Below are positions 1 through 64,000 of a stretch of 64,000 nucleotides of DNA, in pieces (within the stretch, counting starts at the first letter, position 1; every line of letters starts with the position of its first letter). The notes under the pieces were generated by a model. It saw only the letters and a list, made by a program, of their open reading frames with translations, did not search any database and was not told where the DNA came from. The translations under genes were made by a program, and so were the position numbers. Source of the stretch: an uncultured virus (IMG/VR IMGVR_UViG_3300003321_000657) (Duplodnaviria > Heunggongvirae > Uroviricota > Caudoviricetes); IMG/VR virus record IMGVR_UViG_3300003321_000657. The stretch is one strand, 5' to 3'.

Positions 1-726
1 GGCAATCCGCGGCCGCGCCTCTTCCGGCTGGAAAACGGCGGTCTCTTGAATCGCATGGGTCTCAACGGCGATCCGGCCGTGGTCGTGGCCGACCGCCTGA
101 AAGAATACGGCCACGCCAAACACTACGGCGTGAACATCGCCAAGACCCACGACCCGGAGATCATCGGAGACAAGGCGATCGAAGACATTTACGAGTCCTA
201 CAAGCTACTCTCGCATCTGGGCTCGTACACGGCGATCAATATTTCCTGTCCGAACACGCGCGAAGGCAAAACGTTCGAAGAGCCCGGAGCTTTGCGCGAG
301 CTATTGACCACGTTGAAAAACTGGCGGCGGTCACAGGACGCGCCGCTGGTCGTAAAGCTGTCGCCGACGCTGGCCGACGAACCATTTGCATTCCGTAAAC
401 TGATCGCCATCTGCGAAGACTTCGACATCAAGGGTTACGTTGCCTGCAACACTTTGCCGTTCACTCACCCCAAGTTCGGCAAGGGCGGACGCTCCGGATG
501 GATGTTGCGCGATTATGTCCGACGTGTTGTGCGCGAGCTCAACCTGCATAAAGGCGCTGGTAAGACCATCATCGCCTGCGGCGGGATCGAAGATGCGGTC
601 GTGGCCGCGCAGTATAATCGCGAAGGCGCGGATCTCTATCAGGCGTATTCAGGCTTTGTCGTAGACCGTCTCGCCGGTCCGCGTTTCGCACACCGCATCA
701 ACAAGGATTTTGAAAACCTTTTGTAA
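1..726 (+). CDS. pyrD: Dihydroorotate dehydrogenase, class 2 (5' end outside the window)
   Basis: Frame is open from base 1: GNPRPRLFRL...NRMGLN, then INISCPNT, VVKLSP, IIACGGI, ADLYQAYSG, all class 2 DHODH motifs. Confidence 0.92.
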   Translation, partial: GNPRPRLFRLENGGLLNRMGLNGDPAVVVADRLKEYGHAKHYGVNIAKTHDPEIIGDKAIEDIYESYKLLSHLGSYTAINISCPNTREGKTFEEPGALRELLTTLKNWRRSQDAPLVVKLSPTLADEPFAFRKLIAICEDFDIKGYVACNTLPFTHPKFGKGGRSGWMLRDYVRRVVRELNLHKGAGKTIIACGGIEDAVVAAQYNREGADLYQAYSGFVVDRLAGPRFAHRINKDFENLL

Positions 727-740
727 AAACGGAGGAGGCC

Positions 741-863
741 GTGGGTCGAAAAACTGCGATCAATATTCACTTGAGATACTGTGATGTCTGTGGCGTCCGC
801 CGCACGTGCCGTTGGGGAGATAAGCATAGGTCCTGCTACGACTGCTGGAGGAAACGCCAATGA
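741..863 (+). CDS. Small Cys-rich (CxxC...CxxC) protein, 40 aa, not in the ORF track
   Basis: GGAGGAGG RBS, GTG start, MGRKTAINIHLRYCDVCGVRRTCRWGDKHRSCYDCWRKRQ, ATGA overlap with the next ORF. Confidence 0.6.
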   Translation: MGRKTAINIHLRYCDVCGVRRTCRWGDKHRSCYDCWRKRQ

Positions 864-1030
864 AGCCCACGAAGAAAAAAGTTATTCGAGTGGACAAGTC
901 GCCGCTCAATCCAAAGCGCAAATGCATCGAACTGGAATGCGGCCACGAAGTGTGGAGAAACCGAGCCGTGCCGGTCGGATCGATGCTGGAGTGTCACGCG
1001 TGCAAGCCAGAGCCGGAGAAAAAGTCATGA
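860..1030 (+). CDS. Small hypothetical protein, possible Zn ribbon (LECGH...CHAC)
   Basis: GGAGGA RBS, ATG at 860, ATGA overlaps at both ends. Confidence 0.6.
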   Translation: MKPTKKKVIRVDKSPLNPKRKCIELECGHEVWRNRAVPVGSMLECHACKPEPEKKS

Positions 1031-1311
1031 CCAGAGCCGAGCTGATCGCCAAGTTGTTGCCGCCACCGGGGAGCAGGCGGCTTAGAATCTCTGACGGAAA
1101 AGTCGTGTTCGAATCGGCGCGCGGCGTAGTCACGCCGCTTGAAGATATGCACCCATCGCCGTATCTGACTAGCAGATACGATGCTGAAGACAGCGCCTGT
1201 ATCGCAATCGTCGGCTGGTCGAACTTCGTCGGCGAAACACCAGAAGGTTCAAGTCCTGACCTTTGCCAACAACAAATTCGCCTGTGGCGCAGATTCATGG
1301 AGGAAAAATGA
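1027..1311 (+). CDS. Hypothetical protein
   Basis: 3' part of track ORF 781..1311; ATGA coupling at 1027 and 1308. Confidence 0.6.
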   Translation: MTRAELIAKLLPPPGSRRLRISDGKVVFESARGVVTPLEDMHPSPYLTSRYDAEDSACIAIVGWSNFVGETPEGSSPDLCQQQIRLWRRFMEEK

Positions 1312-2375
1312 GGATTGTTAACATCGTGGACCCACATTGTCATCTTCGCGGCGAGGAGTATCCGGCTGTCGACTTCCTCGGAATGGCTTTAGACGACGCC
1401 AAGGCCGTTGGTCTGGCCGGGCTGATCGAGATGCCGAATCCGAAGCCGTGGCTGACCAATTCGAAGACCTGCGCCGCACGCGCCAACGACGTCCTGCTCA
1501 AGCAGGTCAATCGGCACATGGATATCCGTCATGGCATTCACATCGGCATGACGAATGATCCGCAGCAAGTCCGCGAAGCGCTCTCGCTGATCGCGGCCGG
1601 GTTTCCGCCCGTGCGCGGCGACAAGATTTTCTACACGCAAAGTACCGGAAATATGGGCGTCCTTGACCCGGAGTACCAGAAGTGGATCTGGGGTTACAAG
1701 GCCACGAATGGCTACAAAGGTGTCTCGATCGGGCACTTCGAAGACGAGACGTGTTACGATCAGCAGAATCCGTTCGATCCGAAGAAGCCGGTGACGCACA
1801 GCCTGCATCAGTGGAGCATCGCCGAGCAGAAGTCGATCGAGACGCAGCTCAAGAACGCCACTGATGCCGGATTCCGCGGCACGTTCTATATTGCCCACCT
1901 GACGTCACCGGCCGCGCTGGAGATCGTGCGCTGGGCGCGGAAGTTCGTGCCATTCAAGATCGTGGTCGAAGTGACGTGGCATCACCTGCTGCTGAACATC
2001 TGGGACTACGAAAAGCACGGCAACCGCGTGAAGATGAATCCGCCGCTGCGCGGAGACATGTGTCAGAAGGCGCTCTGGAATAGCCTGCTGCATGACGACG
2101 CGATCGATATCATCGCAACCGACCATGCGCCGCATCCGGTCGAACTCAAAGACAGCGACAAGCCTCCGTCAGGCATCCCGGGAATTCTGTTCTGGCCGAA
2201 AGGGATCGAGCTCTTGCATAAGTTCGGCATGGACCCGGAGCGGATCGCCGAGCTGACGTTCCACAATGCCAACCGCGTCTTTAACCTGCGGCTGGAGCCG
2301 CGCGAAGTCGACGTCGAATACAATCCGGAACTGTGGACGAAGTACGGCTGGAATCCGTTTGATCGGATTAAATGA
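1308..2375 (+). CDS. pyrC: Dihydroorotase (amidohydrolase superfamily)
   Basis: DPHCHLR metal motif, EMPN, KMNPPLR, IATDHAPH, PSGIPG; GGAGG RBS before ATG 1308; lies close to pyrD. Confidence 0.92.
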   Translation: MRIVNIVDPHCHLRGEEYPAVDFLGMALDDAKAVGLAGLIEMPNPKPWLTNSKTCAARANDVLLKQVNRHMDIRHGIHIGMTNDPQQVREALSLIAAGFPPVRGDKIFYTQSTGNMGVLDPEYQKWIWGYKATNGYKGVSIGHFEDETCYDQQNPFDPKKPVTHSLHQWSIAEQKSIETQLKNATDAGFRGTFYIAHLTSPAALEIVRWARKFVPFKIVVEVTWHHLLLNIWDYEKHGNRVKMNPPLRGDMCQKALWNSLLHDDAIDIIATDHAPHPVELKDSDKPPSGIPGILFWPKGIELLHKFGMDPERIAELTFHNANRVFNLRLEPREVDVEYNPELWTKYGWNPFDRIK

Positions 2376-3517
2376 TGATCATAGCACACAAGATCGCTCT
2401 CGATCCAACCCAGAAGCAGAGGGTATACTTCGCCAAAGCTGCTGGGTGTGATCGTTTCGTCTGGAATCTAGCTCTTGAGGAATGGAATCGCGCTTACGCC
2501 GCTGGCGAGAAACCGAATGGAGCGAAGATTAGAAAGGAGTTTAACCAGCATTGGAAACACGCGTTTCCGTGGATGGAAGAGCTACACAGAGATGCTCACT
2601 CTGAGGCATTTAGAAGGATACAGATGGCCTTCAACGCGTTTTTCGCTGATCCAAAAAAGACAGGACATCCGACCTTTCATAGAAAAGGAAGAAAAGAATC
2701 TTTTTATGTAGCAAATGACAGAATTGCATTCCGTGGATTCGCAGTTCGTCTCCCGCGAATTGGAGTGGTTAAGATGCGTGAGGAGTTGAGATATCACGGG
2801 AAGATTATGGGTGCTGTCGTTTCACGCCAAGCGGATCGGTGGTTTATATCTGTGCATGTTGACGCTGGAGTTATCGCAAAGGATCGATTGTCACATCACC
2901 GGGTCGGCGTTGACGTCGGAATTAAGCATTCGATAGTCCTGTCTACCGGAGAGATCCTAGTAGGTCCAAAGCCGCTTGCGGCTTACTTAAAGAGACTGAA
3001 GCGGCGCAGCAGAAAAACCTCTCGTCGCCTACTCGGATCGCGCAGGAGAAACAAGGCGTCGAGAATTTTATCTCGCCTCTACGCCCGTATCGCAAACATT
3101 CGAAATGACTGGATTCATAAGTTGACGACAAAGCTGTGCCGCGAGAACCAAGCGGTAGCAATCGAAGATCTGCATGTTAAGGGGATGCTTAGAAATCGGA
3201 GACTTTCCAGATCCATTAGCGATATGGGCTGGGGAGAGTTTAGGCGTCAGCTTGAGTACAAGTCTAAGATCTACGGTACAAAGCTGATCATTGCCGATCG
3301 ATTCTTTCCATCATCCAGAACATGCAGCCAGTGCGGTCACGTGAAAGAAAGTCTGTCGCTCGCAGAGCGTGTCTTTCGCTGTGACCAGTGCGGCTTCAAG
3401 ATCGACAGAGATCATAACGCCGCGAGGAACTTAATAGCGTGGGGCACACGCGAATTAACGCCTGTGGACAGTACGGCTCGTAAAGCGGCTGACAGAAGCA
3501 GGAATAGCACAGGGTAA
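2372..3517 (+). mobile_element. tnpB: TnpB RNA-guided endonuclease (IS200/IS605/IS607 type), no TnpA nearby
   Basis: N-terminal AHKIALDPT...AGCDRFVWN; RuvC residues GVDVG, IEDL, DRDHNAA; Zn ribbon CSQC...CDQC. Confidence 0.93.
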
Positions 3518-3550
3518 GCTAGTGCCAGTCCGTTTTCGAGGGTGGGAAAA
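3420..3550 (+). ncRNA. Putative TnpB omegaRNA (boundaries approximate)
   Basis: TnpB guide RNAs derive from the gene 3' end and right end; a short GCAC...GTGC stem follows GAAGCAGGAA. Ends not determined. Confidence 0.45.
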
Positions 3551-3597
3551 ATGATTTTTCTCCAGACTTGACATAAGCCACTGAAGGAGAAGTGAAG

Positions 3598-4756
3598 ATG
3601 GCCGTAAGCTTTAGCTGCAACTGCGCCGAGCGCAAGAAACCAGTGACGGAGCGCAACTGGATCGTGGTCAACCGCGAGTGCAACTACTCCGCGTTCAGCG
3701 GCTACAGATGGACTCCATCGAGGTACTCGTTGGTTCATTGCCGCGAGTGCCGCGCTCTCGGCCGCACGAAAGCAAAGTACGTGGATCAGCTCAAGGATGG
3801 AAATCCATGAAATGCTCTGTCTTTGTCTCTGGCGGTCCGTGTGGCTATCACGCCGTGGCTGAACTGGACGGAACGTATCTTTGCAAAGCTCACAAGGCCG
3901 CGGCAGTGTTCGAGATTCTGAAACAGCGCGCGAAATGCAATCGCTCGCTCAAACAGCTAAGGCAGCCGGTCAAGGAGAAAAAATGAACAAAGAGAAGCTC
4001 TTACTTTCGATTCTTGAGGAGGCGAGAAAACTTCTCGACAATCTCGAAGAGCAGCAGGATTTCGATCAGATGGGCCTACCAGAAACTCCGTACCTCACGC
4101 TTGAGGAAGGCGAAGACCAGCCACTCCGCGATGCGATTGCCGCGTACGACGAACTAAATAAGACACGTCCGCCGCGCATGATCAAATGCGGCAAGTGTGG
4201 CGTAGATTTTAACGATTTGATGGACTGTGGTTCGCAGACCGGCAGCGATCCGGCCGACTGTCTGTGTTCGAAGTGCGCGCCGCCGCTCATGCGGCCGGGA
4301 CTGTCCATGCACGAAAATCCGGAGGTGGATTACTGATGCTGACCGAAACTCAGTACCGAGAGCGGGAGCGGCGTGCTTCTGAACGCTGGCGCTGGCTCTG
4401 GTCCACAGAGCGTCGCATCATAGGCGACTTGGGAAAGCCATTCCATCGGCCGGAGTGCGCATGCGATCAGTGCGAGCATTGGCGGACCCAGCACCATATG
4501 CCGACGATGAAAGAGCTTGAGGAGGCGGTGAAAAGTGACTGATCAAGAGCGGATCTCGGAACTTGAGAAAAAGCTGGCGGCTGTGTACACGGCCGCGCTG
4601 TCCGTCGCCAAGCGCCGCTACCGCACCACCGGCATGCCGGACGAATCCGGAATCGGAGAGCACAAGGCTTTAGGTCCGTGCTGGTGCGAATGCATTGGAC
4701 CAGACTGCATCGGTCAAATCCAGTGTTCTGCCGTTCGTCAGGCGCTGGGGGTCTGA
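3598..4756 (+). CDS. Five small coupled Cys-rich hypothetical genes (3598-3810, 3807-3986, 3983-4336, 4336-4542, 4535-4756)
   Basis: Chained start/stop overlaps; AAGGAG RBS before the first gene. Confidence 0.65.
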
Positions 4757-5097
4757 TGCCGAACACACACGCCCGACGACAATGGAAAACCAAGCAGTGG
4801 CTCGAAGATCCAACGTGCCGCTACTGCCGGAAGCCATTGCTCGATCCGCGTGTCACATTTCACGGCCATAGTAAGCCGCCGCATAATTCGTGTACGATCG
4901 ATCACGTGGTCCCACGCGGCGCCGGAGGTAAGGGCCGAAGCAACTGGAAACTGTCCTGCGTCTCATGCAATCGGAGAAAAAACAAACATGTCGATAACCC
5001 CCTCGTCCTCAGAAAACGAAAAGAGTCTAACGACACTCGATACGCTGAAGAAGCTGGCTCTGGCCGCGACTCCGGGTCCGTGGAAGTGGACGTTTGA
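4756..5097 (+). CDS. HNH endonuclease
   Basis: CRYC...TIDHVVPRGAGG...NWKLSCVSCNRRK. Confidence 0.85.
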   Translation: MPNTHARRQWKTKQWLEDPTCRYCRKPLLDPRVTFHGHSKPPHNSCTIDHVVPRGAGGKGRSNWKLSCVSCNRRKNKHVDNPLVLRKRKESNDTRYAEEAGSGRDSGSVEVDV

Positions 5098-5590
5098 AGA
5101 TTCGTCATTGATGGCGCTCTATGGTCCGCGCGAACTGGAAGACCATGTCCTGTGGTCTCAGATCTGTAAGTCGTGCGCTAAACGCGGTGCGCGCTGCACA
5201 GCTCCATCGGACGCAGACGCGGCCTTTATCGAGGCCGTGAATCCAAAGGCGATACTGGATCTGATCGAGAAGCATAAGCGCCTCAAGGAGGCGTGCGACA
5301 TCTTCGAAAAGAACTCGGCCGACGCCGTCGAGCTCGACGAGAAAAATCGCAGGCTGAATAAGATCATCGCCACGTTTGTCGCCGCGTTCGAGAAAGCTTC
5401 TGAAGAGCGCTATAGTTTCAATGAAGAACGCCAAGCTGAGGCGCGAAAGTGGAAAGATCAGAACGATATGTACGGCTGGAACTTTCATCAGGGCATGGCC
5501 AGCGGCGCGACGTGGGTCGACCTCATCTATGCCAAGGCGTTCCGGGAGCTCAAAGAAGCACTCGAAAAGGAAATGATTCAGAAAAAGTGA
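4988..5590 (+). CDS. Ead/Ea22-like phage protein
   Basis: LKKLALAATPGPW and DAAFIEAVNPKAILDLIE motifs. Confidence 0.7.
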   Translation: MSITPSSSENEKSLTTLDTLKKLALAATPGPWKWTFEDSSLMALYGPRELEDHVLWSQICKSCAKRGARCTAPSDADAAFIEAVNPKAILDLIEKHKRLKEACDIFEKNSADAVELDEKNRRLNKIIATFVAAFEKASEERYSFNEERQAEARKWKDQNDMYGWNFHQGMASGATWVDLIYAKAFRELKEALEKEMIQKK

Positions 5591-5608
5591 AAATACTCTG
5601 GATTGTGA

Positions 5609-5636
5609 TTGACACGCCGAAAGCTGAGTATATAAG
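5609..5636 (+). promoter_or_regulatory. Sigma70-like promoter
   Basis: TTGACA 5609-5614, 16 nt spacer, TATAAG; contains GAGTATATA, shared with the promoters at 18309 and 39257. Confidence 0.55.
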
Positions 5637-5649
5637 GCTGCGATCGGAG

Positions 5650-6153
5650 ATGAAAGAAATGGACCGTACGGTTCTGTTCGACCAAGCACCACAGACTGAG
5701 CGCGAGCGCGGCCTCGCCACCGCCAAAGAGCCGCTGGGAAAACGCGGCGTATCTGTCGACGACGTCTACGAATTCATCGAATTCCGCTACGGCGTGAATC
5801 AACTGTTCACCGGCACGAAAGTCATGTGTAGCATCGCCGGGACCATCTACACGTCTGAGCTTGCCAAGGCGATCGAGAGCAAGCTCAAGGTCCTCAAGCC
5901 CGGCTGGGTGTTGTTTCAGCAGGCTCCGTCCGCAGAGCGAGACCGGGAGCTAGCGACGGAGCATAGAGAGCTTGGTATCCGCGGCCTCTTCTACGACGAC
6001 ATCAAAGACTTTCGTGAAGAGCGCTACGGCGTGGCCAAGAAGCTGATTTGCACGAAGCTGACCTGCGTGCGCGCTGGTGAAGTGTTCGTCGACGAAAATT
6101 CGGAAGATGTCGCCGAGAGAATCGCGGCCGTCCGCAAAGGAGTCGGAGCATGA
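5650..6153 (+). CDS. Hypothetical protein with two internal repeats
   Basis: VLFDQAPQTERERGLAT...RYGV and VLFQQAPSAERDRELAT...RYGV. Confidence 0.75.
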   Translation: MKEMDRTVLFDQAPQTERERGLATAKEPLGKRGVSVDDVYEFIEFRYGVNQLFTGTKVMCSIAGTIYTSELAKAIESKLKVLKPGWVLFQQAPSAERDRELATEHRELGIRGLFYDDIKDFREERYGVAKKLICTKLTCVRAGEVFVDENSEDVAERIAAVRKGVGA

Positions 6154-6710
6154 TGATTGTTGTCGACATGTACTTGGCGCGCACCGATCTCTTCCGCCGC
6201 CCGGACGAAAGCTGCGCCGAGCACACTGCACGCATGACCAAGCTCATGGACCAGCAGTGGAAAGAGTTCGATATCCGTGGCGAGGACGGAACGATCCGCA
6301 ATCCGGAAGAGCTCGGCAAGGATTTTCAGGAAGTCCGTTTCGAGTACCCGGAGTGGCTGATCCAGATGTTCAAGGACCTGCATCCGCGCCGCTTCTGGCA
6401 TCCGATCTTGGAGTTTCTGCGCCTCAAGCGCAAGATCCAGTGGGAAGTGTACGACGTCGACAACCGCACGTGGAAAATTTTCTTCCGCAACAAGGCCGAG
6501 GCCGAGAAGGCTGTCGGCTCGCGCGCGGCCGGGCTGCCGGACATCGACGGCATATTTCAAAAACGTTTCAATAAAGCGATCGCCTCCGACCCAGCCAAGG
6601 CCAAGTGGGCGGAGAGTCACCGTGTCCAGATCGGCGTTCTGACCGAGATCAACTCTGACGTTCTCGAAAACGATCAAGACTTGCTCGACCATCATCGAGC
6701 GACAGCATAA
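6150..6710 (+). CDS. Hypothetical protein
   Basis: 186-aa ORF with ATGA coupling. Confidence 0.7.
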   Translation: MMIVVDMYLARTDLFRRPDESCAEHTARMTKLMDQQWKEFDIRGEDGTIRNPEELGKDFQEVRFEYPEWLIQMFKDLHPRRFWHPILEFLRLKRKIQWEVYDVDNRTWKIFFRNKAEAEKAVGSRAAGLPDIDGIFQKRFNKAIASDPAKAKWAESHRVQIGVLTEINSDVLENDQDLLDHHRATA

Positions 6711-6711
6711 A

Positions 6712-6854
6712 TCTGCGATGTAAAGCGTGGGCGCTCGGGGTTAACCCGCGCTGAGTTTACCATCGCTCCAAGTGGACGCATGCGGAGCGATGACGCGACC
6801 GCTCAATCAAGGCGAGGACACCCCTCACCAGCCGAAACGCGGCCGTATCGCAGA
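6712..6854 (+). ncRNA. Candidate structured intergenic RNA
   Basis: Closing helix TCTGCGATG 6712-20 / TATCGCAGA 6846-54; inner helix CATCGCTCC 6761-69 / GGAGCGATG 6784-92. Confidence 0.45.
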
Positions 6855-6874
6855 CCAACTATCTGGAGGGAACT

Positions 6875-8616
6875 ATGGCGTTCGTTCTGGCCGGACAGCG
6901 CGACAATCCTCCTGTGACACGCAAGCCGAAGGAGCGCGGGTTTCATTGGGCATATGAGTGCGGCGACAGATTTAGCGAAGGCCGCTGGATGATCGTATTC
7001 GTCTTCGAAGGGCTCAAAGAGTGCAAAGATCTCGGCTTTGGGTGTGCGCTCAAGAAACCGTCTGGTCAGGTTCAACCGGTCAAACACTACATGGCGTTCA
7101 TCAAGCTCAATCAGCCAGAAGAGCTGCCGATTACGACAAGGAAGAAACATGAATGATACGCTGACTGCCAAACCGAAGGTCATGCCCGGCTTTCACGCAT
7201 TCGTGATCCGCGAAAAGCGGAAACGGATTCAGTGTCCGTGCTGTTACGATAGCAAGGCTATCGAACACAGCTATCAGTTTTTGGATCGGCTGGTGCTGCG
7301 CGTGCGCGCGGTTCACGGCATGGAAGTAAAACCGGTCTGCTACTACGAATTCCACAAGCTGGACGGGACGTACCATGAAGACGACGTGTACCCGACCCGG
7401 GAAAGCGCCAAGCTGGCGATCAAGCTTCTGCGCGCCTCCGATCAGAAGCAACTCAAGACCGATCGCAAGAGGTGGGCGCAGCGCAAGAAACTCAAGCGGA
7501 ACGTTTGGTGAGCGCATGGAACCATTGGTCATCACCGATCCAGAGAAGCGTCAGATCGTCGCCACGATCTTGAAGAAGATGTGGAATGGTGGTCACTTCA
7601 GTATCTGCGAAGTCGATCGCTGCCTGTCGATCCTTAACGTGGCGCGGCCGTTCTGCTATCAAGAGTGGCATCGCATGCACTGCGTCGGCTGGAACGACAT
7701 GCCGAAGGGATTACCGGAACGGCTGATGGCGTCCGTCTTGCAGGAGCTCAGCGGGTCGGCGATGGACGCGATGATCGACAAGGCGCTGGGCGGTGAAAAC
7801 ACGCAGTTGAAAGGCGCAGCGCTACTTTTGGAGAGCATGCAGAAGTGAGCTACATACCAGAATCGCAGGAAATCAAGAAGCCGATCAAAGAAACGCTCGA
7901 ATGTCTAGAGCGATTGGCTGATGCTATCGATTTCCGCCTCGAAGATCAGGAACGCTGGAGTAGTTCGCACCTGTTTGAACTGAAAGAGTTCCGCAAGGAA
8001 CTGGTCGATTGGCAGTTCAAACTGCGGGAGTTAGACAAATGAGCGACACCAAGTACGTCAAATATTTCGAGCCGGGCACGAAGGGGATTCTCTTTGACGA
8101 CGGTAAATGGCTCATCTGGGAAACGAACATGGGTGGTCATCCGCTCCATGGTTTGGTACTGATGAAACACCAGAGCCCGAAGCGTATGCCGGTCATGTTT
8201 GTATTCTTTACGCGCGACAAGGGCTGGCTGGATATCGCGATCCAGTCGAAAGACGTCTGCGATCCGCGCGTGTGGAAAGTGATCGATAAGACGATCGGTT
8301 ACACGGCCGATACTACCATTCAAGTTGAGACAATGGGAGGCGAGAAGTTTAGCGGCGACATGCCAAAGTACTTCCGCCGCTGCGGCAAAGACTTCGAATC
8401 CAATCCGCGGAGAAAGCGGAAGTGAAACACTGGCCGTGGCTGCTGCTCGCCGTATCGCTGGTGCTGATTGTGTACGGCTCCAGCTTGGAACATAAACGGC
8501 ACTGGCGTCCGTTTCTGGATCAGATTGGGACGGGAATGAACGGATACGACGTCATTGGATCGATCACCTGCGGAATAGCGGTCGCAACCTTGTGGCAAAG
8601 AAGGCGCGGACGATGA
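6875..8616 (+). CDS. Six small hypothetical genes (6875-7156, 7149-7511, 7516-7848, 7845-8042, 8039-8425, 8422-8616); the last has two hydrophobic segments
   Basis: RBS and coupled overlaps; ORF track. Confidence 0.65.
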
Positions 8617-10373
8617 GCAAATTCGATATCGGCTATAAGAGTGACGGAAAGAAATTCGCTCTGCCGCCTGAAGCGGTGACCGAGACCTTTGCGATTCTCG
8701 GCAAACGCGGATCGGGCAAGACGTCGACTGGCGTCGTCATCACGGAAGAGCTCATCGAAGCGCACCTGCCGGTCTGTATTCTTGATCCGCTCGATTCATG
8801 GTTTGGTCTCAGATCAATGTTCGACGGCAAGCGCGAAGGGCTGCCGGTGGTCGTGATTGGAGGCGAGCATGGAGACGTGCCAGTTGCCAGTGGCGATGGA
8901 GCTACGATTGCGGACTTCGTCGTCGATCACGTCGTCAACACAGTTATCTCCCTGCGTCACCTCAGCAATTCCGAGCAGCGCTCTTTCGTCACGGCATTCG
9001 CCGAGCGCCTTTACGATCGTAAGGGCGAGGGTAAGCATCGAACGCCGCTGCATCTCGTGATAGACGAAGCCGATGAGTACTGCCCGCAGCGGTTATTTCA
9101 AGGCGTCGAGCGTTGCTTCGGCGCGATCGATCGCATTGTCCGCCGCGGCCGCAGCAGCGGTCTTGGCGTCACCTTGATTTCCCAGCGCTCGGCCGCTATC
9201 AATAAAGACGTTCTCAGTCAGGCAGAGGTCCTCGTCGCTCACCGCACGATCTCGCCACAGGACCGCAAAGCTATCGAAGCGTGGATTGAAGCCCATGACG
9301 CCCATGACAAACACGACGAATTCATGTCATCGCTGGCCAGTCTCGAAATTGGGGAAGCGTGGTTCTGGTCTCCGGGTTGGCTCGATATCTTCGAGCGAGT
9401 CAAGGTGCGGCGGCGGCATACGTTTGATTCCAGTGCGACGCCTAAAGCTGGGTCCAAGCCAGCCGAGCCGGTTAAGCTCGCTGCCGTCGATATCGAGGCG
9501 CTAAAATCCAAACTCGCCAAGACGATCGAAGCGCGCAAAGCGGACGATCCGCGCGAGCTTAAGAAGAAGATCGCGGACTTGGAGTGCCAGCTCAAGAACG
9601 GCAGCGGCATGCCTTCATCAGATGCGCTGGCGGCTGCCGAATCGCGCGGCTACGAACGCTCCCGTAAAGTAATCGACGCGCTCAAGCGACACCTTGCGGT
9701 TATTTACAAAACGATTCCAAAAATCGATCGCGAGCTGGACATCATCCGGCGCGAGTGCGACGACATGACTGTGGCTGGCGAAGTAAAACTTGATCAGGAG
9801 ATGGGCCGCGTTCATCGCAATGCGCCGACAAAGCCAGTAATGATGCCGCAAACGTCAGTTCGGCGCGCAATGGGCGGGTATCCAATTGGAGATACGCAGA
9901 AAATCGAAAGTGGAATTGGACTTGGCAAGTGCGAACGCGCCATCTTAGCAGTACTGGCGCAGTATCCGGACGGCCGCAGCCAGAGCCAGATCGCCATCAT
10001 CGCCGGGTATGCACAGTCAGGAGGCTTCCGCAACTCGATCTACAGCCTGCGCAGCGCCGGTCTCATCTCCGGCACGCAAGAGCGGTTGAAGATCACTCCC
10101 GCAGGCGTTGAAGCGGCCGGTGGCTATGATCCGATGCCGACCGGCCACGAACTCTTCCAGCGCTGGATGACGCACAAGGCTCTGGGCAAATGCGAGCGCC
10201 AGATCTTGGAGTGCGTGGTCAAGGCTGATGCGCCCATGTCTATGGAGCAGATTGCGCAGCAGGCTGGATACAACATGTCAGGAGGATTCCGCAATTCGAT
10301 CTATAAGCTGCGCTCACTCGAACTGATCAGCGGGAAAGGCGATGCGATCCTCGTGTCGGAGGAGCTGCGGTGA
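8613..10373 (+). CDS. HerA/FtsK-superfamily P-loop ATPase with two C-terminal winged-HTH-like repeats
   Basis: Walker A GKRGSGKT, Walker B LVIDEAD, RRGRSSG, LISQR; LGKCER...SGGFRNSIY.LRS occurs twice. Confidence 0.85.
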   Translation: MSKFDIGYKSDGKKFALPPEAVTETFAILGKRGSGKTSTGVVITEELIEAHLPVCILDPLDSWFGLRSMFDGKREGLPVVVIGGEHGDVPVASGDGATIADFVVDHVVNTVISLRHLSNSEQRSFVTAFAERLYDRKGEGKHRTPLHLVIDEADEYCPQRLFQGVERCFGAIDRIVRRGRSSGLGVTLISQRSAAINKDVLSQAEVLVAHRTISPQDRKAIEAWIEAHDAHDKHDEFMSSLASLEIGEAWFWSPGWLDIFERVKVRRRHTFDSSATPKAGSKPAEPVKLAAVDIEALKSKLAKTIEARKADDPRELKKKIADLECQLKNGSGMPSSDALAAAESRGYERSRKVIDALKRHLAVIYKTIPKIDRELDIIRRECDDMTVAGEVKLDQEMGRVHRNAPTKPVMMPQTSVRRAMGGYPIGDTQKIESGIGLGKCERAILAVLAQYPDGRSQSQIAIIAGYAQSGGFRNSIYSLRSAGLISGTQERLKITPAGVEAAGGYDPMPTGHELFQRWMTHKALGKCERQILECVVKADAPMSMEQIAQQAGYNMSGGFRNSIYKLRSLELISGKGDAILVSEELR

Positions 10374-10780
10374 GAGACGGCTACGTTTGGAGAAAACCGT
10401 GGCGGCTGAAGGCGCCAGCGCGCGATTCGTTCGAAGGGCCGACGAAAGCGATCTGCATGCGCGTGGCCGTCGAGCTCACGAAGGCCACGCCGGAGAAGCT
10501 GCTCAAGCAAGGCTACCGGTATGAGCGTGTCACGGTCGGCATTTCGCGCCGGGACTACAGCTCGAAGAGTTACCGGGCCGGAAATTTTCAATACGGCAAA
10601 AAGTACTGGGACGGCACGATACGCAATTACGAAAAGTTCATCGCTCAGCTACGTGAGGCAGTTGAGCGCGAGCTTCCTCGCTACGTGAAAGGCAAGAAGC
10701 TGCGTGGGCCGAGCGGATCGGAACATACCTGCGTTTCGCCAAAGGACCGGCAGTTGAAACTGATTGCGAAAGGCGGGTGA
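10370..10780 (+). CDS. Basic hypothetical protein
   Basis: GTGA coupling to the ATPase gene. Confidence 0.6.
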   Translation: MRDGYVWRKPWRLKAPARDSFEGPTKAICMRVAVELTKATPEKLLKQGYRYERVTVGISRRDYSSKSYRAGNFQYGKKYWDGTIRNYEKFIAQLREAVERELPRYVKGKKLRGPSGSEHTCVSPKDRQLKLIAKGG

Positions 10781-11046
10781 TGCGAACTGGATTCCGAAAC
10801 GAAAAGCCCGATCGATCCAACGACCGGGATGCCGAAACGGAACGTGGATCAAGCGAGATGACCCATAGTGGGGTAGCCGCCCACAACGAACGCGGGAGTT
10901 GATAGCAACGGCTCGCCATAGGACAGGGGTGCGGGTTGCTCCGCATACCCGACTTGAGCTTGGCAAATAGTGAGGGTTGCCGACAAAGGAAAGTTGATGA
11001 CTAAACCCGTTTGCCGGGGGAGGCCGATAAAACCGGCGCTAAAATT

Positions 11047-11388
11047 ATGAAAAACGTTTCGCAAAAAATCATCTGTCGGCGCGGGAAGTACTCAGAACCG
11101 GCGCGCACAGAACTGGCCTACAAGCCGACCGGCCGTCCACGCGGCCGTCCGGAGGCTGGATCGCTTGCCTTTACAGTAGAGCAGATCAAGAACATGCCGG
11201 ATCTGCTCTCCATGCGGCAGTTGGCGTTCTTCCTGAACGTCACCAGTGGCACTGTGCGCCAGTGGGTGCGCGCCGCCAAGAATCCACTGCCATACCGGCA
11301 CGACAAATGGCCTCCGCCGCACGGTACGTTCGTTTGTTACAGGGATGAGATTGTCAACTGGCTCAAGGAAACGGGGAGATTGCAATGA
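11047..11388 (+). CDS. Excisionase-like HTH DNA-binding protein with AT-hook
   Basis: RPRGRP AT-hook; LLSMRQLAFFLNVTSGTVRQWV helix-turn-helix; RDEIVNWL. Confidence 0.75.
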   Translation: MKNVSQKIICRRGKYSEPARTELAYKPTGRPRGRPEAGSLAFTVEQIKNMPDLLSMRQLAFFLNVTSGTVRQWVRAAKNPLPYRHDKWPPPHGTFVCYRDEIVNWLKETGRLQ

Positions 11389-12098
11389 GTGGACTTTTGA
11401 TCGCGGTGGACGGAATCGACGGTAGCGGCAAGACGACGTTTTCAAAGCAGATCCAGCAACACCTCTGGGAGACGATGAAGGGCTCGGAACGCGTCTTCCT
11501 CTTTAACCACCCGGGCGCGACCGACGTCGGCCAGAAGCTGCGTACGATCATCAAGGACCCGGCGAGTAAGATCGATAAGATTTCCGAGCGCCTGCTATTC
11601 GCGGCCGACAACAGCCTCTTCCTGAACCTGATCGCCACGCCCATGCTGGCCAATAACCGCATCGTGATCTCGGACAGATATTGGGGCTGTACAGACATCG
11701 TGTACGGCCTCAACACGGGCGTGCCGATGAACACCATGCTTGCGCTCCACGAGATCGTCAATCCGCTGAAGCTGGACATGCTACTGGTCTTCAAGTGCTC
11801 GTGGGCGACTGCCAAGCAGCGTAAGCAGGCCATGGCTCCCAAGTCTGACTACGGCGTGAAGCACGACTGTCGGATTGAAGCGCGCGGCGACGAGTTCCTG
11901 ACGAAGGTCGCCGACACGTACGCACAGATCCGGCCGAGCGGCGAGATTACGCGCGAGAATTGCGACGATCTGAACGTCGTCATTCACAACATTGCCAAGC
12001 GCGTCGTCATCATCGACGCCGAGCAGTCATGGGACGCGGTCAAGGCTGAAGCCTGCCGCGCCGTCGACATGCTGATCAAAGAAGAGAATTTCCAGTAG
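11385..12098 (+). CDS. tmk: Thymidylate kinase
   Basis: LIAVDGIDGSGKTT, HPG, ERLLFAAD, VISDRY. Confidence 0.92.
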   Translation: MSGLLIAVDGIDGSGKTTFSKQIQQHLWETMKGSERVFLFNHPGATDVGQKLRTIIKDPASKIDKISERLLFAADNSLFLNLIATPMLANNRIVISDRYWGCTDIVYGLNTGVPMNTMLALHEIVNPLKLDMLLVFKCSWATAKQRKQAMAPKSDYGVKHDCRIEARGDEFLTKVADTYAQIRPSGEITRENCDDLNVVIHNIAKRVVIIDAEQSWDAVKAEACRAVDMLIKEENFQ

Positions 12099-12107
12099 GA
12101 GGGCGTC

Positions 12108-12428
12108 ATGGCGAAGTTAAAGGACAAGTCCAAGCGGCCAGCGAAGGCGAAGAAGAAGAAGCCGGAGCCTAAAGCGCCCGAGCTGGAGAACAAGACCGGC
12201 CAGCGCCGACCGTGCTTTCAGTGCAACGGCACTGGTGAAATGTGTAACTGCTGCGGCGAGAGCCAAGATTGCTGCGACTGTACTGAAGACGACGGCGAAG
12301 GCGGCGAGGTTGAAGTCTGTGACTTTAGTCCGTGCGACTCCTGCGGCGGTATTGGGATCGCAATCCTCGATCAGACAGAGGACGAAAAGAAAAAGGGCGC
12401 TGAGTTCATACGAAAGGACGAAGAATAA
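12108..12428 (+). CDS. Cys-rich protein with DnaJ-type CxxCxGxG motifs
   Basis: CFQCNGTG and CDSCGGIG. Confidence 0.6.
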   Translation: MAKLKDKSKRPAKAKKKKPEPKAPELENKTGQRRPCFQCNGTGEMCNCCGESQDCCDCTEDDGEGGEVEVCDFSPCDSCGGIGIAILDQTEDEKKKGAEFIRKDEE

Positions 12429-13408
12429 TGCCTCATACAGTGGAAATTGACGTACGGATGGTCGCCAAGACGCGCGTGGACGGTCCCGAGGCCACGAAGT
12501 GGCTAAAGGGCATCGGCGTTTCACCCGAAGCCTGCACGCGCGTGATCGATCCGGCCGACAAGAGCGACGCTGAAATGCTGGTCGAGCTGGCCGGACGGCG
12601 CTGCTACAAGAGCTTCGAGCCGGGTCTCAATCCAAACATTCAGAAGATCCGCGAGGATATCGTCCAGTACATCGACAATATTCTCGCCAGCGGCCACGGC
12701 AGCGTGTTGGAGCACGTCAACTTCACATTCGCCATCGAGAACGTCTCGCGCGTGTTCACGGGCGAGATGAATCGGCATCGCGCCGGAATGGCGATCTCTG
12801 AAGGGTCGATGCGCTTCATCCGATACGACGACATCGGCTACTGGCTGCCGACCAGTATCAGTGGCGACGGTCAAGATGAGAGGTATCAGAATCTGATCGC
12901 GATTGAAACCGCGCAGATGGTCCTGCGGAATCTAACGACTCCGGCGATGACAGAGGCGCGAAATATAGCCAATCGCCTCGATGACATCAAAGAAGGGCTG
13001 CACGAAGGCGGCGGTGTGTACAGTACGTCCGACGTTGAGCAGAAAAAAGCTCGAACGCGTTCAGTGTTCACGGCCGCATTCTCTGTCGCAGAGTGGCTGT
13101 ATGGCATGATGAACCACGTCTGGCAGAAAGAGCTCGCCCCAGAATCTAAATTCAAGGCTAAGAAGGATATTACTTCCATGATGCGTCGCATCATCCCGAT
13201 GGGCGTCGCGACTGGCGGCGTCTGGACAGGAAACATTCGCGCCCTGCGTCATATCTTCGGCATGCGCTGCTCGCCTGCGGCCGAGGAGGAGATTCTGCTG
13301 GTCGCGACGAAGATGCTCAACATCATGCGCACGGAAGAGCCGTCATTCTTCGGCGACTACGTGACCGGCGAAGATGGGTACTCGAAGCCGAAACACTGGA
13401 AGGTTTGA
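12428..13408 (+). CDS. thyX: FAD-dependent thymidylate synthase
   Basis: AGRRCYKS, GHGSVLEH, SRVFTGEMNRHR, SEGSMRF, GNIRALRH. Confidence 0.92.
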   Translation: MPHTVEIDVRMVAKTRVDGPEATKWLKGIGVSPEACTRVIDPADKSDAEMLVELAGRRCYKSFEPGLNPNIQKIREDIVQYIDNILASGHGSVLEHVNFTFAIENVSRVFTGEMNRHRAGMAISEGSMRFIRYDDIGYWLPTSISGDGQDERYQNLIAIETAQMVLRNLTTPAMTEARNIANRLDDIKEGLHEGGGVYSTSDVEQKKARTRSVFTAAFSVAEWLYGMMNHVWQKELAPESKFKAKKDITSMMRRIIPMGVATGGVWTGNIRALRHIFGMRCSPAAEEEILLVATKMLNIMRTEEPSFFGDYVTGEDGYSKPKHWKV

Positions 13409-13420
13409 GGAGAAGCGCAC

Positions 13421-14295
13421 ATGAGCGAACAATTCATACTGCCGCCCGGAGTCACGTCCCGCTTCGGCGAGATCAAAACCAGCTTCGAATGCGATATGGG
13501 TCCGGGCTGGATCTTGATCGCCATCGTTCCGCATGACGATGTGATGCAGGGTTCGAGCCAGCACGTGACGCCGCAGCCGAACTCGTCGTATCCAAACATC
13601 ACCAACTACTACACGGCGCACGCGCTACGCCGTGTGAAGTACGTCTTCGGCAAGACTCGCGAAGACGTAATCGAAGGCTTGAAGAGAGAGCGTGACGAGG
13701 CGCTTACCAATGCTCGTAATGCGGCCAAGGCATCCGAGCACTCGCTCAAGGAGCTCAACAAGGCTCTGGAAGAGGCGAAGGACTGGAAGGATTCTCACGC
13801 ACAGGTCGCTGCGGACGCCAGTAAGTGTTCGAAGCAGCGTGACGAAGCATGGGCGGCAAACAACAAACTCGAAGCGGATCTGGCGAAGGTTCGCCAGTAC
13901 ATTGGCGACGCCAAGTGGAAGGAGATCACAGGAAAATGAAGGACATCAATCCAAATCTACCGGCCAACGTGGGCGGCGCCGGGCGCGGCGGTCCGCACAT
14001 TCTGGGCGAGAAGAAGCCAACTCCTCCGCCGTGGAATCCGAAGGAATGCTGGAAGGTCGTTTGTCCGCTGGATGGCGACCGAGAGTACTTCGTCGCCGAT
14101 CCGGAGGACGAAGATGGCAGCGGTGTCGAGCTGACCGTAGGCATGGTGCGCGTGATGAACTCGTACGAGGCTACGCGCAATCCAGACAGCTCGATAAAAA
14201 TCGAGAAGCACAAAACTCTATGCTTCATCGGCGTTGGCGTTATCCTTGAAATCGTCGAGAAGCCGTCGTGGTGGGGTCAGCGGGATAAAAAGTGA
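13421..14295 (+). CDS. Two hypothetical genes (13421-13939, coiled-coil; 13936-14295)
   Basis: GAGGAG RBS; ATGA coupling. Confidence 0.65.
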
Positions 14296-14366
14296 TTCTG
14301 GCGCATCGAATAGCCCTCGATCCAACCATGAAGCAGCGTCGCTACTTCGAGCGCGCGGCAGGGTGC
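14292..14366 (+). pseudogene. tnpB: N-terminal remnant of a second TnpB
   Basis: MILAHRIALDPTMKQRRYFERAAGC aligns with MIIAHKIALDPTQKQRVYFAKAAGC at 2375; similarity ends abruptly. Confidence 0.8.
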
Positions 14367-14469
14367 GTGGCAGCGGATTGCGCTGCCGGGAGGCTGGATT
14401 CCTGTCCTCGATCGCGCGCCGCATCAATTCGAAAACGTTTCCGAAAAACGATTGGAGAAGGAGGCGAAG

Positions 14470-15987
14470 ATGCCGATCATCGACGTGAAAGAGATCAAGT
14501 ACTGGCGCTGCCTGCGATGGCAAGGGCGCATGTTTACCGAGCGCGCCATCTACGGATCAAATGGGACCGACATCATCTCGGACCGCGGAACAGTTCCGCT
14601 AAACGAAAGAACCAAGGCTAACTGCTGGGATTTTGCGCCTTGGGTTCCGCAACCGGGAGACTGGGTATTAAATGAAAGTTTGATCTGGCATCTCGTACGT
14701 CCGGATGACATCTCGCCTTGCTGGATCGCCCGGTACGAAGAAAAGGAGGATCGCGTCGACATTAATAAGTGTACGCCAGTGCTCGATCGCGTCCCACTCA
14801 TCGGATTCGACGCGCGCAAACAGGAAGAGGCTGCGCATCAGAAGGCATTGGAAGATCAAAAGAAACTAAAGGATCGGATCTCGCAGTGGATCATGTCGCT
14901 GTTCGAGTCAGAGAAACTCAAGCCGATGCGCATGGAGTTCGATGACGTCGGATTGATATGGTTCCCGAATCAGGACCGCTTGACGTGGCGGATGAATATC
15001 TGCCACCGCAACATGAACCTCTTCAATGAATTCGGAGAGCATCCTAAGCCATCAGAGGTCGAGGCGTGGGTGTTCAGTATTTTGTGGCCTACGCAGCGGC
15101 AGGCGCAGCATCTTGGCCGCGTCCTGCGCAAGAAACAGCGGCGCGAAGCGGCCATTCACGATGCCGAGAAGTGGATCGAGAAGACGTTTCAGCGCGAAGG
15201 CGCGTGGACCGCGTCGCAATTCTTCACATGGTTCAGAGTGTCGATGTGCGCAACGACGATCCAGCTCTCGTGCCGTGTGCTGCGTAAAGGACGCGGGAAG
15301 GAGCTTACCATCTCTCGCAATATGAGCGAGGATGCGCTGGGCGAGCGGCTGGTATGCTTCCTGTATGACGCGCTGGAAGAGATCTGGCCGAAGAAGCCGG
15401 TGGACGGCAGCGATCAGGCGAAGTGTCAGCGCCATTACGAAAAGACAAAGCTGTATGGCGATGAAAAAGAAGTTGGCCACGCTTGCATCTGTAAGGAGCG
15501 CTCGTTTATTCTCGGCAATCATCACTGCGCAACTTGTCCTCTGCATACAGATAAGCTGCGAGAGAATTACACTCAGAAAGAAATGCGAGAGATGCGTAAC
15601 ACTGAGTCTCCAGCGCCTAACTGGGTCGAAGAGCTCTACAAAGACCGCATCGTGAACAAGAACCGAGACTGCCCGCCGACGATAGAAGTCAAAGGCAAGG
15701 ACGGTTCGATCCTGCTCGCGCCCAAGCCGAAAGATCCGGCGCCGCGGCCTGCGCCACATCCAACTGAGGAAGTCGATAGTAAGATCGCAGCGTGTCTTGA
15801 TGCAGCTCGTTGCGAGCGACAGGCCATGGCGGCGTGTGAAAAACGACATCGGATGTACGTGGCGATGGCGGAGTTCTATCGCAGCGGAGCGGCTGAGAAA
15901 ATCTGCCTCTGTACACACCCGCACAAAGAGATCGCCAGTGATCAGCACGATAAGCTGTGTCCGATGTACGGCGAAATTCCGTTCTGA
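14470..15987 (+). CDS. Large hypothetical protein
   Basis: AAGGAGG RBS before ATG 14470; about 505 aa; no recognised family. Confidence 0.75.
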   Translation: MPIIDVKEIKYWRCLRWQGRMFTERAIYGSNGTDIISDRGTVPLNERTKANCWDFAPWVPQPGDWVLNESLIWHLVRPDDISPCWIARYEEKEDRVDINKCTPVLDRVPLIGFDARKQEEAAHQKALEDQKKLKDRISQWIMSLFESEKLKPMRMEFDDVGLIWFPNQDRLTWRMNICHRNMNLFNEFGEHPKPSEVEAWVFSILWPTQRQAQHLGRVLRKKQRREAAIHDAEKWIEKTFQREGAWTASQFFTWFRVSMCATTIQLSCRVLRKGRGKELTISRNMSEDALGERLVCFLYDALEEIWPKKPVDGSDQAKCQRHYEKTKLYGDEKEVGHACICKERSFILGNHHCATCPLHTDKLRENYTQKEMREMRNTESPAPNWVEELYKDRIVNKNRDCPPTIEVKGKDGSILLAPKPKDPAPRPAPHPTEEVDSKIAACLDAARCERQAMAACEKRHRMYVAMAEFYRSGAAEKICLCTHPHKEIASDQHDKLCPMYGEIPF

Positions 15988-16190
15988 GGAGCGATCATGC
16001 TCAGCGCAAAGACCCTCATCAAGCACGCCAAGCAGCACAACCGCAAGCCGGGCGACTACATGGTCGAACGGCCGGACGGAAAGGTGGTAAAGTTACCGAC
16101 GATGGCGGAGTAGCCGAGATCTACCGCTTCGTCGGCTGGGAACATGCTTGTACGATGGGAACTAAGAATGAGTATCTCAGAGAGTAGGCC

Positions 16191-16793
16191 ATGACCGACG
16201 ATCTCCTCTTTGATATCGGCGAGCCCATCGGCACGTCAGTCATGGAGCAGCCGCAGGAAGTTCAGAAGCCGCCTGTGCGCGACTTTGATCTGTGGGTCCC
16301 GCTACCGTTCGCGCCGCTGACCGGCGCCGCATTCAGCCCGTGCCGGACCTACCGCTACATGTTGTGGCGGCAATTTTTAGAGCGCGGCGAAACGGTCCTT
16401 TTCGTTCTCCTCAACCCCAGCACGGCCGACGAGATTAAGAACGATCCGACCATCACGCGTTTGGAAGGATACGCAAAGGCGTGGGGCTTCGCGCGGCTGG
16501 TCGTGGTCAATCTCTTTGCCTACCGCGCCACCATGCCCAGCGATCTAAAATTCGCGCCGGAGCCAGTCGGACCGGACAACGATGAATGGATTGTACGCAT
16601 GGCATCCAAGTCCAAGCTGGTGATCTGCGGCTGGGGCAACCACGGCAAATACATGAAGCGCAATCATGCCGTGCTGGATCTACTAAAGAACGCCGGTCAT
16701 GGCGACAAGCTGCACTGCCTGAAGAAAAACAAGGACGGCAGCTACGGCCATCCGTTGTATCTACGCGCCGATCTGAAGCCGATGGAGATCTGA
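16191..16793 (+). CDS. DUF1643 family protein
   Basis: YRYMLWR, LLNPSTAD...DPTI, VNLFAYRAT, WGNHG, HPLY. Confidence 0.85.
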   Translation: MTDDLLFDIGEPIGTSVMEQPQEVQKPPVRDFDLWVPLPFAPLTGAAFSPCRTYRYMLWRQFLERGETVLFVLLNPSTADEIKNDPTITRLEGYAKAWGFARLVVVNLFAYRATMPSDLKFAPEPVGPDNDEWIVRMASKSKLVICGWGNHGKYMKRNHAVLDLLKNAGHGDKLHCLKKNKDGSYGHPLYLRADLKPMEI

Positions 16794-16794
16794 C

Positions 16795-17708
16795 ATGCTG
16801 AAGCAGTATTGTGACGAATGCGGAGCATTCATCAAGGATTTCGACCGAGATAAGCACGGTCGCGACTATGGGCAAACGTTTCACAGCGCCACACTCTCTC
16901 TTAAACGCGGGACAGGAGTTGAAGTATCGATCTGCTTTACGGCGCAGAAAAAGACAGGCGAGAACAGCGTTATCGCGTTCGAGCTGTGTGATCAGTGCAA
17001 GCTCGGTCTCGCCAAGAAGTTTTTAGAGCAAATGCTCGAAGAAAGAACAAAACCGGTGGTGTGTAGGAACTGCGGCAAGGCGATCTTCTGGTCTCAAGGC
17101 GACGCGTGCTACATGCATCACCTGCCGCCCAGCCTCAGCCTTATTGCGTCGCCGCGCATTCTTCCCGGTAGAAACTGCGCCGATCACGCCAATAGCCCAT
17201 TCGCCGAGCCGAAGGAGTAACCATGCCATTCTTTACCGCCAGTGGCGGAACCGCGTTCGTGTACGTTGACAGCACTGACAAGCTGACCGTGCGGATTACT
17301 CCGCCCAAGAACATGCCGCAGACGCTAGAGAACGACTGTAACGTGCTGGGCTCGGATCTGTTCGAGTTCTGCGACCACATCCGCAAGAAGAATGAGGAGA
17401 AGACCGAGGCCGCGCGCGTCAAGAAGTACGACGAAGACCGGCCGGAGATGTCGCTCGCCTATCAGTCGCTGTCGAAACAGTTGAACGACAACGCGGACAC
17501 GATGAAGAAGTGCTTCGACGAGATGGGCGACAAGATCGTTAAGGCGATCGCGACGGCAGCGGCCGCAGAGCGTGAGCAGTCGCATAAGGTCTTGGCGTCC
17601 AGCGTCGTGTCGGAGATGGGCGCCAAGGCGAGCGATACTGGTCATCCGTTCTTTGACGCGCTCATGAATGCGATCAGACCAAAGAAGAAGAAACGGAGGA
17701 AGTCTTAG
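16795..17708 (+). CDS. Two hypothetical genes (16795-17220, Cys-rich; 17223-17708)
   Basis: ORF track; AAGGAG RBS before the second. Confidence 0.65.
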
Positions 17709-17822
17709 GTTTCTCACTGGACTCAAAAACCTCCAGCGCGAATTTTGGAACAGTTTTCAAAAAAATGCATTGACGGTCGGACTGATTTTTATATACGCTG
17801 CCAACCTCTGGAGGGGCGGCGT

Positions 17823-18287
17823 ATGGCGACATTCGAGACGCAGGCTGATCGCGAGGCGCAACGCGAGATCGTGAAGAAGTTCTGCGACTGGTGTCAGATC
17901 AAATGCAAAAAGCCGGTCTCTTTTGAGGAAATGCCAACGCTGTCACGACATGATTTTGAAATCTCGATCGGCAGCGTGAAGCGTATTGTCGCTGAGGCCA
18001 AGGATCGAGATATCTCATTCGAACTGGCGCGCAAGTTGGGCGGATTCAAGATGAGCGCAGGCAAGTGGGACGCATGTTTCAGGAGCGCCGCAGAGCAGAA
18101 GCTGCACTTCATCCTGACGATTCGATTCGCTGGCTGGGTCGCGTACTGCAAGGCAAAGCCAGACGATCCACAGACGCTGATGCGCGAGGTCTGGGGTCGC
18201 AGTAAGCCGCGACCGGAAGCGCCGCACGATATCGAGCAGTGCGTCATCATTCCGATGAGCCGATTTACGTTGATCTCTGTCGCTTAG
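17823..18287 (+). CDS. Putative PD-(D/E)xK nuclease-like protein
   Basis: HDF...AEAKDR pattern; TTGACG promoter-like element at 17770. Confidence 0.5.
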   Translation: MATFETQADREAQREIVKKFCDWCQIKCKKPVSFEEMPTLSRHDFEISIGSVKRIVAEAKDRDISFELARKLGGFKMSAGKWDACFRSAAEQKLHFILTIRFAGWVAYCKAKPDDPQTLMREVWGRSKPRPEAPHDIEQCVIIPMSRFTLISVA

Positions 18288-18367
18288 ATTTTCGAAATGT
18301 TTTCTTTCTTGAAATAACGTGACCAGAGTATATATTGGCTAACTCAAACCATTGGAGGGTCAATCAA

Positions 18368-18856
18368 GTGATCGTTAATACAAAAGTCGGAATGTCGTTA
18401 TGGATGATGGATCTTGCGCTCGCCTTGATCGCGGCCGGAACGGGCGTCATGTTCTTTGAACGTGAAGCCAAGGCCGAAGAGGACATCAGCGCTGAAGTCA
18501 CGCAGTATCTGCGCGAGCACTCCACCGAGGCATCAGATGATGCATGGCGCGAGAAGATGCATGAGAAGTTTAAGGAGAAGCTTGCGCGCGACGACTTCTA
18601 CTCCAGCGAAGAGGCGGTAGCTGTCGAGTACGTCTTCAACTGGCTGTCGGATCACAAGGCCGCGTTCGATGAAGATCCGAACAAGCGCCGCCAGCTCAGT
18701 GACGACGAAAAATTAACGATCTGCCGCATGGCTGCCATGTTCCTAGACAACAACTGGAAGTGGCCAAAGAAGATCGCGGCAGAAATCAACAAAGAGAATT
18801 TCCGGCAATATATTGCCTCGACCAAAGTCGAGACTACAATCGTCATCCGCAGGTGA
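18368..18856 (+). CDS. Hypothetical protein with N-terminal signal or transmembrane segment
   Basis: GGAGG RBS with GTG start; hydrophobic LALALIAAGTGVMFF followed by AKA. Confidence 0.6.
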   Translation: MIVNTKVGMSLWMMDLALALIAAGTGVMFFEREAKAEEDISAEVTQYLREHSTEASDDAWREKMHEKFKEKLARDDFYSSEEAVAVEYVFNWLSDHKAAFDEDPNKRRQLSDDEKLTICRMAAMFLDNNWKWPKKIAAEINKENFRQYIASTKVETTIVIRR

Positions 18857-18937
18857 AGTAGTTGCTCTCTCCCGGCCGGTCGGTCGTGGGACTGGAGTGA
18901 TCAGTAGATAGGCAGTTTTAGAAAACGTTTTCAAAAC

Positions 18938-19242
18938 GGGGGTGAACCAGCATCGACGGAGTGTGGAAGGCTGCGGGAGCGCGCCGCAGGGATGGCTGGC
19001 TGCGTCAACAAGCCATCAACGTAGCAAATGCCAAGATCATTCGAGGCAACTTTGGCGTTCGCGCCAAAGCGCTGGCTGCCTGAGCCGGTGTAACCAAGCC
19101 CTTCGGGGCATAGGCACGTAGTACCCGCAGTACGGACGGATTGGATACCCGTTCGAGACCGGACGGCCAGCATGGCTGGATACGCGCGTAGAGCCCACAC
19201 TGGATGCACTTTCGGACTCGGGGGCAGCACCCGACACCTCCA
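18938..19242 (+). ncRNA. ssrA: tmRNA, one-piece; tag AKIIRGNFGVRAKALAA
   Basis: 5' GGGGGTG pairs with 3' CACCTCC-A including the G3:U alanine determinant; TCGAC after the 5' end; T-arm TCGGG-GGCAGCA-CCCGA; tag ORF 19030-19083 ends ALAA-stop; CCA not encoded. Confidence 0.93.
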
Positions 19243-19311
19243 ATCTGTCGTGAGTGGCAGCGATTTTAAGCCGCGGGTTTTGACGATACAAAACTTCGGC
19301 AGGATCAGAGC

Positions 19312-20414
19312 ATGACCAACTTCGTGCCAATGCATCACGCCATATCCGGGATCGAGGTTTGGGTAGATCCGACCAGTATTGCCTCATTCATTCGTCAGGA
19401 GTTTCCGAAACATTTAATAGACGGAATTAACCGCACTCCGCCTGAAACGGTTGAGTGTACATGCATTTCAAGGACGAAAGGACTCCGTCACTTGTTTATG
19501 CGCGAGACTCCGCAAGAAATAAACGAACTGTTAAGAGGCGCATCTCCGTTCGAGGATATCAGAATGCGGTTGGAGCGGATCGAGAACATTCTGAGGAGCG
19601 GCCGACCATGACGACCAAGGCATGGTTTACTCTCGCATTCATCATCGGCTGGCCGTCGTATTGGGCGTTTGTGTTCAGCGTGCTCGAATACGATAAGCTG
19701 CGCTGGGCCGTGGTTCTTCCGATTTTCTCTGCCATCGTCACATTCATCTTCCCGTGGATCTTCCTGACGCATCCCGCGTACAACCCAAAGCCGGAGAAAG
19801 CCGATGACACTCCAAGAGATGATTTGCCCCGGCTGTGAACACCGCTGTTTCACAGACTGTCACTACGTCACCTGCGCTGCCTGTGGCCGCTTGTACTACG
19901 CGGCCGATTCGCTGACCTGTAAGAAGCGTCCACCATCTCAGTTCCAGACTGTCTGGCCGTACCAGCCTCCGCCAGCGCAGCCGTATCCGAATTTACATAT
20001 CACCGGCATCGCGCCCGGTCCGACCGGTGTGTTTGTGCCGAACGCCGCGGCCGGAGGAAATGTGGTCAATTTCAACGGCGGAACGATTACGCATACGGAG
20101 TACTTCCCCAACAAAGGTCCGGACTGCCGCGGCCACCTACTGATCCAGCAGATCGCCTGCGCCGGGGGCGCGCACTGATGGCCTACGAGCAACAGAAGCG
20201 GCAGCCGACGAAGTTTCAGATCAGAAAATGTCCGATCTGCGATAAAGACTTCAAGTGGCTGGAGTCTGATAAACCGCAACGGAAGTTCTGCTCACATCGT
20301 TGTGCGAACATCAAGCGCTGGATGGACGACCGGAATCGCAAGAGTCAGGCTGAAGCGTGCAGGAAAGCATTCATCGCCAGCCGGTCCGTGGCATCGTTTG
20401 ACGGGAGTTACTAG
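19312..20414 (+). CDS. Four small hypothetical genes (19312-19611; 19608-19838, two TM segments; 19804-20178; 20178-20414, Cys-rich)
   Basis: Coupled overlaps; ORF track. Confidence 0.6.
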
Positions 20415-20421
20415 GAGAATT

Positions 20422-21012
20422 ATGAGCCTGATCGAGATTGCCAAGAAAATCGCTACCAACGCTCACGAAGGACAGACGCGAAAGTACACGGGCGAGCCGT
20501 ACATCAAGCACCCGGAACGCGTGGCCGCGCGCGTGGAAAAGGCGATCATCGGCATGAAGAATGAAGGCTGTCACTTCGTAGAGCCGGAGATCCTGATCGC
20601 GTCCGCGTGGCTCCACGACGTCCCGGAAGATTGTCATCCGAAGTGGCGTTCAGAGATTGCCAACGATTGCGGAGCGCAGGTGTTCGTGATCATCCACGAG
20701 CTCACTAATCCATCGAAGGGTCTTGGCTGCAAGCGCGCGCTGCGAAAGCAGATCGATCGCGAGTACCTGAGCTGCGTCTCGAAAGACGCTACCCTGATCA
20801 AGCTGTGCGATCGCACGGACAACTTGATCGACATGCTGAATGGCGATGACGATTTCAAGCTGCTCTATCTAAGCGAGAGCCGAGAGCTACTGAGCTATCT
20901 CAAACCGCTCGTCGAAGCGAAGACCGTGTACGAAGATTACAAACAGGCGATGAATTCGCTGTCTTTGACCATTCCGGAAAAGATTCCAGCAGAGCCGGAC
21001 GCGAAATCATGA
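20422..21012 (+). CDS. HD-domain hydrolase, RelA/SpoT-hydrolase (Mesh1/SAH) type
   Basis: AHEGQTRKYTGEPYIKHP, WLHDVPED, ELT, IKLCDRTDN. Confidence 0.85.
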   Translation: MSLIEIAKKIATNAHEGQTRKYTGEPYIKHPERVAARVEKAIIGMKNEGCHFVEPEILIASAWLHDVPEDCHPKWRSEIANDCGAQVFVIIHELTNPSKGLGCKRALRKQIDREYLSCVSKDATLIKLCDRTDNLIDMLNGDDDFKLLYLSESRELLSYLKPLVEAKTVYEDYKQAMNSLSLTIPEKIPAEPDAKS

Positions 21013-21338
21013 ACAGCTACAGATTTGAGATCGGAGAGAAGCCGCCGCTAGATGAATCGTTCCGGATTCGAATCAAGTGGGGTATGCCGATCACTCGTGA
21101 AGGCACCGATGGCGCTCAGATCCGCAAGGCAGAGCTGAAGCTTAACGACTGGATTCTAGTGCGCTGGCTGGACGGGTACTGCAAAATGCAGGTGGTCGAG
21201 CTCGAAGATGGCAAGGGTTACGCGCAGACCGACATAAAAGACGGAGATGGATCAGCGAGTCTTCATTTCAGCGAAGAAGACGACTGCTGGGAATCTGGAA
21301 TGCTCGCATGCGGCATGCGGAGCTTCGATCCTGAATGA
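21009..21338 (+). CDS. Hypothetical protein
   Basis: ATGA coupling on both sides. Confidence 0.6.
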   Translation: MNSYRFEIGEKPPLDESFRIRIKWGMPITREGTDGAQIRKAELKLNDWILVRWLDGYCKMQVVELEDGKGYAQTDIKDGDGSASLHFSEEDDCWESGMLACGMRSFDPE

Positions 21339-21730
21339 GATGCATCATCGCCGGGAGTCGAAGCTTCCATGGACAAAGCGTCGGTATCATCCAACGGGCT
21401 GTTGACGCTTCCGGCTTTGGTCCAGAGATCACTGAAGTTGTCAGCGGCGGAGCTAAAGGTATCGACTTTCTTGGCGAAGTCTGGGCAAAGTCCAAGAAGC
21501 TTCCGGTTAAGCGGTTCCCGCCTGATTACGATAACGAAAAGCCAAAGCGCGCGCCTCTTGTCCGGAACGTGCAAATGGCATCCTACGCGGCCGAACGGCC
21601 AAACGGCGCGGCGATCGTGATCCACGACGGCGTATCCAAAGGCTCGATGCACATGGCCTACGTAGCCAGTGAGTACGGCCTGCGCGTGTTTGTCGGCCAT
21701 CCGAAGGAGGCGGCAGTTGGGCGTTCCTGA
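21335..21730 (+). CDS. SLOG-superfamily (DUF2493/YspA-like) protein
   Basis: IIAGSR, EVVSGGAKGID, APLVRNVQM, DGVSKGS. Confidence 0.8.
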   Translation: MRCIIAGSRSFHGQSVGIIQRAVDASGFGPEITEVVSGGAKGIDFLGEVWAKSKKLPVKRFPPDYDNEKPKRAPLVRNVQMASYAAERPNGAAIVIHDGVSKGSMHMAYVASEYGLRVFVGHPKEAAVGRS

Positions 21731-22654
21731 GAAGTGGATACTCCGCCGCAAGCGTCTCGCCCGGCTACAGGAGCGTAAGTCGCGCCGGATCGCGTACATC
21801 ATCGCCGGTCCGCGCCGCTTCCCGATCTATCTCAACGACGAGACCATGCCATGGGTGCGACCATGAAAGGGCGTCACCGCTCCACCACGACCGAGAAGGT
21901 CGAGTGGCTATTGAAGAATCAGCCGCTGTGGGATGGTATCAGCCTGACGTCATGTCCGTCAGAATCCAAGCTGATCACGCTGCGTGAGACCATGATCGAC
22001 GCCGGGCTCTACTCGATCTACGCGTACGCGCGCGATATCGACATCAGTATCCGTAAGCACTGCGATCGCGCCCGGGCTGTGCGCCGGAAGAGGAGCGCCA
22101 CGAACTACCATGCCTATTAAGACCTACATTCGCGACAGCGACGGTCTGTACGTCCGCGAAGCGCCCGTGCCGCGCGACCGTAAGCCACATCCGCTGGAGC
22201 CTGACTTCATCGTCGATCCAGACGGTACGATGTGGCTGGTCGAACCGGACGGCGAGCGGATCTGCCAAGGCCGCTATCCGTCGCCTGAGATGCATGCGCG
22301 CGCCTGCCCGTGGAGGAAATAATGGCTCCGGGCGAATACAAGGTCAAAGACGGCAAGGTTATGACGTGGTCGTACACGTTTACCTACGGCACGACCTGCA
22401 CGGAGCCATCTGGACCGGTGTACCATCGTCCTGTCGGCATAGCCGACATAGAGGACATACCGCCCAAGCGCCCGCCGTCGTGGGGCGATCTCAATCTCAG
22501 CGGTGGCCTGCCGCGGCCGCTGTTGCCACTAAAGTCTCGCCTCATCGTGAATCCTATGATACGCTGGATGGCCAAGGCTTTGATCGGAGGAAGCGCCGCG
22601 TCTGGCTCAACGGCCGCATGAAATTAGTAAAACGTTTCCTGAAAGGGGTGCGTA

Positions 22655-23185
22655 ATGCCGCTCTTTAACTTCGGATCAGTTTGCTTCCATCCGACCGACA
22701 TCGCGCGCACGGTCTATCGCTCCGCCCAGCCTGATGCGGATGGCTTCGAATTCCTGCGTGACTTTCTGGCCGTGCGCACGGTCGTCAAGCTAAACCTCGA
22801 ACACGAGCACAGTCTGGCTGATGAATGCCGCGACTTCGGCGTAGGTCCAGAGCGGCCGGGCATAGCCGTGCTCTACGAAGGTATGCCGGAGTTCTTTCGC
22901 GAAAACGAAACGGATCACGTCGTCAAGATCATCAAGACGATCCGTACGCAGATCCGGGATGTACAGGGTGGAGTCTTAATCCACTGTGCGATGGGCACAG
23001 ATCGCACGGGCGTCGTGTCCGCCTGCTATCAGATGGCTTACGGCGGCGTGACGCTTCAGCAGGCCCTACATGAGCGCAAGCTGTACGGTGTGGGCGCACT
23101 GCGTGACATCTTTGACATGTTCGACCATCCAGTGTTAACTAACATCGCCAGACGTGCGGCCGCGGGAGAATTCAAAGATGGCTAA
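22655..23185 (+). CDS. Cys-based tyrosine/dual-specificity phosphatase
   Basis: YRSAQP and HCAMGTDRTG (CX5R). Confidence 0.85.
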   Translation: MPLFNFGSVCFHPTDIARTVYRSAQPDADGFEFLRDFLAVRTVVKLNLEHEHSLADECRDFGVGPERPGIAVLYEGMPEFFRENETDHVVKIIKTIRTQIRDVQGGVLIHCAMGTDRTGVVSACYQMAYGGVTLQQALHERKLYGVGALRDIFDMFDHPVLTNIARRAAAGEFKDG

Positions 23186-23705
23186 GCCGAAGCGCGTAAG
23201 AAGAAACATCATCGCAACCACTCGGTCTGAATTGGAGAGATCCGGACATACAGTTTCAACTCCATCGCCGGAAGCTCGACCACGCAAGGGAGCTGAGATG
23301 TGGATTCCGCAGGTGTCGCTGGCGGAGGAGTCTTTGGAGGAGCCCGGCGCTGGTCCTCGGCCGGTAGTTCAACGCGCCGCGCAGGAGATTTATCAGCGCC
23401 GCAAGGCTCTGAAAAAGACCACGGACGACAAGGGTAGAACCGTGGTCTTGAAGGTCCGCCAGTATTTCTCTAATCCGAATCCGGGCGCGATCACGGATGT
23501 TTCGCACGACCAGTTTATTACTGCGCTGCGGATGGCCGTAGAACGTTGCGGCAGCGTGAACGCGCTGGCTAACAAGCTTGGGGTCGTCTGGCGGATCGTC
23601 TATAAATGGCTGGATGGGCATGGTCCAACGCGTGCTCGTATGCAGGTCCTCCTCCCACAGCTTCAGACTCTGTGCGACGGCCTACCTTCGATTGACCAGT
23701 TGTGA
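23178..23705 (+). CDS. Protein with C-terminal Cro/XRE-like HTH
   Basis: GSVNALANKLGVVWRIVYKWLDGHGP. Confidence 0.6.
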   Translation: MAKPKRVRRNIIATTRSELERSGHTVSTPSPEARPRKGAEMWIPQVSLAEESLEEPGAGPRPVVQRAAQEIYQRRKALKKTTDDKGRTVVLKVRQYFSNPNPGAITDVSHDQFITALRMAVERCGSVNALANKLGVVWRIVYKWLDGHGPTRARMQVLLPQLQTLCDGLPSIDQL

Positions 23706-23769
23706 GATCCTGATAAAGCGAAACAGCCGTGTGGTTGCACCCGCACGGCTGTTTCAATGAGTCACCACG

Positions 23770-24690
23770 ATGGAGGGCATCATGGCCGACAAGAGTCGTC
23801 GTAACGCAGATATTTGGACTGTCAACAGCACTCAACCTATCCCGGATGATCAGATCCCGGACAGTTTACGCTCGATCCTGTCCTCTGAGCAGGACGTGCG
23901 GTATACGTCCGGGCTGATGATGAATATCGAGCCGCGCGTGTACTTCCTGTGCGCGTATGGAGAGGTGGTTTACGTCGGAGCTGCGCTGCGCAGTCCACTG
24001 GAGCGAGCCATGTTTCATTACTTCGACGGAAAGTATTTTGACTCGATGTTTTCAATTCCGTCTAGCGTAGAGGAAGTTTTCAGCAAGGAGCGCAGGTGCA
24101 TCAATGCGCTGCGGCCGTATTACAACGACAGTGGAGCGTACAAGGCTGAATGGAGGTATCGCTGGCCAGATCTCTCCAAGGAATTAGATGCGTATGCGAA
24201 GCATCGGATGAACGAGCTTCCTAATTATGGATCGCGCGGATCGCGTGGCGTTCCGTACAGCATGCGCGAGACAGACGCGAAGCATCGGATTAAATTCCCT
24301 CTGGATATTACGAATGAGCAGCGCCGCGCCCTGACGGTGCTGCGCCGACAGGCGACACTCAGTCGCAATAACGCTAGAACATGGCTGGCCGACACGCTGG
24401 CTGGAAGCCTATATGTCGATATTGCTCCGATCGCAGCAGAAACGTTGCAGGAATACGACGCGCGCAAGCTTGCAGAGGTGACGCAGCGCGCATTAGACAA
24501 GCTTGGACGCATTGATTTGCTTGCAGTCGTTGTGAATCGCACAGAAAATGAATTGCGCGCGCGTATCGCAATGCATTCGCGTGAAACTGAATTCTATGCA
24601 GAATCGCGCGCGTTAATCGATTGCCTTTTGTTGCAAGGGCAAAGCGTACGCGCTGCAAGGGGAGCAACAATGGGCGAATCAAACCAGTAA
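23770..24690 (+). CDS. Protein with GIY-YIG-like N-terminal domain
   Basis: VYFL...VVYVG...ER...H...E...I...PYYN pattern. Confidence 0.5.
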   Translation: MEGIMADKSRRNADIWTVNSTQPIPDDQIPDSLRSILSSEQDVRYTSGLMMNIEPRVYFLCAYGEVVYVGAALRSPLERAMFHYFDGKYFDSMFSIPSSVEEVFSKERRCINALRPYYNDSGAYKAEWRYRWPDLSKELDAYAKHRMNELPNYGSRGSRGVPYSMRETDAKHRIKFPLDITNEQRRALTVLRRQATLSRNNARTWLADTLAGSLYVDIAPIAAETLQEYDARKLAEVTQRALDKLGRIDLLAVVVNRTENELRARIAMHSRETEFYAESRALIDCLLLQGQSVRAARGATMGESNQ

Positions 24691-24713
24691 CGCAAAACAT
24701 AATCTGTATAATC

Positions 24714-24863
24714 AGTGCCAATTTTTGGCACTAAAGAGGTTTAGGGCTTAAATCATATAAGTCCTTGTCCTGTAAGGATTTAAGTGAAGAAAGATAATGT
24801 TCCCTTCTCTTTCATGATAATTAGTGCCAATTTTTGACACTAATTGTGCCAATTTTTGGCACT
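24714..24863. repeat. Three copies of the palindrome GTGCCAA-TTT-TTG(G/A)CAC; candidate enhancer sites
   Basis: Copies at 24714-24732, 24823-24841 and 24845-24863. Confidence 0.85.
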
Positions 24864-24909
24864 GTAGTATTTGGTAAAACAATGTAACTCTTTACAGCAA
24901 AACGACTTA
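24758..24909. promoter_or_regulatory. Two 25-bp TAA-N4-TT-N7-AA-N4-TTA elements, IHF-like
   Basis: TAAGTCCTTGTCCTGTAAGGATTTA 24758-82 and TAACTCTTTACAGCAAAACGACTTA 24885-909; half-sites partly match IHF consensus WATCAANNNNTTR. Confidence 0.55.
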
Positions 24910-24924
24910 GTTTTAGTGACGGAA

Positions 24925-24940
24925 TGGCACGTGGTATGCC
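24925..24940 (+). promoter_or_regulatory. Sigma54 (-24/-12) promoter
   Basis: TGGCACGTGGTATGC with exact GG-N10-GC spacing; predicted start near 24951. Confidence 0.7.
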
Positions 24941-24963
24941 TCACACCCATTGCCGTTTTTTGT

Positions 24964-24979
24964 TGCTCTTTGACAATTT
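24964..24979 (+). promoter_or_regulatory. boxA antitermination element
   Basis: TGCTCTTTGACAATTT differs at one position from E. coli rrn leader boxA TGCTCTTTAACAATTT; lies just after the predicted start. Confidence 0.75.
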
Positions 24980-25177
24980 GGCCGAATACCTTGCACGCGT
25001 AGCGCGTTCGCACGTGGGTGGATTCCCACTATCGGCGAATGAGGTGCACGCGCGCTAAGGTGTTTTGCCGTCATAGGGCGGGTTAGTGCTCCAATGGACG
25101 CTAGCGCGTTTCGAGTGGTATCGGACGATTCCACGCGCGCAAGGTTTGACGGAGCACAAGCGAAAGGGACGTGGAAC

Positions 25178-25849
25178 ATGGCAATCGAACACGTAGCGAA
25201 GTCACCCAAGGCGCCAGACGCGAACGACGCAAAGAAGGGCATGACAGAGGCACAAGCTTCTGACCTGCTCAAGTCAATCGCGCAACGCGTGCAAGGTCTC
25301 ACAATGCGAACGCGCAAGGAATATGTGTACATTGCGCGCTACACTCGCAAGTGGGGACGGTGGAAACTCGCGAACGCGAACGCCACGAATGCGGAATGCA
25401 TCTCTGCAATCGAGACAGAATACGACCTGCAAAACGTCAAGCTTGACGTTGGATTGATTCGCAGGTCGTTTGCCGTGCTGCCAGACTGGCGCAAGGCCGA
25501 GAAACTCGGCAAGGTCAAAGAGTTTTTCGCGTGCACCACGCAGGAGCAAGTTGACGCCTTGTTACAGAAGAAAGTAACGGCGCCGACGCGCAACGCGAAA
25601 ACTGGCATCGCGGGCAAAATCGCAGCATTTCAAAAGACACTCGCAAACTGCGTCAAGAAAAACGACGTGGAAGCTTTGCGCGTGTTCGCGAAAGTCGCTG
25701 CTGATGCCTTGGCAACCGTTGAAGGCAAGCGCAAGCGCAAGGCGCCGAAAATCGAGAATGGCGCCGTAGTGAACGACGCGCCGAAAACATCGGCGCCAGA
25801 AAAACCCGCTATGACTCCGGCGCCGGAATTGACTCCGGCCGGAGTGTGA
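25178..25849 (+). CDS. Basic Lys/Ala-rich hypothetical protein (223 aa)
   Basis: ATG 25178 in the frame of track ORF 25094..25849, preceded by AAAGGGA and followed by a terminator. Confidence 0.75.
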   Translation: MAIEHVAKSPKAPDANDAKKGMTEAQASDLLKSIAQRVQGLTMRTRKEYVYIARYTRKWGRWKLANANATNAECISAIETEYDLQNVKLDVGLIRRSFAVLPDWRKAEKLGKVKEFFACTTQEQVDALLQKKVTAPTRNAKTGIAGKIAAFQKTLANCVKKNDVEALRVFAKVAADALATVEGKRKRKAPKIENGAVVNDAPKTSAPEKPAMTPAPELTPAGV

Positions 25850-25866
25850 AAACTGAATAGAAGTGG

Positions 25867-25902
25867 ACGGGGAGCGTTGAAAAACGCTCCCCGTTTCTTT
25901 TT
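25867..25902 (+). terminator. Intrinsic terminator
   Basis: 12-bp stem ACGGGGAGCGTT-GAAA-AACGCTCCCCGT followed by TTCTTTTT. Confidence 0.8.
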
Positions 25903-25947
25903 GCTCATTCTCGCGAGTGAGCAAAAAGAAACGGAATACCGTTTCAC

Positions 25948-26740
25948 GTGACTGTGCAGCATTGCGCAGACGGAAAAACATGGGCGGAGTGTGTAACTCT
26001 GTCATGTGTGAGTGTGGCCGGAACGCCGATACGGTGCGACGTGCGAGCAATGCCGTGTTGGGTGTAGTGTAGAGCCTCTGTCCGCATGCCAGACGAAAAT
26101 TTCCGGTGACCATGACCGGTCTGCGATGCCTTGTCACGTATGCCGATGAACGGCTAAATGCCGCGGCATATCTGCACAGTCACCTTTGAGCGCTGAGTGG
26201 CCGAAAGTGCAAGGGCAATAGCCTTGCAGCGTGTTGGATGCTCTGTCGCGTACGCTTCCGGATGGAAGCTAATCGGCGCGATGGAACATCGAATGCGTGC
26301 ACGCTACCTATCGTCGTGGGGCGTACTGAGAATGCGCACTTGAACGGCGATAGACTGTGCGAATATTCGCAATTCCGGGTTAAGCGCCGTGCGCTCCGGA
26401 TCTGCGCAAGGGTGAACTATTGCCTTTGAAAATTCGCGCAACCCGTCCAGTATGAGAATCGGGTAGGGTGCTTGAAACAGCACGACGTTACGCCATTACG
26501 GGAAAGAAGTAGAATGGTGCGCGCCCGCGATCACGCGCGGCCGGATGCAGGGGAGTCCTCACATCCCGCCGTCAAATCGCCCTTCTTGTCCAGTGGAATG
26601 CACTGGCAACAATCGAAGATAGAACTGATGCAAAATATTGGCAAGGCTTAACCGCGGCCTTTGTGTGCGGCAATGCACAGACTTTGCATCGCAGTTCGGC
26701 CGGGCGCAGTAGTGCAAGATGCTGCGCCCGGCCATTTTAT
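25948..26740 (+). ncRNA. Large (~800 nt) highly structured non-coding RNA, family unassigned
   Basis: No credible CDS; more than 15 helices including GTGACTGTGCAG 25948-59 / CTGCACAGTCAC 26172-83 and long-range GGTTAAGC 26378-85 / GCTTAACC 26646-53; ends at a terminator. Confidence 0.75.
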
Positions 26741-26743
26741 TTT
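26698..26743 (+). terminator. Intrinsic terminator at the 3' end of the large RNA
   Basis: GGCCGGGCGCAG...CTGCGCCCGGCC followed by ATTTTATTTT. Confidence 0.75.
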
Positions 26744-26774
26744 CGAAACGTTTTCACAACAAGAGGGTGACACC

Positions 26775-29700
26775 ATGTCTGCACAAAATACGCTGGGTGT
26801 AGTGCGCAGCGCGCGAGAAGAAGCGCTTCGCCACTGCAAGCACGGAGAAAAGCCGCAAGTGAGCTCAGAATCGAACATCCGGCCGATCGGACCCTGCAAG
26901 CCGCTGACGCTCAACCTTGGCGCGCTGCTGAAAAAGGCGCTGCGCTGATGGCGATGCGCAACGACACGCGCGCGGAGCTGCGCATGCTCCGCCAACTCGT
27001 CTGGCATGCGATCGAAGGGAAAGTCTGCCGTTTCTGCGGCAACGCACTGGCGCCAGACTGGGAGATCGCATACGGCCATGGCGACGCGCCAGAGATGCCG
27101 GTGGAGCTCACTCTCCACCACATCGACGAAAATCCAAACAATAACGCGCCTGCAAATCGCGAGATCTGTCATCGCGCGTGCCACAAGGCACACCATATGA
27201 GCGCGCAGCGGCGCTCGGGAGTAACGGCATGAGCTACTTTCGGATTAACGCAAATAATGTGGCGCATCTTCACAAGGGTATCGACTTTGTCGCGGCCGGT
27301 GGACAGCATATTGTCAGCTTTGCCCTACTAACAGATCCATTCCCACAGGGTGTATCTATCGCCATCGCTGATTATGTTGATGGTATCTGTACACGCGCCG
27401 CACACAATTCGACGGTGTCAACGGAGTGTTTTAATCAGTTTAAAGAAGATACGAGGCTGCGTGCTGTGCGTCTTATGAAGCTTCTTAGGAATGAACAGGA
27501 GCGAGCTAAAGCATGAAATGCGCCCGCACGGCATGCGACCACGAAGAAGAAGGTTGGCAGCACACGGACGGCACGAAGCGCCGCTACTGCGGCCAGTGTG
27601 CGCACAAGATCAACGTCTTTCATCACGACTTCTATAAGACCACAGACGATCTGATCCGCCATATCAGCGGAAAAACCGCACAGCAGCTCGAACTGGAGAA
27701 ACGCAAAAACAATGCACCCTGATCTACTCTGGATTCAAACCAGACTGTACAACAACATTGCCTTGCGCACGCAGAGTCGCATTTACCGCGCGTTCGAGCA
27801 AGCGCCGATGAGTCAGAAAAACCGCACAAGGGCTCTCGCAGCGCTGTCGATCTCACGCATTCATTCCATCACCAACAGCCGCATACAGAGTTTCGCGCGA
27901 AGGGAGCGAGCGCATGGCTAAGAAAGCCACGGCGTTCTACAGCCCGGTTCCATTGTCGGCCTGTCGCATCTGCGGAACAAGGTTGCGGCCGGGACAGTGG
28001 GCGACATGCGGCAATAGCCATTGCAGCGAAGCGAACCACTACGGCGCTCTGGCCGAACTGCGGCCGCGCCTCAAAGAGCAGTACATGCAGCGCAGCAATG
28101 AAGCGCGCGCATGCCGAATGCGACAACTCGGAGACTGAAAGGACGCACATGCTAACCGCTAAACGCTGCGATCAATGCGAGCTCCTGCGCATCAACGGCG
28201 TGGTCTGCCACGAGATCGGCTGTCCGAACATGGGCGCCAAATGGGACCACGAGCGCGAGCAGTGGGTGCATTACGTCGAATGCTGGGAGTGCGGCTGCGA
28301 AGTCGAAAAGGGCGAGGCGTGCTCGTGCATGACGCCAGAAGAGGACTTGGACGAACATGGCTGAAACGAACTACAAAGGCATCGACTACGGACTGGGCCA
28401 GTCCAATGTCGATAAGTCAAACGGCATCCGCTACGGCGTGATCAATCAGAATGAGGTCCTGCAAGCGTGGTGTGACGCCAGCGAACCGTACTACGGGAAA
28501 CCGACGTGTCCGAAGTGCGGCAACGAAGCTATCGAATCGGACAAGGCTCCGGAGAAAGACGAGGACGGAAAGCCGATCGATCGTGACGAGTACGAAGAGG
28601 GTCACGGCTGTAACGATTACGTCTGCGATAGCTGTAAGTACATCTTCGATAGCGACGAAGCATTCGGCGACGAACCGATCTCGCACTACATCGACGACGA
28701 GGAATACAAGGCCGAATGCGGAGAGTCGGGCGACATTTTCATCACAAAGTCGCCCTACTACACGCGGGCGCAATTCTGCTCACCATGCGCGCCGGGTGCC
28801 GGGTATCTCATGAACCCGTGCGACAGCGGAGAGAAGGCGTATTGCTTCGGCCACGACTGGTTCGAAGATAAGACGGCGCCTTATCCGGTCTACCGCGTAG
28901 ACGACGATTCGCTGGTTTACCCGGACGTCGATTACTACACGCGCAACGGCGACGAGCAAGTGGTGGGCTGGGACATGGACGAAAGCGGACTGCATCCGTG
29001 GGTGCGCACGCGGCGCATGGGATTCGTGGTGTACAACGGGGAGACGAAATAATCGACGGAGGCAGCACATGGCTGATCTACCCAAACACCTTTTCATCGG
29101 ATACCCCGGCAATCTATACGATACGCGAGTGCCAGAGTGGCACAAGCAAGCGCCGCTGCGGCCAAACTACCAGTACACGGCACGCGAGATTAAGACCGTC
29201 TCCCAGTTGAAAGCGACGCTGCGCGCCGGTCCGTACGCGTGGCCGGGCGGGTATCCGCTGTACTTTCTGTGCAGCGACGGAGAAGCACTGTCGTTTAAGA
29301 CCGTGCGCAAAGAGTTCAAATTGATCGCGCGGGCGATCAAGCACACGGACAATACGGGCGGCTGGCGCGTGGTCGGTTGCGACGTGAATTACGAAAAAGC
29401 GGATCTTTACGACGCGCACACCAACGAAAAGATTGAGGCTGCATACGTATGAGAAAGTCACGCTGCACGCGCTGCAAAGGTCGCGGCTACTACACGATCA
29501 AGCAGTGGGTCGGACACTACTGGAGCCGCCCGGCGATCACGTGCGGCGTCTGTGGCGGAACAGGAAAGAAAGGAGCGGAAAATGCTTCCAGTTGAAGAAG
29601 TCGGCGAAGGACTGCTGATGTTCAAGGCAGAAGATCTCTGGGAGTTGGCAAAGCAGTGGGGGCGCGAAAACGGCAAGGAATACAAAAACGGAGCGCTCCA

Positions 29701-32700
29701 AGGCTGCCCGCCGCTTTGAGGGTACTACACCGGAGCTTGGTTCAGGCTCCTCAATATCGACTGGGACGGAGAAACGATCCAGCTCGACCAGTTAAACGAT
29801 GAAGACGCATCGTGGGTTGGTTACTACAGGAGAAAACATGGCGCACACCATTCAGAAACTCGATGAAGAGGCTGACGAGTTGGCCATGACGTTTACCAAC
29901 GGAAATTTGAAGGAATGCGTCAAAGGCATCACCGGTACACTCGCAGAGGACGAGCGGTACTGCATAGCCTACAAAGCGATCAAGGTCTATGCCCAGCTTG
30001 CCGAATGCGAACGCCGGGCGCTGATGATGCTGATCGAGAATCGCATCCCAAATGGATAAAGCAGAAGCTGAAGTCGCGCTGCGGCTGGCGATCGGCCGCA
30101 TCTTTCGGCTTGCATCTAGGCCAAAGCGCAATGGTGACGCTCAAAAGTACGAGGACGCGCGCAGAATTGCGCTGGAAGCGGCCGACGTACTTGGCATCGA
30201 CCACAAAGAGCGAGGACTTGGCTACTGTCGGCCGGGTTGGAACTTCGGCAACCTTTCAACGGATTGACCATGAGACACACGATCACATTCCCAACAGGCA
30301 ATAAGTTCGAGATCGACGAGCAAGCGTATCTTGCGGAAATGCAGCGTAATTGTCCGCTTTTCTTTAAGACGCCGCACGGCAAGCGGGAGACGTACGACGT
30401 CTACCGCGGCCAGTTGATCGTGCGGCACACGGTGAGATTCACCAGCACCAGCGAACGCCGCACGGTCGTGTATCTGTACCTGCTGAGTGGGACCGATCCT
30501 GAGCACCGCATGCCGGATCTCTTCTGCGTCAGCGGCGGAAACAAGGTGTCATGCACCCGCGACGCGGAAAAGCTGATCGATCGCATCATTGCGGAGCGGC
30601 GCTACGCGTACGACATGGACGCGCCAGTCAGTGAGATCGACGATAAGCCGGAGCTGACGAAACGCATCACTGATTTGCTCTGGGACTACCTCAAGAAAGA
30701 TCCAGAGCACAAGGACAGAGTTCGCACGGGCTGGGGCACGAAGACAAAGCTCGGATTGCGGCGCACGGTCGAGGCCGCGCTCGATCTGAATTTTCAGGTG
30801 AAGGAGAAAGCATGACCGTTGAAACCATCTTCGCCAGCGGTGGATATCTGATCACTGACATCATTGACGGCGAATACGTCAAGCACCGCTACTTCGGATA
30901 CACGAAGCGCGAAGCCAAGGCGCTTTTCAGAGAGGAGTATATCCGTGCCAGAAAGCGCAATCGATCTAAGAAACTATCCTGAGCTCAAACCGACCGTCCA
31001 CCACTCGTACTGCATGAGCTGCGTGCTTCATACGCATCCGCAGATGCTGACCGGCTACTGCATGCGCAGTGAAACCTGCACCCGCTGTGGGCAGCGCTCG
31101 GACTTGGCTCTGGTGCGTATTCCGGAGCCGCAGATCTCATTTTACGGCCGCAAGAAACTCATGGAGATCACAATGAAACCCGTGGTAGGCATGAAGGTGA
31201 AGATCCTGCGCGGATCGCTAATGGACGGACCCAATAAGCCGCGCTCAGACTACGTCGGCTGGATTGCTGGCAATGTGCCAGTGGGCTCCGTGGGCGAAGT
31301 CTACAAACACGTCATCCACCCGTGGAAGAAAGAGGATGACGAGACGCGCTACATGATGGCGCTCAAGTTTGAAGGCATCACGCCAAAGCCGGGCTATTGC
31401 TTCGGCCTGAGCGGCGACACGCTGAGCCCGGAAGATTACGAGATCGTGTCTATTCCCAAGGAGTGAGCACATGGCGAAAATAATCATCACGCGCTATTGG
31501 CATCACTCGGCTGTCTGGCGCACCAGCGAAGGCCAGCAGATCAGACCGCCAGTGACGTACGATCCGTGCGGCTACACATCGCGTGAGCACATGCAGAAAG
31601 AACTGTGTAAGCGTTTTAAACACCGTCAGGCGCATGTGCGCGAAGACGGAGCTGTGCGCATGGAAGAAGCGTGCAACAGCTACTCTGAAACCCGGTTCGA
31701 GGAGTAACACATGGGCGCAGGCATAGGACCGTATCTCAAGCGCGGAAAGTTGATCCGTGATCTTGTCTGGCCGGAGATCACCGACTTTAACAAGCTGTTT
31801 ACGTTCGCGACGCGCGACGAAAAGAAGAGGCCAGACGATAAGCAGTGGAACCGCGCCGACGTCTACGCGGCTGATGGCGGCAGTATGCAGATCTCGTCTT
31901 ACTGTCACGTGAGCGACGGCCGCAACGGTGAATACCACCCGCCGCTTTATGTGACACCATCGGAAATGGTGCGAAAGTTCATCCGCACGGAGATGGTCCA
32001 TATCGACCATGGCGTCTACTTCGATCTGCATATCTACGACGACGGTACGACGCTGGTGAAGGCTACCTACCAGCAGATCATCGGCCGCAGATGGCTGGCA
32101 GACGTTAAGACGTCCACGATCAAACCCCTGCTCAAAAGGAAAGTGAAATGATCATCATGACCACTGATGAAAACGTTTTCAGAAAAAAGGCGCGCGAACG
32201 CTTGGCGAAGCTGCGTGCGGCCGGTGTTCAGCTCACCGGCCGCAGCTCCAGCAATCCGCAGCATGTGGAGCAAACCATGCTCGACTGGATGGCGCTGACC
32301 GGCAAGCGTATCGCGACCGCATCGGCGATCATGATCTTAGAGGAAAACGAGAAATGAAATTCAACGGAGTCGAGCTGACGCGAGAGCAGGCGGAGCGCTT
32401 CGCGAAGCTCTACCGCGATCCTCAGTATAAGGCTCCGCATTACGACGAGATCATCATCGACGGCATGACTGCGCGCGACATAGCCGTGTCGCAGCGCTGG
32501 GAGTTTGAGGAGCTGCAATATGTCGAGATCCCGGCTGAATACTACGTCAAATACATCGCCCTGTGGCGGCGCTGGGGGCAGAAACGCTTCAAGCGCTGGG
32601 CGGCGGTGCGCGTCTGGAAGGACAAGTTCTACACCGAAACTACTGAGCAGTATTGTCCGCTGCTGCCAGCACGTGGCTGATCTCCAGCGCGAATGCAAGC

Positions 32701-35700
32701 GCATGGCCATGGTCTACCAGCACGACGACAAGGTGATGATCGAAAGATTCCTCGGCCTGCCGTACATGGCGTGCGACCTGCCGTTCACGCAGTGGATGGA
32801 TATGCGCCGGGCATTCTACGATCTTGCGGCGAAAGCGAGGCGATGATGATCAGATTTAAATTTCTGACCGGCGACGTGAACTGGCTGGACTACGGCGGAA
32901 AGTGGATCTCACAGAAATTCAACAATGGAGAGTTTGACTACTGGCTAGTCCGATCGATCGAGAACTGGGCTGAGCACGACAGCGAGATGGCTGCGCGCTG
33001 CAAGTACTTGGTTGAGATCAAGCTCGTAGCTCCGGAGCAGTTCAGAGATAAGAAAGCCGCTATGGATTGCAGCGGCATCGAAGAGAAGTGGGACGATCTG
33101 ATCGACGAAGTTAAGGTCGAGATAATCGAATCATACTCTGGCGGAGTCACGATCTTTTCCGAATCAGGAAACAACTATAAAGATCTATTCAAACGCGCGC
33201 AGAAAGAGGCCGAAGTAAGTTCGATGCTATTTGGCTTTAAGATGGATGCGCCGGTCAACAAAATCGGCAGCACTGGCTGGGATGCGCTCAAGGGTGATAT
33301 CAGCGCTGGACTGCGTCGCTACAGTGAAAGCGATTCTCCCGAAAAGCAGATCATGCGCAAGCTACACGGCATGCCTACCACGCTGCAAGAGGCGCAACAG
33401 TACGTCAAAGATCATCCCGAATCCGAGGAGGAGTCATGACTTTGACGAATTCACCGCGGCCTACATCGAAGCGCTACTGTGGGCGTCTACCGTAGATCCG
33501 TACGGAAAGTGTCCGAACTGCGATAAGGAAGATCAGATTCTCTGCCGTGAGGACGTGACGACAGGCGATCGCGTCTGCGCGGCTTGTAGCGACAACCATT
33601 GCAGCAGCGAGCCGCCAGCCGATGAAAACTACGACGTGGATGATCTCGCGCCAGAGTTTATTGCGAAGATCAAGGCCGACTGCGCCGATTTTCAGAAACG
33701 TTTCGGAAAACGGATCGAAGCGCACGAGCGCGTCAGCGGCCAATACACCAACCAGCAGATGGCCGGGCACGATTTTCTCCTGACGCGCGAAGGCCACGGC
33801 TGCGGCTTCTGGGATGGCGACTGGGAAGAGGAATTCGGACGCGAGTTGACTGAAGCCTGCAAGAAATACGGAGAAGTCAACATGTACGTCGGCGACGACG
33901 GCAAGCTACACGGAGGTGGCTGATGGCTACGAAGATCTCAGGACCGTCTATCAAAGCCATGCGCGCAGCCTTCGATGAGTCTAAGTATGGCATCACCGAT
34001 GCGCAGATCGCGCGCTTAAAGGCCATGATGGACGGAAGAGAGAATAGCAAGGTGGTTTGCGACGAACTGGAGATCAAGATCACGTATCTGGATCGCATCC
34101 AGCGCATACTGGAGATCGCAAACAAGTGGCTGAATTGCTCCGGCGTCGAATACGCCGCGTCAAAGTATGACGACCACCACCAGTCGCTTGGTCTGGAATA
34201 CTGCAACGTCGGCGATAGCTACGAAAACACGCTGATCTTCGACAAGAAGACTTGGCGCTTCCGCGCCGGTTGCGTGGGCGACATCATCGAGAAAGACCGG
34301 CGCTTCGCGGAGAGGTAAACATGGGTCTCGAATTCAAATTAACGTATGGGGCCGCGACCTGCGCGGACAAGCACCTCAAGAGCTACAGCGCTGGAACTAA
34401 GGCATTTCTGGACACGCTCTGCAATGGACTGGTGCCATGCGTCGTGACGCGAGTGATCGAGCCCGGTCGCGGAACTTATGCCACCGAAGGCAAGATCGAA
34501 GCGCGAATCACGAAGACCGTGGGCGCGTACAAAAAAGACGAGATTGTCGAGTACGCGGCCAGCAAGATAGTTCCGACTAAGCACATCCGCTACCGCGAAT
34601 ACTCTTCATGGGTCAATACGTTCTACCGATGGGTCAAGGATGAAGAGAAACATGGATAGAGACTGGATTGAAGCCGGTCTGGACTGCGACCAGATGCCAA
34701 AGTCGCGCCGGAAGGCCGCACGGCAGGTCATCGAAAAGATATGCGCTTGGCTTCTGAATGCCGGTGCAGTCGAAGGTGAAAACAGCGCCGGTATCCTGAT
34801 GTGCTCATACCCATTCATGCTCCAGACCAAGGCCGGTCCACTGCTGATTCATCCATGCCACGACTGGATAGCATGCCGCTTTCATGATGTGCATCTGGCG
34901 GCGTCCGTGCTTCCGGACGATTTAAAAACTCACTTCAATCAGTACTCAGGCAAGTGGAACTTTCATGTGACAGTGTACAACGCCTCACGCAATAAAGACG
35001 GAGGTGTCTGGGATGGAATGTCCGCGCTATCCGTGATGGCGTTAGAGCTGCGTAAGATTTGCGACAACATACCGGAGGTTGAAGATGGCATTCTACAGGG
35101 TTGAAGTGGTGGAAACGCGCACAGTCGATGTGATCTATCTGGTCGAGGCCGACAGCGAGAACGAAGCACGCCAGAAGGCCGAGAACGGCGAGACCGTGGA
35201 CGAAGATCATCCGGTCGCGCGCGAAATCATCAACCGATCCGTATTCGAAGTCGAATTGACGACCGAAACGGCTTCACTGCGGAGGAAAAAGTAAGATGCC
35301 ACTCAAAGTTGAAATGCTGAATCTGGAAGCGGAAGTCAAGCGGCTGACGATGCCTGCCACGATGGACGACCACTGTGACATCTGCCACGAGTTGGCGGAT
35401 AAGTTCGATCTATGGGATGATGGACAGTTCCCACTGTGGCTGTCCTATCTGGTCTCTGGCTACCTGCGCGAGCGGCACGCCATCAACGTCAAGGAGCACG
35501 AGAGGAGATAATCAATGCCTGCACAAAAGACGGTCACCGTCTACAAGTTCGACGAGTTGAGCGACGAAGCCAAGGAGACTGCGCGCGAGTGGTGGCGCGA
35601 GCAAATCTTTCAAGACTCGTCAGACTGGGAGTTTGTCTACGACGACGCGGTACGAATGGGAAAGATGTTGGGCATTACGATCCCGCCGCGCAATCAAAAA

Positions 35701-38487
35701 TGTCATGTGCTCGGGAGTAAGGGGAAGCCCGGCCGCGATTTCATCGACACGTCACCGTCGATCTACTTCAGCGGTTTCTCTTCGCAGGGCGACGGCGCTT
35801 GCTTTGAGGGTACGTATAAACCGATCGAAGACGCGGCCGCGCGTATTCGACAAGAAACGAACAACACGGAAACAGAGCTGATTCGGATCGCAGAGGCGCT
35901 CTATACGCTCCAGCAACCGTATGAGACACATAGCCTGCGGCTGGTCGCATCCATAACGCACTCCGGCCGCTACTCTCACAGCGGGACCATGAGCGCTGAA
36001 GTGAAGTGCGTCAATCTTGACGGAGATGAATGCGACGCGCCAGAGCACTTGGCGAAACGCGCCGCCGAAGATGACGAAAAGTTGGAGCGCCTCATGCGCG
36101 ATTTCGCTGACTGGATCTACAAAAGTCTAGAAAAAGAGTATCGCGACCAGATGAGCGACGAGCACGTAGACGAATCTATCATCTCCAACGAATACGACTT
36201 CACTGCTGACGGCAAGCGTTACCGCTACGAATAGGAGCTAACATGTACAACCGTAGATTCATCACGTACGCCGTCAATAAAGACGACGATATCGTATGGT
36301 CTCGTGTCGGAAGCGAGATCGCCTGTCCAGTGCTTGACTTTGAAGCCATAGGAAAAGGTGGAGACGGGTTTAAGAAAGGCAACTTCAACGGGCCGATACG
36401 CTACGAACTCCAGAAGTTTCCGGTTCACAGCTTGGCCGGTCGCGACTGGAATCGGTTGAAGTGGACGAAAAAGATTCCGAAGCGCCTCAAGAACAAACAC
36501 CGCAAGTTCTGGGGGTTCAAGCCGCTATAAAGGAGCACGTAATGAATCTTCCGCACATCGCATGCCATACATGCCCGCAGTGCGGCGCGCAGGCGACACA
36601 CGAGCACTTGTCTGAGCGGACGCACGTGAACGGCGGACGCTGGGAGACGCGCACGTTTGCATGTGGCCTGTCGCTGAGCTACGTGCCGAATTTTTCGGCG
36701 GTCGAGACCGAAGGCGAATGCATACGCAGCGCCGAGCACCAAGCAAAGATCAAAAAGCGCGAGAAGCTGTATTCTGCGATCAGGGCCGTCATTGCAGAGA
36801 GTGACGCCGATGAGTACTACAAGACAAATCTCGTCCATTCGATTGTCGGCTATAAGCCATAAGGAGAGCACGCATGAGACTATGGCGATATACGTTCAAG
36901 CTGCGGCATGATAACGGCACTGTCAGGCTTAGCACGGTGGCGCGCAACCGGGCAACGGCGACAGCGATCATTCTGAACGCCGAGCGCGCGCCGCGAAGCG
37001 CGATCATGTCGATCGAGAGGAGCAGCCTTAAATGAAATTCACCGTACACCTGTACGCCGTCGCGATCGTAAAAGTCCGCAACGTGAATACTATGGCGGCA
37101 TTCGAGATTCAGCCAGCCATCGTGTCGGCCTACATGAACGATCAGGCCGTGACTCTGACGATGATGGCTGAATACCTCTATCAAGTGCGCGGCGGATCTT
37201 CCCACGAACAGGCGGTCAAGGCTGCTAATGCGAAGCGCCGGGCAGTGCGCAAGGCGATCGGCTACAGCTACCCGGAGTCCGGGGAGTTCACGTTTTAAGG
37301 AGGAGCCATGGCGAAGAAGAAAAAGAAGGTCAAGAAGAATCCCATGGCGTCGATGGCGTCAGTGATCACCACGCTGGCTCCGTACGTCGCCAAGGATGAT
37401 GCAAAGCTGCCGCGCAAGGAATTTCTGCGGCTGGTGGCCGATCGTATCAAAGACGATATCGGCGAGAGCAACGGCGGAGAAGATGACGCCGCATTCATCT
37501 CTGCCGCGAAAGATAACTACACAGGCTGCGGCGGCGAGTACTCGGATGGAGACATTAACGTCGACGATGATGCCGTAGTGAGCCAATCCGACAAAGGCGC
37601 GTATGTAGCCGCGTGGGTGTGGGTCACGAACGAAGAGGCCGGAATTGAAGGTGAAGACGACGGCGAAGACGACAAATCCGAGACCACACAGTCATGAACT
37701 ACGTCATCACTCAGCGCATCAATCACAAGTTTCAGAAGATGTACGCGCAGGTCGAGCTGGAGCAGCGCGTCAATAGCCGCGACTTTGAGCGCCTTCTGGA
37801 TCTGGCTAAGTCTATGGGCGGCTGGTATGCGAAGCGCTACCACGCCGATCCGGGCGGGTTTGCGTTCGAAGCTAAGGACGCCGCTGTGGCGTTCGCGCAC
37901 AAGGCATTTACGAAAGAGGTAGTCAATGGAATGTGATAACGACGAGGATCTTACCACGCGGCACGTCATGCTGACGATCAGAGCTCCGAAAACTCTGAGT
38001 GACGAGCGTGTGCTCGAACTGATCGGAGAAGTAATTGACGTCGGCATGGCAGACGCAAATGAAACGAGAAACAACCTCGCGTGCGACGAAAAGCAGATCA
38101 AAGAAGCCGATGAAGCGTGGAGTATATGCGTCGAAGGCTCGGAGATGCTCACCGAGGCATGGGTGCGATACGCGAAGGAGGAAAGCGATGGCGAAAAAGC
38201 CTGAGTGGTATCTCGTGCTGCAAGAGGGCGGCACGTCTCTGGAGTGGTACTGTAATGTGTATCCAAATCTAAAGCAGGCGAACGCACGCAAAAAAGATCT
38301 GGACAAAAATACGTCGTTTCGGTCGGTCGGACCGATTAAGCTAGGTGTGTTCGTCGGCGATCAGTGCCGCAACGACCACTTCGCAGCTTCGCTCATGGTT
38401 CTAATCGAGCGCTGTTGCGAAGAAGTGATTGCAATGCGGATTGGAGTCAAACTCGATCGATTACGGAGCTCTGCGGCAAAATCATGA
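26775..38487 (+). CDS. Cluster of roughly 35-40 short hypothetical genes, early/host-takeover-like (e.g. 28357-29052, 29069-29452, 30269-30815, 31711-32151, 32354-32680, 32843-33439, 33923-34318, 34321-34659, 34652-35104, 36243-36530, 37308-37697)
   Basis: Dense same-strand small ORFs with GGAG RBSs and ATGA/TGATG overlaps; no functions recognised. Confidence 0.65.
26948..27232 (+). CDS. Small HNH-motif protein
   Basis: CRFC...LHHIDENPNNN...N...CHRACHKAHH. Confidence 0.75.
   Translation: MAMRNDTRAELRMLRQLVWHAIEGKVCRFCGNALAPDWEIAYGHGDAPEMPVELTLHHIDENPNNNAPANREICHRACHKAHHMSAQRRSGVTA
33436..33923 (+). pseudogene. Phage hypothetical protein whose start codon is out of frame
   Basis: GAGGAGGAG RBS and ATG 33436 are one base out of frame with DEFTAAYIEALLW...AGHDFLLTREGHGCGFWDGDW. 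Confidence 0.5.
35515..36234 (+). CDS. Conserved phage/plasmid protein (family often labelled antitoxin-like)
   Basis: TVYKFDELSDEAKETAREW, FSGFSSQGDGACF, NEYDFTADG. Confidence 0.6.
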   Translation: MPAQKTVTVYKFDELSDEAKETAREWWREQIFQDSSDWEFVYDDAVRMGKMLGITIPPRNQKCHVLGSKGKPGRDFIDTSPSIYFSGFSSQGDGACFEGTYKPIEDAAARIRQETNNTETELIRIAEALYTLQQPYETHSLRLVASITHSGRYSHSGTMSAEVKCVNLDGDECDAPEHLAKRAAEDDEKLERLMRDFADWIYKSLEKEYRDQMSDEHVDESIISNEYDFTADGKRYRYE

Positions 38488-39203
38488 GCCTGATCAACAA
38501 ATTGAAGCTTCTCAGTCTTTTTAGTCTGCTGTGCTCCAGCGCCTTCGCCTTCAATGTCGAACCGGGCGTAAAGTTGCCACCGATCGTGATGTACAGTTGT
38601 AATGATGCGGACTTAGAGCCGATCTTTGTAAAGCAGTTCGCGAAATGGAACGACGCCTGCGGTAACTACTTTACACTCAAGAAGTGGCCGGAGAGCAGCA
38701 CGCCGATCAATATCGTCATCTCGAAACAGCATCTGGAAAAGCCATATCTGGCGTGGACTAGCTTGGCTCCGGGCGGACCGGCCAACATATCCATTCAGTG
38801 GCCGCTCTTACCTGCGTACGACATTCATGACGTCGATACGATCATGCTGCATGAGATCGGTCATACGCTTGGCTTGGAGCACGTCAAAGACACGGCATCC
38901 ATCATGGACGCTGTCGTCGTTCACGGCCAAAGCGCGACCCTGAGCGACGACGATATTAAAGGCGTGAACTCTATCTATCACGCCGACGAAAAGAGTACGC
39001 TAACGATCCGCGTTATCGGCCACGGCCGCTCGCGCGTCTTGAGGATCACCGGGAATATCAAAGTCGACTGGGATTTTGGTGATGGAGCAGCTCTGCGCAA
39101 TTCCTTTTTGGCGCGCCATAAATTCACCGCGCGTGGAGAGTACTTCGTAACTGTACGGCACGGACTATCGATCGGATGGGTCTACATCTCGATATCGAAG
39201 TAA
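38484..39203 (+). CDS. Secreted metzincin (matrixin-like) metallopeptidase with C-terminal PKD-like domain
   Basis: Signal peptide ending AFA; HEIGHTLGLEH; SIM Met-turn; WDFGDG...HKFTARGEYFVTV. Confidence 0.85.
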   Translation: MSLINKLKLLSLFSLLCSSAFAFNVEPGVKLPPIVMYSCNDADLEPIFVKQFAKWNDACGNYFTLKKWPESSTPINIVISKQHLEKPYLAWTSLAPGGPANISIQWPLLPAYDIHDVDTIMLHEIGHTLGLEHVKDTASIMDAVVVHGQSATLSDDDIKGVNSIYHADEKSTLTIRVIGHGRSRVLRITGNIKVDWDFGDGAALRNSFLARHKFTARGEYFVTVRHGLSIGWVYISISK

Positions 39204-39251
39204 TTTTCGAAAACGTTCTCAAAATACCAAGAAAGAAAAAAACGTTTTTAT

Positions 39252-39285
39252 TACTCTGGACTTGTAATAATCCAGAGTATATAAT
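39252..39285 (+). promoter_or_regulatory. Sigma70-like promoter overlapped by an inverted repeat
   Basis: TGGACT 39257-62, 17 nt spacer, TATAAT 39280-85; TACTCTGGA-N10-TCCAGAGTA at 39252-79. Confidence 0.7.
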
Positions 39286-39306
39286 GCGCACGTCTGGAGA
39301 AACATC

Positions 39307-39576
39307 ATGGCCAAGCAGAGTAAAACACCGCCTGATCCGCGGTTGGTTAAAGCGGCGGCGATGCGTGTCGAAGCCATTGAGTTCGCCAATAAGATGGCGC
39401 GCAGTGCATTCAGCGGCCGCAAAGGTCATGGCAATAAGGAACCTCGCTACCGGAATCTCAGCGAACCGGCGCTGGCCTACATGCTCGGCATGGCCTACGA
39501 GGCCGGGGCGCAGGCGGTCGAGGCAAAGTTTAAAAAGTTAGCAGGCTTTGAGCCATCTTTAGGAGCGGAGAGATAA
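39307..39576 (+). CDS. Hypothetical protein
   Basis: GGAG RBS; first gene after the promoter. Confidence 0.65.
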   Translation: MAKQSKTPPDPRLVKAAAMRVEAIEFANKMARSAFSGRKGHGNKEPRYRNLSEPALAYMLGMAYEAGAQAVEAKFKKLAGFEPSLGAER

Positions 39577-39577
39577 A

Positions 39578-41023
39578 ATGTTCGAAGTTGATAAGGCTGG
39601 TCTGGCGAAGCTCCTCACGCGCAAGGGTAAAGAGTTTATCGTCTATGAACTCCTGCAAAATGCGTGGGATGAAGACGTCAAGCACGTCGAAGTGACGCTG
39701 CGGCCGGTGCCGGAGCAGGCCAAGGCTCAGATCATCGTCGAAGACGACAATCCAGATGGATTTCAAGACCTGTCTCACGCGTTCACGCTCTTCGCCGAGA
39801 GTAAGAAGAAAACCGATCCGACCAAGGCCGGGCGCTTCAATCTCGGCGAGAAGCTGGTGATTGCGGCCTGCGATGAAGCCAAGCTGATCACCACGAAAGG
39901 CGCGTTCAAGTTCTATAAGAACGAGCGGCACCGCATGGCCGAGCGCCGGACGATAGGGACGCTCTTCGAAGGCATATTCAAATGCACTCGCGAAGAGTTG
40001 GCTGAGATCGAGAAGAAGGTCTACCAGCTTCTACCGCCACACGTGGTTACCACGCGTTTCAACGGCCGTGAACTCAATCACCTGCAAACGATCGAGGTTA
40101 TAGAGGTGTCGCTTCCGACAGAAATCGCCGATGAGGATGGTTATCTGAAAGGCGCGACACGGAAAACGGCAGTCGGAATCTACCGTGCCTCCAACGATTG
40201 CGGCACGCTCTACGAGCTGGGGATACCCGTCGTCGAGATCGGCGGACCGTACCATGTCAACGTACTCCAGAAAATTCCGCTCAACATGGACCGAGACAAT
40301 GTGCCGCCGTCATACATTCGCCGCATCCGGGTTGAGGTCTTAAACCTCCTCCATGACGAATTGGAACCGGAGCAGGCTAACAGTACTTGGGTGCGCGAAG
40401 CATCATCAGATCCGCGCTGCGAACCGGCCGCGATCACGGCCGTGCTGGACAAGCGCTTTGGAGAGAAGCGAGTGTCGTACGATCCGTCTGACCCGGAAGC
40501 CAACAAATTGGCCGTGTCGAAGGGTTATGTGGTCGTGCACGGCGGCATGATGAACGGTCAGGAGTGGGAGAATGCGCGCGACGCTGGCGCCATCCTTCCG
40601 GCCGGAAAGGTGACGCCATCGCCTAAGCCGTATAGCGACAGCGGAAAGCCAGAGGAGATCATTCCGTACGATCTGTGGACTCCCGGAATGAAACACATGG
40701 CAAGCTACTGCCGGTTGCTGGCCGATAAGCTCATGGACGTCGCCTTGTACGTAAAGTTCACGAAGGCCGGGAACAACTTTTCAGCCTGCTACGGCAACCA
40801 GCGGCTCACCTTCAATATGACCGTTATGCATGAGCAGTGGTTCGAGGGACCGTACGGCGTCGTTCACGACGATCTGATCATCCACGAATTCGGTCACCAG
40901 TACTGTCTGGACCACTTGGACGCTAAGTACCACGACGCGCTAACGCTGCTTGGCGCGAAATTGGCGCATCTGGCGTACGTGAATCCGAAGATCCTGAAAC
41001 CATTTAAGGAGGCTCAGTCATGA
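39578..41023 (+). CDS. GHKL (Bergerat-fold) ATPase with C-terminal HExxH motif
   Basis: ELLQNAWD N-box, VEDDNPDGF, GRFNLGEK, GT; C-terminal IHEFGH. Confidence 0.8.
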   Translation: MFEVDKAGLAKLLTRKGKEFIVYELLQNAWDEDVKHVEVTLRPVPEQAKAQIIVEDDNPDGFQDLSHAFTLFAESKKKTDPTKAGRFNLGEKLVIAACDEAKLITTKGAFKFYKNERHRMAERRTIGTLFEGIFKCTREELAEIEKKVYQLLPPHVVTTRFNGRELNHLQTIEVIEVSLPTEIADEDGYLKGATRKTAVGIYRASNDCGTLYELGIPVVEIGGPYHVNVLQKIPLNMDRDNVPPSYIRRIRVEVLNLLHDELEPEQANSTWVREASSDPRCEPAAITAVLDKRFGEKRVSYDPSDPEANKLAVSKGYVVVHGGMMNGQEWENARDAGAILPAGKVTPSPKPYSDSGKPEEIIPYDLWTPGMKHMASYCRLLADKLMDVALYVKFTKAGNNFSACYGNQRLTFNMTVMHEQWFEGPYGVVHDDLIIHEFGHQYCLDHLDAKYHDALTLLGAKLAHLAYVNPKILKPFKEAQS

Positions 41024-41943
41024 AAGCTACGATTTCCATCCGCATTGATGACAATGAAGATCGTTCTTCATGCTCGTACACCATTACGAGGCACCTCGAA
41101 AGTAGCAATAGCATTGGAGAGCTCGTTGCAGACGCAATCAACGCTGTGAGCACAGAAATTCACAACCATGAAGAGGTTCTGAAAGACATTGATGCATATT
41201 TGAGTGATGACTTTAAGCCAAACAAGAAGGAGGAGGAAAATGAGTGAGATAGAGATCAAGGACGTGAGTATCACTCAGGCCGATCGCGTTGACGTTCATA
41301 TCGACGGCGACGGCGTGCAGATCAACATTCACGACGATAGCGGCATTCACAAGATCGTGAAGGTTTGTCCGGACCACCGTGGAAATATCTCTTTGCGTTG
41401 GAGAGATCATCCGGGCGGACGCGACGAGTGGCACGAAAGCATCAGCATGGAAAGGAAATAGCATGAAAGTTTTCACCCTGTGGAAGTTCAACCGCAAGCG
41501 CAAGAGTCGGCTGGCGACTGTCGCTGGCTCGTGGGAGGCCAAGCGCCGCTTGGATGAAGAGCGTAAGAAAGGCCAGCGCGTGTTTTGTACGCTCGCCACG
41601 CGATTGAGCGCGATCAAGCTCGGGAGGAAGCGGCGATGAGGCAATTCTATATGCCAGATACAGGACCGACAAACTTTAGGCCGACGTACATCCATTTTGC
41701 TGTGATCATCTGCCATAGTTTTCCGATTGACATGCTGCGCTATGACCGATGTACGCCGCATTCAGAGCAGGATGCAGACGAAATAGAGCGATCATTGAAC
41801 GATGGCTCAGATATTCGCCGCGTCTGCGTACAACGGTATAGCGAAGAAAGACAGTGGGAGCGCGCGTGGACGTTCGATCGGTGGCGCTCGTTCTGCTGTA
41901 AAATTGAAAAACCGAGCATCGTGACGCCAGTGGAGACCATCAC

Positions 41944-43677
41944 ATGAACGGAATCAACAAGATCAAGGCGGCGCTCACCGCGCTCCAGCCGATCATTGTC
42001 GTCAACACGACGGAACCAGTGCGCTTCCGGGACTTATTTTTGTTCCCGGCCGTACAGGCGGCGAAATGCTTCAAGAAGTGGGAGATCCGCCGCGTCACGC
42101 GTATCACACCCACAACGGCAAAGCGCTGGGTCGAGGACGGTAAGGCGTCAGAACACATGTGGCAGAACGCCGTCGATCTCAAGACCATCGCCGACTATCC
42201 CACGGACTGGTATTCACAGATCGTTGAAATGAAGGAGTCTGTGATCACGCCAGAGGGCGAGCGGTTCTACACACCGGCCGACATCAAAGCGAAGATCGCT
42301 TCAAATGTCACGCTGGCGCCATGCCCGGAGCTGCTGTGGCTAGAGAACTTCGAGCACATCATCAACCCGGGCGACCGGCAGGAGATCGCCATCATCGACA
42401 TGCTGCGTGAAGCGGCCGTCGAATTCCAGTCCAAGGCGTTCAAGAATATCCTGCTGGTGGGCACAGCCTTGAAGGTTCCGGATATCCTGCGGCCGTTCAC
42501 GGAAGTGATTGAGCTACCCCTGCCGGATGAGAAGGAAATCGAGAAATTGACTGCCGATCTATTGGCAGCCTACAAAGATAAGAAGCTCAAAGTTGAACCT
42601 AAATTCGTGAAACGTTTTGTGAAGAATGCGGCCGGTCTCACGGAATTTGAAGTTACACAGGCATGGTCGAACGCTGTCGCCTTGCACAATCAGATCGACG
42701 AGAATGCGGCGCTGGTGGCGCAGGCTAGAAAGCAGCAGAAAGCCAAGCAGTCCGGCGTGTTAGAGGTGAGGCCGGTCAATCGAACGCTTGACAGTGTTGG
42801 TGGACTACAGAACGTAAAAGGATACGTCGACAGTATTAAGTCGATCCTTCTCGCGCCGGAAGCAGCGAAGAAGTACGGCCTCCGAGTCCCATCGGGCATG
42901 CTGCTTGCAGGCGTTCCCGGCTCTGGAAAGTCGCTCTCGTGTGAGGCTATAGCTGGAACACTTGGTATTGGATTGTGCCGGTTCAGTTTGGGCGCGCTGA
43001 TGGATCGCTGGGTCGGCAGTAGCGAACAGAATATCAAGCAGTCGTTTCAGATGATCGAAGCGATTGCTCCAGTTGTCTGCCAGATCGACGAGATCGAAAA
43101 GATGATTGCATCTGACGGAGCGGGTCACGCCACATTTCAGATTTGCAAGGGAATGCTGCTGACATGGATGGAAGAGAGGCCACCGGGGATCTTCATTGTG
43201 GCTACATGCAATGCTCTGGACGCCTTTGACACACAGCAGAATAACGCGTTGATCAGAGCGCGAAGACTTGACCGTATCTACTTCGTTGACCTACCCGGAC
43301 GCAAAGCACGCGAAGAAATATTCAAGATTCACTTGGAAGCGACTGGACACGCGATCCCAGTCGAAAAGCTTCGTAGTGCAGAAGTTATTGAAGCGTCCAG
43401 AGGATTCAACGGAGCCGAAATAGAGACTGTAGTTCAGGCAGCATTAGCAATCTCATTCCAGAAAGGTCTGGAGCATCCAGACGAGAACATTTTGCGCGAG
43501 TGTGCGCGGCAGTTTAAGCCTCAGAGTATAACGATGCAGAAGTCAATTGAAGATCTCCGTAGCTGGGTGAAGAGCGGACGCGCCGATTCAGCCGGAGACG
43601 GAGTAGAGGACGCTCCGAGCGGAGGAACGGTAGTCAAGACCGGAAAAGGTCTAGAGAGATTTGCGGAGAGCAACTGA
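41944..43677 (+). CDS. Ycf46-like AAA+ ATPase
   Basis: VGGLQNVK, Walker A GVPGSGKS, WVGSSEQN, Walker B IDEIEK, ATCN, FNGAEIE; degenerate N-terminal domain. Confidence 0.85.
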   Translation: MNGINKIKAALTALQPIIVVNTTEPVRFRDLFLFPAVQAAKCFKKWEIRRVTRITPTTAKRWVEDGKASEHMWQNAVDLKTIADYPTDWYSQIVEMKESVITPEGERFYTPADIKAKIASNVTLAPCPELLWLENFEHIINPGDRQEIAIIDMLREAAVEFQSKAFKNILLVGTALKVPDILRPFTEVIELPLPDEKEIEKLTADLLAAYKDKKLKVEPKFVKRFVKNAAGLTEFEVTQAWSNAVALHNQIDENAALVAQARKQQKAKQSGVLEVRPVNRTLDSVGGLQNVKGYVDSIKSILLAPEAAKKYGLRVPSGMLLAGVPGSGKSLSCEAIAGTLGIGLCRFSLGALMDRWVGSSEQNIKQSFQMIEAIAPVVCQIDEIEKMIASDGAGHATFQICKGMLLTWMEERPPGIFIVATCNALDAFDTQQNNALIRARRLDRIYFVDLPGRKAREEIFKIHLEATGHAIPVEKLRSAEVIEASRGFNGAEIETVVQAALAISFQKGLEHPDENILRECARQFKPQSITMQKSIEDLRSWVKSGRADSAGDGVEDAPSGGTVVKTGKGLERFAESN

Positions 43678-44349
43678 ATGAATGCCAAGCCAATACCCTC
43701 AATGAACAACGTTGAAGTCAATCGTTTCAAAAGTTATGTCATGTCCGGAGGCATAAACGAATGCTGGCTGTGGAGTGGCTCGCTGAGTCCGCAGGCATAC
43801 GGACAGTTCAAACTCAGAGGTCTGATGTATCGATCGCATAGGGTAGCGTATAGACTGCATTACCGCATTGATCCAAAAGATCTTGACGTTTGCCATGACT
43901 GCGACAATCCGCCATGCTGCAATCCGCACCACCTTTTCCTAGGAACTCAGGCTGACAATAAGGCCGACTGCGTTAAAAAGTCGCGCCAAGCGCGCGGCGA
44001 AAGAGTGTCCACGGCAAAACTGACAGTTCAGGACGTTATCAACATTCGTAAACTATACGCAAATCGAGCGGCCTCGATTAAGAAGATTGCTCGCATGTAC
44101 GGCCGTAAGTTTTCTACGATTCAGAAGATCACGAGCAAGCGTAGCTGGAAGCATGTTGGCGGACCAATTACGCGATGGAACAAACGCAGCGGATTCGTGA
44201 CCTGCAAGTTTTCCGATGATGAGGTGCGAAAGATTCGTCAGTTGCACAAAGACGGGGCGAGTCGATCGTCAATGTCGCGAATGTTCGAATGCAGTCGATC
44301 GACAATTCGGAGGATTGTGACGCGTGAGTCCTACGCCAATGTAATTTAA
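43678..44349 (+). CDS. HNH homing endonuclease with HTH-like tail repeats
   Basis: CWLWSG...YG...HRVAY...HDCDNPPCCNPHHLFLGTQADN; KLTVQDV and KFSDDEV repeats. Confidence 0.88.
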   Translation: MNAKPIPSMNNVEVNRFKSYVMSGGINECWLWSGSLSPQAYGQFKLRGLMYRSHRVAYRLHYRIDPKDLDVCHDCDNPPCCNPHHLFLGTQADNKADCVKKSRQARGERVSTAKLTVQDVINIRKLYANRAASIKKIARMYGRKFSTIQKITSKRSWKHVGGPITRWNKRSGFVTCKFSDDEVRKIRQLHKDGASRSSMSRMFECSRSTIRRIVTRESYANVI

Positions 44350-44400
44350 AAACGTTTTCAAAAATCGGGGGAGTGTGGATACATTCAAGGGAGGGCTGAT

Positions 44401-45486
44401 GTGCTAAGCGAGGGCGATGTGGGGGTCACAAACATGAGTAAGCAACTCGGTTGGATCTTTCTAGTGAGTGGGCTAGAGTCTCATCTGGTCCACAATGTTC
44501 GAGCGGCCGCAAGCCGCGCCGGAATTCCGGAAGAGTACGTGAAGGAGATCCGCGACTTTAACGCGGTCAAGCGCGCGATCCGGCAACTGGTCGATCAGGG
44601 TATCGCCGAGAACCTCATCGAAGACTCGGGCGAATCGATCCTGCGCGACAAGATCAAGGAGACCGACGAAAAGATGTCGTTCCAGCTCAGCGGCCGGTGG
44701 CTGGAGAAAAACGGCATCCGCTACGAGCGCGAATGTGTGATCACATTCCACAAGGACTCCGGCAAATTGGAGTGCGATCACCGGGAGATCAAACGCGCGC
44801 TGCAAGGACTGCTGGAGCAGGCGAGGCTTACATGCAGCACGACGGACATCCATAAAGTTGTCTACAAGCTCTGCGACGCCAACTTCAAGCGGCTGATGCT
44901 CAAAGACGGCGTGTACTTCTGCGCCAAGCAGCACAAGGCTACACTCGATAAAGTGAAAACATTCTACAAGCACCTTGGCGGTCGCTTCTGGTGTCAGCCC
45001 ATCGGTCACGATGATGACGATGAAAAGAATCTGGCTGAGACCATCATCGACGACATGAAAGAGCACGTCTTCGAGCTCAAGAAGAAAATGGATGAGCTCA
45101 AGAAGAACGAGAAGCGTAAAGGCATTACGCCGCTGATCGCCAAGAACGCCATGGAAGATCTGCGCATGGCCGTCATTCAGTACAGAGACTTGGCTGACTC
45201 GATCCGCATCAACGCCGACAAGCTCTTCCGCGAGGCCGGGCAGGCTGGAGAAGTGCTGGCGATGGCGGAGAATAGCTCGCAGGCGCTGATTATGATGGCG
45301 AAGAAGGGCCGGACGGTCGCGCCGTTCCTGCACGAGCTGGCCAAGGCTGCTGAAGCTGAAGCGCCGGAAGTCATCATCCAGCGGCCACAGCGACCAGTGG
45401 TAAAGATCTCGAATGCCAAGGGTGATCGCCGCGTGGGCAAGCGTATTATACCTGTGGTTCCGCACAGAAGAGGAGCGGCGGTCTGA
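44401..45486 (+). CDS. Hypothetical protein (DUF3150/DUF6744-like)
   Basis: DGVYF motif followed by coiled coil; sits in the Ycf46-type module. Confidence 0.5.
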   Translation: MLSEGDVGVTNMSKQLGWIFLVSGLESHLVHNVRAAASRAGIPEEYVKEIRDFNAVKRAIRQLVDQGIAENLIEDSGESILRDKIKETDEKMSFQLSGRWLEKNGIRYERECVITFHKDSGKLECDHREIKRALQGLLEQARLTCSTTDIHKVVYKLCDANFKRLMLKDGVYFCAKQHKATLDKVKTFYKHLGGRFWCQPIGHDDDDEKNLAETIIDDMKEHVFELKKKMDELKKNEKRKGITPLIAKNAMEDLRMAVIQYRDLADSIRINADKLFREAGQAGEVLAMAENSSQALIMMAKKGRTVAPFLHELAKAAEAEAPEVIIQRPQRPVVKISNAKGDRRVGKRIIPVVPHRRGAAV

Positions 45487-45692
45487 TGTTGATCCGAAGC
45501 GCAAAGGATGCGCGCGCCTGCATCGGCAAGAAGGTTTACTGGACCGTGCGGTGTCGAGGCGTATTAGTCAAATACGAAAGCGGAGTCCTGACTGAGGTGA
45601 AAGGCAGGAACCTCATGATCGGCGGCGACTGGAAATGGCGACCGGATCTGTGGGAGCTGCGTGATACACAGCAACCAGACTAGGAGAGTGTC

Positions 45693-46034
45693 ATGAAGAA
45701 GATCTTGTTTGCAGCGCTATTGTTGGCGTCATCCGCCTTTGCGGCCGACTTCAATCCAGTCGGAGAGTACAAGTACACGGAGTACGGAAAGGAACTGCCG
45801 CAGAAGTGCGAATTCTACGCTGGCGGCACGTGCCTGTACCAGAAAGAGACGTGGAACTGGAAGGCTGACGGCGACAAGTACGAGCTGCGCCACAAGAACG
45901 CGCACGGTAAAGACATCGTCGAGACATTCAAGCGCGAAGGAAACTCCCTGCGCCTCACCCACATCAACGGCGGCAAGGTGGATAACGCCGACAATGTCGT
46001 GCTGGTGAAGAAGGAAGGAGACGACCACAAGTGA
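45693..46034 (+). CDS. Secreted hypothetical protein
   Basis: Signal peptide MKKILFAALLLASSAFA. Confidence 0.75.
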   Translation: MKKILFAALLLASSAFAADFNPVGEYKYTEYGKELPQKCEFYAGGTCLYQKETWNWKADGDKYELRHKNAHGKDIVETFKREGNSLRLTHINGGKVDNADNVVLVKKEGDDHK

Positions 46035-46480
46035 GCCACTACGTTCAACTTTTGTCTGCCTACACGGATAAAACGCGCTGCGTCGAAGCCTTGGTGGCGA
46101 CCGGAGTCCCGCGGGAACATATCGAAGTTCACGAGGTGGCGCAGCCGCTGATCGACTACCGTGGCAACCCCACGCATTACCGCTATCAGGACGCCAACGA
46201 CGCGCGCTTTAAGCTGGGCGACAAGGCGCACATCATCATCCGGCGCCGCAACGTGGGCGGAGCAGCCAACGACGTCGGCATCTACGTCGATCCGGAAGGC
46301 AAGTCGGTCGTCTTCATCTCCGAACACGAGCGCCGCTGTTCGAAGTTCAATGACCGATGGTCGAAGCAAGTTCGCATGCAATACGACGCGCTCATGATGG
46401 AAGCGAAGGCTAAGGCGCTCGGGAAACCGTTCCAGAAGATCGTAAAGGGGAACAAGATTTATACGGCGATAGGAGTGTGA
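46031..46480 (+). CDS. DUF1257 (Ycf35-like) protein, copy 1
   Basis: MSHY...LIDYRG...AHIIIRR...ANDVG...Y. Confidence 0.7.
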   Translation: MSHYVQLLSAYTDKTRCVEALVATGVPREHIEVHEVAQPLIDYRGNPTHYRYQDANDARFKLGDKAHIIIRRRNVGGAANDVGIYVDPEGKSVVFISEHERRCSKFNDRWSKQVRMQYDALMMEAKAKALGKPFQKIVKGNKIYTAIGV

Positions 46481-46722
46481 AGATGAGAAAAACTCAATGG
46501 AACACATACGCCACTTATGGATACACCCATGATGTCGCCAATGATGTTCCCTCTCAGGGCGGAGTACATCTCCACCAGATTCGCAAGACTCAAACCGGAT
46601 GGCAGAAACGAATCTGTCAGTCCAACGGAAAGCATAAAGCTTACAGCCCGGTGACTCTGATTGACGAAGCTGCCGGAGAAGCGCGATACGCAGCCGCAGC
46701 GCAACAATAGTAGGAGTGTGAA

Positions 46723-47181
46723 ATGAGCCATTTTACCACGATGAAGAGCGCTTACACCTCGCGTGAGGCGCTGAGAACGGCGCTGACGCGCTGCGGCGTA
46801 CCGGCATCAGCGATCGCCGTCAGCACCAATGGACCGATGGTCATGACCGGCTACGGCGGTCGCAAAGATCGCAATGCGCACGTCATCGTCATGGGTAACG
46901 CGCAAGGCAATACGGAGCCGCGCTATGGAGCCACGGATCGAATCGTGCGCCTCTGCTCCGACGTCGGCTTCGTCGTCGGCGAGAAGTCGGAAGTGATCTA
47001 CGACGACTATCACTGGCCGTCAGAGGAGCTGCGCGGCAGCGAGCCCACGGCAATATCGTGGCTCAAGCGTGTGCGTATGGAGTACGACGCCGAAATGATG
47101 AAGGCGAAAGCGGCCGCGCTCGGCAAGCCATTCCAGCGCATCGAAAAGAACGGTAGAATTTACGCGGCAATAGGAGTGTGA
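46723..47181 (+). CDS. DUF1257 (Ycf35-like) protein, copy 2
   Basis: MSHF...GYGG...AHVIV...SDVGF; C-terminus very similar to copy 1. Confidence 0.7.
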   Translation: MSHFTTMKSAYTSREALRTALTRCGVPASAIAVSTNGPMVMTGYGGRKDRNAHVIVMGNAQGNTEPRYGATDRIVRLCSDVGFVVGEKSEVIYDDYHWPSEELRGSEPTAISWLKRVRMEYDAEMMKAKAAALGKPFQRIEKNGRIYAAIGV

Positions 47182-47374
47182 CGATGCCAAAGAAACTGAC
47201 TCCGCGTCAGGCTCTGCGCGATATTAAGTTACTGCTCGGATCTGCAACGATAAATGACGATATCGACAGATCTAAAGAAGGATGGAGAGACAAACTGTGG
47301 AAAAGATATCACATGCAAGATGCGGCCATCAGATGCTTGCTGGAGGTGATTAGGAAATGCGAAAAGCTGGAGAA

Positions 47375-47695
47375 ATGCAAAAAGTCTATTGCATCGACGA
47401 AGACGGAATCCACGGCCTCTGGGACGACGACATCTGTGTAGGACTTGGACAAGCCAAGATCCAGCGCGCATCGGACGTCGAACCGACCGAAGACGGGAAG
47501 TGGATCGTCCGACTGAAGATCCAGAAGGAATTCAGTCCGTCGCGCGGAGACGTCTTTATCGCCGACGATCTATCTGGAAACTGCGATTTGACGTTTGATC
47601 GAACTCAGGCGCGCAAGTTTGACCGGCGCGACGATGCGATCAAGGAAGAGATCCGATACTTGAACGATTATATCCTGCGTGGAGGAAAGCTGTGA
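47375..47695 (+). CDS. Small protein of a type seen beside DUF1257/DUF2997 modules
   Basis: LGQAKIQRASDVEPTEDGKW...FDRRDDAIKEEIRYL. Confidence 0.55.
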   Translation: MQKVYCIDEDGIHGLWDDDICVGLGQAKIQRASDVEPTEDGKWIVRLKIQKEFSPSRGDVFIADDLSGNCDLTFDRTQARKFDRRDDAIKEEIRYLNDYILRGGKL

Positions 47696-48462
47696 GACAG
47701 ATAACGTGGAAGTACTCAGTGATCACACTTCCGCATACCACACAACCGGCCGAGTGGGATAGATTATTGAATCACTGGTCGCTTGAGCTGGGATGGGAGC
47801 TGGTGACGATTGTCTCCGTTGGAGAAGTCGCCCGCGCGATCTTCAAAAAGAAAGCAAAGCGAGGTGATAAATGATGTCGGCCGAAGACGCGAAAAAAGAG
47901 CAGCGCCGCAAGCTGGTGCAGCAGGCGCTATCAGACACAATTCTGGGATGCAAAACTGACGATGAATTTGAACCTGTCGTAATATCGATCCAGTCTGGAA
48001 TGGTTCAGCTTGCATCGCTTGGCGACACGCGCGCGGTAAAATTCATGGCGAGATTTGCTGACCGGCTCAAGGAGTTGGGAGTCAATACGCCGCCCAACGT
48101 TCAGAGAATCATCGACAAGTACAAGGAGGCACCGAAAACATGAGGCGATCATGGATGAATATTGCGACATGCTGGCCGGGACAGGAAGGACCGCTGCTAT
48201 TGAGGCTTCGTGAGAAATTTCCTCAGCACTCATTCAAGCTTGGAAAACGCGGTGTTTTCGCGCCAGACATGAGAAACATCGAAATACGAAAGGTTATGGG
48301 TCTCATGCCGCTTCCACATCCGAACGACACGGCAAAAGAGGTCGTAGTCTGGGCTCACAACTGGCTCGATACCGATGAGGCTAAGAAATACTCGAAGTAC
48401 TACAAAGGAAAAGGTGATCCGGAGATCGAGGCTCTTGTTAAGAGATTTAAGGAGATGAATCC

Positions 48463-48675
48463 ATGAAAAACATGCCAGACTTTAACCCGGCATTCGGAAA
48501 GAAATTCATCGTGGCCGAGATCAGCGAAGACAGCACGATCATCGAAGCCATCGGCTTTGGCGATAAGACGTGTCACGCGGCCACCAAGCCATACGAAGAC
48601 GCGCTGGGCGGCACGGTGATTGAGAAGAAGGAAAAGCCGCCCGAAGCCGGTGCGAGCGTGAAAGTCTCTGTGTAG
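48463..48675 (+). CDS. DUF2997-like protein
   Basis: EAIGFGDKTCHAATKPYEDALG...KP. Confidence 0.7.
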   Translation: MKNMPDFNPAFGKKFIVAEISEDSTIIEAIGFGDKTCHAATKPYEDALGGTVIEKKEKPPEAGASVKVSV

Positions 48676-48680
48676 TTTTG

Positions 48681-48790
48681 TTCCGGTCGGCCACCATTGC
48701 TAGGTGACCCGTGAGAGCTTCGCGGCCGACCTCACGTCCCAAGCCACTGACCCGGTGGCGATCCACGGGAGGGTTAACTCAAACTCGGAA
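48681..48790 (+). ncRNA. Candidate pseudoknotted cis-regulatory RNA
   Basis: GGTCGGCC 48685-92 / GGCCGACC 48724-31 crossed by CGTGAG 48710-15 / CTCACG 48731-36; further stems downstream. Confidence 0.45.
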
Positions 48791-48801
48791 TGACGCGACC
48801 A

Positions 48802-49821
48802 ATGAGCGAACCAGAATGGAATGTGGACTATACGACGTACGATGCTGTGAAAAGGTCAGTGAAGATGTCTGAATCTGCCGTAGAGGATACTGGGTTCAAC
48901 GAAGCTCCGCTTCATTCTTACGAAGCATTCTATAGCTATCTGATTTCTGATAAGTTCATAGCCAACGAATCGTTAGACAATAACATATCTCACGACTTCG
49001 CGGAATATCTCTATCATCGGACCGGCCGACCGCGATGGTATATTGATTCCGATCTGTACGATCTACTTAAAACAGCAAAGATCGACACTGATATCAGTAA
49101 CATTCCGTTTACGCACGACTCATTTTCAATAATCTTTCAGCGCGATCAACTGGTTTCTGGCTTGCCATTGAAGTGCATTCGGGCGACATGGGCTCGGTCT
49201 CAGCAATCGCTAGATCTGCTCAGACACTTGTTTGTGCACAACTTGACAGATCAAGTTTTCAATTTGATGAGAAGCACGATTGTAATCCAAGTTCGAATTG
49301 GAGTGGACGACCTCGAAGGCATTCATGCGATGTTCAGCACTCAGCTTGCAAGTGAGATAGGACTATGCGTTGGATGCGTGAGAGACCCGAGTCGGGAGGA
49401 GTATCATTTATCTGCTGATACTCTTGCTGCATGTGAGCGCAAGTTTGGTAGTCGATTCGGACTCGGCGCAGTACAAAAAACAATCGCCGAGGCTGTCAAG
49501 ATTGTATGTTCAGCGATGCTGTATCAGGCCGCGCGTCCTGACCTCTTTGTCCCGTACACTCTCCCAAGAAGTCAGCGCTATAGGGTTCAAGGAGATCGTG
49601 AAAAGATTACGCGCGTTAGACTTCCGGGAGTTGGAGTAAAAAGGATTTACGACAGGACTGCTGTCGCAGCAGAAGCTTTCGGCCGCACGATGCCGCCACA
49701 CTACCGCGGCTGGGTCCTGCGCACTCTCCGAGATCCAAGATTCAAACGAAATCCTGATGGGACTGTGCGCGTAATTCTTGTCGAGCCGTGCGCTATCCAT
49801 CCTGAATTAATGGAGGGTTAA
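48802..49821 (+). CDS. Hypothetical protein, visibly lower GC
   Basis: About 340 aa; C-terminal PPHYRGW motif. Confidence 0.7.
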   Translation: MSEPEWNVDYTTYDAVKRSVKMSESAVEDTGFNEAPLHSYEAFYSYLISDKFIANESLDNNISHDFAEYLYHRTGRPRWYIDSDLYDLLKTAKIDTDISNIPFTHDSFSIIFQRDQLVSGLPLKCIRATWARSQQSLDLLRHLFVHNLTDQVFNLMRSTIVIQVRIGVDDLEGIHAMFSTQLASEIGLCVGCVRDPSREEYHLSADTLAACERKFGSRFGLGAVQKTIAEAVKIVCSAMLYQAARPDLFVPYTLPRSQRYRVQGDREKITRVRLPGVGVKRIYDRTAVAAEAFGRTMPPHYRGWVLRTLRDPRFKRNPDGTVRVILVEPCAIHPELMEG

Positions 49822-49823
49822 AA

Positions 49824-51335
49824 TTGGACTCAGTAGAAAAGGCTGAGATCAGCGCGGCCTGCGGTCGCATGCTGAAGAAATACGATATGGAAGCGCTGGT
49901 GACCGCGTTTCCGTCGCTGAAACGCCGCGGTACGCGCTGGAACACAGGCAGTTGCGGCGGAGAAAACTGCAACAATTTTCGCAAGGCCATGCGCGGCATG
50001 TCGCATGGCGAGCTGTGCGCCGCGCAGTTTTGTCTGTCGGTCTGGAATCACTTTGATTTCGGAAAGAAGTTTAACATGCAGGAAGCGTGCGGCGTATGGG
50101 ACGCCGAGCACCGGGCGGTGCTCATCGAATGGTTGATGGACCCGTGGTGGATGTAAACATGCTGACCAAGACCGAGATTCAGGCCGTCATCTGCATGCGC
50201 GTTCGCGCGATCGAACAGTCATGCAACGGCTATTTCCACAATCATGTCGATGGACAGATCGTGGGATTGCTGGCAGCGTTGACTGGAGAGGTGCATCCAG
50301 TCAATTCGTACTCTACATCGGCAGAGATTTTGAGGGCCGCGGGCATCAAGTTCGAGGAAAAGAATGGCCGCTGTGTCGTGCCTGACGAAGAAATGGTGCG
50401 ACTTGGATTCTTAACTGACAAGTTTGATTACGTGAAGTCGGATAGGACGATCTTCAAATCATGGTAGGAGGAGTCATGGCAAAAACGAAGTTGGAAATCA
50501 TGTTGCCGGATGGCATGGCGTCCCTGAGCGAGAAGGAGCACTTGGAGCTGCTCGAATGCATCGCACAGCGGATGGAGAAGGCGGAACGCAAGTTTAAACA
50601 GACCGACGACGATCACGACATGGCGGATCTGTTCGAACTACAGTTGCTCTACCATACGATCGACGTCGATCCGAAGCGATCGAAGGCTATGACACGCGAT
50701 CTGGCCAAGCTGCCGGGCATCATCGCCGAGATCCGCGCTACGCCGCGCGTTCCGTGCCTGCGTATCGTCAAGCCAAAGGCGGCGAAAAAGATGGTGCGCC
50801 GTGTCGCGCGCCGATCCTGCTGACAGTAAACTTATCGCCGGTTCGGCGATCCGGAGGGTTCATGAAATACGCTCTAATTCTACTGTGTCTGTGTTCGGCA
50901 GCACTCGGCTCTGATGAGGTGGTGGTCACTATTACCGATCCGCGGCCGGTGGTCTTGGATCTGACGATCTTCGTTCAGTCTCCGGTGAAACCGCACGCAG
51001 GGCTGGCTGACGGGTTTGTTTTCGTCAACACAGACCACTGGGGAGACGCTGCTAAGCGCATGGCAAGATCGGCCATGGTTGGCGTGCCGGAGACTCCATG
51101 CGGACATCTACACCTGTACCGCGTCTTCCCGGGAACTGAGTTTACCGATCAGCTCCTGCTCTACCCGGAATTCAAATCGTTCATGCATTGCGTGGTCGAC
51201 GTGGCCACCGGTAAAATCGACAGCGTAGACTTCTACATCAACCGCCGCCGCTCAAAGCTGTCTGAGATCAAAGCGCTGGTCGTGCGCATGCGCGCCGAAC
51301 TGGGGATACCGCTCATCGATAAGAAAGGACACTGA
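49824..51335 (+). CDS. Four small hypothetical genes (49824-50156, 50159-50467, 50476-50823, 50862-51335); the last has a signal peptide
   Basis: RBSs; ORF track. Confidence 0.6.
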
Positions 51336-52306
51336 TGCCGAAGATCTGCTACACGCCAAAGGAATTCAATCCAGAACGCACCAACATCATCACGAAAGCC
51401 AACTCCATCATCGCCCAGTTCGCACAGGCCGGGTACGACCTGACGTTGCGTCAGCTTTACTACCAGTTCGTCAGACGTAACTGGTTCCCGAATACGTGGG
51501 CAGATCCGAAGACTGGTTCGACCAACAACGAGCGCAGCTATAAAAAGCTCGGCAGCATCATCAATGATGCGCGCTTGGCTGGTCTAGTAGACTGGAGCTC
51601 GATCGAAGATCGAACGCGCAACCTTCAATTGCTGCCACACTGGGAGACTATAGAGGAAATTATCGACTCTATTTCGAAGCAGTACCGCTGCGATCTGTGG
51701 GTTGACCAGCCGATCTATTGCGAAGTCTGGGTGGAAAAAGACGCTCTGCTCGGAGTGATTGCACGCGTAGCCAACCGGTTCGACGTTCCATACTTCTCAT
51801 GCCGTGGATACACCAGCCAATCGGAGATGTGGGGAGCTGCGCAGCGTCTGATCGAACACGCAGAGAACGGACAGGCTACACGCATTATCCACCTCGGCGA
51901 TCACGACCCCAGCGGCAAGGATATGTCGAGAGACATCACAGACCGCATCAAGCTTTTTATGGAGTACCATGACGTCGTACCTGTGGACGTCGATCGCATC
52001 GCTCTCAACATGGACCAGATCGACGAGTTTAAGCCGCCGCCGAATCCCGCAAAAGTGACCGACAGCCGTGCGTCAGGCTACATCGCTGAATTTGGCAATG
52101 AATCATGGGAGTTGGACGCACTTGAGCCTGACGTACTGGACAACCTCATCTCGAACGCTATCGAAAGCTGTATCGAAGAGCCTAACAAGTTCGAAGCACG
52201 CCGGGCTCTTGTCGCACAAGGCCGCGAGCTGCTCAAGAAGACGTCGAAGCGCTGGGCCGAGGTCGTCAAGCTGGTGTCTAAAGAAAAGAAAGGAGGTAAG
52301 GAGTGA
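51335..52306 (+). CDS. Topoisomerase VI-A/Spo11-like (Mini-A type) WHD plus TOPRIM protein
   Basis: LTLRQLYYQ catalytic-Tyr motif; VWVEKD; RGY; LGDHDPSG (DxD); WELDAL. Confidence 0.75.
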   Translation: MPKICYTPKEFNPERTNIITKANSIIAQFAQAGYDLTLRQLYYQFVRRNWFPNTWADPKTGSTNNERSYKKLGSIINDARLAGLVDWSSIEDRTRNLQLLPHWETIEEIIDSISKQYRCDLWVDQPIYCEVWVEKDALLGVIARVANRFDVPYFSCRGYTSQSEMWGAAQRLIEHAENGQATRIIHLGDHDPSGKDMSRDITDRIKLFMEYHDVVPVDVDRIALNMDQIDEFKPPPNPAKVTDSRASGYIAEFGNESWELDALEPDVLDNLISNAIESCIEEPNKFEARRALVAQGRELLKKTSKRWAEVVKLVSKEKKGGKE

Positions 52307-52348
52307 AGGAGTGAAGGAGTGAAGGAGTGAAGGAGTGAAGGAGTGAAG
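52298..52348 (+). repeat. Tandem repeat (AAGGAGTG)x6 plus AAG
   Basis: Read directly; units start at 52298, 52306, 52314, 52322, 52330 and 52338. Confidence 0.97.
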
Positions 52349-52618
52349 CACAAACAACCAATGCAGCCGCTGATCAAAGATGACGACGGCGAAACGATCC
52401 GCTTTCAGCCTAACAAGATCGTCGCGTTTATCTTGGATGCCTGCGGCCGCGGCGACAAGATCACGATGAACACTCTGGCTGCTATACCGTTTGACGATGA
52501 GGACCGCCAGCAGTTCGCGCAGCTCATCGGCTACAATCTCAGCGGATACGGCGAGCTTCCGTATGTCTCCGACGAATCCTACCATCAGGCTTGGGAGGAA
52601 GCCAAGAAACTGAAGTAA
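52343..52618 (+). CDS. Phage hypothetical protein
   Basis: QPMQP...IRFQPNKIV...DRQQFAQLIGYNLSGYGELPYVSDE. Confidence 0.7.
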   Translation: MKHKQPMQPLIKDDDGETIRFQPNKIVAFILDACGRGDKITMNTLAAIPFDDEDRQQFAQLIGYNLSGYGELPYVSDESYHQAWEEAKKLK

Positions 52619-52741
52619 CCCCAACCATCCCCGCAGTATCCCCGCCTCAAACTCTTTCACGCCGAGAAAGAAAACGTTCTTGAAAAACTAAAAGGGTTTG
52701 ATAAAAACGTTTTCCAAATCGGCGCGGAAGGGTCCTACCTA

Positions 52742-53620
52742 GTGGCCTTCAAGTACCTGATCACCAAAGGCATCGGCAAGCGCGGACACGTCGAAGGCAA
52801 GAGCCAGTCGAAAGAGTGGAGCTTCGAACAGAAGCAGGTGTACGCGATGCTCCGCGAAGTCGAGAAGTCCAAGGACGAGTTCAACGAGAACTGGCTCCGC
52901 GACTACGCCCTGCTCTACCTTGCCTATGGCTTCGGCCTGCGCGTCGGTGAAGTCGTTCAATTGGAGCGGAGGCATTTCCGCGACATCATCGACATGGTGG
53001 TCCACCTTCCTACGCTCAAGAAATCCAAAAAAATCGTCTACCGCTGCACCGGAGAAGTTGACGGAGAGAAGTGCACGCGCGTCGTCAGAGTCAAGCGCGA
53101 TCGCGCTGGCAAGGACTTCACCTGCGTTCGTTGCGGTACGAAGGGTAAGATTCCGGTCCCGGAGTGGATCAAGGATAACAGCACTCCAGAACGCGATGTA
53201 CCGTATATCGAGGAAGAAACGATCCAGTTCGTGGTCGACTACATGAAGGCCATGCGTCCCGATCAGAAATTCTTCTTCGAGTCTCCGAAATTCAAAAACA
53301 AAGACGCATCCGGCGATCAAGCCGCCACTCCCGCCCGCCACCTTAGCGTGGTGACAGCCTGCCGTATCATGTACACGTTCCTCGCCCGAGCTGGACTGAG
53401 CAATAAGTTCAGCTTTCACGCCTTCCGCCACGGCCGTGGCAAGCGCATCTTCTCCGTCATGAAAGACTTCAAGTCGGTCATGGAGAATCTACGGCACGAT
53501 TCCATAAAGATGAGTGCGCGCTACGCCGCCATCGACGAAGACATGAAGGAAGAGGCTAAGAAAAAGCTCAAGCGATCGGCGGCGTTCTCTCCGATCCGGA
53601 TCGGAGATCAGAAGACATGA
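52742..53620 (+). CDS. Tyrosine recombinase with Cys4 insertion
   Basis: RDYALL...GLRVGE, FHAFRH, LRH, RYA catalytic set; C-x8-C...CVRC insert. Confidence 0.88.
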   Translation: MAFKYLITKGIGKRGHVEGKSQSKEWSFEQKQVYAMLREVEKSKDEFNENWLRDYALLYLAYGFGLRVGEVVQLERRHFRDIIDMVVHLPTLKKSKKIVYRCTGEVDGEKCTRVVRVKRDRAGKDFTCVRCGTKGKIPVPEWIKDNSTPERDVPYIEEETIQFVVDYMKAMRPDQKFFFESPKFKNKDASGDQAATPARHLSVVTACRIMYTFLARAGLSNKFSFHAFRHGRGKRIFSVMKDFKSVMENLRHDSIKMSARYAAIDEDMKEEAKKKLKRSAAFSPIRIGDQKT

Positions 53621-54207
53621 GCAACGATCTCGTGCTGAAGCGCCGCAAGGCCCAAAAAGAGTTAAAGAAGAAGATCCGCCAGCACGGAAATACAGATCCC
53701 GGCCGGATCGAAGACAAGCGTCTGCGTCTGTCACAGACCGTGGCCGCGCTGGATTACGGCATGCGCGGCTTAGCCCTTAAACAGCACCAGCTCAAGCTGG
53801 CCGAGAAGCTGCCGGAAGATCTCAACGACGCCTTCGAGGCTGCCAAGCTGGATCTGCGCTGGAAAGCGGCCGTGATCGAAGGCTTGGGCGCGATCGTGGA
53901 CTGCTTGAGCGTACAAGAGAGAGCCCGCGGAGAAACCAGTGGTAAGATCGGGTTCGTGCGCTGGTCCTTGGCTCACATCGTGGGCGACATGCAGTCTGAC
54001 GAGATGGGCTACGTCTGCGATCTCTTGAAGAAGTACATCGATCCGAAGGGCGAGCTGGAAAAGAAGTACGAGAAGGAAGCGAAGGAGAACGAAGGCAAGG
54101 AGGAAGATCTGCCGATCGTTCCAGATGAGGAGCTGAGCTATGACCGGCCAAATTCTGCCGATAAACGAGATGGAGACGGTGGTGCTGGAGCACGCCAAGC
54201 GCCTTAA
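53617..54207 (+). CDS. Hypothetical protein
   Basis: ATGA coupling to the recombinase gene. Confidence 0.65.
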   Translation: MSNDLVLKRRKAQKELKKKIRQHGNTDPGRIEDKRLRLSQTVAALDYGMRGLALKQHQLKLAEKLPEDLNDAFEAAKLDLRWKAAVIEGLGAIVDCLSVQERARGETSGKIGFVRWSLAHIVGDMQSDEMGYVCDLLKKYIDPKGELEKKYEKEAKENEGKEEDLPIVPDEELSYDRPNSADKRDGDGGAGARQAP

Positions 54208-54363
54208 ACTGCCCGGCTTCGCTGGCGGTCTCATCAACGGCACGCCGCACATGAAGCAGCTACTGGCGTCGCTGTATTCGAATGGATACTGCCTGATCTC
54301 GTTACAGGGCGACGGCGCGCGGCCGGTCTGCGAGAAGCTCAACGCCGGACAAAGGGCTGACGT

Positions 54364-54771
54364 TTGAAGACAAAGACGCATTACGAGATCCTTGGCGTCC
54401 TTCCGAACTGCAAGACGGAAGAGATCAAGGCCGCGTACCGCAGGCTGGCGAAGACGTCACATCCAGACGTTTCCAAGAAACCCAAGGACGTGGCTGAACG
54501 CGAATTCGCCGACATCAATCTGGCGCACGACACTCTGATCGATCCGGCCAAGCGCGCGCAGTACGATTACGCACTCGCCACGCGCGAAGAAGAACCGCCA
54601 TCGACCTTGATGACGACCATTCTGGAAGGAATGCGCGACATCTTCACGCCATCATCTTCGAAAAAAGCAAAACGTTCTCGAAAAAAGAAAGCCAGCAATA
54701 ACATTCCCGATGTAGAGCTCGACGAAATTCCGGACGGATGCGAAATTGGTGAAGAATCGTTCTTTGAGTAA
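54364..54771 (+). CDS. J-domain (DnaJ-like) protein
   Basis: THYEILGV...EIKAAYRRLA...HPD...FADINLAH...RAQYD. Confidence 0.9.
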   Translation: MKTKTHYEILGVLPNCKTEEIKAAYRRLAKTSHPDVSKKPKDVAEREFADINLAHDTLIDPAKRAQYDYALATREEEPPSTLMTTILEGMRDIFTPSSSKKAKRSRKKKASNNIPDVELDEIPDGCEIGEESFFE

Positions 54772-54782
54772 GGAGATTTAAC

Positions 54783-56216
54783 ATGTCGCTGTTGTTCCTG
54801 TTTGCCTGCAAGCCCGGAACCGAACGCGCCGGTTGTGTCGAGCGCGTCATGGTCGAAGGTCCATTCGTCATTCAGACCGGGATCGATCCGGCGACTCGAC
54901 AGCCCAAATACGCGCCGGATGTCGCTAAGGCCGGAGCGTGGTGCGCGGCCAAGCTCAAAGAGCTCGGCTATCCGCTTCCCGGAGGCGCTTTTGACGGTGA
55001 ATTCAAGGGCCGCTGCGCTCAGCAGACGCAGCCCAGCATCATTTGCGTGCAGTCAACGCTGCCGACGCTCGATCCTACGGCCGTGAACTCCGGTCAGCCG
55101 TGGGGTCCGCCTGTCGCCAATGGAGTCAACATGGCTCCGCCGCCGATGGTTGGACCGCAGCGCGCGCCCGGGACGGTGGACTACGAGCCGCTTGACCCGT
55201 CCGCTCTGCCGCGAACTCAGGACGGATTGTTCGAGGACGGAGACGCGCAGGGTGGAACGTACGCCGATATCGACGCGATGACAAAGACGGAGACAGTTCG
55301 CGACGTCGGCGCGGCCAAACCATACGACCCGAGAGATCCGCGCTTCGTCCAGCGGCCGGTGCGATAAGAGAGTGCCCCGCCTAGAGCGGATAATACACTG
55401 TGCGAACCCGTGGTAGAGTGTGCGCACACTTAGCGGGTAGTGAGTGGGCAAGTAAATTGATGATAAAAACGTTCAGGCAGGTCGACGGCAAGCTGCTGCA
55501 TGACACCGATTGCGACATCGGCGGCGCCAAGGTCTGCACCTGCGGACTCCTGAACCATATCCGGCAGTTGGGAGACTTGAATCTCAGCGAAGATGCGCCG
55601 GAAGAGATCGTGGAACAAGAAGGTCGATTGGCGTTTCTGCGGGATGTTTTGAGAGTCGGAGGCCGTCATCATGGAAGATAAAAACTACAGCTACAAGAAC
55701 TACTTTAACGGCCGAGAGATTCTGCCAGAGCTGGATCAGATGGGGCTTGACGAGAAGCCGCCGTTCAAGGGCGTACCGGACAATCCTAGCGACTATCAAG
55801 TTTATCAGGAGTACATGACCCGGCGCATGCAGACCATAAAACGCATGTCTGGTATTGGAGAGAATGAGGGATTTCTCAAGCTTTCCGCTGGCTGTTTCGA
55901 GCGTGACGCGAAGCTGCGTCCAATCCTGTTCAGACAAAAACAAAAGCCAGAGCACAAAGGCGCGGATTTTGTTTTCTCCTGTCCACACGTTTACTTCTGC
56001 GATCCGATTAATCCAGAAGTCATGCGGATGATTCCGTTTGAACGCGGAATCCAAGATGGATACTTCCTTTGCAACACATGCTTTAAAATCTTAGAGCGCA
56101 AGCGTCTTGATTTTGATAAAAACGTGTTTGCTGCTTGCGGCCTCTGTATCGGCGAGAGTTTGAGTCGGATCATGCAAAAAGATGTTGGAAAATTCATTGA
56201 TCTGAGTAAAGTCTGA
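54783..56216 (+). CDS. Three hypothetical genes (54783-55367, Pro-rich; 55460-55681; 55671-56216, Cys-rich)
   Basis: AAGGAG/GGAGG RBSs; ORF track. Confidence 0.6.
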
Positions 56217-56223
56217 TTTTCTT

Positions 56224-56907
56224 ATGTGGCGAATCAGACGAGTCCATATCGTCAAACCCGGAGATAAATTCAATTACCTTACTGTACTTAGAGCTCTTCC
56301 GCCTCACGAGAGGGCGCTGATACCAAAGTACAAAGATAGAAAAATTCTCTGGGAATGCGTGTGCGATTGTGGCGTTATTACCAATCTTCCAAGCTTCCTC
56401 ATTGCCGATGGAAAAGTGAAGACCTGTGGATGTGGCGTTTTATCCACTGGAGGACACAGGCTATTAGGGACGCCGACATATGTTAGCTGGATGGCAATGA
56501 AGGCGCGATGTAATAATCCAAAGCACGAGGCATACGCTCGATACGGCGGAAGAGGAATAAAAGTATGTGGCGAGTGGATGCATGATTTCGCTGCATTTCT
56601 AAGAGACGTTGGAGAACGTCCGTCTACGGATTATCAACTTGAACGGATAGACAATAATGGCAACTACGAACCGGGAAATGTTCGATGGGCTACGAGAGTA
56701 GAGCAGTGGCGGAATCGCTCTACGAATCGGTTGATCACACACGACGGAATCACAAAAACTCTATTTGAGTGGGCTGAAGAGTTCAAGATTCATCCGAATC
56801 GACTAGCCCATCGCTTGGATTTGACCAATCAGGTGTTGTCAGAGGCAATCAAGATTCCTATAAGGAAATATAAGCGCCGCGAGACTATCGATCTATCGAA
56901 GTCTTGA
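56224..56907 (+). CDS. HNH homing endonuclease-like protein
   Basis: WECVCDCG, TCGC, SWMAMKARC, YGGRGIKVC, LERIDNNGNYEPGNVRWAT. Confidence 0.85.
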   Translation: MWRIRRVHIVKPGDKFNYLTVLRALPPHERALIPKYKDRKILWECVCDCGVITNLPSFLIADGKVKTCGCGVLSTGGHRLLGTPTYVSWMAMKARCNNPKHEAYARYGGRGIKVCGEWMHDFAAFLRDVGERPSTDYQLERIDNNGNYEPGNVRWATRVEQWRNRSTNRLITHDGITKTLFEWAEEFKIHPNRLAHRLDLTNQVLSEAIKIPIRKYKRRETIDLSKS

Positions 56908-57217
56908 ACGTCTGATTGTTGATCGTGCGCCGACAGCACACGACGCAATAGTAGTTTCCATCCGGACAGAGGAACACACGGCGGATCTGTTTGCATCCCG
57001 GAGAAACGCACTCGCCGTATACGCGGGATGGCCTGTATTCCTTCTTAGATCCGCAGCCCTTGCGCTTGGTCCGCTCGTCTCCAATACAGACCAGCCAGTG
57101 CGCGCCCTTGCCGTCGACGACGTGCGCAAAGGCAGACGTCATATTGCATGTGTCGCAGAATTCAAGAAAGCGCGAGTGCTTGTGGTACTCGTTGAGGCCA
57201 CGACGCTCGACTGTCAT
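56885..57217 (-). CDS. Cys-rich zinc-finger-like protein
   Basis: Several CxxC pairs; last gene of the minus-strand block, converging on the + strand genes. Confidence 0.6.
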   Translation of the reverse strand: MTVERRGLNEYHKHSRFLEFCDTCNMTSAFAHVVDGKGAHWLVCIGDERTKRKGCGSKKEYRPSRVYGECVSPGCKQIRRVFLCPDGNYYCVVCCRRTINNQTFKTSIDR

Positions 57218-57229
57218 GACCAGCCTCTT

Positions 57230-59371
57230 TCATTTGCGAAACGCCCAGTACAGCGCGCCTACGGCCAATCCGAGCAGCAGGAGCTTGTTCGACGCTTCGA
57301 TCGACGGCGCGGCGCCAAGACCGGTCATGGCTCCGCCAGACTTGCTGGCGATGATCGCATCCATCGGCAGCGCTGGAGGAATATCCTGCGTGCGATCCAG
57401 CGTCGGATCGCCGGTCATACTGATCTGCGATCCATAGTTTACTGGGAAGGGCGCACTGAAGTTGCCACCCGGACCCAGCGGCGGAAGATTGCCGCCTGCA
57501 TTTGCCGCGTTCGCTGGTTTCTTGCCACCTCCGCCACCCGGATTTTGCGGGTTGATCTTGATGGGCGGCGTCCGCATCTCCGTTCCGAAGATGATCGTCG
57601 GATCTGGGTTGTACAGAAATGTGCCGCCCGGATCTTGCGTGACGTACGGGTAGATATTGCCTCCCTGCGCCGGGCCTTGGTTGACCGGAACCGTCGTCAT
57701 ACCATCGGCAGGCGCTGCTGGCCTGAATGTCAAGCCGGGCGGCGGCACGTAAACTGGCTGCTGTGGCGCTGTCGGCCGAGCACCATAGTCGATCATGCCG
57801 CCCTGCTGTTGAGCTGGTGGCGTAAAGCTGATCTGCGCGTCTGAAATGACCGGCGCGGCCTGCACGGGTCCGCACTTGGCCAGCATTTGTTCGGCCGTGT
57901 AGACGCTCGGATCGTAGGTCAAGACCTGCCCGTTTGCACAGGTGACAGATTTGACCGCAGGCTGCGCCGCGGACGCGGCTGCCGCGATCTCTGTCGAGGT
58001 CATGATGTGGACGCCGGGAAAGCCGCCCCTCGCCGGGCGCTGTTTCTTCGGCCGTGGCGGGCATTTCGCGCCAACCTGCGCGTAGCTGCCGTCCCAGCAC
58101 TTATGTACCCGTGGTTTTCGCACTGCCGCCAGTCCGTACATGCCTGAGCCTCCGCCGATGACCACCTGCGCTTCTTCGCCAGTAGCCGGGTTAAACCACA
58201 CCGTCGATCCGTCCTGCTTATGCAGCTTCGCCCAGCCCGGCGCATTCGGTACGATCAGCTTGGGACCTGTCGAGATGGGCGCGTCTGTGGGCGGAGCACT
58301 GGTGACCGGCCTTGATCCGGTCGGAACCTTGACCAGCGGCGTGCCCGGCGCCACGTAGACCGGCTGTGCGGCCGGAGTCTGTGAAGGCTGGACCTGTTGT
58401 GGCGCGGTCGGTGTGGCTCCGTAGTCGGTCCCGCCTTGATGCACCGGACCAATCTGCTGGTAGTAATTGTTGGGATCGTACGGAACCGAGGCCGGTTGTG
58501 ACGGCGGAAGCGGGATTCCGTATGCATTCGACCCGCCCGGGAGCTGCGATGCGTCCCAGTTTTTCGGCGTACACAGGGTCATAGGATCGATCGCGTCGAA
58601 AAAGGACACGATCGATCCATCTGGACAGTTGTACGTCTGCATCTTTTTCGGCGCTGCTACAACATGCGGCCGGTTTCCAACGAATTTCGCGATCGCCGAT
58701 CCGACCAAAAGGCGCGCGCCGATCTTGATTCCCTGACTCTTAGCCTCTTTGACCAGCCGATTCATGGCTGACGAGGCTGAACTGAGCGCATCCGAGACCG
58801 CTCCACTCTCTTTGATGGCCTGAACAGTGGCCGCGGCCTTACTCTTGGCGCTCTGGTATCCAGACGAAACGGCCGTGGCTGTAGCGTGCGCGATGCCAGC
58901 GTTGACCCGCGCCTGCGCATTGACGCACAGTGCCTGTAGCAACTGCGCCAGCTCGGCGGCTTTCAGGTAGGCTCCGCCCTGATCGTATGAGTCGAACATC
59001 TTGCGCGCGTTGGCATACCCGCCATTTTCGAACCACGATTGCAGGTCTACACCACCGGTCATAGCCGCAGATCCGCCACTTCCGGCCGCAGCGCGCACGA
59101 GAGGGTTGTTTTTGAGCTTGGGGCCGAGCGCGGAGAGCCGATTCAGCGTGGTATTGAGCCAGTCGCGTGCGCGCGCTGCGTTGCGAAACTTATCCGACTC
59201 GCGATGGCCGGGCGCTTCACCGCTGTCGGCGGTCGGATCGTAATGCCAGCCCTGATAGATTCCCGAGGTGTTAGCCGGAAAGGCGTTCGCCAGATCGCAG
59301 AACTCCTTCAGCGCGCGTAGAACCTCGTTTGCGGCTGCCAGATCCACGTTTCCGCTCAGGAATCCGATCAT
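57230..59371 (-). CDS. Large Pro/Ala/Gly-rich protein with C-terminal membrane anchor (putative virion protein)
   Basis: ATGA coupling at 59371; ends LLLLGLAVGALYWAFRK. Confidence 0.75.
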   Translation of the reverse strand: MIGFLSGNVDLAAANEVLRALKEFCDLANAFPANTSGIYQGWHYDPTADSGEAPGHRESDKFRNAARARDWLNTTLNRLSALGPKLKNNPLVRAAAGSGGSAAMTGGVDLQSWFENGGYANARKMFDSYDQGGAYLKAAELAQLLQALCVNAQARVNAGIAHATATAVSSGYQSAKSKAAATVQAIKESGAVSDALSSASSAMNRLVKEAKSQGIKIGARLLVGSAIAKFVGNRPHVVAAPKKMQTYNCPDGSIVSFFDAIDPMTLCTPKNWDASQLPGGSNAYGIPLPPSQPASVPYDPNNYYQQIGPVHQGGTDYGATPTAPQQVQPSQTPAAQPVYVAPGTPLVKVPTGSRPVTSAPPTDAPISTGPKLIVPNAPGWAKLHKQDGSTVWFNPATGEEAQVVIGGGSGMYGLAAVRKPRVHKCWDGSYAQVGAKCPPRPKKQRPARGGFPGVHIMTSTEIAAAASAAQPAVKSVTCANGQVLTYDPSVYTAEQMLAKCGPVQAAPVISDAQISFTPPAQQQGGMIDYGARPTAPQQPVYVPPPGLTFRPAAPADGMTTVPVNQGPAQGGNIYPYVTQDPGGTFLYNPDPTIIFGTEMRTPPIKINPQNPGGGGGKKPANAANAGGNLPPLGPGGNFSAPFPVNYGSQISMTGDPTLDRTQDIPPALPMDAIIASKSGGAMTGLGAAPSIEASNKLLLLGLAVGALYWAFRK

Positions 59372-60243
59372 CTCTTCAGCACCTTCCACAGCACCAGCCC
59401 GGCGATCGCGGCTGCCGCAATGCCGCCGCCGATGAGTGCCCAGTTGGTCTTGCTGGTGTACACTTCGACGGGCATGGTCTTGGTCGTGAGTTTGCCGGTC
59501 ACGGCCGACAAACCTGACAGCGACAGGCCCTTGAGCGTTTTACTGAACTCGCCCGTGCGGCTGTTGCGGAAATACTGCTCGCCGTCGAGTAGCACCGCTT
59601 TCCAGCCGTTCTTACCGCCAGCCTGAAGGACGTTGCTCCACGAATTCGTGTTAGCGCTGACGCTCGTGGTGATCGTGGTTGTACCCGCGTAATCTCCGGA
59701 CACGGGCGGCTTCGGTTTCGATTTTCCACCTGACGTCGTCATGTTCGTATCCGGGAACAAGCTCTGGAAGATCCCGCCCGAAGTGACCACGGTCGGAACG
59801 GAAGGAGTCGCCATAGGAGCCCAGACCATGTTCGGATCGCTGACCTTTACGCTCACGGGCGGCGCGGCGTCGACTGGCATCGTAAAAGCGGCCGCGGCTC
59901 CGCTATCCGGCGCCTTAAAGATGTCGTTGATCGTTGGCCAGAACGAAGAGCCTGCCGCGCTGGCTGGCGGACCGAACTGATCGGCGCTGGGACCGTAGTG
60001 ATACGGGTCCTTTGCAACCTGCATCGACACGGCAACTGGAGTGGGTTCCACCACACTGGTGGAAGAGCAGCCGCCGCTCCCTCACCTGAATTGCACGCGC
60101 GGACTGGGACGGTACGACGAGCTCGAAGTTGAGCTCACTGACGGCGATACGTATGTAGATCCGCCGTCAGACGATCCGCCCTTGTCCGGAATCCACTGTC
60201 CGGACGCATCCTCGTCATGAAGCGCGGCAATGTTCAGCGGCAT
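59368..60243 (-). CDS. Ser/Pro-rich protein with C-terminal membrane anchor and one in-frame TGA at 60082-60084
   Basis: GGAGG RBS and ATG 60243 are in frame with track ORF 59368..60054; ends WALIGGGIAAAAIAGLVLWKVLKR. Confidence 0.65.
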
Positions 60244-60244
60244 G

Positions 60245-60793
60245 TTATGCCTCCTTCGCGTCTTTCTTCTTCTTACCCTCGTCGATCTTGCTGACGTTCG
60301 ACTTCTCTTCGCCTTCTTCGTCTTCGTCCGGAGCGGTCATGGACGCCATGGATTCGAACTTGCGCGGCCGATCGTTGAAGGCGTCTTCGAGCTCCTGATA
60401 AGCTTCGACCTTCTCGACCAGATTTCCGACCGGTTCGTAGTGTTTCAGGACTTCAAGCACGTAATCGCAGTAGCTCTGCTTGAGAAAGCCCGAGTGCTTC
60501 CCGGCCTTGTAGCCCTTCTCGCACTTCGGATCGCCTTCCGGATCGACCGGCTTGAGCACGCATTCGCGCATCCACTTCTGGACGTGCTCCATCAATTTGC
60601 GCTTGGGCCGGTCTGTGGTCATGTAGACGTTCGGGACGCCCTGACCCTTGGTCATTCCCGCCTGAATCAGCGGGAGCTTGAACGGCTCCAGCAGCATGTG
60701 CGCCAGCATTTCGACAGCCTTTTCCGACAGTTCCAATTTCATGAGCGCTCTCCTCTCCTTGAGACGATCCAGTGTATGTTTCGCCATCCCCAT
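60245..60793 (-). CDS. Hypothetical protein
   Basis: ORF track; highly charged C-terminus. Confidence 0.7.
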   Translation of the reverse strand: MGMAKHTLDRLKERRALMKLELSEKAVEMLAHMLLEPFKLPLIQAGMTKGQGVPNVYMTTDRPKRKLMEHVQKWMRECVLKPVDPEGDPKCEKGYKAGKHSGFLKQSYCDYVLEVLKHYEPVGNLVEKVEAYQELEDAFNDRPRKFESMASMTAPDEDEEGEEKSNVSKIDEGKKKKDAKEA

Positions 60794-60833
60794 GGAGCGG
60801 ATTTTACGAAATGTTTCCCGAAAAGGCAACCGG

Positions 60834-62870
60834 TTACGGCGTGTCCCACAGCCACCCGAACGATCCCACTAGGACCGAGCTGGTTCCTGACGCCGTGTTC
60901 TGAGCGAACTGCGGAATGAATGTGCCGGTGCTGCTGGCGGTCACGGTGCCGTAGAACTCTACACGGTTGAACGCCTGATTGGTCGAGATCAGAGCCGTGT
61001 TCAGTGCCGTAGAGTTCGTGCAGACGGGCGCTGTTCCGGTCGTGGTCGCCATTGCAGAGCACGCGAACAGGGACGCAGTCGCTGCGCCACCGTTAAAGTC
61101 GAACTTAGCTCCGCCAGCTCCCGAACATGTCGTGATAAAGCAGATCCAGAACGTATACGTTCGGCCATTTGTAATGGTCCACGACGGCATGTTTGTGGAT
61201 GACAGATTGGTGTCGGTCTTATCGGCCTGAGTCGTGACGCGTTTTAGACCGGCCGTCTGGAACCATGCTTGGGTGGTTCCGCCGTTCCCGGTGTTTGGCT
61301 GGAGTACTCCAGCAGCTACACGGTTTATGCCGGTGTCCGCCGATGCGATGTAGAGATCGTTGGTGGTAGCCGAATTGATGGCAGCCACGCTTTGTATAAT
61401 GGATGAAGAAGATCCTTTTACAGCACCAGATCCAGTGCCGATGATAATAGCATTTTGAGTTCCAGAAGCATTAGTATCAGTGCCCTTACCTAAAAGAGTA
61501 TTTCCAGTTCCAGTAGTTAAAGTTATACCCGCTGCTGATGCTCCTATGATGGTATTGGTGCCACCTGTTACATTCAACCCACAACTATCCCCAACGAAAG
61601 TATTATTGTTTCCATTAGTAATTGCTGCTCCAGCGCTATTTCCAATAATTGTGTTACCTTGTGCGGTCGCCCCTGCTTTACCTGCACCCTTGCCGATGAC
61701 AGTGCCACCATTTGGAGCTACGGCATTGAACCCGATTGCTGTACAATTGATTGCTGTGGCAGCTCCGACGTTAGATCCGCTTCCATATAACGAGTTTCCT
61801 CCAGAAGCAGAACCGTTTGAAAGCAGTCCGGCCTGATGCCCGATGAACGTATTGTCATTGTCACTCGCACCAGCGGCTGCATTTGCGGCTTGATAGCCGA
61901 TGTAAGTATTGCGGACACCGGCTACATTCTGATTGCCCGCCTGCGTTCCAACGCATGTATTATTGTTCGCAGTATTGTTTGTGCCAGCCTGATACCCAAC
62001 AAAAACGTTTCCGCTTAATCCTCCAGAGCCGCTCAAGCCACCGGCAGCAGATCCGATCAGGGTGTTTTGATTTCCAGTGGTTACATTGCTTCCGGCCAGA
62101 GACCCGACGAAGGTGTTGTCTCCATTCGTCAGGATGGTTCCAGCCTGAAACCCGATCAAGGTATTGTTGTCCTGAGCTCCTCCGCTTGTAACCGTCAAAG
62201 CGGCTCCAGCCTGACTTCCAACTATGGTATTCTGCTTAGAAGTTGAGACGAGCTTTCCCGCCTGATTGCCAACGAACGTATTGTCATTTCCGGTAGTGAG
62301 AGCGTTTCCCGCACTGCCGCTTCCGAGGACGATATTACGCGACCCCTGTGTGCTCGCTCCGATCGATCCAGTGCCTTGGACTTGTATCGCAGCTCCGCTT
62401 CCGACTATCATCGTGGCGGTTGTGTTCGTTCCGCTGGTGATAGTCGCGAACGAAGCTCCTCCACTGCCCGGATCTCCCTGCACAAACGCCTGCCCGAAAG
62501 TGCAGGTCATTAGCGCATTCGGGTTGCCAGAACCTACACCCGTGATGCGGATGCGGTAGTTATCGCTGGCTGTACTGGAGAAGCTGAAGTTGTAGTGGAA
62601 GTTGCTGCGCACACCACCGGGGATATTCCCAGTGTAGCTCTGCACGACCGTATTGGTCGTCGCATCGAACAGATCGATCGTGAAGTTAACGTCGATCGGA
62701 GCGCCCATAAAGACATTGATGGCGATGTTTGAAATTTCACCGTTGGCCATGGTGAAATTGTTGCCGCTCACGGTGATATTCGTGTTGTTGATCAGTCCGG
62801 CGATCGCCAAAGTCGTGGGCGAGCTGCCGACCACCGTCGTGCCGAAGTTGAGCAAGCCTGAACTAGACAT
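60834..62870 (-). CDS. Fibre/adhesin-like protein with beta-helix repeats
   Basis: Many N-T-x-(V/I)-G-x-x-A-G repeats; Gly/Asn/Thr-rich. Confidence 0.75.
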   Translation of the reverse strand: MSSSGLLNFGTTVVGSSPTTLAIAGLINNTNITVSGNNFTMANGEISNIAINVFMGAPIDVNFTIDLFDATTNTVVQSYTGNIPGGVRSNFHYNFSFSSTASDNYRIRITGVGSGNPNALMTCTFGQAFVQGDPGSGGASFATITSGTNTTATMIVGSGAAIQVQGTGSIGASTQGSRNIVLGSGSAGNALTTGNDNTFVGNQAGKLVSTSKQNTIVGSQAGAALTVTSGGAQDNNTLIGFQAGTILTNGDNTFVGSLAGSNVTTGNQNTLIGSAAGGLSGSGGLSGNVFVGYQAGTNNTANNNTCVGTQAGNQNVAGVRNTYIGYQAANAAAGASDNDNTFIGHQAGLLSNGSASGGNSLYGSGSNVGAATAINCTAIGFNAVAPNGGTVIGKGAGKAGATAQGNTIIGNSAGAAITNGNNNTFVGDSCGLNVTGGTNTIIGASAAGITLTTGTGNTLLGKGTDTNASGTQNAIIIGTGSGAVKGSSSSIIQSVAAINSATTNDLYIASADTGINRVAAGVLQPNTGNGGTTQAWFQTAGLKRVTTQADKTDTNLSSTNMPSWTITNGRTYTFWICFITTCSGAGGAKFDFNGGAATASLFACSAMATTTGTAPVCTNSTALNTALISTNQAFNRVEFYGTVTASSTGTFIPQFAQNTASGTSSVLVGSFGWLWDTP

Positions 62871-62888
62871 ATTGCGTTACTCCCCTAC

Positions 62889-63959
62889 CTACAGTTGTGA
62901 ATCCAAGGTGTAATGCCCGGTCAACTCATTGCTGTCGGTTCCGGCCGTAACCTTTACGCCGCAGCCGGAAAGACCAATGTTTTGCGATGTGACGGCTACG
63001 TTCGCTCCCGGTCCTGTCGTGTCTCGCCAATTGGCAGTGGTTCCGGCCGGTGTCAGTAGTGTCACGGTCGGCGTCTTTGGCTTGCGCTGTCGGTAACGGA
63101 TCGGAGTGACTGACGTGGTTCCGACCTGCATCGTCTGCACCGACCCTACCAGAGTGTTGGTCGCTGACGGCGTATCGATGTCGTACGACTTCTCGTAGAA
63201 GCGCTCCACTCTGGCCTGATCCTCCGCGGCCGAGAGCGGATACCATGCCGTACGCACGGCTCCGCCGATGTTGAGGTGGCACTCGCCCACATCGAATGTC
63301 TCATTGATCGCCATACTGTCTTCGATCATGATCGCGACGACCAGATTGCTGATACCGCTGCCCGGCATCGTGAACGACACATTCCACGTTCCGATGCTTG
63401 TCCCTGCGCTGGCGGCGCTGATGAGCGTTGTTCCAATGTAGGCCCAGTTGGCATTGAGACTCATCGGACTGGTCGTGAAGTCCGAGATCGGAGCGGTCAT
63501 GGCGTCCGCTGTGCCGGAGAAGTTCAGGAACGCCAAGCGGAACGCGCGCGCTGTCGAGAACTGAATATTGATCTGAAAGTTGACCGTCTGGTTGAGCAGT
63601 CCAAGCGTCACCAGATTCTCGATGCCCTGAAAGATGACCATGCGCCCGGCATTGGTGATCTTTTTGAAGCGGCCGCGGTTAGCCGAGATCCAGCCCGACA
63701 CGCCAGAGTTCGACACGCGCTGATACTGCATGCCAGCATTTTGCTGCGTCATCTTCCAGCAGTCGGCGCCGTAGCTGTTGTCGGAGATGGTGGTCAGCGT
63801 ACCCGGAGTCTGGAGCTGGGCGAAGTTGAAGCCGGGGTTACACAGCAGGTTCTGCTCTGGCCGTGCGCCAGCCGCGAGACTGGCGAGCGCGACGCTGCCG
63901 TCCACGATCTGACTTGAAGAGCTGATGTTGGCTGGCGGTTTACAGATCATGTACGTCAA
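62889..63959 (-). CDS. Tail-fibre-like protein
   Basis: QNLLCNPGFNFAQ, ADCW, RFYEKSYD, KPKTPTVT pattern typical of phage fibre domains. Confidence 0.65.
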   Translation of the reverse strand: MTYMICKPPANISSSSQIVDGSVALASLAAGARPEQNLLCNPGFNFAQLQTPGTLTTISDNSYGADCWKMTQQNAGMQYQRVSNSGVSGWISANRGRFKKITNAGRMVIFQGIENLVTLGLLNQTVNFQINIQFSTARAFRLAFLNFSGTADAMTAPISDFTTSPMSLNANWAYIGTTLISAASAGTSIGTWNVSFTMPGSGISNLVVAIMIEDSMAINETFDVGECHLNIGGAVRTAWYPLSAAEDQARVERFYEKSYDIDTPSATNTLVGSVQTMQVGTTSVTPIRYRQRKPKTPTVTLLTPAGTTANWRDTTGPGANVAVTSQNIGLSGCGVKVTAGTDSNELTGHYTLDSQL

Positions 63960-64000
63960 TCTCCATCACATCTAACTCACCTTGCGCTTCTTCTGTCGGC

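Follow-up and report, generated by a model that had tools for sequence, protein, structure and literature searches.

The locus described here belongs to an uncultured phage, roughly 130 kb in size, and we analyzed it within a 64,000-nt stretch of that phage's DNA, which we refer to as the window. Read along the + strand, it presents three palindromes, two promoter candidates, a boxA, a leader, a gene for a basic protein, a first terminator (T1), a duplex, a folded noncoding stretch, a second terminator (T2), and finally small genes of early type. The individual features are as follows:

24715..24731, no strand: palindrome 1, GTGCCAA-TTT-TTGGCAC (7+3+7), an exact copy of 17 bp, its motif unique to the locus
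24824..24840, no strand: palindrome 2, with a single mismatch that creates TTGACA; its centre is 22 bp from that of palindrome 3
24846..24862, no strand: palindrome 3, an exact copy that overlaps the -35 of the sigma70-like match
24856..24883, + strand: sigma70-like promoter candidate from a motif scan, TTGGCA-16-AACAAT (9/12)
24925..24939, + strand: sigma54-type -24/-12 candidate, TGGCACGTGGTATGC, the sole exact TGGCAC-N5-WTGC in the 64-kb window
24964..24981, + strand: boxA with its flank, TGCTCTTTGACAATTTGG, 18 nt, equal to a motif that precedes rRNA, tRNA, and tmRNA genes in Planctomycetota and elsewhere
24980..25069, + strand: leader hairpin 1, -51.1 kcal/mol, z -4.31, beginning 4 nt past the 13-nt boxA
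24988..25006, + strand: leader segment complementary at 18/19 positions to codons 34-40 of the ORF (25279-25297), an alternative to hairpin 1
25082..25161, + strand: leader hairpin 2, -36.1 kcal/mol, z -3.59, ending 17 nt ahead of the start codon
25178..25849, + strand: gene for a basic, all-helical orphan protein of 223 aa, with a codon-phase GC spread of 0.20-0.30, typical of coding sequence
25865..25904, + strand: terminator T1 (hairpin 25865-25896), a 14-pair stem and then CTTTTTGC, -27.2 kcal/mol
25891..25934, + strand: 20-bp perfect duplex overlapping the 3' arm and U-tract of T1, -31.6 kcal/mol, z -9.46, pair probability 1.00
25928..25945, - strand: small terminator-like hairpin followed by TTTTTGC, -9.3 kcal/mol, z -3.3
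25946..26697, + strand: predicted body of the folded noncoding RNA, 0.75 kb, with no ORF and low codon periodicity
25948-26183, + strand: predicted RNA domain 1, with a closing helix of 11 bp
about 26184-26618, + strand: RNA domain 2, multi-hairpin in the predicted fold
26622-26697, + strand: RNA domain 3 of the predicted fold
26698..26743, + strand: terminator T2 (hairpin 26698-26733), a 14-pair stem and then ATTTTATTTT, -33.1 kcal/mol
26775..26948, + strand: first member of a run of small genes, 32 nt past the T2 tail, with no promoter-like match between

The locus is present in four DNA sequencing runs from one root-metagenome study, with no RNA run listed, and the run contigs that match it are all identical, with zero variants.

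The boxA motif and the structured leader

The original prediction had placed a near-perfect rrn boxA ahead of the gene, and this was borne out: TGCTCTTTGACAA, at 24964-24976, agrees with the E. coli rrn form at 12 of 13 bases, and it is the sole match at up to one mismatch in the window, where 0.09 would be expected. With its flank, the motif spans 18 nt and occurs without mismatch at least 120 times among reference genomes, compared with a chance number that we ourselves estimate at about 17, and 44 of 80 titled loci that contain it belong to Planctomycetota according to their titles. Among 20 such loci that we scanned, the 18-mer adjoins rRNA, tRNA, or tmRNA genes in 14, lying directly ahead of a same-strand 16S or 23S gene in 11, abutting tmRNA in one, and standing in tRNA arrays in two; the remaining six have nothing within 400 nt. 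Likeness to the phage stops at the edges of the 18-mer, which is therefore a conserved signal rather than a copied leader. In IMG/VR, we found five contigs with the same 18-mer, two of which carry it within tRNA/tmRNA clusters and in the correct orientation. We consider the boxA very likely genuine, and the phage probably infects a bacterium of the Planctomycetota. The phage tmRNA has no BLAST match in five Planctomycetota genomes and is thus uninformative about the host.

The boxA lies 201 nt from the ATG, with a highly structured leader in between. Both hairpins of the two-hairpin leader of about 200 nt that had been described were recovered, and the leader as a whole folds with a z of -5.55 over 200 shuffles. 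Repeats of the size of the complement between leader and ORF arose in none of 60 shuffles. Our preferred reading, which we put forward tentatively and at not quite an even chance, is that the locus would form an early regulatory transcription unit with the + strand order listed above.

Palindromes and promoter candidates

The three predicted palindromes, GTGCCAATTTTTGGCAC, are found at 24715, 24824 (with one mismatch), and 24846, and are absent elsewhere in the 64 kb. By chance, 0.21 matches would be expected, and none of 100 shuffles reaches the observed number. Three exact palindrome matches in IMG/VR were rejected as chance occurrences, one of them (L002) falling within an ORF and none of the three being accompanied by a boxA. 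No phage-wide promoter motif could be derived from the intergenic gaps. The boxA is on the correct strand, and the two promoter candidates lie 25-110 nt upstream of it. The sigma70-like candidate is weak when taken alone, because two such matches occur in 3.5 kb compared with 2.2 expected.

The sigma54-type candidate bears on another explanation, the one originally put forward, in which an enhancer ATPase bound at the palindromes would activate a sigma54 promoter with the help of an IHF bend. This promoter would drive an rRNA-style antiterminated operon whose basic protein and 0.8-kb RNA would assemble into a ribonucleoprotein, with expression gated by a host signal. The same boxA evidence serves this explanation as serves the early regulatory unit. 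As predicted, the GG-N10-GC promoter motif matches exactly (TGGCACG-N4-ATGC, 24925-24939), but it occurs at chance level, with 0.32 matches expected and at least one match in 30 of 100 shuffles; likewise, when one mismatch is allowed, the window has 8 near matches compared with 9.4 expected, hence no enrichment. Upstream of the candidate, palindrome 3 is centred at a distance of 97 nt and palindrome 2 at 119 nt, and this pairing of sites, 22 bp apart, has the geometry typical of activator sites. The half-site TTGGCAC, however, shares the -24 hexamer, so that the “promoter” may instead be a degenerate fourth half-site, and the palindrome is rare in Planctomycetota, being found once each in 5 of 401 genomes compared with 11 of 401 for the reversed control pattern. 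The two IHF-like 25-mers that had been reported were not recovered: WATCAANNNNTTR, the E. coli IHF consensus, has no exact match in the window, and none at up to one mismatch in 24690-25177. An IHF site between activator sites and promoter is frequent in sigma54 systems, though not obligatory. No enhancer-binding ATPase (PF00158) was detected among the scanned proteins of the window, which include one AAA protein with PF00004 only. On the host side, the RpoN DNA-binding domain (PF04552) scores above cut-off in all five Planctomycetota genomes bearing the boxA 18-mer, a lineage that we presume to include the host, and sigma54 promoters of canonical form are predicted in Planctomycetia (PMC12316311). 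Weighing these points, we regard the enhancer-driven explanation as unlikely, while according it an appreciable share of the probability. Since palindrome 3 is overlapped by the sigma70-like candidate, its sites may just as well be operators for a repressor, and the sigma54/enhancer reading, possible as judged from these motifs, is supported no better than that one.

The basic protein, the terminators, and the folded noncoding stretch

The ORF at 25178-25849 encodes a 223-aa protein that is indeed basic, as had been stated, with a pI of 9.8. Its start codon is backed by a relative, P0002, and its family is small, comprising five further clusters at 28-70% identity, with a basic character throughout (pI 9.5-10.8); P0007 (2309 aa, repetitive, E 4e-4) was not aligned, being a low-complexity match. 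Of the relatives, P0003 and P0006 lie on an ENA contig of 121,217 nt, P0004, P0008, and P0009 on Logan contigs of up to 109,728 nt, and P0002 and P0005 on short contigs. Searches with the protein against Pfam, PHROGs, PDB profiles, and the Atlas gave no usable match and no similarity to N, Q, or any known family. Searches by fold offered no guidance either, with a best Foldseek E of 0.35 and a best VIA Z of 6.8, the latter on a helical hairpin. Relatives were absent from INPHARED phages, using either blastn with the locus or tblastn with P0001, P0004, and P0005. Scans of IMG/VR with the 223-aa protein, P0004, and the upstream 306-aa protein gave nothing, nor did alignments A1 and A3 against JGI metagenomes or A3 against GTDB genomes; alignment A2 was of too great a divergence to yield search patterns. 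Comparing the locus DNA with 401 Planctomycetota genomes, we obtained only matches of 23-60 nt in 26 of them, whose E values per genome (6e-4 to 1e-2) correspond to chance level.

The two terminators predicted around the noncoding stretch are both strong (T1, -27.2 kcal/mol; T2, -33.1 kcal/mol), and are the sole + strand terminator-like sites with stems of at least 12 pairs between 5 and 46 kb. The strength of T1, with its U-tract, would suit a division of the locus into two units, one in which boxA and leader control the basic protein alone, by translation repression or attenuation as at suhB and lambda N, with transcription stopping at T1, and another in which the RNA is separately promoted and ends at T2. 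The 18/19 complement between leader and ORF suggests a translational switch, and boxA-mediated autoregulation has precedents among protein genes (PMC5725501). Against this division, we found no sigma70-like + strand match from T1 to the next gene (25850-26775), although the promoter rules that we scanned for may not be those of the host. The downstream genes, too, are without such a match after T2. Moreover, the 20-bp duplex bridges T1 and the beginning of the RNA and thereby links both parts. We therefore hold two separate units to be quite unlikely. Under the single early unit that we prefer, transcripts that pass T1 would contain the duplex, which is a candidate site for processing of the RNase III type. 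On the opposite strand, the small terminator-like hairpin at 25928..25945 hints that the region may to some extent be transcribed on the - strand too, a point that we count against the single unit.

The densely paired noncoding stretch of about 800 nt was also confirmed, in that the 811 nt of 25850-26660 contain no ORF, the longest such stretch on the + strand of the window. Its fold reaches a z of -7.41 for 25897-26745 and of -4.58 for the interior minus the terminators, compared with +0.36 to -2.54 for seven coding controls. The ORF RNA also folds better than these controls (z -3.84), so that local base composition may account for some of the structure signal. Averaged over scan windows, z is -1.26 for the + strand and -0.02 for the - strand, the fold includes 32 G-U pairs on the + strand compared with 12 on the - strand, and 151 of 297 predicted pairs are in helices with p of at least 0.9. 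The lack of an ORF and the computed folds support a 0.8-kb stretch that is noncoding and strongly folded on the + strand only. Rfam 15 at gathering scores returned nothing in the window except a tmRNA located elsewhere, and even at E up to 10 the 2.3-kb locus gave only chance-level miRNA/sRNA matches on the terminator hairpins. An intron, ribozyme, or riboswitch was rejected, because Rfam gave no match. Another block with pronounced structure, near 49.7 kb, turned out to be coding.

We also considered that the 0.8-kb stretch might be a decayed gene or a spacer acting at the DNA level, such as an origin or packaging site, with folds that are not selected RNA structure. In line with this, no homologue was found, a weak residual codon-phase signal (0.12-0.16) extends across 26201-26651, and the AT-rich upstream region with its palindromes could be an initiator-binding site. 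The excess of structure is nevertheless strand-specific: among 1203 blocks outside the locus, 0.7% score as low on the + strand compared with 46% on the - strand. In addition, the stretch is flanked by T1 and T2, which have no equally strong + strand counterpart within 40 kb, and the cumulative GC skew of the window shows no turn at the locus. Stop codons are mixed throughout all six frames, and for this reason a recoded or broken protein gene was rejected. With these observations, a remnant or spacer appears improbable.

The proposed unit and its relation to known systems

Judged by its sequence, the locus is real and unusual, and it would represent a novel form of a boxA-led antitermination unit, with a function that we propose as follows. 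In the early regulatory unit that we prefer, the three 17-bp palindromes would bind a dimeric regulator, and the sigma54-type or sigma70-like candidate would serve as promoter. As happens in rrn operons and at lambda nut sites, the boxA in the nascent RNA would recruit the NusB/NusE (Nus) complex of the host, such that the polymerase could then withstand termination across the long untranslated folded RNA and continue past T1 and T2 to the genes downstream, possibly aided by the basic protein in the place of lambda N. The folded RNA would be the + strand part of this same transcript, possibly excised at the 20-bp duplex. Antitermination of the E. coli rrn type acts on Rho-dependent terminators and poorly on intrinsic ones, and read-through of T1 and T2 would thus require an extra factor. 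To the proposal in its fullest form, that is, host-like, rRNA-style RNA synthesis with Nus loading at a perfect host boxA, passage of T1 and T2 aided by a new basic protein, unrelated to N and encoded in that transcript, release at the duplex, and an early protein-RNA ribonucleoprotein containing a new class of RNA, we give a slim chance.

In its layout, the locus is as close to lambda pL-nutL-N-tL1 as to an rRNA operon. In common with lambda pL-OL-nutL-N-tL1, the locus has three 17-bp palindromic sites at the putative promoter, as well as a small basic protein gene followed by an intrinsic terminator and then by further early genes. It differs in that the 223-aa protein has no detectable similarity to N, that its boxA is of the full host rrn type whereas the lambda form is weaker, and that no small boxB hairpin was identified, the 90-nt hairpin beginning 4 nt after boxA; furthermore, the 0.75-kb folded noncoding RNA and the second terminator have no lambda counterpart. 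The placement of boxA is again shared, about 200 nt ahead of the gene with a structured leader between, since PMC5725501 puts lambda nutL some 200 bp before N, the two being separated by a leader that is highly structured.

With the boxA of rrn leaders and spacers (NusB/NusE/NusA/NusG/SuhB), the phage has in common 18 nt identical to the motif ahead of 16S and 23S genes in many Planctomycetota, and with the rrn operon it shares a predicted long, untranslated, highly folded RNA downstream and a long duplex potentially used for processing. In contrast to that operon, a protein gene and an intrinsic terminator here separate boxA from the RNA, which has no leader-trailer helix enclosing all of it and is not rRNA, tRNA, or tmRNA. 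The large RNAs GOLLD and ROOL of phages and prophages, together with the big bacterial ncRNAs OLE, HEARO, and raiA, are comparable in size class, in dense multi-domain folding, and in phage context, but the RNA of the locus matches no Rfam family. Outside rRNA, boxA also stands ahead of CRISPR arrays, which yield other long untranslated RNAs, and of suhB. The Nus complex serves in such cases to protect or regulate transcripts, as PMC5725501 describes for suhB. Our locus differs from both examples in belonging to a phage, in its host lineage, and in the kind of RNA concerned.

If the proposed reading is true, the rRNA antitermination signal of the host is copied exactly by phages beyond those of the classical model hosts, for long untranslated RNAs of their own, and antitermination of the lambda and rrn types extends to Planctomycetota, in which transcription control is almost unstudied. 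The locus would then provide a candidate new family of antiterminators or RNA-binding proteins and a large folded phage RNA outside every known class, and an exact boxA match would offer a simple, testable clue to the hosts of uncultured phages. Among the IMG/VR contigs with the 18-mer, one displays a promoter-like site and a hairpin, then the 18-mer, and then about 1 kb without a + strand ORF of at least 60 aa.

The boxA and its 18-mer in other genomes

Read along the + strand, the locus comprises the following features:
24715, 24824 (one mismatch) and 24846: three copies of the palindrome GTGCCAATTTTTGGCAC
24925: sigma54-type promoter motif TGGCACGTGGTATGC
24964: boxA TGCTCTTTGACAA
25178-25849 (+): ORF for a basic protein of 223 aa
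25865-25904 (+): terminator T1
25891-25934: perfect 20-bp duplex
25928-25945: small hairpin, terminator-like when read on the - strand
26698-26743 (+): terminator T2

The strongest new result concerns the boxA, which is the only match in the window within one mismatch of the E. coli form (0.09 expected). Searching GTDB contigs (one genome per species), we found at least 120 exact copies of the boxA 18-mer TGCTCTTTGACAATTTGG; by our estimate, 596 Gb would contain about 17 copies of a random 18-mer. By title, Planctomycetota account for 44 of the 80 titled loci among the matches listed. We scanned 20 loci with Rfam and found that in 11 a 16S or 23S rRNA begins no more than 400 nt downstream, in the same orientation, that the 18-mer lies within a tRNA array in two and abuts a tmRNA gene in one, while six had no Rfam match in the flank examined. 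The boxA is very probably genuine and of the rrn type, as originally predicted, and its 18-mer recurs ahead of rRNA genes. Outside the 18-mer, the flanks of the genome loci show no similarity to the phage, indicating that the phage carries the conserved signal itself rather than a captured leader.

In the locus that abuts a tmRNA gene (L081, 401-771 of a Phycisphaerales MAG, a genome of the probable host lineage), the 18-mer overlaps the first two bases of that gene (417-771), which suggests that a boxA leads tmRNA expression in some Planctomycetota. The window's own tmRNA gene (18938-19243, + strand; RF00023, 63.3 bits, E 2e-22 in Rfam; uncalled by ARAGORN) has no boxA upstream; sigma70-like matches at 18786-18814 and 18813-18840 directly precede it.

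The same 18-mer is present in five IMG/VR contigs, none of which shows a resemblance to the window's folded RNA; the surroundings are described for three. In a 226-kb jumbo-phage contig (L137), the region 1971-2518 has a tmRNA gene of the permuted, two-piece type with the 18-mer immediately behind it and tRNA genes after that, and another contig has the 18-mer within a tRNA array. On the - strand of the 84.5-kb contig L139 (about 2640-1300), a terminator, the promoter-like site TTGACG-17-TAGAAT and a short hairpin precede the same boxA, and about 1 kb lacking + strand ORFs of at least 60 aa follows, containing tRNA-like D-arm words and matching nothing in Rfam or ARAGORN.

The ORF, its leader and the folded noncoding stretch

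The ORF is a real gene, since its start and sequence are backed by a 70%-identical protein and four more distant clusters, and its codon-phase GC is of the coding type. All members of the protein family are basic, as had been proposed for this product. Relatives were located in ENA and Logan assemblies, and in the protein collection the product occurs on contigs of up to 129,915 nt. The family's N-terminal and C-terminal parts were predicted as two individual proteins, P0003 (148 aa) and P0006 (76 aa), both from ENA contigs 121,217 nt long; they probably represent one gene, split or frameshifted, in a relative.

The leader is predicted to fold into the two long hairpins expected (-51.1 and -36.1 kcal/mol; leader z -5.55). 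Its segment 24988-25006, the 5′ arm of hairpin 1, is complementary at 18 of 19 positions to codons 34-40 of the ORF (25279-25297), with a second, weaker partner at 25335-25351; this complement may act as a switch coupled to translation or be cleaved. Apart from this pairing and the 20-bp duplex, the locus has no inverted repeats of that size, and none of 60 shuffles gave any.

T1 and T2 flank the noncoding stretch as predicted, with stabilities of -27.2 and -33.1 kcal/mol, and are the sole + strand terminator-like sites with stems of at least 12 pairs between 5 and 46 kb, other terminator-like matches occurring at chance frequency (17 versus 19.8 expected and 22 versus 19.6 expected). The 20-bp duplex, with a stability of -31.6 kcal/mol, a z of -9.46 and a pair probability of 1.00, extends over T1's 3′ arm and U-tract and could serve as a processing stem in a read-through transcript.

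The stretch 25850-26660 is the window's longest on the + strand without an ORF of at least 70 aa, the next longest being the tmRNA gene and then the control region upstream; stop codons are mixed in all six frames, and the spread of codon-phase GC is low. It is predicted to fold exceptionally well, with z-scores of -7.41 (25897-26745) and -4.58 (the interior, terminators excluded) as compared with +0.36 to -2.54 for seven length-matched coding segments, in line with the claim of about 800 nt of densely paired noncoding sequence. Of the 25 best-folding 200-nt windows on each strand of the 64 kb, 15 on the + strand and 8 on the - strand start within 24651-26601. The excess structure is specific to the + strand, where the interior has a mean window z of -1.26 (a level reached by 0.7% of the 1203 blocks taken from outside the locus), versus -0.02 on the - strand (as low in 46% of blocks), and the predicted fold has 32 G-U pairs on the + strand versus 12 on the - strand. 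Helices with a mean pair probability of at least 0.9 hold 151 of the 297 predicted pairs, and no Rfam family matches the stretch. The ORF itself folds better than the coding controls (z -3.84), so that less of the structure signal is attributable to a dedicated RNA gene. Taken together, the boxA and a predicted folded + strand noncoding RNA are credible.

Palindromes, promoter candidates and the likeness to lambda

The three predicted palindromes are confined to the locus within the window (0.21 matches expected; the observed count was reached in none of 100 shuffles). The proposed sigma54 promoter stands as the window's only exact match, but a single match of this kind is no surprise: the chance expectation is 0.32, and 30 of 100 shuffles contain one or more. 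Near matches show no enrichment (8 versus 9.4 expected).

The palindromes can be read in two ways, which fit to a similar degree. They might be activator sites for the sigma54-type promoter, since the centres of palindromes 2 and 3 lie 119 and 97 nt upstream of it, 22 bp apart, and sigma54 is present in the probable host phylum, being encoded by all five Planctomycetota genomes tested. However, no PF00158 protein was found among the scanned proteins of the window, the palindrome occurs in 5 of 401 Planctomycetota genomes versus 11 of 401 for the reversed control pattern, and the predicted IHF sites were not recovered: the E. coli IHF consensus has no exact match in the window and none with up to one mismatch within 24690-25177. 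Alternatively, the palindromes might be operators of a phage repressor, being 17-bp sites, the same size as in lambda, with palindrome 3 overlapping the -35 of a sigma70-like TTGGCA-16-AACAAT, although this match is not significant alone. The + strand genes at 52742-53620 and 54364-54771 encode a tyrosine integrase and a protein with a DnaJ domain, respectively. The phage is possibly temperate, and a temperate lifestyle would speak for the repressor-operator reading.

The order of parts (sites, promoter, boxA, structured leader of about 200 nt, basic protein gene, terminator, more early genes) is common to lambda pL-OL/nutL/N/tL1. According to the Discussion of PMC5725501, nutL precedes N by about 200 bp and the leader between them is highly structured; in the phage of the window, 201 nt separate the end of the boxA from the ATG. 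For the ORF protein, however, no relationship to N or to any other protein could be detected with Pfam, PHROGs, a PDB profile search, Foldseek, VIA or Atlas. The original prediction was largely right in its observation and is partly supported in its interpretation. Its sigma54/IHF/enhancer gating and its ribonucleoprotein are putative, and a lambda-nut-like early antitermination module is at least as good a description.

Gene content and source

Coding in the window is dense, mainly on the + strand and of phage type, including thymidylate synthase, thymidylate kinase, a HerA-like ATPase, HNH endonucleases, integrase, topoisomerase, TnpB and a weak tail-spike match. The locus is present in four DNA runs, all from one root-metagenome study, whose contigs are identical to the window. 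The TnpB/IS605 OrfB-type protein (2372-3517, + strand) has HTH, OrfB and Cas12f-like TNB domains, and its gene is followed by a low-GC gap of 74 nt, at the 3′ end where a TnpB guide RNA would be expected.

Follow-up and report, generated by a model that had tools for sequence, protein, structure and literature searches.

GOLLD and ROOL are RNAs of phages and prophages that assemble into cages, GOLLD as a 14-mer and ROOL as an octamer. According to a recent description, many members of GOLLD are longer than 800 nucleotides, are composed of multiple domains, and have an unknown function, ROOL is a large, structured RNA that mobile elements carry and for which no protein partner is known, both are typically located near tRNA islands, and Rfam contains profiles for GOLLD and ROOL as well as OLE (bioRxiv 10.1101/2024.12.08.627333). 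A 64,000-nucleotide stretch of an uncultured, phage-like, mobile element (IMG/VR record IMGVR_UViG_3300003321_000657), referred to here as the window, contains a gap between credible genes, which most probably specifies at least one folded non-coding RNA of no known family. An initial annotation of positions 25948-26740 proposed a large, pseudoknotted RNA on the scale of GOLLD and ROOL. The comparison holds with respect to size; however, it does not extend to the Rfam models of the two families or to their association with tRNA genes. GOLLD resembles the candidate in its length, phage-like carrier, and multi-domain fold, which is predicted here, and ROOL resembles it as a large structured RNA of a mobile element. 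By contrast, the gap fails the GOLLD model at E-values of up to 10, and the window has no tRNA genes. It differs from ROOL in matching no model and in lacking a tRNA neighborhood, and the pseudoknots and intermolecular kissing loops of ROOL are unsupported here. Whereas GOLLD is backed by extensive covariation, the gap is known from one sequence and one partial relative.

The ORF map places all credible genes between 1 and approximately 57 kb on the plus strand. The products of the element include a dihydroorotate dehydrogenase fragment, TnpB, a HerA-like ATPase, thymidylate kinase, ThyX, a DUF1643 protein, a PDDEXK nuclease, an HD phosphohydrolase, a SLOG protein, a dual-specificity phosphatase, an HNH endonuclease, an M10 peptidase, an AAA ATPase, and an integrase. 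The AAA ATPase reaches best identities of 25.7-31.2% to phage proteins, and a 719-residue protein has no match in the phage collection. Judged from such comparisons, the window appears to be without a close cultured phage relative. The stretch is present in two root-metagenome runs from one study, from which it may derive; a third run of the same study is of low depth, leaves the gap uncovered, and is uninformative. None of the listed sequencing runs containing the stretch is an RNA run. From about 57 kb (57000-64000), the coding strand switches and the GC content rises to 0.61, and the minus-strand ORFs of 719, 678, and 356 residues in this part have no Pfam match.

The TnpB gene (2372-3517, plus strand) is of the IS605 OrfB type with a Cas12f-like TNB domain, and an omega-RNA is expected at the 3' end of such a gene. 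A 94-residue HNH endonuclease is encoded at 26948-27232 on the plus strand, 200 nucleotides downstream of the gap, and an HNH-plus-HTH protein at 43678-44349; both HNH genes are free-standing and homing-endonuclease-like. The plus-strand gene at 38364-39203 combines a matrixin (M10) zinc-peptidase motif with a PKD domain, which is an odd cargo for a phage-like element. The segment 27517-28356 contains 840 nucleotides without an ORF of at least 100 residues and is occupied by four tandem plus-strand ORFs of 69-88 residues, which have mixed codon scores (0.06-0.5) and belong to no identified family. The only RNA gene detected in the window, 6.7 kb upstream of the gap, is a tmRNA-like match at 18938-19243 on the plus strand, amid phage-like genes. 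It scores 63.3 bits against the gathering score of 47 over the full length of the Rfam model RF00023. ARAGORN called no tRNA gene in the 64 kb and did not call the tmRNA either. Because the Rfam model matches and ARAGORN does not call it, the tmRNA appears to be divergent and borne by the element. Huge phages are already known to carry tmRNAs (PMC7162821).

The gap is 925 nucleotides long (25850-26774) and extends from the stop codon of a gene encoding a 251-residue protein (25849) to an ATG at 26775, which is preceded by a ribosome-binding site. Within it, 26138-26647 is the sole stretch of at least 200 nucleotides in the 64 kb that lacks an ORF of at least 70 residues in all six frames, in agreement with the annotation, which described the region as the longest ORF-free stretch. 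The minus-strand ORFs bordering 26138-26647 are antisense shadows of real plus-strand genes. The GC content of the gap is 0.57, not enriched relative to its surroundings.

Table 1 Features of the gap and its borders, with positions given in window coordinates
Feature	Position	Strand	Description
T1, intrinsic terminator of upstream gene 25094-25849	25865-25896	+	14-pair stem followed by a T-run; -25.3 kcal/mol
Hairpin/palindrome, 20 bp	25891-25934		20 nt, 95% complementary; -30.1 kcal/mol
Weak terminator-like hairpin	25928-25945	-	7 pairs followed by TTTTT; -8.1 kcal/mol
Domain 1, 236 nt (predicted)	25948-26183	+	closed by a perfect 12-bp helix, 25948-59/26172-83
Domain 2, multi-branched (predicted)	26184-26618	+	very stable arm 26211-26355; three-way element 26356-26440
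Conserved core, 129 nt	26396-26524	+	~95% identity to a soil contig; flanks diverge
Domain 3 hairpins (predicted)	26619-26697	+	26622-34/26683-97; 26643-48/26656-61; 26664-69/26674-79 with a GCAA loop
T2, intrinsic terminator	26698-26743 (hairpin 26698-26733)	+ only	14-pair stem with 11 G-C pairs, followed by ATTTTATTTT; -31.6 kcal/mol
Near-palindromic motif, variant of GAAAACGTTTTC	26744-26755		just before the next gene (ATG 26775)

The terminator T1 is the left boundary of the non-coding unit. The 20-bp hairpin that follows overlaps both the U-tract of T1 and the next hairpin, so that the upstream gene is followed by three overlapping, mutually exclusive hairpins at 25865-25945. The arrangement of a T-run, a stem, and an A-run in the 20-bp hairpin is not that of a terminator on either strand, and, from its position, this hairpin may serve the unit as operator or promoter. 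At the opposite end, T2, the proposed 3' terminus of the RNA, has an ensemble pair probability of 1.0. There is no internal plus-strand terminator in the interval between T1 and T2. From its context, the near-palindromic motif beyond T2 is read as the beginning of the next regulatory unit. The sequence GAAAACGTTTTC and its near variants form eight 12-nucleotide sites in the window (14428, 18288, 18921, 26744, 32169, 39206, 44348, and 52703), most of which are 6-45 nucleotides upstream of gene starts, with one of them 6 nucleotides before the tmRNA; a second copy of this type is located near the last site, at approximately 52675-52690. The motif is likely to be regulator-binding or promoter-associated. 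A different repeat, the 17-bp palindrome GTGCCAATTTTTGGCAC, is present three times (24715-24731, 24824-24840, and 24846-24862, one copy with a single change) in an operator-like array within the 400-nucleotide gap 24690-25094 upstream of gene 25094-25849.

The predicted folding of the gap is more stable than that of dinucleotide shuffles, which served as the null. The 793 nucleotides of 25948-26740 have z-scores of -4.23 on the plus strand and -3.70 on the minus strand, and none of 20 shuffles folds as well on either strand. Without the terminator (25948-26697, 750 nucleotides), the z-scores are -3.98 and -2.69, respectively, with 0/60 shuffles as good in each case. Ten 750-nucleotide coding controls from the same window range from +1.42 to -2.93 with a mean of -1.05, and the gap lies below all ten of them. 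The folding excess is real but moderate, as the coding controls are not beaten by a wide margin. It is also distributed unevenly along the gap. Domain 1 has a z-score of -3.31 on the plus strand (0/100 shuffles) and of -1.73 on the minus strand (4/100). Domain 2 reaches -4.03 on the plus and -4.59 on the minus strand (0/60 each), and its stable arm -5.09 and -4.31 (0/100 each). By contrast, the segment 26356-26526, which contains the conserved core, folds weakly, with z-scores of -1.89 on the plus and -1.76 on the minus strand (4/100 shuffles each). Successive 200-nucleotide plus-strand windows have z-scores of -4.6, +0.27, -3.5, -5.26, -2.92, +0.16, -1.35, and -3.23, where the value of +0.16 belongs to the window at 26400.

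The predicted ensemble is well defined, and most helices have probabilities above 0.9. The 12-bp clamp of domain 1, the two halves of which are 212 nucleotides apart, has a probability of 0.92-0.99; the hairpins at 26242-85 and at 26308-53, like the element 26356-26440, lie at 0.93-1.0. Domain 2 is closed by long-range helices of only 6 bp. The pairings quoted in the initial annotation, including the 12-bp helix and an 8-bp pairing of 26378-85 with 26646-53, are all present in the DNA, and its domain 2 hairpins recur in the minimum-energy fold (26242-51/26276-85, 26308-17/26344-53, 26441-45/26460-64, 26590-95/26601-06, and 26627-34/26683-90). Its GTGCT/AGCAC pair and its palindrome at 26359-70 can be read directly in the sequence. 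The number of perfect pairings expected by chance, calculated as N squared/2 divided by 4 to the power k for N = 793, is approximately 0.02 for 12 bp, 5 for 8 bp, 19 for 7 bp, and 77 for 6 bp. Of the pairings, only the helix of 12 bp, the hairpins of 10 bp, and the terminator are above chance. The crossing pairings of 6-7 bp and the 8-bp pairing 26378/26646 occur at chance frequency and, therefore, carry no weight by themselves. In the nested ensemble, the pairings 25959/26053, 26378/26653, and 26207/26227 and the self-pairing of the palindrome have probabilities of 0.0; crossing pairs lie outside that model. The pseudoknots of the annotation are thus not upheld by anything in the analysis, and its long-range joint exists as complementary segments but is among about five 8-bp pairings expected by chance. 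The proposal that the palindrome mediates assembly of several RNAs fares similarly: the palindrome is there, but the idea rests on a pairing of chance-level length, and the palindrome is predicted to be part of the helix 26356-64/26432-40 (probability 0.96), and hence not exposed for kissing interactions.

Inverted repeats may also act in the DNA itself. The operator gap at 24690-25094 has, in the window starting at 24700, z-scores of -4.9 on the plus and -6.3 on the minus strand, far beyond those of shuffles. Therefore, DNA palindromes alone can yield low z-scores. With clear DNA operators so close by, and with a perfect 12-bp inverted repeat spaced by 212 nucleotides and many other inverted repeats in the gap, the locus could be a DNA-level element, for example a replication origin, a site of packaging or recombination, or an insertion of the MITE type with the 12-bp repeats as its borders. 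This is very unlikely. An origin is not indicated by iterons, direct-repeat arrays, an AT-rich block (the GC content is 0.57), or a turn of the cumulative GC skew, and a MITE is not indicated by a second copy in the window or in any collection searched, or by a target-site duplication. Moreover, the stems carry G-U pairs and bulges instead of exact symmetry.

The sole relative of the gap is a 219-nucleotide contig from a soil-metagenome run, which belongs to another study and another habitat. It aligns only to the conserved core, with five substitutions and one deletion in 129 nucleotides. The 18 nucleotides before and 73 nucleotides after the core are unaligned, and identity falls abruptly from 95% to approximately 50% at the core edges. 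These sharp edges could equally be those of a recombination mosaic, as in phages, instead of the result of selection on an RNA. The C-to-T change at 26439 converts the predicted pair G26357-C26439 (probability 0.997) to G-U on the plus strand, assuming that G26357 is unchanged, and the one-nucleotide deletion at 26451 is in a hairpin loop. Reading of 48 flanking bases by hand indicates that the hairpin 26383-95 is kept with one double change from C-G to A-U; reading by hand also indicates that the CGCGC/GCGCG stem 26520-24/26535-39 is kept, with five of the ten loop bases different. The visible changes fit the predicted plus-strand fold, which is suggestive but anecdotal, as it concerns one partial relative. 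In the same soil run, two short pieces of lower identity correspond to 26937-26976 and 27116-27152.

Other searches for relatives gave no match to the gap. Comparison by blastn with 50,697 phage records and 72,556 plasmids found nothing, and the flanking proteins have no relatives in IMG/VR. The upstream protein has a single homologue (P0002) among 5.8 billion proteins, with approximately 68-70% identity; the alignment of the two has no match in JGI metagenomes, and the Protein Atlas places the upstream protein in viral hypothetical clusters only. For a 127-residue neighboring protein, 198 relatives were found and 80 loci kept, none of which contains a likeness of the gap (best E 0.068 over 39 nucleotides) or has more than 1-3 genes in common with the window. 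An exact 20-mer of the core occurs 0 times in IMG/VR, once in metagenomes, and once in GTDB genomes, both occurrences being bare 20-nucleotide chance matches. Two core 18-mers have 2 and 0 matches in IMG/VR, at chance level, and a stem-degenerate pattern of the core has none. Comparison with five whole IMG/VR records of 87-308 kb yielded only matches of 14-21 nucleotides (best E 0.11).

The gap is unlikely to be coding. The codon log-odds, from a model for which 27 of the window's genes served as training set, are close to 0 or below in all three plus-strand frames of sliding windows starting at 25800-26625, whereas the flanking genes score +0.2 to +0.5 in frame. The six plus-strand ORFs in the gap, 39-63 residues long, score -0.16 to +0.05, which places them in the lowest 1.5-10% among 135 real 55-codon chunks and near the median for 117 ORFs read in a wrong frame. 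At E <=0.001, Pfam and PHROGs match none of 20 stop-to-stop fragments, and matches with E of 0.02-0.45 are limited to 2/20 fragments in Pfam and 4/20 in PHROGs. For two frames, a search of 5.8 billion proteins yielded only the window's own 45-residue call P0003 or nothing, and P0003 searched against 1.84 billion representatives has no relative beyond one marginal match to a 1321-residue protein (E 4.6e-4). The deletion at 26451 in the soil contig disrupts the minus-strand ORF 26304-26483 and is positioned between two plus-strand ORFs; therefore, coding does not explain the conservation of the core.

It is nevertheless conceivable, at a low probability, that the gap contains a gene, preceded by a conserved leader, for a small protein of either 45 residues (26514-26651, P0003) or 63 residues (26238-26429), and that the core represents the promoter of this gene, its 5' untranslated region, and first codons. 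P0003 is a gene-finder call in the protein collection, a purine-rich stretch precedes its ATG, and the relative, read by hand, continues in frame without a stop for 10 codons beyond the core. Some accepted small genes nearby score just 0.06-0.18, which therefore leaves room for a single small gene. However, the codon scores of the two ORFs are 0.05 and 0.0, close to the null median, searches of protein collections found no homologues, the most open frame is unlike the proteins of the window in its Cys, Arg, and Ile content, and such a gene would account for at most 190 of the 925 nucleotides. Still less credible is a decayed or recoded gene, with frame 0 (25881-26651) as a pseudogene or with TGA or TAG read as sense. 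This frame has 4 stops in 257 codons as opposed to 11-12 in the other plus-strand frames, and reading TGA as W gives a 181-residue ORF at 26106-26651. However, it contains 5.9% Cys, 13.0% Arg, and 1.6% Ile, compared with 1.9%, 7.1%, and 6.3% in the window, a make-up unlike that of proteins; its codon score is approximately 0, and it matches no family or homologue. No single reassignment (TGA as W, TAG as Q, or TAA as Q) opens the entire gap or yields a credible gene across it, and the neighboring genes are intact under table 11, including the upstream gene, the stop codon of which is TGA. The claim that the stretch is non-coding and structured, made in the initial annotation, is borne out by the lack of a coding signal and by folding better than that of shuffles and controls; the stretch also ends in the strong plus-strand terminator T2.

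The folded RNA would be encoded on the plus strand, the only strand on which T2 acts as a terminator. Thirty of 258 pairs in the plus-strand fold are G-U, compared with 35.8 +/- 3.2 in shuffles, and 12 of 237 in the minus-strand fold, compared with 23.0 +/- 3.8. The smaller depletion on the plus strand fits helices selected on that strand, and the view that G-U pairs favor the plus strand thus receives modest support. No sigma-70-like promoter was found on the plus strand near 25900-25950, and only weak internal sites are present at 26340 and 26487; the element may use other promoter types. A sigma-70 promoter-like site with 9/12 matches is located on the minus strand at 26644..26616. Such sites occur once per 2.5 kb, which equals the shuffle expectation (mean 1.0). 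The main feature that keeps a minus-strand transcript in consideration is the weak hairpin at 25928-25945. Together with its T-run and the promoter-like site, it could delimit an RNA of approximately 690 nucleotides, running from 26644..26616 to 25945-25928 and antisense to all neighbors, to which the minus-strand z-scores of -2.69 (0/60 shuffles) overall and -4.59 in domain 2 would apply. However, such an RNA is improbable: the overall z-score is weaker than that of the plus strand and that of domain 1 is just -1.73, G-U pairs are strongly depleted, the change at 26439 would produce a C-A mismatch if its partner were unchanged, the promoter-like site occurs at shuffle frequency, and there would be no transcript for the strong terminator T2 to act on.

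A search of the whole window against Rfam 15 at gathering scores identified the tmRNA only and nothing in the gap. At E-values of up to 10, the region 25700-26900 has 13 sub-threshold rows, 11 of which fall on the terminator hairpins left of 25953, while the two inside the gap reach 18.5 and 14.3 bits, where the gathering scores are 45 and 46.6. Searches of four sub-stretches at E-values of up to 5-10 added nothing. The check proposed with the initial annotation, against GOLLD, ROOL, OLE, HEARO, RNase P, and group I/II introns, thus gave no match at any threshold; therefore, the gap does not belong to these families. Models of raiA, known ribozymes, and riboswitches in Rfam 15 have no match in the gap either. 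An intron was also rejected, because a stop codon and a terminator close the upstream gene, so that no reading frame is split. Cis-acting leaders and attenuators (riboswitches, T-boxes, and antitermination elements) are similar to the gap in being structured and having a terminator approximately 30 nucleotides before the ribosome-binding site of the next gene. However, the gap is several times longer than leader or attenuator RNAs, it matches no Rfam leader or riboswitch, no antiterminator pairing with T2 is predicted (T2 probability 1.0), and the recurrent regulatory motif separates T2 from the next gene. The gap also resembles orphan terminator-bounded structured non-coding RNA candidates, with which it shares a non-coding gap, an intrinsic terminator, folding better than that of shuffles, the absence of a family, and few or no relatives; unlike these, the gap is not GC-enriched and its carrier is phage-like, not a small bacterial genome. 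As an orphan RNA locus, the gap is credible but unproven.

The preferred reading, with a probability of about one-third, is that the gap is a self-contained non-coding unit on the plus strand that ends at T2 and probably yields a single multi-domain RNA of 0.7-0.8 kb with the 129-nucleotide core as its functional surface. Transcription of the upstream gene would stop at T1, and a new transcript would start in or just after the hairpin cluster 25891-25945, probably near 25948. It would fold as three modules (25948-26183, 26184-26618, and 26619-26697), presumably within a single transcript, and end at T2, after which the next gene would be served by its own regulatory motif and ribosome-binding site. 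Through the core, the RNA may act in trans by binding another RNA or a protein, and the surrounding helices, which are more variable, may be the scaffold of this surface. A lesser likelihood, below even odds and on the unlikely side, is given to the main rival, a composite spacer in which terminator hairpins and an operator or promoter region are strung together with at least one short RNA and filler; examples would be an RNA of approximately 130-350 nucleotides containing the core, or a short T2-terminated RNA from 26620-26740. Such a composition is consistent with the conservation of just 129 of approximately 790 nucleotides in the sole relative, with the patchy folding across 200-nucleotide windows, with the weak internal promoter-like sites at 26340 and 26487, and with the chance-level lengths of the short helices joining the modules. 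By contrast, the absence of an internal plus-strand terminator between T1 and T2, the strongly favored domain-closing helices (probability 0.92-0.99), and the two stems that, read by hand, persist in the flanks of the relative argue for a single unit.

The broader proposal, that the single multi-domain RNA represents a new class of approximately 0.8 kb from an uncharacterized lineage of large phage-like elements of soil and roots, unrelated to GOLLD and ROOL, with the core as an active site and perhaps with the ability to form higher-order particles, is doubtful at present. With one genome and one partial relative, it has the standing of a lead. If the RNA is real, it would add a new class to the large phage RNAs, a kind that is already known. 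GOLLD and ROOL form RNA-only cages of unknown function, and few classes of such RNAs are available, so that an unrelated class would widen the comparison. Another class, from another phage lineage and habitat, could help to show what role such RNAs have for the phage.
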